From positions 1-17,405 of the forward strand of contig JBKJLF010000370.1 of NCBI GenBank assembly GCA_046597185.1: DNA of 17,405 bases. Direction: 5' to 3'. This DNA is from Burkholderiaceae bacterium (lineage in GTDB: Bacteria; Pseudomonadota; Gammaproteobacteria; Burkholderiales; Burkholderiaceae_D). This document shows positions 1 to 17,405 of this stretch, piece after piece. The position numbers and the translations under genes were made by a program. Under the pieces are notes generated by a model. That model was not told the DNA's origin and ran no database searches. It was given only the letters and a program-made list of their open reading frames with translations. The first letter of the stretch is position 1. Every line of letters starts with the position of its first letter.

Positions 1-172
1 CCGCACGTTCAGCCTCCAGTTCCCGGATACGCGCCTGAATTTGCTCTGCGCTCCATGCTACCGCATTGGCATGCTCAGTGCTTAAGTCGGGCGTTTGCGC
101 CCATGCTGCCGTGCCCACGCACCATGCCATCCCCAAGGCAAGGAAGCACTTCATCATTTGAGCAACCATCAT
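1..172 (-). CDS. N-terminal part of an exported hypothetical protein. The gene runs off the left edge of the window.
   Basis: The minus-strand reading frame starts at ATG 172 (alternative starts ATG 169 and 157) and stays open to position 1. It translates as MMVAQMMKCFLALGMAWCVGTAAWAQTPDLSTEHANAVAWSAEQIQARIRELEAER. The hydrophobic core followed by AWA-Q looks like a signal peptide. AGGAGG lies just upstream (revcomp of about 176-181). The gene sits just after the stop of the 219..899 gene on the same strand. It is missing from the ORF track because there is no stop codon inside the window. Confidence 0.4.
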   Translation of the reverse strand, partial: MMVAQMMKCFLALGMAWCVGTAAWAQTPDLSTEHANAVAWSAEQIQARIRELEAERA

Positions 173-218
173 ATCCTCCTGAACCTGGTGCCACACCCAA
201 AAACCCGATTCAACAATC

Positions 219-899
219 TCAGCTTGCCTGCCAGAAAAACAAGGCCGTCATCCGCTTCTCATTGTGTTCCACACCAAAATAATTGGTGGCCGAATGCACC
301 AGGTCGGCGCGATACATAAAAATCCGGTTGAACACGTTATCCACCGATAAATCTTCCGCCCACGCCTGCAATGGCAACTTTGTCATACCCAAGGCTTCGC
401 CCAAATTATTATGCGGCGGCGTACATTGATTGCCACCCAGGGTGCCATTCGGATAACGCAAACGATAAAACGAGGTGCCACAATGCGGCTCAGGATTCGG
501 TGACAGATAGATAACGGCAGCATAGCGGCATAATTTTCGTGAATCGCTATGCGGTCTTGGCCCAGATTCTCTTTCACCGACCAATTGCGCGCAATTATGA
601 TTCAGTTTAGCACCTTGTGGCGCTTCTGGTTGCCATAATTTCTTGGACCCTGTCATTTTTTTTACCCAATTTTCAATATAGACTATTTCTTCGGGCGTCA
701 TGGCGTTATGGCTGCGCATGCCGGGCCAAAATTCCTTGGCGTGAGGAAATCCCAATTCCCAATCGGTACGGGAAAATAGCCGCTGGGAAACTTCTTCCGC
801 ATTCGGCAAAAAATTATCTTGAACCCAGTAATCCCGTCCCAGTTGTAATTTTCTATAATTTAGGGTTGGAGGTTTGGATGGTGCAGGTGGTTTCAACAT
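219..899 (-). CDS. Hypothetical protein, 226 aa. Possibly a 2OG-Fe(II) oxygenase-like (double-stranded beta-helix) fold.
   Basis: Long ATG-initiated ORF with a protein-like composition. An HSD triad-like motif (RPHSDSRK) is followed by AVIYLSPNPEPHCGTSFYRLRY, and later DLVHSATNY...HNEKR, which resembles the HxD...H...R pattern of 2OG oxygenases. No family was confidently recognised. It is transcribed divergently from the FHA gene. Confidence 0.55.
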   Translation of the reverse strand: MLKPPAPSKPPTLNYRKLQLGRDYWVQDNFLPNAEEVSQRLFSRTDWELGFPHAKEFWPGMRSHNAMTPEEIVYIENWVKKMTGSKKLWQPEAPQGAKLNHNCAQLVGERESGPRPHSDSRKLCRYAAVIYLSPNPEPHCGTSFYRLRYPNGTLGGNQCTPPHNNLGEALGMTKLPLQAWAEDLSVDNVFNRIFMYRADLVHSATNYFGVEHNEKRMTALFFWQAS

Positions 900-982
900 G
901 GCTCAGTGTCACAGAAAAAGGGAAAGATATCAGTGTAAAGCAAAGTCCCACAAAAAACACTTTTCTTTTCAGGGTTTTTAGT

Positions 983-1016
983 TGCGTTGATGTTGCGTCG
1001 ATGCTGCGTGAAATGG
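983..1016. promoter_or_regulatory. Three tandem imperfect 11-12 bp direct repeats in a divergent intergenic region: ttgcgttgatg / ttgcgtcgatg / ctgcgtgaaatg.
   Basis: Read directly at 983-993, 994-1004 and 1005-1016, about 57-90 bp upstream of the FHA gene start (1073) and about 85-120 bp upstream of the divergent 899 start. Iterated short repeats of this kind are typical transcription-factor binding arrays. Confidence 0.3.
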
Positions 1017-1072
1017 CCAACATGGGATCAATTATGGCGTAAACTAATACCGTCTTCTCTTATAAGCCAACC

Positions 1073-2626
1073 ATGATCAAATGCGCCAATCCGAATCATC
1101 CTTTTTGCACCCAATGGGTCTTACCCGGTGCAGCGGTATGTGGCGCGCAACATGTTCAGCCTGGAGTAACCGTGACACCACTCCCCGCCAAAACACTGGA
1201 TACAAACAGCAATACGCCATTGACAGACAAGGCGCGCCAAGCCGCCATTGAGCACGCCAAACAAACCTTGGCTCAATCCCAGTCCCACTCCCAGCCCCAC
1301 TCCCAGCCCCACTCCCAGTCGCCCCCTATTCAAGCGGCATTGCAAACCAGCCCCAAATCGAATCGGCGTAGTGCTTCAAATATTGAAACCGCCATACCCT
1401 ATTTACATTTTAGCGGCTTTGATCCACGCGCTGCAGGTGGTCGGCAAACGCTGAAAATAGAATTACTCGGCATGGCCGCCGAGTTAGGCACCCAACTGGA
1501 ATTGAGCGTGCATTCCGAATTAGTAAGCAATGGCCGGGCCGAACATATTTTTGTGCGCACCACCCGTGGCCATTGGCGGCCGGTATTACTCGAATTTTCT
1601 TCCCGTAATCGCGAACACGGGCAATATCGCATGGATATTGAATTGAAATATCTGTTTGGCGGGAAAATCAGTCGGCAATGGGTTTGCACGCCAGTATTAT
1701 TGGTGCCACGCAAAGATGCCAGCCTGGATGATATTCACCGGATTTTTTTGGGGCGACATAAAAATGTGAAAGTGATGGTGGATGATGCCTCGATTGCCAA
1801 AATCAGCGGTTATCAATCAGCCGACCAATTCGACATCACCACCAAAAACGCGTCGATTGCACAGCTCGACTTTAGCGCGCCCAAAGGTAAAATCGATGTT
1901 GGCTTTACCAGCATTGCCTGGGATGAAGATTTGCTTGAAATTGATATCCAGCAGCAGGCCATCTTTCATCCGGACCCCGCTACCTGCGCCGTGCTCTCCA
2001 ACCCGCTTTGCCAGCCGCAATTATTTCAGCTCTACGCGCTCGATCAAATCGTGATTGGGCGGCATGATGATCAGGCATCGGTCGCCAATATTTTGCTAAG
2101 GCAACACAATCCAGTCAGCCCCGAATCAACTATTGAAACCAAGCCTAATTCCGCCACCGAAACCAGCTTAACCCGCAGAATTAGCGCACGCCATGCGGTA
2201 ATCCGCCTGATTGAACAACATTTTGAAATCGAAGATATTTCCCGTTTTGGTTTGTTGATTAATGGCAAATGGCCAGGCAAGGGCAAGTCGGTGTTACTCA
2301 AGAGCGATATGCGTTTGGGTTTTACTGCCAGCTTTAAAGATATTGTCAACTTGCAGGTGGTGGCCTTGAGCCGCCATGCTTTGGTGCTGCAAACCCAGGA
2401 TTTGAGCGAATGTTTTTATTGCCTGGTGCCCGAGATGGGGATCACCGCAACGCCGCCGAATTGGCCGCATCATCTGCCGCTGCTGTATCATCAGCATGGC
2501 GGTTTTTGGCATTGGGATCAAGACCAGCAAAAAGCCAGTGCGCTCAGTAATGCCAGCGGTTTGACTGGCTTACAAGGCTTTGCCAGCGCCTATCAATTTC
2601 AACATGGTGGCACCTTGACTGCCTGA
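1073..2626 (+). CDS. Zinc-ribbon-like N-terminus plus low-complexity SQPH repeats plus an FHA (forkhead-associated, phosphothreonine-binding) domain protein, 517 aa.
   Basis: The N-terminus MIKCANPNHPFCTQWVLPGAAVCGAQ resembles a degenerate zinc ribbon (C...NP..FC....PGAxxCGA). A stop codon at 1040 precludes any upstream extension. An FHA signature is present: IVIGRHDDQ ... ISARHAVI ... FEIEDISRFGLLINGK (G-R ... S-R-H ... S-x-x-G ... N-G). The region between them is of unknown beta-rich type. Confidence 0.8.
   Translation: MIKCANPNHPFCTQWVLPGAAVCGAQHVQPGVTVTPLPAKTLDTNSNTPLTDKARQAAIEHAKQTLAQSQSHSQPHSQPHSQSPPIQAALQTSPKSNRRSASNIETAIPYLHFSGFDPRAAGGRQTLKIELLGMAAELGTQLELSVHSELVSNGRAEHIFVRTTRGHWRPVLLEFSSRNREHGQYRMDIELKYLFGGKISRQWVCTPVLLVPRKDASLDDIHRIFLGRHKNVKVMVDDASIAKISGYQSADQFDITTKNASIAQLDFSAPKGKIDVGFTSIAWDEDLLEIDIQQQAIFHPDPATCAVLSNPLCQPQLFQLYALDQIVIGRHDDQASVANILLRQHNPVSPESTIETKPNSATETSLTRRISARHAVIRLIEQHFEIEDISRFGLLINGKWPGKGKSVLLKSDMRLGFTASFKDIVNLQVVALSRHALVLQTQDLSECFYCLVPEMGITATPPNWPHHLPLLYHQHGGFWHWDQDQQKASALSNASGLTGLQGFASAYQFQHGGTLTA
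1274..1320 (+). repeat. Tandem 12-bp coding repeat (ccactcccagcc, 3 copies plus partials) that encodes SQSHSQPHSQPHSQSP.
   Basis: Read directly at 1285-1296, 1297-1308 and 1309-1320 (last copy ccactcccagtc). It lies in frame within the FHA gene. Confidence 0.7.
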
Positions 2627-2658
2627 TCACAGGGGCAAAGGATCACAGGATCAAAGAA

Positions 2659-5058
2659 TCATGGCAGCGGATCAGGGGTCGGTGTGGGCTGCAATTCATG
2701 CAATTCAGGCAATTCGCGCACCACGCGTGCGCCCACGATGTCGTTACGGCCACTGGCACCATAGCCATTGCGCGAAGCCGAGCGTGCATAGCGCGGGCCA
2801 TACAACCAACTGCCGCCACGCAGAACGCGCCGCCCAAGGTCGCCCCCACTCTCCCAGGCACTGCCGTCAATCGGCGCGCCTTCGTAATGGTCATGCACCA
2901 CATCCTGCACCCATTCCCAAACATTACCATGCATATCGTACACACCCCAGGCATTCGGGGTGAACCGTCCCGCTGGCGTGGTGCCACGGCGAAACTCACC
3001 TTTTGGCCCGCTGTTATAGGTAAAATTACCGTCGTAATTGGCCAGATCGGTATGAATTTGATCGCCAAAATGAAATGCCGCCTTGCTGCCTGCGCGCGCG
3101 GCGAATTCCCATTCCGCCTCCGAAGCCAGGCGGTATACATGACCGGTGACGCTGGAGAGCCAGGCGCAATAGCTTTGCACATCATGCCAACTGATCCACA
3201 CCACCGGGTGGGTGTCGTCTTGCGCAAAACCCGGTTGCTGCCAATTATTTTCACTCTCATCCTGCCAACCGGTGGCCTTGGCAAACTGACGCCACTCGCC
3301 GACGCTGATCGGGTGTTTGGCGATGGCAAAGCCATGTTCGATACCAACCCAATGTGGCGGCGTTTCACGCCGCAACCATGAACCGGCCGCGCCTGCATGC
3401 AAGGCAGTTTGGCGCTCGGTTTCGGAAGAACCCATCAAAAAGCGCCCGGCAGGCAATACCACCAACAAGGGGCCAACGCCAGAATGGTCGAGAAAAGTAT
3501 CGCGAAACGCCACCCCCGGCGCTTCCGGCTGGATTTGGGCCTGGCTCTCGCGCAACCGCGCTTGCGCCTGTTCGGCGCGTTTTTGCTGGGCCAGTAGTTG
3601 CTCCTGGCGTTTGCGCTCTTGCTCTTGGCGTTTGCGCTCTTGCTCCTGGCGCGCCGCTTTTTCTTCTTGCGCCTGGCGCTGTTGCTGTTCCTCGCGCAAG
3701 CGCCGCGCTTGCTCACGCAGGGCGGCGGTACGCTCCACGGCTTGCTGTTTGCGTTGCTCCTGCGCCAGTTTTTGTGCCTGCTTTTGCGCCGATTCCTGCG
3801 CCAGAATTTGGGCTTGAACTTGTGCCTGCGCTTGGGCCTGAGCCTGAGCCTTTGCCTGGGCCTGCTTTTTCTGCTGCTCTTGCTGCTGCTGTTGCTGCTG
3901 TTGCTGCTGTTGCGACAGCGGCGCACGCCCTGCCAGCACGTTGGCGGGTACAGGCGTTACTTGCGCCGAAGGCGTAGTGACATGCACCGCCGCCAACCTG
4001 GGGCCAAGCACAGGCGCGGAAGGTGGCGCAGGCAAAGGTGGCGGCTTGGATAAAACCAACATTTCCGGCTGAAACAAGTCATTCAACAATTCCAGCGCCG
4101 AATGCGGGCGCGCTTCCGGTTGCCAGGCAAAACCACGCTGCAAAATACGCCATTGGCGCGCATCCAGCATGCCCGGTTGCACGGGCACCTGTTGCATCTG
4201 GCGCACATCGCCAAAGGGCAACTCACCCACAATCATTTGGTAAATCATCACCGCCAAGGCATACACATCCAATTGTGGGCCGGGTACGCGCTGGCGCAAA
4301 CCCGCTTCCGGCGCACGGTAGCCGGCCGTGCCAGCATTGGCGGGAATGGACGAACCCACCACATCACGCACGCGGGCAGCGATGCCAAAATCGAGCAATT
4401 TGATTTCACTTTGCCCGGTTAAAAACAAATTACTGGGTTTCAGATCACGGTGTACCAATTGATGTTTGTCCCAGGCATAGCGCAAAGCCTGGGCCACCGG
4501 TTGTAAAAATTGATGTACCTGGGGCATGGTAAACGGGCCGCGTTCGGCCAGGAGGCGATCCAGATCATCGCCTTCCAAATATTCCATGATGATGAAATAA
4601 CAGGTGGTGGCCGGGTCTTGCGCCCATTCGTAGACGCGCACGATATGCTCATGCGCCAGTTTGCGCGCCTTAGTCGCTTCTTCCACCAGCAAGCGCGCAT
4701 GCAAGCTGCTTTGCGTCCATTCTGGCGGCAGGATTTTTAGCGCCACTTTGTCGCTATGGCCCAGTTCGGCCTGGGTGGCCAAATCAATTGCCAACCAAAC
4801 CTGGCCCATGCCGCCCTGGCCCAATTGGCGCTCCAGCCTATAGCGTTTATCGACCGGCCCCAACTCTTGCCCGATTGCCAGACCCAGTTCCGTGCCATTT
4901 TCCGGCGCACGCGCATGCGGCCCACGCTTGGGGCCGGTGGGGGCCAGTTGCGCATCCAAAATGGCGTTTTTGCGACGATCAAATTCTTCCTGGCTGAGCA
5001 AGCCATCATCGTGCAGGGCACGCAATTCATGAATTTTATCTCGGGCGGTCTTACTCAT
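2659..5058 (-). CDS. Soluble Hanks-type Ser/Thr protein kinase, 799 aa. It combines an N-terminal SHOCT-like helix, a poly-Q/charged coiled-coil linker and a C-terminal FGE-sulfatase (SUMF1/DUF323-like) domain.
   Basis: Kinase motifs are present: glycine loop LGQGGMGQVW, beta3 lysine VALKIL, catalytic loop HRDLKPSNLFL, DFGIA, and APE-like GYRAPE. The N-terminus ARDKIHELRALHDDGLLSQEEFDRRKNAIL matches the SHOCT pattern. The linker contains an 11xQ run, AQAQAQAQAQ and (QERKRQE)n. The C-terminus has FGE-type motifs HPVVWISWHDVQSYCAWL, YRLASEAEWEFAARAGS, GNVWEWVQD and RVLRGGSWLYGPRYARSASR. The CxPxR-type catalytic cysteines that follow GGSW in true FGEs are absent. No hydrophobic transmembrane segment is seen. 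Confidence 0.9.
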   Translation of the reverse strand: MSKTARDKIHELRALHDDGLLSQEEFDRRKNAILDAQLAPTGPKRGPHARAPENGTELGLAIGQELGPVDKRYRLERQLGQGGMGQVWLAIDLATQAELGHSDKVALKILPPEWTQSSLHARLLVEEATKARKLAHEHIVRVYEWAQDPATTCYFIIMEYLEGDDLDRLLAERGPFTMPQVHQFLQPVAQALRYAWDKHQLVHRDLKPSNLFLTGQSEIKLLDFGIAARVRDVVGSSIPANAGTAGYRAPEAGLRQRVPGPQLDVYALAVMIYQMIVGELPFGDVRQMQQVPVQPGMLDARQWRILQRGFAWQPEARPHSALELLNDLFQPEMLVLSKPPPLPAPPSAPVLGPRLAAVHVTTPSAQVTPVPANVLAGRAPLSQQQQQQQQQQQEQQKKQAQAKAQAQAQAQAQVQAQILAQESAQKQAQKLAQEQRKQQAVERTAALREQARRLREEQQQRQAQEEKAARQEQERKRQEQERKRQEQLLAQQKRAEQAQARLRESQAQIQPEAPGVAFRDTFLDHSGVGPLLVVLPAGRFLMGSSETERQTALHAGAAGSWLRRETPPHWVGIEHGFAIAKHPISVGEWRQFAKATGWQDESENNWQQPGFAQDDTHPVVWISWHDVQSYCAWLSSVTGHVYRLASEAEWEFAARAGSKAAFHFGDQIHTDLANYDGNFTYNSGPKGEFRRGTTPAGRFTPNAWGVYDMHGNVWEWVQDVVHDHYEGAPIDGSAWESGGDLGRRVLRGGSWLYGPRYARSASRNGYGASGRNDIVGARVVRELPELHELQPTPTPDPLP
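3600..3915. repeat. Low-complexity DNA repeats inside the kinase linker: a 21-bp tandem (ggcgtttgcgctcttgctcYt, 2 copies), gcctgR hexamer runs (3821-3860), and a CTG/TTG triplet tract (3871-3913).
   Basis: Read directly: 3606-3626 and 3627-3647 are near-identical; ctgctgctgttgctgctgttgctgctgttgc encodes poly-Q on the minus strand. Confidence 0.7.
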
Positions 5059-5088
5059 GGGTTTAGCTCAAATCGAAACACAGAACGG

Positions 5089-5114
5089 TTGATATCAAGA
5101 TCAGGCTTGATCTT
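5089..5114. promoter_or_regulatory. Two adjacent palindromes in the 54-bp intercistronic gap and gene end: TTGATATCAA (5089-5098) and a hairpin aagatca-ggct-tgatctt (5097-5114).
   Basis: Read directly. The 7-bp perfect inverted repeat overlaps the stop codon (5113-5115) of the upstream SPFH gene and precedes the kinase start (5058). It could be an RNA hairpin or processing site, or a protein-binding site. Confidence 0.3.
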
Positions 5115-7230
5115 ATACCAGCGGCGCGCCACATTCGGCACAAAACTTCGCCTTGGGCAAATTAATATGCCCTTGACGACAGGTGCGCATCACCAAAGGC
5201 GGCGGGCTGGCATCGCGGCTGGCTTGCAACATGGCCAACACATGTTCGCGTTCTTTGGCTGCCTGTTGCGCTTGCCACTCTCTTTCCTGCGCTACGCTTT
5301 TGGTGACCAGACCGGGAATAAATTCATTATCCGGCAGCACTTTGGCGGCGGAAATTTGTTCCGCGCTCATGCCGACCTGCACCTGGGTTTTTAAAATATC
5401 GGCCACCAGGCTGGCATTGGGTAAATCGGCCAGCGCCACTTTGGCCAAATCGCTGACCTGATCCAGCGCCGCGTAGCGCGCCAGCCGTTGTTGGTGGTCT
5501 TGCTCCTGCAAGCGCAAGGTATGTTGCCACGCGCCCTCTTGTTCTTGCTGGCGCAGGCGGCTACGCTGTTCTTCGGCGTCGAGTTCATCTTGTTGTTTTG
5601 CTCGTTGCTGCAACAATTCTTGCTGTTGCATGGCGGCATGGGCTTCGATGGTGCGCAGCAATTTTTCTTGTTGCGCCAGTGCATCGGCATTCGCGCCGGC
5701 ACGGGCCAAATCGGCCATTTTTTGCTTTTGCTGATCGATTTGCACCTGGGTTTGGGCATCCAGCACCGCTTCGGAGCGCAATAATTCGCGTTGTTGCTGG
5801 AGTGCCAATTCATCTTGCCAGGCTTGCAGCCGCTCGGCTTCGCGCGTGCGCGCCTGACGTTCCAGCGTGAGCGTGTGCAGGCGCGCCTGCTGCTGCTCGT
5901 CTTCCCATTGTTTTTCGTGTTCGGCGTGTTGCGCTTTCACTTGCCGCAAGCGCGCCAGTTCATCACGCCGGGTTTGTTCGTTGCCGATTTGTTCGATGGT
6001 GGCCAATTGCCGTTGCCATTGCCATTGCAATACTTGTTGCTTGAGTTGTTGCTGCGCCGCCAGAGTAATTTCACGCGCTTCGATTTGTTCCAGCTCCAGC
6101 TCGGTGCGCATTTTAATTTGGGCGATATGGCGCACTTGTTCCCAGCGTTTTTCTTCGGTATGGCGTTGGCTGGCATCTTGCTTGAGATCATGTTCCAGCT
6201 TGGTCAAGACTTCTTGCGCGCCGCGCTCCAGCGCCTGCTTGCGGTTTTGCGCTTCGATGATGCGGCCATACAATTCAATCTCGCGCACACGCAAGGCTTG
6301 CAATTGTTCGCGCTCTTCCAGCACCAGGTGAGCGCGCTGTTCGCGCTGTTCGCGCGCCAGTTGGGCGCGGCGCAATTGTTGGCGTTGGGCTTGTTCTTGC
6401 AACACAATTTGCGCCCATTGCTGCTCGGAATATAATTGCGCCAGCCGTTCGGCGTGTTCGGCCTCGACCCGTTTGGCGTTGAAAATCAAGGCTAAATTGC
6501 CGACCAGTTCACGGTTTTCATTCCATTTTTGATGTTGCAGGCTGAGGGTTTCGACTTGTACCAAACTTAGACCGAAATGCGCCATGCGCAGCGAGAGCGT
6601 GCTTTGCACCCGTTCATTGAGTTGTTCGCGCAATTGGGCATTGTTGACCAATTCCAACAACGATTGGGCCGATAAAAATTCAATCAAGACCTGGCGCAGC
6701 AAAGGTTGCACCAGGGTTTGCAATTGTTCCAATGTGATGGCACCGGGGGCTTGCATGAAGTAGTTGGAAAAGGCCGCCACGGGTTCGATTTTCACGCGCA
6801 GCATACAACTGACATCGAGCGCCAGAAATTCGGCGCTGGCGATGCCAGGTAAATTGAATGTCAGCTCGAAGGGCGTGCTGCGAGTGATCAGGATTTCGGC
6901 AGACCGGTCACACAAGAGTCTATCGAGTCGTCCGAAAAAGTCTTCAATCTGGTATTCACCCGGCGGCACTTCGGCGATGTGTTGCCCTTGCAAAATATAG
7001 GCACGCGCGGTGGCGGGCACTTGCAGGGTTTTACTGAATACCCCGGACAGGCGTTCGATACCGAAGAACACCGCCACTTCGTTTTCCGCTGGCAACCAGC
7101 GGTTATTACGCAGCAGCGGGTGGGCTTGCCCCAGGCTGATGCCGCATTGGGCACAATAATGGCCATCGCTTTGATTGACGTGATCACAGCGCGGACAAGG
7201 CGTGCCGCGTACTCCGAATAATGTAAACAT
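5113..7230 (-). CDS. Flotillin-like SPFH/band-7 domain protein, 705 aa, with an N-terminal zinc ribbon, a coiled coil of about 400 aa and a C-terminal zinc ribbon.
   Basis: The N-terminus has CPRCDHVNQSDGHYCAQCG (C-x2-C...C-x2-C). The C-terminus has CRQGHINLPKAKFCAECGAPLV (zinc_ribbon_2-like ...AKFCxxCGAPL). An SPFH-like core follows the N-terminal ribbon: ILQGQHIAEVPPGEY...FELTFNLPGIASAEFLALDVSCMLRVKIEPV...LLRQVLIEFLSAQSLLELVNNAQLREQLNERVQ...HFGLSLVQVETL. This is followed by a Q/E/R/A/L-rich heptad-like sequence. A strong SD (GGGGGAG) lies upstream of ATG 7230. Confidence 0.8.
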   Translation of the reverse strand: MFTLFGVRGTPCPRCDHVNQSDGHYCAQCGISLGQAHPLLRNNRWLPAENEVAVFFGIERLSGVFSKTLQVPATARAYILQGQHIAEVPPGEYQIEDFFGRLDRLLCDRSAEILITRSTPFELTFNLPGIASAEFLALDVSCMLRVKIEPVAAFSNYFMQAPGAITLEQLQTLVQPLLRQVLIEFLSAQSLLELVNNAQLREQLNERVQSTLSLRMAHFGLSLVQVETLSLQHQKWNENRELVGNLALIFNAKRVEAEHAERLAQLYSEQQWAQIVLQEQAQRQQLRRAQLAREQREQRAHLVLEEREQLQALRVREIELYGRIIEAQNRKQALERGAQEVLTKLEHDLKQDASQRHTEEKRWEQVRHIAQIKMRTELELEQIEAREITLAAQQQLKQQVLQWQWQRQLATIEQIGNEQTRRDELARLRQVKAQHAEHEKQWEDEQQQARLHTLTLERQARTREAERLQAWQDELALQQQRELLRSEAVLDAQTQVQIDQQKQKMADLARAGANADALAQQEKLLRTIEAHAAMQQQELLQQRAKQQDELDAEEQRSRLRQQEQEGAWQHTLRLQEQDHQQRLARYAALDQVSDLAKVALADLPNASLVADILKTQVQVGMSAEQISAAKVLPDNEFIPGLVTKSVAQEREWQAQQAAKEREHVLAMLQASRDASPPPLVMRTCRQGHINLPKAKFCAECGAPLV

Positions 7231-7375
7231 GGAAGCTCCCCCACAGTATCACGCGATTTTAACAGGGTACGGTGGGGTTGAACGGGGAATTAGCGGGGGA
7301 ATAAGGGTTCTGTTTTAAAATACAAATACCCGGCACTTATTATTTTTTGCCGATATTTCGTTTAAACTGCTTTGC

Positions 7376-7987
7376 ATGAACAAATTGTATACTCCCGCCA
7401 TCCTCACCCTTACCCAAAACAAGGGCTTGTTGCGTCCGCGTGACCTACGCGCAGCGGGCTTGCCGCGCACGGCTTTGGCGCACATGGTAGCGCAGGGGCA
7501 ACTGCTCAAGCTTGGGCACGGCCTGTATGCGCACCCGGAACGCACGCCCGACGCGCACGAGGCGCTGGCCGAAGTGGCGATCAAAAGTGCACAAGGGGTG
7601 GTGTGCTTGATTTCTGCTTTGCGGTTTCATAATCTCACCACTCAGCAATCCGCTGCCGTTTGGCTGGCCATTCCACACAAGGCGCACCCGCCCCGGCTGG
7701 CCTACCCCCGCTTGCAATTGGTACGGATGTCAGGTAGTGCCATGATCGAAGGAATCGAGGTGGTTGATGTGAATGGCGTGGCCGTGCGTGTGTTTTGCCT
7801 GGCCAAAACGGTGGTTGATTGTTTTAAATATCGCAATAAGATTGGGTTGGATGTGGCCCTGGAAGCGCTGCGCGAAGCGATCAACGGTCAGCGTGTAACA
7901 CAGGATGAGCTGTGGCATTATGCCAGCTTGTGCCGGGTGGCCAATGTGATGCGGCCATATATGGAAATAATGGGTGCGTTGGGGTGA
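7376..7987 (+). CDS. AbiEi-family (type IV toxin-antitoxin / abortive-infection antitoxin-like) winged-HTH protein, 203 aa.
   Basis: The N-terminus LTLTQNKGLLRPRDLRAAGLPRTALAHMVAQGQLLKLGHGLYAHPE matches the AbiEi_4 wHTH pattern (G.v.r.dL...G......l...v..G.L.r...GvY). The C-terminal domain is ...GVVCLISALRFHNLTTQ... The gene is transcribed divergently from the SPFH/kinase operon across a 145-bp AT-rich gap. Confidence 0.75.
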   Translation: MNKLYTPAILTLTQNKGLLRPRDLRAAGLPRTALAHMVAQGQLLKLGHGLYAHPERTPDAHEALAEVAIKSAQGVVCLISALRFHNLTTQQSAAVWLAIPHKAHPPRLAYPRLQLVRMSGSAMIEGIEVVDVNGVAVRVFCLAKTVVDCFKYRNKIGLDVALEALREAINGQRVTQDELWHYASLCRVANVMRPYMEIMGALG

Positions 7988-8284
7988 CGATGACAAAAAA
8001 TTGGTTGGCTGGCGCGCCATTGATGGAAGTAGTTGACGTGTTGCGAATATTGTTGGAAGAATGAAATGGGGATACCAAATTTGAAGTGTAACGCCTATTG
8101 CAATCGCGAATCGAACCCCAAAAACCTCAGCTTACTTAAGCAAAGCGATCCGTTCAACTTCCTAGCAGCCTGTCGGAGATAAGGCAAAAAAAGACTCAAA
8201 AATTAACCACTTGAGCGATAAAAAATGTATAATATTGCTTATAAATATAATAGATCACTTTTGCCATGACCAATTTCATCCCAT

Positions 8285-8578
8285 CTACCCGCAACGCCTG
8301 TTTTTTATTCCCCCCAACAAATGTTGTGTGTAATGCCCGTTGAGCTAGCGCATGCCCGCCGACAAATTGGCGGCGGGCGTTTCGATCAGGATGTGATAAT
8401 GATTGCCCATTTGGCACCATACGTGGACAATCCAATTGAATCGTTCACAGACCAAGGCGAGTACGGTCAACCACGCGCGGCGGTCATCGTCGTCCCAAAA
8501 GATATCCTCCCGCCGATCCCCGCGTGAGGTGACGTGATATACCGCGCCAGCAAATTCAAGTCGTAGAGGTCGGGCCAC
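8285..8578 (-). pseudogene. IS200/IS605-like Y1 (HUH) transposase pseudogene (REP-associated tyrosine transposase-like).
   Basis: The 77-aa ORF MARPLRLEFAGAVYHVTSRGDRREDIFWDDDDRRAWLTVLALVCERFNWIVHVWCQMGNHYHILIETPAANLSAGMR matches the N-terminal half of about 230-aa Y1 transposases, including the HUH motif GNHYHIL. It ends at TAG (8345-8347). Homologues, as recalled, read RQLNGVYTQ there, and the next in-frame codons still read LNGHYTQ, so this is an in-frame nonsense codon (CAG to TAG). Similarity is lost after YTQ, which indicates a further frameshift or deletion. The C-terminal half is absent. Confidence 0.7.
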
Positions 8579-9014
8579 GGGGGCTGTTTAGCACATAGTT
8601 TGGGAAATGTTGGAATGTTAGAACTGCCCCTTACTCCCGCTCATTTGAGCCGTGGCTTTGGGGGGCATTACCGCGCTGTTTGCTTTGGGCTTGGTATTGA
8701 AGGCGATTTTGTAGTTTGGCTCAGCTTGGCCGTGCGCCAATCATTCGGGCTTGGTAAGGCAACCCGACAGCTTAATCAAATCAACGCAACCAGTTTGGCT
8801 TGCGCGATATTGATTTGCCAGATTTTGCAGGCATTGAAATTTTCTGCTCGTTTCTGTCAGCATGGCAGCGCTTACCTGTGGTTGTGTGCGAATCAATTAA
8901 TTGCATTCCATTGACTCAGTTGCATCACTGTTACACAGCCGTGCGACAGGTGGCCCAAGTGAATGTAACGGCTGTTATCGCCATATTCGATGGGGAACCA
9001 GACTTGATCGGCAA

Positions 9015-9242
9015 TCAAACCAGGTTCTTCTTCCCGGCGATCCGGCCTTTCATCGCCCCGTCGGCTACCGTAAAAAATGTCCGGCCATGATTTGATTCGA
9101 GAATTTGCAACTTGGTGTACTCAAGGAGCGGAAGCAAAGCATTGGATTTCCGCTCAAGCACATTCAACCACCCGGAGGCAGGGATTTTATTGACGTAGGC
9201 GGTCTTGGTGGGCAAGCTGGCATTGGCTAGGCGTTGGTTCAT
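9015..9242 (-). CDS. Hypothetical 75-aa ORF. It is overlapped by a third stop-free frame (8896..9120) and is probably part of a disrupted gene.
   Basis: Translationally coupled to the 9239..9550 ORF. A 73-codon open stretch in another frame (...SWPDIFYGSRRGDERPDRREEEPGLIADQVWFPIEYGDNSRYIHLGHLSHGCVTVMQLSQWNAIN) overlaps it and continues to 8896. Confidence 0.25.
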   Translation of the reverse strand: MNQRLANASLPTKTAYVNKIPASGWLNVLERKSNALLPLLEYTKLQILESNHGRTFFTVADGAMKGRIAGKKNLV

Positions 9243-9550
9243 ATTGGATTCGCTTTCAACATCAGAGCATCGGCAAGCTTCTGAAGTAATTTAAAATTCC
9301 CAGGTGAAAACGGATTGTCGTAAGTCTCAATTCGCTCAATAGAACTTGGGTCGGAAAATAATTCATTAATAATGGCAAGTTGCCTAAGGATTTGTGGCCT
9401 TAGTTTTTCTGTCTCCTTGGCGTTCATTTCATTTTCAATAATTTTATTTTTAATTAGTGCCTGCCAGAAAACCCTCTTTTTTAAAAAACGACTTCCTATA
9501 ATTTGGGCAGCCATTCCCGATTCATTAATTTTAGCACGACAAAATGGCAC
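9239..9550 (-). CDS. Hypothetical protein, 103 aa, in an AT-rich segment. Probably the first piece of a frameshifted gene remnant.
   Basis: ATG ORF in low-GC DNA. Its stop overlaps the start of the next ORF by ATGA. No family recognised. Confidence 0.3.
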   Translation of the reverse strand: MPFCRAKINESGMAAQIIGSRFLKKRVFWQALIKNKIIENEMNAKETEKLRPQILRQLAIINELFSDPSSIERIETYDNPFSPGNFKLLQKLADALMLKANPI

Positions 9551-9592
9551 TTCAAATCTAACGATGTGTTATCCAAGTAAAAACACAAAATT

Positions 9593-10192
9593 TTAAACGA
9601 GCAGATCCACCGACTTGCAATATCGATCATTAAAACTGTGGGAATTTTTACTATAACTATGCCGCCAATTTATCCGACGGCACCTATTTTGTGCGCTTTG
9701 CTTCACGCGCCAATTGCTGCTGTTCCTGCTGCCATAAAATGTGGCCGATCCGGTGGATGTTGCGCGCCACAATCGCCAACGCCACATAACATTTAAAGCC
9801 TTCGATGCCATGAGCCGGGCCAGATATGGGAAAAGCAACACCGCAGCAAGCCTGCTGCCCCGCCAGAACAGAACAATGGTTGCGGCGATAAGCGCCCAAA
9901 GTAGAAGTACTTCGGCGAAGGCCAGACCACCCTGATGCCAGACAAAGAACAACCAAGTCCATAGGGCGTTAGCGGCCAACTGGAAGATAAAGACAAGCAG
10001 CGCACTCTTGGCACCCGCAAAGCCTTGCGCTCGCCAAACCAGCCATGCGGATATGCCCATGAGCACGTAAAGCACCGACCAGACCGGGCCAAACAGCCAG
10101 CCCGGCGGTGCCCATGAAGGACGAATCAGCGCCCGATAGAATGTCCAAGCGCCACGACACCACACCGCGGGAATCAATAAAGTGTTCGACAA
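9593..10192 (-). CDS. tspO: TspO/MBR (tryptophan-rich sensory protein) homologue. It is N-terminally truncated and carries an atypical 55-aa C-terminal extension. Possibly a pseudogene.
   Basis: FYRALIRPSWAPPGWLFGPVWSVLYVLMGISAWLVWR, ...LWTWLFF... and FPYLA...LNVMWRWRL match the TspO pattern WY..L.KP.W.PP.W.F.PVW..LY..M..A...V and the C-terminal PYL...LN...RLN region. Only about 13 residues precede the WY motif, and they come from an alt-start TTG that overlaps the ycaO-fragment frame. TM1 is therefore missing. The ORF reads on through AT-rich DNA past the point where the TspO homology (about 158 aa in canonical TspO) ends. Confidence 0.5.
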   Translation of the reverse strand: MSNTLLIPAVWCRGAWTFYRALIRPSWAPPGWLFGPVWSVLYVLMGISAWLVWRAQGFAGAKSALLVFIFQLAANALWTWLFFVWHQGGLAFAEVLLLWALIAATIVLFWRGSRLAAVLLFPYLARLMASKALNVMWRWRLWRATSTGSATFYGSRNSSNWRVKQSAQNRCRRINWRHSYSKNSHSFNDRYCKSVDLLV

Positions 10193-10441
10193 AGTTATTG
10201 GGTTCGGTTACGGCATGGCTTTCAAAGGTGGGCGGGGGCAAGTCGTTGAGTCCTTCAAAGCTGCGGCCTTGCAGTAATTCGGTCAGGCTGCGCTCCAGCG
10301 CAACCTCCAGGCTGGGGTGCGCGCCAAAGGAAGCGAACACGCCGCCGGTGCGCGGGTTCATCAAGGTGACGCACATGACTGGATATTGCCCGCCTAACAG
10401 CATAGCCGAAAAATAGGGCATCGGTGTCAATCATCATTAAT
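10115..10441 (-). pseudogene. ycaO: Internal fragment of ycaO (YcaO-domain protein, ribosomal protein S12 methylthiotransferase accessory factor homologue). About 100 codons remain. The 5' two-thirds of the gene is missing.
   Basis: YFSAMLLGGQYPVMCVTLMNPRTGGVFASFGAHPSLEVALERSLTELLQGRSFEGLNDLPPPTFESHAVTEPNNFVEHFIDSRGVVSWRL aligns closely with my recollection of E. coli YcaO (...YDGSLGGQYPVICVVLFNPANGTCFASFGAHPDFGVALERTVTELLQGRGLKDLDVFTPPTF...HFIDSSGLISWDL...). The fragment begins abruptly next to the vapC stop (10442). It is followed, out of frame, by the tspO fragment. Confidence 0.7.
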
Positions 10442-10873
10442 TTATTGCACCAGATAAATCCCCACCCCCGCCTTGCTGGCAGCTTTACGCAAATCCTTGT
10501 CCAGCGTGGCTATCGGCAACTGGCATCGTCTGGCCAGTTCGAGATATTGGGCATCATAACCAGAGAGCCGAAATTCCCGCGATACGGCAGCAACTGCCAA
10601 TTGAATGGCAGCAGGTGAGGCAGCGTCAAGCCGGATTGGCAATTGGCCAAGTTGGTAGATAAAGCCGGTTACTGCGGACTCGCCAAAGCCATTGCGCTCT
10701 TCGGCGCAGCGCAATACGTGTATGGTTTCGGTGTACCAAAGCGCAGGTACGGTAGCATAGACCGTATCCAATGAATCGAGAACCAGATCGGCATAAACAC
10801 GATCAGCTTCCGACCCATCTTGCAATGCCCAGCGGATGGTAACCGAGGTATCCAGAACGAAACTGGTTTCCAT
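10442..10873 (-). CDS. vapC: PIN-domain ribonuclease toxin (VapC family), 143 aa.
   Basis: FVLDTSVTIRW (N-terminal Asp), ...YTETIHVL..., SGYDAQYLELA and PIATLDKDL supply the conserved acidic PIN residues. The start overlaps the antitoxin stop (ATGA at 10873). Confidence 0.85.
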   Translation of the reverse strand: METSFVLDTSVTIRWALQDGSEADRVYADLVLDSLDTVYATVPALWYTETIHVLRCAEERNGFGESAVTGFIYQLGQLPIRLDAASPAAIQLAVAAVSREFRLSGYDAQYLELARRCQLPIATLDKDLRKAASKAGVGIYLVQ

Positions 10874-11109
10874 TATTTACGGCCCTGCTGGCGCATTTCC
10901 GCAAAGCTTGCCTGATCAATCATGCCAACCCGTGTGGCTTTTATCGCTTTGATGGCCGCACGTGTTTGTTGTTCTGCACCGCTGGCGCTGGGCACAAGAT
11001 CAGCGACGGGCAAGCCACGATTGGTAATTGTAATTCTTTCGCCTTGTTGCACCTGTTTGATTAAGTCCGGCAATTTGGTTTTCGCCTCATAAATGCCATA
11101 TTCGCGCAT
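10873..11109 (-). CDS. Phd/YefM-family type II antitoxin, 78 aa.
   Basis: MREYGIYEAKTKLPDLIKQVQQGERITITNRGLPVADLVP matches the Phd/YefM N-terminal pattern (..eaK..l.eli..v..Ge.v.ItrrGkpvAvLv). It is translationally coupled to vapC. Confidence 0.8.
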   Translation of the reverse strand: MREYGIYEAKTKLPDLIKQVQQGERITITNRGLPVADLVPSASGAEQQTRAAIKAIKATRVGMIDQASFAEMRQQGRK

Positions 11110-11220
11110 GATTACCTCCAGCCATAGGTTTGATTAATATGGTCTAGTCTACCTGTCAGACCTAAACTATGCAAGCCGGAAATGATTCTATGCAGCGCAT
11201 AAGCGCTAAAGTACATTCAA

Positions 11221-11258
11221 TTCGTCTTCGCTGGTGAAGTTGGTGGCGAACACCACAA
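11221..11258. repeat. A 36-bp imperfect copy of an internal recR segment (tcgYcttcgctggtgaagttggtggcSaacaccac). The second copy lies inside recR at 11686..11721.
   Basis: Direct comparison shows 34/36 identical bases. On the minus strand the downstream copy would encode VVFATNFTSEDE, against [12 protein letters not shown] in recR. Homology stops abruptly at both ends. Confidence 0.6.
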
Positions 11259-11265
11259 TTGCAGC

Positions 11266-11502
11266 TTAATTAACCCCCATACCATTACATATCAAAGGTT
11301 GCGCTTTGCAATACGGCTCCAAGCTCAGAAAAACGGCTTTAGCAGCCACCTCGGGCGAAAAAATATGCCCGCCAAGCTTAAACTTCACCCACACACCTTT
11401 TTGCTTAATCAAACTTTTCAAAAATAGTTGTTGCCCATTAAAACGACTTGCTTGTAAATTGACGGGAATGATGAACTCACTCATATTCGCGTATGATTTC
11501 AT
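11266..11502 (-). CDS. Hypothetical 78-aa ORF in AT-rich DNA between the recR-like repeat and recR.
   Basis: ORF only. No recognisable motifs. May be non-coding. Confidence 0.2.
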   Translation of the reverse strand: MKSYANMSEFIIPVNLQASRFNGQQLFLKSLIKQKGVWVKFKLGGHIFSPEVAAKAVFLSLEPYCKAQPLICNGMGVN

Positions 11503-11538
11503 CCAGCCACGGCCAAGTACCAGGCTAAAGTAAAAGAT

Positions 11539-12141
11539 TCAAGTACTCCGCCGATCCAACATCGCACGCGCAATCGTGCCCGCATCCACATATTCCAGCT
11601 CGCCCCCAATCGGCACGCCACGCGCCAGCCGGCTCACGTGCAAACCACGCGCTTTTAAAATCTCACTAATATAATGCGCCGTGGCCTCGCCTTCGCTGGT
11701 GAAGTTGGTGGCCAACACCACTTCGGTCACCACGCCATCGCTGGCGCGATGCAGCAATTGTTCCAAATGCAAATCTTTCGGCAAAATACCATCCAAGGGC
11801 GAGAGATGCCCCATCAGCACGAAATACAAGCCTTTAAAGGTGAGGGTTTGCTCGATCATCACTTGATCCGCCGGGGTTTCCACCACGCACAGCAAATGCG
11901 GGTCGCGCCCATCGTCGGCGCAGGTGGCGCAGATTTCGGTTTCGGTGAAGGTGTTGCAATGGGCGCAATGCAACACGGTCTCGGTTGCGTTTTGCAAGGC
12001 CTCGGCCAATTGCAAAGCACCGCTGCGGTCGCGGTGCAGTAAATGAAATGCCATGCGCTGCGCCGTTTTGGGGCCAACGCCGGGCAGATGACGCAAAGCG
12101 TCAATCAGTTTTTCCAGACTGGTAGACGCTTTCACGCTCAA
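11539..12141 (-). CDS. recR: Recombination protein RecR.
   Basis: [17 protein letters not shown] (HhH), the C4 zinc finger [16 protein letters not shown], and the Toprim segment [21 protein letters not shown] are all present. The protein is collinear with E. coli RecR. Start is TTG 12141 or GTG 12135. Confidence 0.95.
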
Positions 12142-12151
12142 GCCTTCATCA

Positions 12152-12478
12152 TTAAAACGGCATCTTGAAGCCGGGTGGCATCGGCATGCCCGCCGTTAAC
12201 GAACCCATTTTTTCAGCCGAGGTTTCTTCTGCCTTGCGCACCGCATCGTTAAATGCCGCAGTGACCAAATCTTCCAACATGTCTTTATCATCGGCCAACA
12301 GCGACGGGTCGATGGTGACGCGCTTGACCACGTTTTTGCACGTCATCAACACCTTCACCAAACCCGCACCGGATTGGCCTTCCACTTCCACCAGGGCCAG
12401 TTGATCCTGCGCCTTTTTCATATTGTCTTGCATTGCCTGAGCCTGTTTCATTAAACCGGCCAATTGGTTTTTCATCAT
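12152..12478 (-). CDS. ybaB: Nucleoid-associated protein YbaB/EbfC.
   Basis: [17 protein letters not shown]...[10 protein letters not shown]...[24 protein letters not shown]...PPGFKMPF is nearly collinear with E. coli YbaB. The ORF-track start at 12496 adds 6 residues. ATG 12478 is the more likely start. Confidence 0.95.
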
Positions 12479-12519
12479 GGCATACTCCTTAATCAATCAT
12501 TAAAATCAGTCAAATCATG

Positions 12520-14727
12520 TCAGGCGGCGGCTGTTGCCGCTGCCGCCGCTGTTACTGCGCTTGCCGCCGCTGATATTACAATCGGGCGGATCGAATCCGG
12601 TACCAGGGTTGCGCCAAATTCGCGCATCAAACTTCTTACAAATGGATCAGAGCGAATCGCTTTCTCTGCTTCTTTTTGCCGCTCCAGACGCACCGCCTCG
12701 GCACGTTGGTGCGCACTGTGCCAGGCCGGGCCCATTTCGGTTTTAATTCGTATCACGCGCTGAAAATGCTCGCACAGCACCGCCTCCAGTTTTTCGGTAT
12801 TGGCGGGAGAACACAAGGTTTCCAGCCGGCAGCGCAACACCCATTCAAAGGCATTACCATCTTGCACCACTCTTTGCAATTCGGTTTGCCAAGCAAATTG
12901 CTGCAACACGCCGCGCACGGGTAAGCCTGCAGCCAAGGTGGGCCAATCGCCATCCCAATCGCCCATCGGGTGCAATTCAAACGGCGGTGCCACGGCTTCC
13001 GGTTCGGGCGTGGTCACGTATTCCGGCACCGGGGCGACCGGTGCATTGGCGCGCGCTGCAGCCTTGGCGGTAATTTGCGAGGCAATGCGCAAGGCGGCGT
13101 CGGCGGCGTCTTGCTGAGCTTTGCTTATGGGGCCGCGTCTGCCGGGTTCGGCGGCGTCAAATTCAGTTTTTTTTTGAGCCGTACTGTAATCAGTATCAAA
13201 ATCAGGTGGCAATGCGGGCGGTGGCTCGGAAGTAAATTCCGGCATCTCGTTGTCGGGTGAGCGCACTCGCTGGGGCGGCTGGACGGGTTGCTGGGCAGGT
13301 TGCTGAGGTGGCTGTTGCGGTGGCTGCTGAGCTGGCGCAGCTTGTTGAACGGGCTGCGCTACAACTTGCGGGCGCGGTGTCGGTGCCGTGGTGCCGCGTG
13401 CCGCGTGCAAAGCGGCCATGACCGGACTAACGCGACCCGCATTCGAATTTCCCGCAGCGGCAGCCGCCGCATTATTGGCAACATGATTGGCCACAGGTGC
13501 GACCGGGCTGGTTGCAGCGCGGGTCGATGCTGGCGCGGGCGCTGCTGCAGGTGCGCTGGCCGGGCGTGGGCGCGCTGGCGTGGGCACAATCGGCGCAGCC
13601 GCTGGCGGCAAACTTTGGCTGCCCAAAGCACTGGGCCGAAACGCCAGCATGCGCAGCAAGGTCATACTAAAACCGGCGTATTCATCCGGTGCCAAACCCA
13701 TTTCCTGCTTGCCATGCAAGGCAATCTGGTAATACAACTGCACTTCTTCGGCATCAAACACCTGGGCCAGGCGCAAAATCTCTTCGCGCTCAGGCCAGTC
13801 CGGCGGCAAGCCGGTGGGCACAATTTGCGCCAGCGCAACGCGGTGCAACAGGCTGGCCAAATCCTGCAAGGCGGTTTGAAACGACAGGCTGCGCGTACTC
13901 ATGGCGTCGGCCAGAGCCAATAAACCCGGCCCGTCTTCTGCGGCCAAGGCATCCAAAATTTGCACCAAAAAACTTTGATCCAGCGCACCCAACATGCCCT
14001 GCACCGCTTCCAAAGTGACGGTGCCCGCCGCATAGGCAATGGCTTGATCAGTCAAGGACAAGGCGTCCCGCATCGAGCCTTGCGCACCTTGCGCCAACAA
14101 GCGCAGCGCAGGCAATTCAAAGGCAATCGACTCTTGCCCCAGAATATTTTCCAGATGGCTGATGATGTGGGCCGGCGGCATTTGCTTGAGGTTGAACTGC
14201 AAGCAGCGCGAGAGCACGGTAACCGGGATTTTTTGTGGATCGGTAGTAGCGAGGATGAATTTGACATGGGCCGGCGGCTCTTCCAGCGTCTTCAACATCG
14301 AGTTGAAGGCGGTATTGGTGAGCATGTGGACTTCGTCGATCATATACACTTTGAAACGCGCATTCGAGGGCGAATACACCGCCTGCTCCAATAGTTGCGC
14401 CATTTCATCCACACCCCGGTTGGAGGCGGCATCCATTTCAATGTAATCGACAAAACGCCCGGCATCAATCGCCACACAGGCTTCGCACACACCACAAGGC
14501 TCAGCGGTAATGCCGCCCTGCCCGTCTGCCCCCAAACAATTGAATGATTTGGCCAAGATGCGCGACAACGTGGTTTTGCCCACCCCGCGCGTACCCGTGA
14601 ACAGGTAGGCATGATGCAAGCGCCCGCTCTCAAGCGCATGCGTCAGGGCGCGCACGACGTGCTCTTGCCCGACCAGGGTGTCGAAACTTTTGGGACGATA
14701 TTTGCGGGCGAGGACTTGATAGGACAT
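12520..14727 (-). CDS. dnaX: DNA polymerase III subunits tau (full length, 735 aa) and probably gamma (via a -1 frameshift).
   Basis: MSYQVLARKYRPKSFDTLVGQEHV..., the Walker A GTRGVGKT, the zinc module CGVCEACV, the motif SRC, and a Pro/Ala/Gln-rich linker are present. The C-terminal domains resemble tau domains IV-V. Confidence 0.95.
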   Translation of the reverse strand: MSYQVLARKYRPKSFDTLVGQEHVVRALTHALESGRLHHAYLFTGTRGVGKTTLSRILAKSFNCLGADGQGGITAEPCGVCEACVAIDAGRFVDYIEMDAASNRGVDEMAQLLEQAVYSPSNARFKVYMIDEVHMLTNTAFNSMLKTLEEPPAHVKFILATTDPQKIPVTVLSRCLQFNLKQMPPAHIISHLENILGQESIAFELPALRLLAQGAQGSMRDALSLTDQAIAYAAGTVTLEAVQGMLGALDQSFLVQILDALAAEDGPGLLALADAMSTRSLSFQTALQDLASLLHRVALAQIVPTGLPPDWPEREEILRLAQVFDAEEVQLYYQIALHGKQEMGLAPDEYAGFSMTLLRMLAFRPSALGSQSLPPAAAPIVPTPARPRPASAPAAAPAPASTRAATSPVAPVANHVANNAAAAAAGNSNAGRVSPVMAALHAARGTTAPTPRPQVVAQPVQQAAPAQQPPQQPPQQPAQQPVQPPQRVRSPDNEMPEFTSEPPPALPPDFDTDYSTAQKKTEFDAAEPGRRGPISKAQQDAADAALRIASQITAKAAARANAPVAPVPEYVTTPEPEAVAPPFELHPMGDWDGDWPTLAAGLPVRGVLQQFAWQTELQRVVQDGNAFEWVLRCRLETLCSPANTEKLEAVLCEHFQRVIRIKTEMGPAWHSAHQRAEAVRLERQKEAEKAIRSDPFVRSLMREFGATLVPDSIRPIVISAAASAVTAAAAATAAA
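13167..13175 (-). other. Putative programmed -1 ribosomal frameshift site in dnaX (A AAA AAA slippery run). It would produce the gamma subunit.
   Basis: Nine consecutive T on the plus strand give GCU CAA AAA AAA ACU GAA on the mRNA (..AQKKTE..). A -1 slip on A_AAA_AAA reads AAC then UGA, so the product ends ...QKKN-stop after about 519 residues, just past the linker. This is the same logic as E. coli dnaX (A AAA AAG leading to ..KKE-stop). A short GC-rich hairpin (GCCGC...GCGGC) may lie downstream. Confidence 0.5.
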
Positions 14728-14769
14728 TTCTGCGAGCTGACCGATGACTATGAAACTTCAACAGAACTT

Positions 14770-14880
14770 CTACGGGGGTCAGGCGAGCCTGATCTGCGGC
14801 ACTTGTGGTTTGTGATCGTGGCTGCTTCGTTCCCGACCTGACCAGGTTAACCACGCCACAATGCGCAGGGGCCCGCCGAG
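14770..14880 (-). ncRNA. ffs: Signal recognition particle RNA (4.5S/SRP RNA, ffs).
   Basis: The minus-strand sequence ...UUGUGGCGUGGUUAACCUGGUCAGGUCGGGAACGAAGCAGCCACGAUCACAAACCACAA... contains the conserved domain IV core (compare E. coli CCAGGUCAGGUCCGGAAGGAAGCAGCC). Flanking segments are complementary (UUGUGG/CCACAA, CGUGG/CCACG). A TATAAT box lies immediately upstream. ffs adjacent to and upstream of dnaX is a known conserved linkage (e.g. scr-dnaX-yaaK-recR in Bacillus subtilis). The ends are approximate. Confidence 0.75.
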
Positions 14881-14884
14881 CGCT

Positions 14885-14890
14885 ATTATA
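14885..14890 (-). promoter_or_regulatory. -10 box (TATAAT on the minus strand) for ffs.
   Basis: The reverse complement of 14885-14890 is TATAAT, about 7-10 nt upstream of the predicted RNA 5' end. No convincing -35 was seen. Confidence 0.4.
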
Positions 14891-14981
14891 GCCGAAAACG
14901 TGGCAGCGTCCGAATTGCCGTGTTGTTCGAATATCTGCCCCCGACTTCCCCCACATTTTGTCCGCATTGCAGGCGCGGCCA

Positions 14982-16466
14982 CTACCAACCCAACTGCTGC
15001 CACAATTGATCGACCCGCAATTTGGTAGCCGCATCCATGGCAATGGTTTGCCCCCATTCGCGCGTGGTTTCACCGGGCCATTTATTGGTGGCATCAATCC
15101 CCATCTTGCTACCCAAACCACTCACGGGCGAGGCAAAATCAAGATAATCAATCGGGGTTTGATCCACCAGGGTGGTGTCGCGCAAAGGGTCAACCCGAGT
15201 GGTAATGGCCCAGATTACTTCTTTCCAATCGCGAATATTCACATCCTCATCCACCACAATAATGAATTTGGTATACATGAACTGGCGCAAAAAGCTCCAC
15301 ACCCCAAACATCACGCGTTTGGCATGCCCGGCATAGGATTTTTTCATTTGCACCACCGCCATCCGATAACTACACCCTTCGGGCGGCAGATAAAAATCGG
15401 TAATTTCACTAAATTGCTTTTGCAACAAGGGCACAAATACTTCATTTAAGGCCACGCCCAACACCGCTGGCTCGTCCGGCGGTTTGCCAGTATAGGTGGA
15501 ATGGTAGATGGGGTCGCGCCGCATGGTGATGCGGTCGATGGTAAACACGGGAAAATAATCTTGCTCATTATAATAGCCAGTATGGTCGCCATATGGCCCT
15601 TCCAGCGCATGCTCGTAACCCGTTGGGTGATTCGGATCGGGGTAGATATGGCCTTCCAATACAATTTCTGCCGAAGCAGGCACTTGCAGGTGGCTGCCGA
15701 TGGCTTTGACCAGTTCGGTGCGGCTACCGCGCAACAGTCCGGCGAACTGGTATTCCGATAAACTGTCCGGCACCGGCGTCACCGCACCCAAAATCGTGGC
15801 CGGGTCGGCCCCCAAAGCCACAGCAATCGGATAAGGCTGGCCTTTGTTAACAATGCCATGTTCGCGAAAATCCAACGCGCCACCCCGATGCGCCAACCAG
15901 CGCATAATCACTTTATTGCGCGAGAGCACTTGTTGGCGATAAATGCCAAGGTTTTGCCGCTTTTTATGCGGCCCCTTGGTAATCACCAAACCCCAGGTGA
16001 TTAAAGGTGCCACATCACCCGGCCAACAATGTTGAATTGGCAATGATGCCAAATCGACTTGATTGCCCTCCCAAACGATTTCCTGGCATGCTGCACTGCG
16101 CAAAACCTTGGGTGCCATATCCCATACCGCCTTGATCAAGCTGCCCATACCCATGACATCCTTAAAACCCTTGGGTGGCTCGGGTTCTTTTAGACTTGCT
16201 AACACATGGCCTATTTTACGTAACTCACTGATATCATCCACCCCCATTCCTAGCGCAACCCGGTGCGGCGTGCCAAAAAGATTCCCTAAAACCGGAATAG
16301 TATGGCCGATTGGTTGCGTAAATAACAGAGCCGGGCCAGCCATGCGCAATGTGCGGTCGCACAATTCGGTCATTTCAAGGTGTGGCGAAACAGGCACGTC
16401 CACCGTCTTTAACTCGCCATTTCGTTGCAATTGAGAAATAAAGTCGCGTAAGTCAGAATATTTCAT
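14982..16466 (-). CDS. ubiD: 4-hydroxy-3-polyprenylbenzoate decarboxylase UbiD (ubiquinone biosynthesis).
   Basis: The protein is collinear over essentially its full length with my recollection of E. coli UbiD: MKYSDLRDF..., [103 protein letters not shown]. Confidence 0.95.
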
Positions 16467-16599
16467 AAGTTTTTTTGTTTTTTTGAATGTGAATTCAATT
16501 AGTCAGGTAAATCTATCAAGTACTTGATTCTATTCAGTTTTGTGATGCGACAGTGAAAAAAGTCAGACACAAAAGTTATAACAAACGCGTTTGATAGTA

Positions 16600-16628
16600 T
16601 TGACTTGATATAAAAGGCCTTTTACAAT
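16600..16628 (+). promoter_or_regulatory. Near-consensus sigma70-type promoter: TTGACT, 17 bp, TACAAT.
   Basis: TTGACT at 16600-16605, a 17-nt spacer, TACAAT at 16623-16628. It faces the gene at 16962, about 330 nt downstream. Confidence 0.4.
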
Positions 16629-16961
16629 CTGCCTCACTTGATGAAAAAACTGTTTTTTGCGTGATGCCACCGCCTGAAACAGAACCGAGGTCAGCCAAAC
16701 AGTTGACCACATCATTCACGGGGTTCGGGGCCCCAACAACATTATGGAGTGTTTTTTCTTAAGGCTTCTGCCTTCCCCCGGTGTAACGATTTGTCGAGTG
16801 GGTGCTTTGCACCTGGCTCACGCCAAGCAAATCTGGCCAGGCAAATCTGACGGCGTCTTTTGCGTGCATTGTGCGGCATTTGACGATATTTCTGATATTC
16901 GGTGTCGTACTGCAAATTCGCAGTTGGATTAGTGCGCGCCGCGATTATTCAGGGGAATACT

Positions 16962-17405
16962 ATGTTTTCAAAATTTAACCTTGCAACATGGGCTGCGCTT
17001 AAAGCTTCAGTCGGCCATTCAGGTAGTTTCATTCTCGTAGCACACCACACTATGCGTGGTTTATTAGCAACAGCAAAACAAACCTTGATGCTTTTGGGAT
17101 TAATCAGCCTCGGCTTGGCTGGTATGGTGTATGCCAAACCAGAATCCTTACATCGCATTCAAGCCAGCTTGGCCCGGATTAGCCCCGCACCTGCAATCCA
17201 GCCATCCCAACCCATTACCGCCGCTTCTGCCACACACGAATCAACGATGTCACCCAGCAATAATCCGGTGAGTCCTGATACCCCTTTCAAAACCGCTCGC
17301 GCTGCAAATAGTTCCGCCAATCATTCCGGTACGAACTTTGGCACCAATTTTGGCACGAATTTTGGTAATAAGGAAGCCAACCTCAACGCCAGCAAATTCA
17401 CCAAT
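16962..17405 (+). CDS. 5' part of an exported/membrane hypothetical protein. The gene runs off the right edge of the window.
   Basis: ATG 16962 is preceded by AGGGGAA. The frame is open to the window end. An internal candidate start at ATG 17052 would give MRGLLATAKQTLMLLGLISLGLAGMVYAKP, which is signal-peptide-like. This is followed by a Pro/Ser/Ala-rich region and GTNF tandem repeats (17338-17375). It is absent from the ORF track because there is no stop in the window. Confidence 0.5.
   Translation, partial: MFSKFNLATWAALKASVGHSGSFILVAHHTMRGLLATAKQTLMLLGLISLGLAGMVYAKPESLHRIQASLARISPAPAIQPSQPITAASATHESTMSPSNNPVSPDTPFKTARAANSSANHSGTNFGTNFGTNFGNKEANLNASKFTN

Follow-up and report, generated by a model that had tools for sequence, protein, structure and literature searches.

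The window analysed here, a stretch of 17,405 nt that makes up a whole contig, carries three large adjacent genes encoding an FHA protein, a Ser/Thr kinase and a flotillin-like (SPFH) protein, and raises the question of whether these act as one unit and to what end. The first-pass annotation had placed the genes, their strands and the 54-bp and 32-bp gaps between them correctly (Table 1) and had read the locus as a possible defence system. The triad constitutes a genuine, apparently undescribed phospho-signalling module, whose function we infer; we give a probability of about 0.5 to its being a cytoplasmic Ser/Thr phospho-signalling module that Oxalobacteraceae pass on by vertical descent and that is organised on a flotillin-like scaffold. 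The contig itself was assigned to Oxalobacteraceae because, at 90% identity, its UbiD clusters with those of Janthinobacterium, Duganella, Undibacterium and Telluria. The AbiEi-type and toxin-antitoxin neighbours were as first described, and the housekeeping genes recR, ybaB, dnaX and ubiD lie farther out. No PP2C or nuclease gene was found in the window, in agreement with the earlier reading, and neither were SEDS, PBP, SH3_3 or B3-B5 genes or DGR-like repeats.

Table 1. Features of the locus, by position in the window
Feature	Coordinates	Strand	Length or residues	Basis or remarks
FHA protein gene	1073..2626	+	517 aa	ORF list
N-terminal zinc knuckle, FHA protein	1073..1162	+		C4-H9-C12-C23-H27
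Beta-sandwich and central region, FHA protein	1394..1972	+	aa 108-300	dense invariant columns
FHA domain	1970..2422	+	aa ~300-450	pLDDT 84-95
FHA/kinase convergent spacer (between stop codons)	2627..2658		32 bp	tandem 16-nt repeat GATCACAGGnnCAAAG
SHOCT-kinase-FGE gene	2659..5058	-	799 aa	ORF list
FGE-sulfatase-like (PvdO-like) domain	2716..3465	-		Pfam
Kinase-FGE linker	3529..4068	-	aa 331-510	Pro-rich, then poly-Q/AQ/coiled-coil
Kinase catalytic domain	4069..4842	-	aa 73-330	sequence motifs and Pkinase
SHOCT domain	4957..5040	-	aa 7-34	Pfam 30.9 bits (cutoff 27)
SPFH-kinase intergenic spacer	5059..5112		54 bp	between same-strand genes
SPFH gene	5113..7230	-	705 aa	ORF list
C-terminal zinc ribbon, SPFH protein	5131..5181	-		C684-x3-H688...C697-x2-C700, conserved Cys/His
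Coiled-coil region, SPFH protein	5212..6531	-	aa 234-673	AF2 helices
SPFH (Band 7-like) alpha/beta domain	6532..7098	-	aa ~45-233	AF2 strands and helices, pLDDT 70-89
N-terminal zinc ribbon, SPFH protein	7144..7197	-		C12-P-R-C15...C26-x2-C29
Divergent intergenic region	7231..7375			promoter-like sites for SPFH operon (-) and abiEi (+)
AbiEi-type wHTH regulator, orphan	7376..7987	+		PADLOC E 9.6e-79, Pfam AbiEi_4
PhdYeFM/PIN toxin-antitoxin pair	10442..11109

Domain composition of the three proteins

The SPFH gene product is a scaffold protein of ZnR-SPFH-coiled-coil-ZnR architecture. The Band_7 profile called for by the first-pass annotation was silent on it (no Pfam match at E<0.01), yet its SPFH identity was accepted because PF01145 is present in some orthologues and because the AlphaFold2 model (pLDDT 69, pTM 0.34; moderate confidence) matched SPFH structures alone: Foldseek returned prohibitin, flotillin, stomatin, HflK/C, QmcA and major vault protein (best E 2e-8; 1win, 4fvj and 9o9z among the structures matching the SPFH domain), and 45/45 of the top matches belonged to the SPFH family. 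The coiled-coil region comprises about 440 helical, Q/E/R-rich residues and includes the motif EKLLRTIEA, in which K523-T527 and A530 are invariant. No transmembrane or hydrophobic segment, hairpin or signal peptide was detected. Zinc ribbons had been claimed for both the SPFH and the FHA proteins, and the claim held for the two ends of the former, where the Cys/His residues are conserved (C12, C15, C26 and C29 invariant across 21 orthologues) and where Pfam gave matches under the cutoffs (DZR and Zn_ribbon_3 at the N-terminus; Zn_Ribbon_1 at aa 687-704, 22.8 bits). In the corresponding segment of the FHA protein, a knuckle of nearly invariant Cys/His residues (pLDDT 82-88) takes the place of a canonical CxxC ribbon.

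Profile searches bore out the remaining domain calls, with SHOCT, Pkinase and FGE-sulfatase all detected in the kinase protein and FHA in the reader protein. The kinase gene product consists of a SHOCT domain, a Hanks Ser/Thr kinase (Pkinase, aa 73-293, E 9.9e-45), a low-complexity linker and an FGE-like domain (FGE-sulfatase, aa 532-781, E 7.7e-57), and is predicted to be cytoplasmic, with neither transmembrane segment nor signal peptide found. Judged by its catalytic motifs (GQGGMG, VALK, HRDLKPSN, DFG and APE), the kinase is apparently active. The nearest solved structure to the FGE domain was PvdO (5hha, E 1e-45); SWLYGPRYA aligns with the human FGE motif SYMCHRSYC, and by this alignment the domain is without both catalytic cysteines. 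Mean identity across orthologues was highest in SHOCT (0.80), followed by the kinase (0.66), FGE (0.63) and linker (0.22) segments, and the FGE domain is judged not hypervariable because its conservation equals that of the kinase domain.

The third product is a multidomain FHA protein with 813 homologues and no detectable transmembrane segment or signal peptide. Its model shows Ig-like strands at aa 110-209, and Foldseek matched the beta-sandwich to Ig-like, CARDB and protein 4.2 folds; the beta-sandwich and central region together contain the conserved string LHxSGFDPRAAGGRQ...EFSS..EHGQY...IAWDEDL. The FHA domain was recognised by Pfam (aa 367-417, 28.7 bits, cutoff 20.7) and by Foldseek (FHA domains of CHK2, Rad53 and MEK1). 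Its phospho-threonine-binding residues, as read from the alignment, are intact (G329-R330, S371-x2-H374 and N397-G398), with R330, S371 and H374 invariant.

Linkage and gene content in Oxalobacteraceae

Relatives of the SPFH protein occurred in 295 species genomes, and the best 80 loci were nearly all from Oxalobacteraceae. The three-gene linkage proposed earlier stood up well in the neighbourhood comparison: SPFH was directly followed by the kinase-FGE gene in 83/85 related loci (both exceptions were contig ends), a convergent FHA orthologue was present in 59/85, some lineages keep the triad alone, the same domains are fused elsewhere, and the three proteins co-vary (Mantel r 0.94-0.97, for which shared species phylogeny alone may suffice). 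Peptidase_M28 and acetyltransferase genes flank the module in four genera, at the same chromosomal position. On these comparisons the triad is a real, co-inherited signalling unit that has been transmitted vertically within the family. The palindromes previously reported in the 54-bp spacer proved to be short inverted repeats of 6-7 nt (the best with 7-nt arms, AAGATCA/TGATCTT), with nothing terminator-like among them; because no such site was seen and the same-strand adjacency is so widely kept, the SPFH and kinase-FGE genes probably share one transcript. Promoter-like sites, which are consensus matches only, lie at 7366-7339 (-) for the SPFH operon and at 7314-7343 (+) for abiEi. AbiEi adjoins SPFH only in L001 and L002, the closest relatives.

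In most relatives the triad sits within a larger gene set of two converging arms, with FHA pointing towards kinase-FGE. The arm upstream of FHA supplies a further kinase, SEDS (FtsW/RodA), a membrane protein with SH3_3, and PP2C (arm order: Gly-zipper, Pkinase, SEDS, 502-aa protein, SH3_3, PP2C, FHA), and the arm upstream of SPFH supplies three unknown proteins and a transpeptidase (bPBP-like) protein (kinase-FGE, SPFH, proteins of 346, 486, 187 and 425 aa, transpeptidase protein). Because relatives encode PP2C beside the FHA gene, the missing phosphatase of the window is explained. Both arms are missing, leaving the triad alone, in the window lineage and in one Pseudoduganella subgroup (L027), the only one with a MoxR-vWA cluster beside SPFH. 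The triad has the appearance of a pared-down core, left from a more extensive, undescribed set of envelope-linked genes. Its SPFH and FHA proteins evolve fast, with about 43% identity to Massilia/Duganella orthologues against at least 90% for UbiD.

Distant SPFH relatives were found in Desulfobulbia, Eisenbacteria and metagenomes. In these the C-terminal ribbon is swapped for FGE (P0271), FHA (P0376) or SHOCT, which sits C-terminally in P0275 and P0304; a stand-alone FGE gene adjoins SPFH in L093, and B3, B4, B5, SH3_3 and PP2C partner genes are kept in distant loci.

Proposed mechanism and rival explanations

Under the reading we favour, the SPFH protein would oligomerise into a ring or cage, by analogy with its structural relatives and without a membrane anchor, and the kinase may dock on it through the N-terminal SHOCT helix pair, the FGE-like domain or both. 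SHOCT has been proposed as an oligomerisation module, and Band 7 proteins are its most frequent carriers (PMC3581485). The non-catalytic, PvdO-like FGE domain could bind a conserved cellular ligand, and clustering on the scaffold would activate Thr phosphorylation, with either the kinase or the scaffold as substrate and the invariant T527 of the scaffold as a candidate site. The FHA protein would read the phospho-threonine mark and relay it via its beta-sandwich and central domain. From the SEDS/bPBP-like pair, second kinase, SH3_3, PP2C and three unknown proteins of the relatives, the output is most likely cell-envelope or peptidoglycan remodelling and not phage defence; since the window has none of the SEDS, PBP, SH3_3, PP2C and B3-B5 genes, this link is transferred from relatives of only 40-65% identity.

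An undescribed anti-phage or conflict system of the abortive-infection type, with FGE (FGS) as the sensor of an invader molecule, the SPFH scaffold as the platform for kinase signalling, and growth arrest brought about by the FHA protein or by some effector encoded elsewhere, appears unlikely to us. It would account for the variable, defence-like genes (AbiEi and toxin-antitoxin pairs) beside the triad in the window lineage, the NACHT and DarTG genes near the module in L002, the toxin-antitoxin, KAP-NTPase and HicAB insertions that make the FHA-kinase spacer a hotspot in relatives, and the fast evolution of the SPFH and FHA proteins. Distant SPFH loci also contain caspase, caspase-FGE and CHAT proteins, MIT_C/PLD-like domains and an FtsK-like ATPase, of which the ATPase and the CHAT/caspase-FGE proteases are more typical of conflict systems, and a variable enzymatic head before FGE fits conflict-system FGS syntax (PMC7159879). 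Against this, the triad has no effector, its FGE domain is not hypervariable, and DGR-like repeats are missing from the window. PADLOC has no model for the SPFH or FHA protein, and the PD-T4-6 and mad6 matches of the kinase cover the generic kinase domain only and fall far below curated cutoffs. The distribution also leaves the defence-island interpretation of the first-pass annotation unsupported: the module is vertically inherited, co-varying and limited to one bacterial family, where its chromosomal position is conserved and its neighbourhood largely so; it mostly occurs together with SEDS and PBP genes; and no copies were found among 72,556 plasmids, 50,697 phages and IMG/VR.

Somewhat less probable still is a membrane-remodelling or stress module like the ESCRT/PspA-associated SPFH proteins, with a membrane-recruited cage organising repair or vesiculation and phosphorylation controlling its assembly. 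The best structural matches are indeed membrane-cage SPFH proteins, an AAA ATPase lies in the L095 neighbourhood, P0306 carries MIT_C, and archaeal ESCRT loci pair SPFH-coiled-coil-Zn-ribbon proteins with a Ser/Thr kinase, a phosphatase and FHA (PMC10936438). That analogy, however, is one of domain vocabulary only; neither a transmembrane segment nor a hairpin was seen in the SPFH protein, PspA, Snf7 and Vps4 families were not detected in any locus, and the coiled-coil protein L095_u223 gave no PspA/Snf7 match. Each of the three protein types (Hanks kinase, FHA and SPFH) is common by itself and a variable region lies next to the window, but an accidental grouping of signalling genes that are unrelated and do not act together is effectively refuted because adjacency or convergence is kept in dozens of species, the domains are fused in other phyla and the proteins co-vary.

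Comparison with known systems

The pairing of a Hanks kinase with an FHA reader recalls the T6SS threonine-phosphorylation pathway (PpkA/Fha1/PppA) and, for the kinase, the defence systems PD-T4-6, MADS (MAD6) and Stk2. The triad differs from these in that the mad6 match is generic, the weak TagH match involves only a generic FHA domain far below the curated cutoff, and neither the window nor any of the loci examined contained T6SS or MADS genes. FGS-domain effectors of the vWA-MoxR/iSTAND ternary conflict systems (Kaur et al. 2020, PMC7159879) share a C-terminal FGE/FGS domain behind varying N-terminal heads (kinase, caspase), as in the caspase-FGE proteins above, whereas the triad has no vWA, MoxR, STAND or DGR component. 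Kinase-FGE fusions are represented by the 'Proteo1' bacterial Ser/Thr kinase family (bioRxiv 10.1101/2025.01.12.632604) and Chlamydia Pkn1, and a SHOCT-kinase-PG_binding-FGE architecture has already been noted (PMC3581485). The window kinase has the same order of N-terminal SHOCT, Hanks kinase and C-terminal FGE-sulfatase; as far as the available text of these sources goes, such fusions are described as single proteins, with no SPFH scaffold or dedicated FHA link mentioned.

The flotillin, prohibitin, stomatin, HflK/C, QmcA and vault families form oligomeric rings or cages, and the window protein resembles them in having an SPFH domain followed by long helices. It differs in its zinc ribbons at both ends, its lack of a membrane anchor, the length of its helical region and its silence to the Band_7 HMM, and its partner is a kinase, not a protease or NfeD.

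In gene content, the larger set of the relatives is comparable to the actinobacterial cell-wall/division cluster fhaA-fhaB-pstP-rodA-pbpA-pknA-pknB: both join two Hanks kinases with FHA, PP2C, SEDS and transpeptidase-domain proteins; of these, the window itself retains the FHA gene and one kinase only. For the actinobacterial cluster, the context of the PstP locus is given in PMC6554272. In contrast to that cluster, the set of the relatives belongs to a Gram-negative host among the betaproteobacteria, its SEDS and PBP proteins reach an unusual length (818 and 1036 aa), and it adds a scaffold of the ZnR-SPFH type, an SH3_3 membrane protein and three proteins of unknown nature; in place of a PASTA sensor, the candidate sensor is the cytoplasmic FGE-like domain.

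Domain composition of the three proteins

The three genes of the triad were found at the coordinates and on the strands that the first-pass annotation had assigned to them, separated by gaps of 54 and 32 bp as described there, and the SHOCT, Pkinase, FGE-sulfatase and FHA domains it had called all scored above their Pfam cutoffs. The middle protein carries a Pkinase domain (153.4 bits against a cutoff of 31.7, E = 9.9e-45) with all catalytic motifs present (GQGGMG, VALK, HRDLKPSN, DFG and YRAPE), and profile and motifs together identify it at the sequence level as a Hanks-type Ser/Thr protein kinase. Its SHOCT domain (aa 7-34; 30.9 bits against a cutoff of 27) was the most conserved segment among orthologues, at 0.80, followed by the kinase domain (0.66), the FGE domain (0.63) and the linker between the latter two (0.22). 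This linker (aa 331-510) is Pro-rich at first and then consists of poly-Q and (AQ)n/coiled-coil sequence; the Q/E/R-rich helical region of the SPFH protein resembles it.

The FGE-sulfatase domain (PF03781) matched at E = 7.7e-57 over positions 5-255 of the 255-position model, and its sequence matches in the PDB were PvdO, ToxD and FGE, the closest being PvdO (5hha, E = 1e-45). The catalytic cysteines of human FGE we take to be C336 and C341. When the domain was aligned to human FGE chain 2afy, which itself has S rather than C at the second active-site position, GGSYMCHRSYS paired with GGSWLYGPRYA, placing Tyr and Ala at the two cysteine positions. A catalytic formylglycine-generating enzyme was ruled out because neither active-site cysteine is kept and the nearest match is a non-FGE paralogue, PvdO; judged by this substitution of both catalytic residues, the domain is a binding module and not an enzyme.

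The SPFH domain assigned earlier to the third large protein was not recovered by HMM in the window protein itself, which had no PF01145 or PF13421 match at E < 0.01 in Pfam, but it was supported by orthologues and by structure prediction. PF01145 is carried by some SPFH orthologues and matches weakly in some orthologues and distant homologues, and when an AlphaFold2 model of the protein (pLDDT 69) was searched with Foldseek, ranks 1-45 were all SPFH structures, with prohibitin (2e-8) followed by flotillin, stomatin, HflK/C, QmcA and major vault protein. The window protein is thus modelled as an SPFH alpha/beta fold with a trailing helical region. Searching PDB sequences with profiles built from the SPFH and FHA alignments returned nothing useful. 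A Kyte-Doolittle scan with a 19-residue window detected no hydrophobic segment that could anchor the SPFH protein, and all three triad proteins lack transmembrane segments and signal peptides; therefore, the whole module, FGE domain and SPFH protein included, is expected to be cytoplasmic. Zinc ribbons had been proposed for both the SPFH and FHA proteins, and conserved Cys/His ligands were indeed present in both. The SPFH protein has CPRC...CAQC ligands at its N-terminus (CPRC...CxxC being invariant) and a conserved C..H...CAEC at its C-terminus, and zinc-ribbon Pfam models match both ends with scores under cutoff. The N-terminus of the FHA protein, however, carries a conserved C-H-C-C-H knuckle with no CxxC pair and no zinc-ribbon HMM match, and is not a canonical ribbon.

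The FHA domain scored 28.7 bits against a cutoff of 20.7, and the phospho-threonine-binding residues G329, R330, S371 and H374 were invariant across 25 homologues, the window protein also having N397-G398. Foldseek matched the predicted model best to the FHA domains of CHK2, Rad53 and MEK1 at a modest E of ~2e-3, and in the model an Ig-like beta-sandwich precedes the FHA domain. HMM, binding residues and predicted fold thus agree on the FHA assignment. A T6SS PpkA/Fha reading was rejected, as TIGR03354 (TagH/Fha1) reached only 19.5 bits against a cutoff of 120 and neither the window nor any locus with precomputed Pfam annotation contained T6SS genes. A DUF6445 gene adjoins the FHA gene and is 85-95% identical in the relative loci L002, L004 and L087, compared with 58-76% for FHA; this linkage is confined to the window lineage, with no DUF6445 in the Massilia and Duganella loci. 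The 141-aa ORF that overlaps the DUF6445 gene is probably spurious.

Features of the window and their coordinates
Feature	Position	Strand	Product
DUF6445 gene	219-899	-	
ORF overlapping DUF6445 gene	617-1042	+	141 aa
FHA gene	1073-2626	+	517 aa
Direct repeat in FHA/kinase spacer	2625-2656		
SHOCT-kinase-FGE gene	2659-5058	-	799 aa
Segment encoding kinase-FGE linker	3529-4068		
SPFH gene	5113-7230	-	705 aa
AbiEi-type regulator gene	7376-7987		
Low-GC tract	7988-9590		
PhdYeFM/PIN toxin-antitoxin pair	10442-11109		
28-bp repeat	11097-11124, 11482-11509		
35-bp recR-derived repeat	11222-11256, 11687-11721		

Conservation and surroundings of the triad in Oxalobacteraceae

The window is a whole NCBI contig of 17,405 bp. 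Its UbiD protein shares a 90%-identity cluster with proteins of Janthinobacterium, Duganella, Undibacterium and Telluria, which identifies the host as a member of the Oxalobacteraceae. Scanning genomes turned up SPFH relatives in 295 species genomes, and almost all of the best 80 SPFH loci belonged to Duganella, Massilia, Pseudoduganella, Rugamonas, Janthinobacterium or Telluria. By tblastn, the kinase-FGE gene followed the SPFH gene on the same strand in 83 of 85 loci, both exceptions being contig ends, while an FHA orthologue on the opposite strand converged on the kinase gene in 59 of the 85 at a distance of ~0.03 to 7 kb; in roughly ten loci with full flanks the FHA gene was missing nearby. 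The pairwise-identity matrices of the three proteins were correlated across 22 loci (Mantel r 0.94-0.97, p = 0.001), a correlation that shared vertical descent alone would also produce. Taken together with the conserved linkage, it shows that the triad is a real, co-inherited unit, which bears out the earlier idea of a self-contained module.

Palindromes had been noted in the SPFH-kinase gap. Inverted repeats do occur there, yet they are only 6-7 nt long with no T-run after them, and we regard them as insignificant; because the repeats are short and the spacer has no terminator-like site, the sequence suggests that the SPFH and kinase-FGE genes are likely co-transcribed. The convergent spacer between the FHA and kinase stop codons carries a direct repeat of 16 nt in tandem (GATCACAGGGGCAAAG / GATCACAGGATCAAAG). 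Among relatives, this spacer holds a nucleotidyltransferase/BrnT toxin-antitoxin insert in L004 and a KAP NTPase with HicAB in L087.

On the other side of the triad, an AbiEi-type regulator (PADLOC E 9.6e-79) is transcribed divergently from the SPFH operon, an adjacency conserved only in the closest relatives (L001, L002). The 1.6-kb tract beyond it is low in GC (0.46-0.48) and has only short ORFs, none with a Pfam match and none recognisable as an AbiEii partner; it may be degraded DNA. The IS graveyard described earlier thus found no Pfam support in this tract. The PhdYeFM/PIN pair lies directly downstream of recR, and beside it are a 28-bp repeat and a 35-bp stretch that duplicates part of the interior of recR at 94% identity and encodes VVFATNFTSE. 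From the sequence, these repeats near the housekeeping trio dnaX-ybaB-recR look like traces left by an insertion or duplication. In L002, the closest relative of the window (SPFH 91% identical), AbiEi is adjoined by DarT, a Macro-domain (DarG-like) protein, PhdYeFM and a 1670-aa NACHT/WD40/pentapeptide protein (1070-8981), while the window has TspO and the toxin-antitoxin pair at the corresponding side. The AbiEi side of the module is thus a variable island.

In Massilia, Duganella and their relatives the triad is embedded in two converging arms. Arm B runs from a transpeptidase-domain protein of 1036-1117 aa through four uncharacterised cytoplasmic proteins (~425, 187, 486/332 and 346/330 aa), whose stop and start codons overlap, to SPFH and kinase-FGE. 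Arm A comprises a glycine-zipper lipoprotein, a Hanks kinase of 344 aa, a SEDS protein of the FtsW/RodA family (818 aa), an uncharacterised protein of 502 aa, an SH3_3 membrane protein, PP2C and FHA. The two arms lie on separate contigs in Janthinobacterium fluminis, where FHA remains with arm A. Because Peptidase_M28 and acetyltransferase genes flank arm A identically in four genera (Janthinobacterium, Massilia, Duganella and Pseudoduganella), the locus occupies a conserved chromosomal position. The transpeptidase and SEDS proteins have N-terminal extensions of ~400-770 aa without a Pfam match; the transpeptidase domain occupies only aa 772-1027 of the 1036-aa protein in L003 (1748-4858), and the FtsW/RodA domain aa 426-803 of the 818-aa protein in L091 (5401-7857).

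Two lineages have the triad only. One is the window lineage (L002, L004), flanked by AbiEi and DUF6445; the window contains none of the extra arm-A or arm-B genes, and the earlier remark that it lacks PP2C was correct, relatives encoding PP2C beside the FHA gene. The other is a Pseudoduganella/Massilia eburnea subgroup (L027 and others), which has kept the glycine-zipper and M28 flanks and lacks both arms. A DUF5691 / MoxR (AAA_5) / DUF5682 / VWA_CoxE operon precedes SPFH in this arm-B-less Pseudoduganella subgroup (L027 2584-8808).

Relatives beyond the family

A profile of the zinc-ribbon (ZnR) plus SPFH N-terminus retrieved 358 clusters (50% identity) at E <= 1e-10, most with the architecture ZnR, SPFH, coiled coil, ZnR. 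Several members were Rosetta-stone fusions: SPFH, coiled coil and FGE-sulfatase in a Desulfobulbia MAG (P0271), SPFH, coiled coil and FHA in Eisenbacteria (P0376), SPFH with a C-terminal SHOCT (P0275 and P0304), and SPFH with MIT_C and DUF4384 (P0306). A metagenome scan with alignment A6 yielded three loci, of which L099 was the informative one; alignments A4 and A5 were too diverse. L099 (3529-16305) encodes three uncharacterised proteins, an FGE protein, a 1224-aa caspase, SH3_3, SPFH, one uncharacterised protein, a caspase-FGE fusion and a further FGE protein, and in L098 an SPFH-FHA fusion adjoins a CHAT protease (10947-13118 region) with a kinase 3 kb off. In the L099 and L098 lineages, protease heads replace the kinase head on FGE. 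L093 combines an FtsK-like ATPase, two small proteins, a stand-alone FGE protein, SPFH, seven uncharacterised proteins and SH3_3, and L095 two kinases, PP2C, vWA, an FtsK-like ATPase, SPFH-FGE, SH3_3, an AAA ATPase and a PP2C-like protein.

By BLAST, the arm-B proteins of 187, 486 and 346 aa (B3, B4 and B5) have homologues in L099 and L093, in conserved order in L099, and the PP2C and SH3_3 proteins are homologous across distant and Oxalobacteraceae loci. These neighbourhoods and homologies point to a deep core of ZnR-SPFH and an FGE-domain protein, accompanied by B3-B5, SH3_3 and PP2C/kinase regulators; the Oxalobacteraceae version has a kinase head on the FGE domain and a dedicated FHA protein. 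An FtsK/SpoIIIE-family ATPase with one or two ~100-aa helical proteins adjoins the SPFH/FGE genes in both L093 (504-3119) and L095 (4902-7447), which are unrelated lineages. A T7SS-like reading of the small proteins (100 aa in L093, 101 aa in L095) was dropped, as no WxG motif was evident on WXG100 inspection, and a PspA/ESCRT-III-like identity for the L095 protein u223 had no Pfam support.

Proposed function and relation to known systems

Like its structural relatives, the SPFH protein, modelled here as a monomer, probably assembles into a ring or cage. The kinase would be tethered to this scaffold, as suggested by SHOCT being its best conserved segment and by the covalent fusion of SHOCT and FGE to SPFH elsewhere; PMC3581485 proposes that SHOCT mediates oligomerisation and records it most frequently on Band 7 proteins. 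For the non-catalytic FGE domain the role would be ligand binding, and since the domain is not hypervariable, a conserved cellular ligand is likelier than a fast-evolving invader molecule. The FHA protein would read phospho-threonine marks on the kinase or the scaffold, with the invariant T527 in EKLLRTIEA as a candidate site, and PP2C would reset the signal in loci that encode it. That SEDS, transpeptidase, SH3_3 and Amidase_2 genes accompany the module suggests an envelope or peptidoglycan output, and we infer an envelope-linked signalling module, to which we assign a probability of about 0.5. A variant directed at membrane remodelling seems to us quite improbable.

The first-pass annotation had raised the possibility of an undescribed defence or conflict system in a defence-island context, a role that we consider unlikely. 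It would fit the context of the window lineage (AbiEi and the PhdYeFM/PIN pair, with NACHT and DarT-Macro in L002), the FHA-kinase gap being a hotspot where toxin-antitoxin, KAP NTPase and HicAB genes have inserted, the caspase and CHAT partners of distant SPFH relatives, the fast evolution of the SPFH and FHA proteins, and a domain syntax like that of the FGE/sulfatase-like (FGS) domains of conflict systems (PMC7159879). The module is, however, confined to one family, in which its place on the chromosome is conserved, and no copy was found in 72,556 plasmids, 50,697 phages or IMG/VR, which leaves the island framing unsupported; moreover, the triad is without an effector. The SPFH and FHA proteins match no PADLOC model, and no known anti-phage system was complete in the window (PD-T4-6, MADS, AbiE). 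PD-T4-6 and mad6 match the kinase domain only, where the PknB model scores equally well, and membership of PD-T4-6 or MADS was rejected as generic kinase-domain similarity. A DGR-diversified FGE domain was likewise rejected, the window having neither a template/variable repeat pair nor a reverse transcriptase and the domain being conserved.

Beyond the envelope-linked reading, we entertain only tentatively, and as rather doubtful, the broader proposal that the triad is the minimal core of an undescribed, phylum-spanning system. A non-membrane ZnR-SPFH cage would there be the platform for FGE-domain sensors with interchangeable heads (a kinase in Oxalobacteraceae, a caspase in L099, none in L093, SPFH itself in Desulfobulbia), partnered by B3-B5, the SH3_3 membrane protein and PP2C plus Ser/Thr kinase regulators. 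It would survey the cell interior for envelope damage or infection, with peptidoglycan remodelling (SEDS and the transpeptidase-domain, bPBP-like protein) or proteolytic cell death (caspase/CHAT) as output.

Because the SPFH scaffold partners kinases or caspases by lineage, it could be a shared chassis of housekeeping-type signalling and cell-death-type platforms, which would be rare. The SPFH-FGE, SPFH-FHA and SPFH-SHOCT fusions offer a concrete, testable hypothesis for three little-understood elements, namely anchor-less bacterial SPFH proteins, the SHOCT domain and the many kinase-FGE and caspase-FGE proteins, and the soil and water hosts Janthinobacterium, Duganella and Massilia are genetically tractable.

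The finding is a Hanks-kinase/FHA signalling module on an SPFH scaffold, whose single elements were known beforehand. Two sources record kinase-FGE fusions in the 'Proteo1' kinase family (bioRxiv 10.1101/2025.01.12.632604) and the SHOCT-kinase-FGE architecture (PMC3581485), and archaeal ESCRT loci contain SPFH-coiled-coil-ZnR proteins with kinase and FHA genes (PMC10936438). Within the part of the literature covered, we came across no account of SPFH, kinase-FGE and FHA as a triad, nor of the larger Oxalobacteraceae cluster or any of the three kinds of SPFH fusion. Hanks kinase/FHA/PP2C modules controlling peptidoglycan synthases are a textbook feature of Actinobacteria. The extended cluster resembles, by analogy, the actinobacterial FhaA/FhaB-PstP-RodA-PbpA-PknA/B cluster: FHA, PP2C, FtsW/RodA, a transpeptidase PBP and a kinase are co-located in the Massilia, Duganella and Janthinobacterium relatives, whereas the window has FHA and one kinase only. 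It differs in that a soluble scaffold of flotillin type is present and a non-catalytic FGE domain, the candidate sensor, takes the place of PASTA; if the reading is true, a set of this kind in Gram-negative Oxalobacteraceae, comparable yet built differently, would be new biology.

What the first reader, a model, noticed from the sequence alone, without database searches (positions are those of the whole stretch)
2659..5058. Unusual kinase architecture: N-terminal SHOCT helix, active Hanks kinase, poly-Q/charged coiled coil, cysteine-less FGE-sulfatase domain
SHOCT is normally a short C-terminal oligomerisation or membrane-association helix. Here it opens the protein. The kinase has all the catalytic motifs, so it is probably active. 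The C-terminal FGE-like domain keeps the fold-defining tryptophan-rich motifs but has LYGPRYARSASR where formylglycine-generating enzymes carry the catalytic cysteine pair. It is therefore probably a ligand-sensing module rather than an enzyme. The linker (11xQ, AQ repeats, QERKRQE repeats) is extremely low-complexity and could drive oligomerisation or condensation. No transmembrane helix is present, so sensing is cytoplasmic.
Basis: partly seen in the sequence, partly recalled or inferred. Interest (0 to 1): 0.6.

Follow-up and report, generated by a model that had tools for sequence, protein, structure and literature searches.

The report
SHOCT–kinase–PvdO-like signalling protein
The gene encodes a real but already catalogued type of bacterial signalling kinase that carries a non-enzymatic-looking FGE/PvdO-like domain; it is conserved across Oxalobacteraceae-type bacteria with two partner genes, so it is ordinary in architecture and untested in function.

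Summary
ORF 2659-5058 (-) encodes a 799-aa protein with an N-terminal SHOCT hairpin, a Hanks kinase with all catalytic motifs, a long charged helix, and a C-terminal FGE-sulfatase domain that lacks both FGE catalytic cysteines. It has no transmembrane segment.

The architecture is not unusual. More than 100 full-length homologues (50-87% identity) in Massilia, Duganella, Janthinobacterium and Pseudoduganella share it, and SHOCT is their most conserved segment. NCBI already names them "bifunctional kinase/FGE family". The 2013 SHOCT paper described an N-terminal SHOCT–kinase–FGE-sulfatase protein. Kinase–FGE-like fusions are also common in cyanobacteria.

The 11-Q run occurs only in this sequence and looks like triplet slippage. 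The linker shows no heptad pattern, so a coiled coil is not supported.

The C-terminal domain is closest to PvdO (44% identity). Its loop at the FGE active-site position is invariant in the family.

New here: the kinase sits in a conserved module, just downstream of a zinc-ribbon–SPFH–helical protein and convergent with a zinc-ribbon–β-sandwich–FHA protein.

Most likely it is a cytoplasmic phospho-signalling module resembling a fused TagR–PpkA–Fha1 pathway. Function is inferred, not shown. It is a new member of a known kind, of modest interest.

The parts
2659..5058 (-). Gene for the 799-aa SHOCT–Hanks kinase–charged helix–FGE/PvdO-like protein
   Evidence: ORF; Pfam domains; 120 full-length homologues
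4957..5040 (-). SHOCT bi-helical hairpin (residues 7-34), the most conserved segment of the family
   Evidence: PF09851 at 30.9/34.7 bits against cutoff 27; mean identity 0.82; AF2 helices 5-17 and 23-36 at pLDDT 79-90; 9 synonymous and 0 non-synonymous codon changes against L004
4843..4896 (-). Conserved pre-kinase motif G55-T-E-L-G-L-x-x-G-Q-E-x-G-P (residues 55-72; T56, E57, L60, E65, G67, P68 and R72 invariant)
   Evidence: Family alignments. Function unknown.
4069..4842 (-). Hanks-type Ser/Thr kinase domain (residues 73-330) with all catalytic motifs
   Evidence: PF00069 E 1e-44; motifs invariant in 44 sequences; Foldseek hits to the PknB kinase domain
3913..4068 (-). Pro-rich, non-conserved linker (residues 331-382), largely absent from homologues
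   Evidence: Mean identity 0.07 and gap fraction 0.63; pLDDT below 50
3541..3912 (-). Long Q/A/E/R/K-rich helix (residues 383-506). The family keeps its character but varies its length: the whole kinase-to-FGE linker (residues 331-510) spans 104-195 aa. No heptad signal.
   Evidence: AF2 single helix 383-506; composition and linker length range; heptad test
3871..3913 (-). CAG/CAA triplet array encoding the 11xQ run; a lineage-specific slippage expansion
   Evidence: TRF period 3, 14.3 copies; a Q run of 11 occurs in only 1 of 120 homologues
2704..3528 (-). FGE-sulfatase (C-type-lectin-like) domain of PvdO type (residues 511-785)
   Evidence: PF03781 E 8e-57; PvdO 5hha E 7e-46, 44% identity; Foldseek top hits PvdO and ToxD
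2767..2820 (-). Loop at the position of the FGE active site (R747-G-G-S-W-L-Y-G-P-R-Y-A-R-S-A-S-R-N764). It has no cysteine and is nearly invariant in the family.
   Evidence: Alignment to human FGE: C336 aligns with Y753; C341 falls opposite A758 by ungapped extension. Invariant residues R747, G748, G749, W751, Y753, P755, R756, Y757, R759, R763, N764.
5113..7230 (-). Upstream gene, probably co-transcribed (54-nt gap). Encodes a 705-aa protein: zinc ribbon, SPFH/Band-7 domain, a roughly 400-aa charged helical region, and a C-terminal zinc ribbon.
   Evidence: Band_7 E 2.5e-8 (34.6 bits against 23.6) for residues 118-227, and zinc ribbons at residues 10-33 and 687-704; same result for the Duganella orthologue; directly upstream of the kinase in 19 of 20 loci
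1073..2626 (+). Convergent partner gene. Encodes a 517-aa protein: Cys-rich N-terminal knuckle, disordered region, β-sandwich, FHA domain (about residues 300-450), and a C-terminal β unit.
7339..7366 (-). Sigma-70-like promoter match upstream of the SPFH gene (weak evidence)
   Evidence: TTTAAA-16-AATAAT, 9 of 12 matches. No promoter-like or terminator-like site lies in the SPFH-kinase gap.

Best explanation
This is the local orthologue of a conserved soluble Hanks-type Ser/Thr kinase found in Oxalobacteraceae-type betaproteobacteria. It works within a three-gene phospho-signalling module.

Shown:
- The domain order is SHOCT hairpin, active-looking kinase, long charged helix, then a Cys-less PvdO-like FGE-fold domain.
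- None of the three proteins has a TM segment.
- The kinase gene follows a zinc-ribbon–SPFH–helical protein gene at a short distance on the same strand.
- It is paired, convergently, with an FHA-domain protein gene.

Inferred:
1. The C-terminal FGE-like domain is a binding module, not a formylglycine-generating enzyme. It recognises one fixed, probably endogenous, ligand or partner protein and so controls or targets the kinase.
2. The roughly 120-residue helix acts as a stiff spacer or lever between the binding domain and the kinase.
3. The SHOCT hairpin docks the kinase onto the SPFH scaffold or the inner face of the membrane.
4. The phosphothreonines made by the kinase, on itself, on the SPFH protein or on other targets, are read by the FHA protein.

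In logic this resembles the TagR (FGE-like) to PpkA (kinase) to Fha1 (FHA) pathway of Pseudomonas. Here the FGE-like part is fused to the kinase and everything sits on the cytoplasmic side.
For: Architecture and intact catalytic motifs.

Conservation:
- Family-wide conservation, with SHOCT the best-conserved segment.
- SPFH protein adjacent in 19 of 20 loci and FHA protein nearby in 16 of 20.
- The FHA family lies on the same contigs and in the same genera as the kinase family.
- The FHA fold and its GR and SxxH phosphothreonine-binding residues are conserved.

Binding rather than FGE chemistry:
- No Cys at the FGE active-site positions.
- No DinB domain.

Precedents for FGE-like domains as binding modules:
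- Tsi3 immunity proteins (10.1101/2021.05.21.445229).
- STAND sensors (PMC13581612).
- DGR and "FGS" domains, always C-terminal (PMC7159879).
- TagR is an FGE-sulfatase protein (PMC13411936) that activates PpkA (PMC6082577).

Fixed ligand: the surface that is hypervariable in DGR targets is invariant here.

Cytoplasmic location:
- No TM segment or signal peptide.
- All six PvdO cysteines in the aligned region are replaced.

SHOCT–SPFH link:
- SHOCT is most often fused to band-7 domains (PMC3581485).
- SHOCT has been predicted to bring domains to the inner leaflet of the membrane (PMC11237479).
Against: - No experiment exists for any member of this family. Kinase activity, substrates, ligand and localisation are all inferred.
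- The closest solved relative, PvdO, is considered a biosynthetic protein. The active-site-equivalent loop is invariant, which fits catalysis as well as binding.
- The SHOCT helices are highly charged, with only a narrow hydrophobic stripe, so direct membrane insertion is not obvious.
- No phosphatase partner is present in the window.
- In 4 of 20 loci the FHA gene is not within the fetched flank. In one locus (L006) the SPFH gene is not adjacent.
- The full-length AlphaFold2 model is poor (mean pLDDT 63), so inter-domain geometry is unknown.
Confidence: 0.55

Rival explanations
1. Truly bifunctional enzyme. [quoted passage not shown] It would act on a small molecule or peptide, with the kinase regulating it or regulated by it.
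For: - PvdO is the best match: E 7e-46, 44% identity, and the top NCBIfam hit at 201 bits.
- ToxD, a toxoflavin biosynthesis protein, is the next structural hit.
- The loop at the active-site position is invariant in the family.
Against: - PvdO purified from E. coli had no cofactor and no activity, and its chemistry is undefined (PMC6206403).
- The NCBIfam score is far below the PvdO equivalog cutoff of 500.
- The only PvdO glutamate in the active-site-equivalent loop aligns with Y753. Whether that is the glutamate reported as essential could not be checked.
- There is no DinB domain as in EgtB/OvoA.
- The window holds no pyoverdine, toxoflavin or sulfatase genes.
- The domain is cytoplasmic, whereas PvdO is periplasmic.
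Confidence: 0.2
2. Anti-phage or conflict sensor kinase. The FGE-like domain would recognise an invader protein and the kinase would trigger a defence response, as in defence kinases and FGE-sensor STAND proteins.
For: - PADLOC hits to PD-T4-6 and Mad6 kinases, up to 175 bits, and NCBIfam MADS6.
- FGE-like domains act as sensors in STAND and ternary conflict systems. Pkinase–CLec proteins are DGR targets (PMC10907252).
- The gene pair borders accessory and defence-type genes: AbiEi and a Phd/PIN pair in the window, and AbiEi, a NACHT-WD40 protein and DarT/Macro in L004.
Against: - The PADLOC and NCBIfam hits rest on the kinase domain; where they run past residue 330 they end before the FGE-like domain.
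- The SPFH–kinase–FHA trio keeps its synteny across genera while the flanks change. The defence genes occupy a variable slot that holds a PBP-like operon in Massilia and Duganella.
- Identity falls off gradually with taxonomic distance (50-87%), which suggests vertical inheritance.
- The putative recognition surface is invariant rather than diversified, and the ORFs scanned in the window include no reverse transcriptase.
Confidence: 0.1
3. The FGE-like domain is not a signal sensor but a substrate-docking or scaffold-docking domain. It would bind a partner constitutively, such as the SPFH protein's helical region or the FHA protein's β-sandwich. Regulation would enter elsewhere, for example through the zinc ribbons or SPFH assembly.
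For: - Tsi3 shows that FGE-like domains can act purely through protein-protein binding.
- Co-conservation with two partner proteins.
- Invariant surface loop.
Against: Nothing here distinguishes this reading from ligand sensing.
Confidence: 0.25

Closest known systems
[quoted passage not shown] of Massilia, Duganella, Janthinobacterium and Pseudoduganella (NCBI naming); also the SHOCT–Pkinase–PG_binding–FGE-sulfatase protein noted in the SHOCT paper (PMC3581485)
   Same: Same domain order over the full length at 50-87% identity, the same N-terminal SHOCT sequence, and the same neighbours.
   Different: This copy has an extra Pro-rich insert and a unique 11xQ expansion in the linker. It lacks the PBP-like five-gene block found upstream in Massilia and Duganella. 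It has no PG_binding domain.
Pseudomonas aeruginosa H1-T6SS threonine phosphorylation pathway (TagR, PpkA, Fha1)
   Same: An FGE-sulfatase-fold protein acts on a Hanks kinase whose phosphothreonine output is read by an FHA-domain protein.
   Different: - There, TagR is a separate periplasmic protein and PpkA is a transmembrane kinase with a periplasmic domain.
- Here the FGE-like domain is fused to the kinase, and no protein has a TM segment.
- The window holds no T6SS genes and no PppA phosphatase.
PvdO (PDB 5HHA), periplasmic pyoverdine maturation protein
   Same: Closest solved relative of the C-terminal domain: 44% identity over 250 aligned positions, with the same lack of the FGE cysteine pair.
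   Different: - PvdO is a stand-alone, Sec-exported protein in the pvdMNO context.
- The domain here is the C-terminus of a cytoplasmic kinase.
- All six PvdO cysteines in the aligned region, and the PvdO Glu in the WGEPP loop, are replaced.
Cyanobacterial 4-Cys-prefix kinase–FGE-sulfatase proteins, and Chlamydia Pkn1
   Same: Kinase followed by a C-terminal Cys-pair-less FGE-like domain, usually with no TM segment, and a small N-terminal "prefix" module.
   Different: - The prefix there is a 4-Cys zinc ribbon (NF045510) rather than SHOCT.
- The linker is shorter.
- No homologue of the window's SPFH or FHA protein was detected in the loci fetched.
- Identity is about 40-48% in the best segment.
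Formylglycine-generating enzyme (SUMF1/FGE)
   Same: Same fold and Pfam family, E about 1e-15 to solved FGEs.
   Different: Both catalytic, copper-binding cysteines are absent, so it cannot work as an FGE.

Membership tests
Hanks-type (eukaryote-like) Ser/Thr protein kinase, PF00069 | Gly-rich loop, VAxK lysine, helix-C glutamate, HRDxKxxN catalytic loop, DFG, APE | tested here: met
   G80-Q-G-G-M-G, K108, E126/E127, H203-RDLKPSN, D223-FG and A249-PE are all present and invariant in 44 homologues. Pfam E 1e-44.
Hanks-type (eukaryote-like) Ser/Thr protein kinase, PF00069 | Phosphotransfer activity | not testable with these tools
   Requires an autophosphorylation assay on purified protein.
Formylglycine-generating enzyme sensu stricto (SUMF1/FGE) | FGE-sulfatase (C-type-lectin-like) fold | tested here: met
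   PF03781 E 8e-57; phmmer hits to solved FGEs at E about 1e-15; Foldseek top hits PvdO and ToxD.
Formylglycine-generating enzyme sensu stricto (SUMF1/FGE) | Catalytic, Cu(I)-binding cysteine pair (human C336 and C341) | tested here: not met
   Cys336 aligns with Y753, and Cys341 falls opposite A758 by ungapped extension. The only Cys in the domain is C631.
PvdO (NCBIfam NF051459 equivalog) | Score above the equivalog cutoff | tested here: not met
   201 bits against a cutoff of 500.
PvdO (NCBIfam NF051459 equivalog) | Periplasmic stand-alone protein in a pyoverdine (pvdMNO/pvdP) context | tested here: not met
   The domain is the C-terminus of a kinase with no TM segment or signal peptide. 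The ORFs scanned in the window include no pyoverdine genes.
EgtB/OvoA/SenA sulfoxide synthases | N-terminal DinB_2 domain forming the iron site together with the FGE-like domain | tested here: not met
   No DinB hit in Pfam. NCBIfam SenA and OvoA hits are partial and far below their cutoffs.
SHOCT (PF09851) | Roughly 28-residue two-helix motif scoring above the Pfam gathering threshold | tested here: met
   30.9 and 34.7 bits against 27; AF2 helices 5-17 and 23-36.
SHOCT (PF09851) | C-terminal position (typical, but not obligatory) | tested here: not met
   The motif is at residues 7-34 of 799. N-terminal SHOCT is documented for Tic20, CorA and one kinase–FGE protein (PMC3581485).
TagR–PpkA–Fha1 threonine phosphorylation pathway (T6SS) | FGE-like activator, Hanks kinase and FHA reader | tested here: met
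   All three elements are present: the first two fused in one protein, the third encoded convergently.
TagR–PpkA–Fha1 threonine phosphorylation pathway (T6SS) | Transmembrane kinase with periplasmic sensing, PppA phosphatase, linkage to T6SS genes | tested here: not met
   No TM segment. No PP2C or T6SS genes in the window or in the orthologous loci listed. The FHA protein reaches only 19.5 bits against 120 for TagH/VI_FHA.
Defence kinases (PADLOC PD-T4-6 / Mad6) | Full-length match to a defence-system model and patchy, island-borne distribution | tested here: inconclusive
   Hits rest on the kinase domain and never reach the FGE-like domain. The locus is syntenic across genera but borders defence-type genes in two loci.
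DGR-diversified FGE/CLec target proteins | Hypervariable C-terminal region plus a nearby reverse transcriptase and template repeat | tested here: not met
   The C-terminal region is nearly invariant in the family. The window ORFs scanned by Pfam include no reverse transcriptase.

The most novel reading that the evidence does not exclude
The trio of zinc-ribbon–SPFH protein, SHOCT–kinase–FGE-like protein and zinc-ribbon–β-sandwich–FHA protein is an undescribed sub-membrane phospho-signalling module found throughout this lineage. It would be a cytoplasmic, fused counterpart of TagR–PpkA–Fha1. In it, SHOCT would be the adaptor that docks the kinase onto an SPFH scaffold, which would give the orphan SHOCT domain its first defined partner. 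In Massilia and Duganella the module would be wired to a membrane PBP-like sensor operon.
Probability: 0.25. Interest if true: 0.5.

Novelty: new member of a known kind. Interest (0 to 1): 0.3.

Why it matters
In architecture this is a routine member of an already annotated family, so the finding itself is not a discovery.

Its modest value is that nobody has tested the family's function. SHOCT and the non-catalytic FGE-like domains are both very abundant: the domain search found about 171,000 50%-identity clusters related to the C-terminal domain. Both still lack a defined molecular role in signalling.

The conserved pairing with an SPFH scaffold protein and an FHA reader gives concrete, testable partners:
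- Does SHOCT bind the SPFH protein?
- What does the FGE-like domain bind?
- Which phosphothreonine does the FHA protein read?

Tried and rejected
- **Full-length AlphaFold2 model (44-sequence alignment).** It was poor: mean pLDDT 63, with the kinase N-lobe and FGE residues 711-768 below 50. I used it only for the SHOCT hairpin and the long helix, and for a Foldseek check. It cannot be used for domain geometry or to inspect the ligand pocket.
- **Coiled-coil reading.** The heptad a/d test on the linker of all 120 homologues gave no signal above shuffles, so I rejected "coiled coil" in favour of a long charged single helix.
- **SHOCT-like prefix in a planctomycete.** The N-terminus of the L071 kinase–FGE protein looked SHOCT-like by eye but gave no significant Pfam or NCBIfam hit. 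I dropped it.
- **4-Cys prefix on the FHA protein.** Its N-terminus resembles the cyanobacterial 4-Cys kinase prefix but gave no significant NF045510 hit. I keep it only as a Cys-rich, confidently folded knuckle.
- **The PvdO glutamate.** I tried to locate the glutamate reported as essential, but the primary paper (PMC5818194) is not held. I could not confirm that it is the Glu aligned with Y753.
- **Source organism.** The exact-sequence cluster look-up returned no names, and the genome scan's best named relatives are only 50-54% identical. The organism is therefore only inferred to be an Oxalobacteraceae-like betaproteobacterium with about 53% GC.
- **Transcription signals.** The promoter and terminator scans were close to shuffle expectation and add little. 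No hairpin lies between the convergent stop codons.
- **Extra genes upstream in Massilia and Duganella.** Pfam and NCBIfam gave no hits for the four unknown ORFs.
- **Representative search with the FGE domain.** The top hits were dominated by giant multi-repeat FGE-domain proteins. This was useful for abundance only.


Full report
**1. What is in the sequence**

The minus-strand ORF 2659..5058 encodes 799 aa. An in-frame TGA lies four codons upstream of the ATG, so the start cannot be further upstream.

Pfam finds three domains:
- SHOCT at residues 7-34, 30.9 bits against a gathering score of 27. The N-terminus scanned alone gives 34.7 bits, E 1.3e-8.
- Pkinase at residues 73-293, E 1e-44.
- FGE-sulfatase at residues 532-781, E 8e-57.

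All Hanks-kinase catalytic motifs are present: G80xGxxG, K108, the helix-C glutamate, H203-RDLKPSN, D223-FG and A249-PE.

The protein has only two cysteines, C153 and C631. In the HMMER alignment to human FGE, catalytic Cys336 falls on Y753. Ungapped extension of that alignment puts Cys341 on A758.

The highest 19-residue hydropathy mean is 1.44, and that window is kinase helix F. There is therefore no TM segment.

**2. Is the SHOCT segment real protein?**

Yes.
- All 120 best homologues begin with the same M(M)QTARDKIRELRALHxDGLLSxxEFDxRKNAILDA sequence.
- In a 120-sequence alignment, SHOCT is the most conserved part of the protein. Mean identity to the query is 0.82, against 0.66 for the kinase and 0.64 for the FGE-like domain.
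- Against the 87%-identical homologue, the first 46 codons differ at 9 codons, all synonymously.
- AlphaFold2 models it confidently as a two-helix hairpin, residues 5-17 and 23-36, pLDDT 79-90.

**3. Is the architecture unusual?**

No.
- The homologue search returned more than 4,000 hits. The best 120 are full-length proteins of 718-813 aa at 50-87% identity, with the same Pfam set.
- Where named, they come from Massilia, Duganella, Pseudoduganella, Janthinobacterium and Telluria. [quoted passage not shown]
- The scan of one genome per species found full-length matches (residues 1-783) only in Oxalobacteraceae.
- The same scan found kinase + FGE-like fusions (residues about 40-780) in many cyanobacteria, planctomycetes, Blastocatellia and Latescibacterota.
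[quoted passage not shown] It also noted Chlamydia Pkn1 as a kinase + FGE-sulfatase protein, and listed other N-terminal SHOCT cases (Tic20, CorA) (PMC3581485).
- A kinome atlas lists FGE-sulfatase as one of three standard domain organisations of its "Proteo1" family (10.1101/2025.01.12.632604).
- The cyanobacterial fusions carry a different small N-terminal prefix, the 4-Cys zinc ribbon NF045510 (30.4 bits against 24). Like this protein, they have no TM segment. Some planctomycete and latescibacterial versions do have one.

The general pattern is [small prefix]–kinase–linker–FGE-like domain. This protein is the SHOCT-prefixed version of it.

**4. The linker**

- The 11-Q run is specific to this sequence. 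Of 120 homologues only this one has a Q run longer than 4, and the 87% homologue has at most 3.
- At DNA level the run is a period-3 CTG/CAG array at 3871-3913, which looks like a slippage expansion.
- The Pro-rich stretch at residues 331-382 is also mostly absent from homologues.
- What is conserved is a linker of 104-195 residues, rich in A, E, R, K and Q, with a few invariant positions: R443, L447, R448 and R455.
- AlphaFold2 draws residues 383-506 as one continuous helix at pLDDT 60-75.
- Large hydrophobic residues make up only 8-16% of the linker. The best heptad register fills a/d positions no better than shuffled sequence.

I therefore read the linker as a long charged single helix acting as a spacer or lever. 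A coiled coil is not supported, though it is not strictly excluded. Poly-Q-driven condensation is unlikely to be a selected function.

**5. The C-terminal domain**

- By sequence it is closest to PvdO (PDB 5HHA): E 7e-46, 44% identity over 250 aligned positions. The next hits are ToxD, FGEs, PorK/GldK and a DGR variable protein.
- Foldseek on the model also ranks PvdO and ToxD first.
- NCBIfam's PvdO model scores 201 bits against an equivalog cutoff of 500. The domain is therefore PvdO-like, not PvdO.
- The R-G-G-S-W...R-S-A-x-R motif that replaces the FGE cysteine loop is the generic form seen in PorK, ToxD, PvdO and multi-repeat FGE-domain proteins.
- The domain class is enormous: 171,174 50%-identity clusters at E ≤ 1e-3, and 15,532 at E ≤ 1e-30.
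- Within this family the loop is nearly invariant: R747, G748, G749, W751, Y753, P755, R756, Y757, R759, R763 and N764. It is therefore functionally constrained.
- This is the same region that diversity-generating retroelements hypermutate in FGE/CLec target proteins (PMC7159879; PMC10907252). Invariance here argues for one fixed, probably endogenous, ligand rather than an arms-race target.
- All six PvdO cysteines in the aligned region are replaced. Together with the lack of any export signal, this fits a cytoplasmic location (inference).

Precedents exist for FGE-like domains working as binding modules without catalysis:
- Tsi3 immunity proteins (10.1101/2021.05.21.445229).
- STAND sensors (PMC13581612).
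- "FGS" domains, which are always C-terminal.

A catalytic role of the PvdO or ToxD type cannot be excluded. However, PvdO itself has never shown activity or a cofactor in vitro (PMC6206403).

**6.

*Upstream gene.* The 705-aa ORF 5113..7230 lies 54 nt upstream on the same strand.
- It has an N-terminal and a C-terminal zinc ribbon.
- Once the long helical tail is removed, it also shows an SPFH/Band-7 domain: E 2.5e-8, 34.6 bits against 23.6.
- The Duganella orthologue gives the same result.

*Downstream gene.* The 517-aa ORF 1073..2626 is convergent with the kinase gene.
- It carries an FHA domain.
- Its AlphaFold2 model has mean pLDDT 74. It shows a confident Cys-rich N-terminal knuckle, a β-sandwich, an FHA domain and a C-terminal β unit.
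- The GR and SxxH phosphothreonine-binding residues are invariant in 45 homologues.

*Conservation across loci.* I ran tblastn with the window's proteins over all 86 fetched loci plus the window; 20 of these carry the orthologous kinase.
- The SPFH gene is directly upstream of the kinase in 19 of those 20 loci.
- The FHA gene lies within 10 kb downstream in 16 of them.
- The FHA family has the same genus range and shares contigs with the kinase family.

*Flanking genes.*
- In Massilia, Duganella and one closer relative, five further genes precede the SPFH gene. These are a 1093-aa single-TM protein with a C-terminal PBP-transpeptidase-like domain, and four ORFs with no family hits.
- In the window and in the 87% relative, that slot instead holds accessory and defence-type genes such as AbiEi. 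The relative also has a NACHT-WD40 protein and DarT/Macro there.
- None of the three module proteins has a TM segment.

**7. Mechanism: best reading**

*Shown:* an intact kinase, a Cys-less PvdO-like domain, a conserved SHOCT hairpin, and conserved linkage to an SPFH protein and an FHA protein.

*Inferred:* the FGE-like domain binds a fixed ligand or partner and controls or targets the kinase through the long helix. SHOCT docks the kinase on the SPFH scaffold or on the inner face of the membrane. The FHA protein reads the resulting phosphothreonines.

Two points from the literature support a link between SHOCT and SPFH:
- SHOCT is most often fused to band-7 domains.
- SHOCT has been predicted to recruit domains to the inner leaflet of the membrane (PMC11237479).

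The one experiment on record did not support SHOCT self-oligomerisation.

The closest functional analogy is the Pseudomonas TagR, PpkA, Fha1 pathway. TagR is an FGE-sulfatase-domain protein that activates the kinase PpkA (PMC6082577). The present system fails the membership tests for that pathway:
- no TM kinase;
- no periplasmic sensing;
- no PppA phosphatase;
- no T6SS genes.

**8. Rivals**

(a) A truly bifunctional enzyme with a catalytic PvdO/ToxD-like domain.

(b) A defence or conflict sensor kinase. The PADLOC hits rest on the kinase domain only. The trio is syntenic across genera while the defence genes sit in a variable flank.

(c) The FGE-like domain is a constitutive docking site rather than a sensor.

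None of these can be excluded without experiments.

**9. Verdict**

The absence of FGE chemistry, the cytoplasmic location and the likely active kinase hold. The claims of an unusual architecture, a coiled coil, poly-Q condensation and SHOCT oligomerisation do not.
- This is a new member of a known, already annotated but experimentally untouched family.
- The useful addition is the conserved SPFH–kinase–FHA module.
- Interest is modest, 0.3.

Noticed in passing
window 7300-11500: An accessory patch lies between the SPFH gene and recR.
- An AbiEi antitoxin-like gene at 7376-7987 (+), PADLOC 262 bits, with no AbiEii toxin ORF beside it.
- An IS200-like transposase fragment at 8345-8578 (-).
- Overlapping TspO (9593-10192) and YcaO-fragment (9969-10430) ORFs, which look like pseudogene debris.
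- A Phd/PIN toxin-antitoxin pair at 10442-11109 (-).
- GC drops to 0.46-0.48 over this stretch.
   Followed up: partly
L004 1-7615: In the 87%-identical relative, the same slot upstream of the SPFH gene holds AbiEi, a 1670-aa NACHT/WD40/pentapeptide protein, a Phd antitoxin and DarT + Macro (DarTG). This site appears to be a variable defence-island insertion point.
   Followed up: no
L008 58-7646 (also L001, L003, L005, L007, L009, L013-L018): In Massilia, Duganella and Pseudoduganella, five co-oriented genes precede the SPFH–kinase pair.
- A 1093-aa single-TM protein with a C-terminal PBP-transpeptidase-like domain.
- Four ORFs of about 440, 200, 385 and 365 aa with no Pfam or NCBIfam hit.
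- The last of these has two "G(W/C)S(D/S)AWH(L/A)GRV" repeats.

This block is absent from the window.
   Followed up: partly
L024, L025, L036, L040, L042, L052, L059, L060, L065: Cyanobacterial kinase–FGE-like proteins begin with a 4-Cys zinc ribbon (NCBIfam NF045510 "4Cys_prefix_kin", confirmed for L024) and have no TM segment. In the window's module, zinc ribbons sit instead on the two partner proteins: SPFH protein residues 10-33 and 684-704, and FHA protein C4/C12/C23.
   Followed up: partly
window 219-899 (-): A 226-aa DUF6445 protein is encoded next to the FHA gene. The same neighbour is present in L004 (95% identity) and L005 (84%) but was not detected in the Massilia and Duganella loci.
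   Followed up: no
window 11539-16466 (-): A housekeeping block: recR, ybaB, dnaX (with a long Pro/Ala/Gln-rich insert), the small SRP RNA at 14779-14877 (75 bits) and ubiD.
   Followed up: no
window 1073-2626 (+), residues about 330-372: The FHA domain of the partner protein has an insert of about 40 residues between the conserved GR and SxxH motifs. An aromatic residue (F/Y392) sits where canonical FHA domains have the Asn of the "TNG" loop.
   Followed up: no
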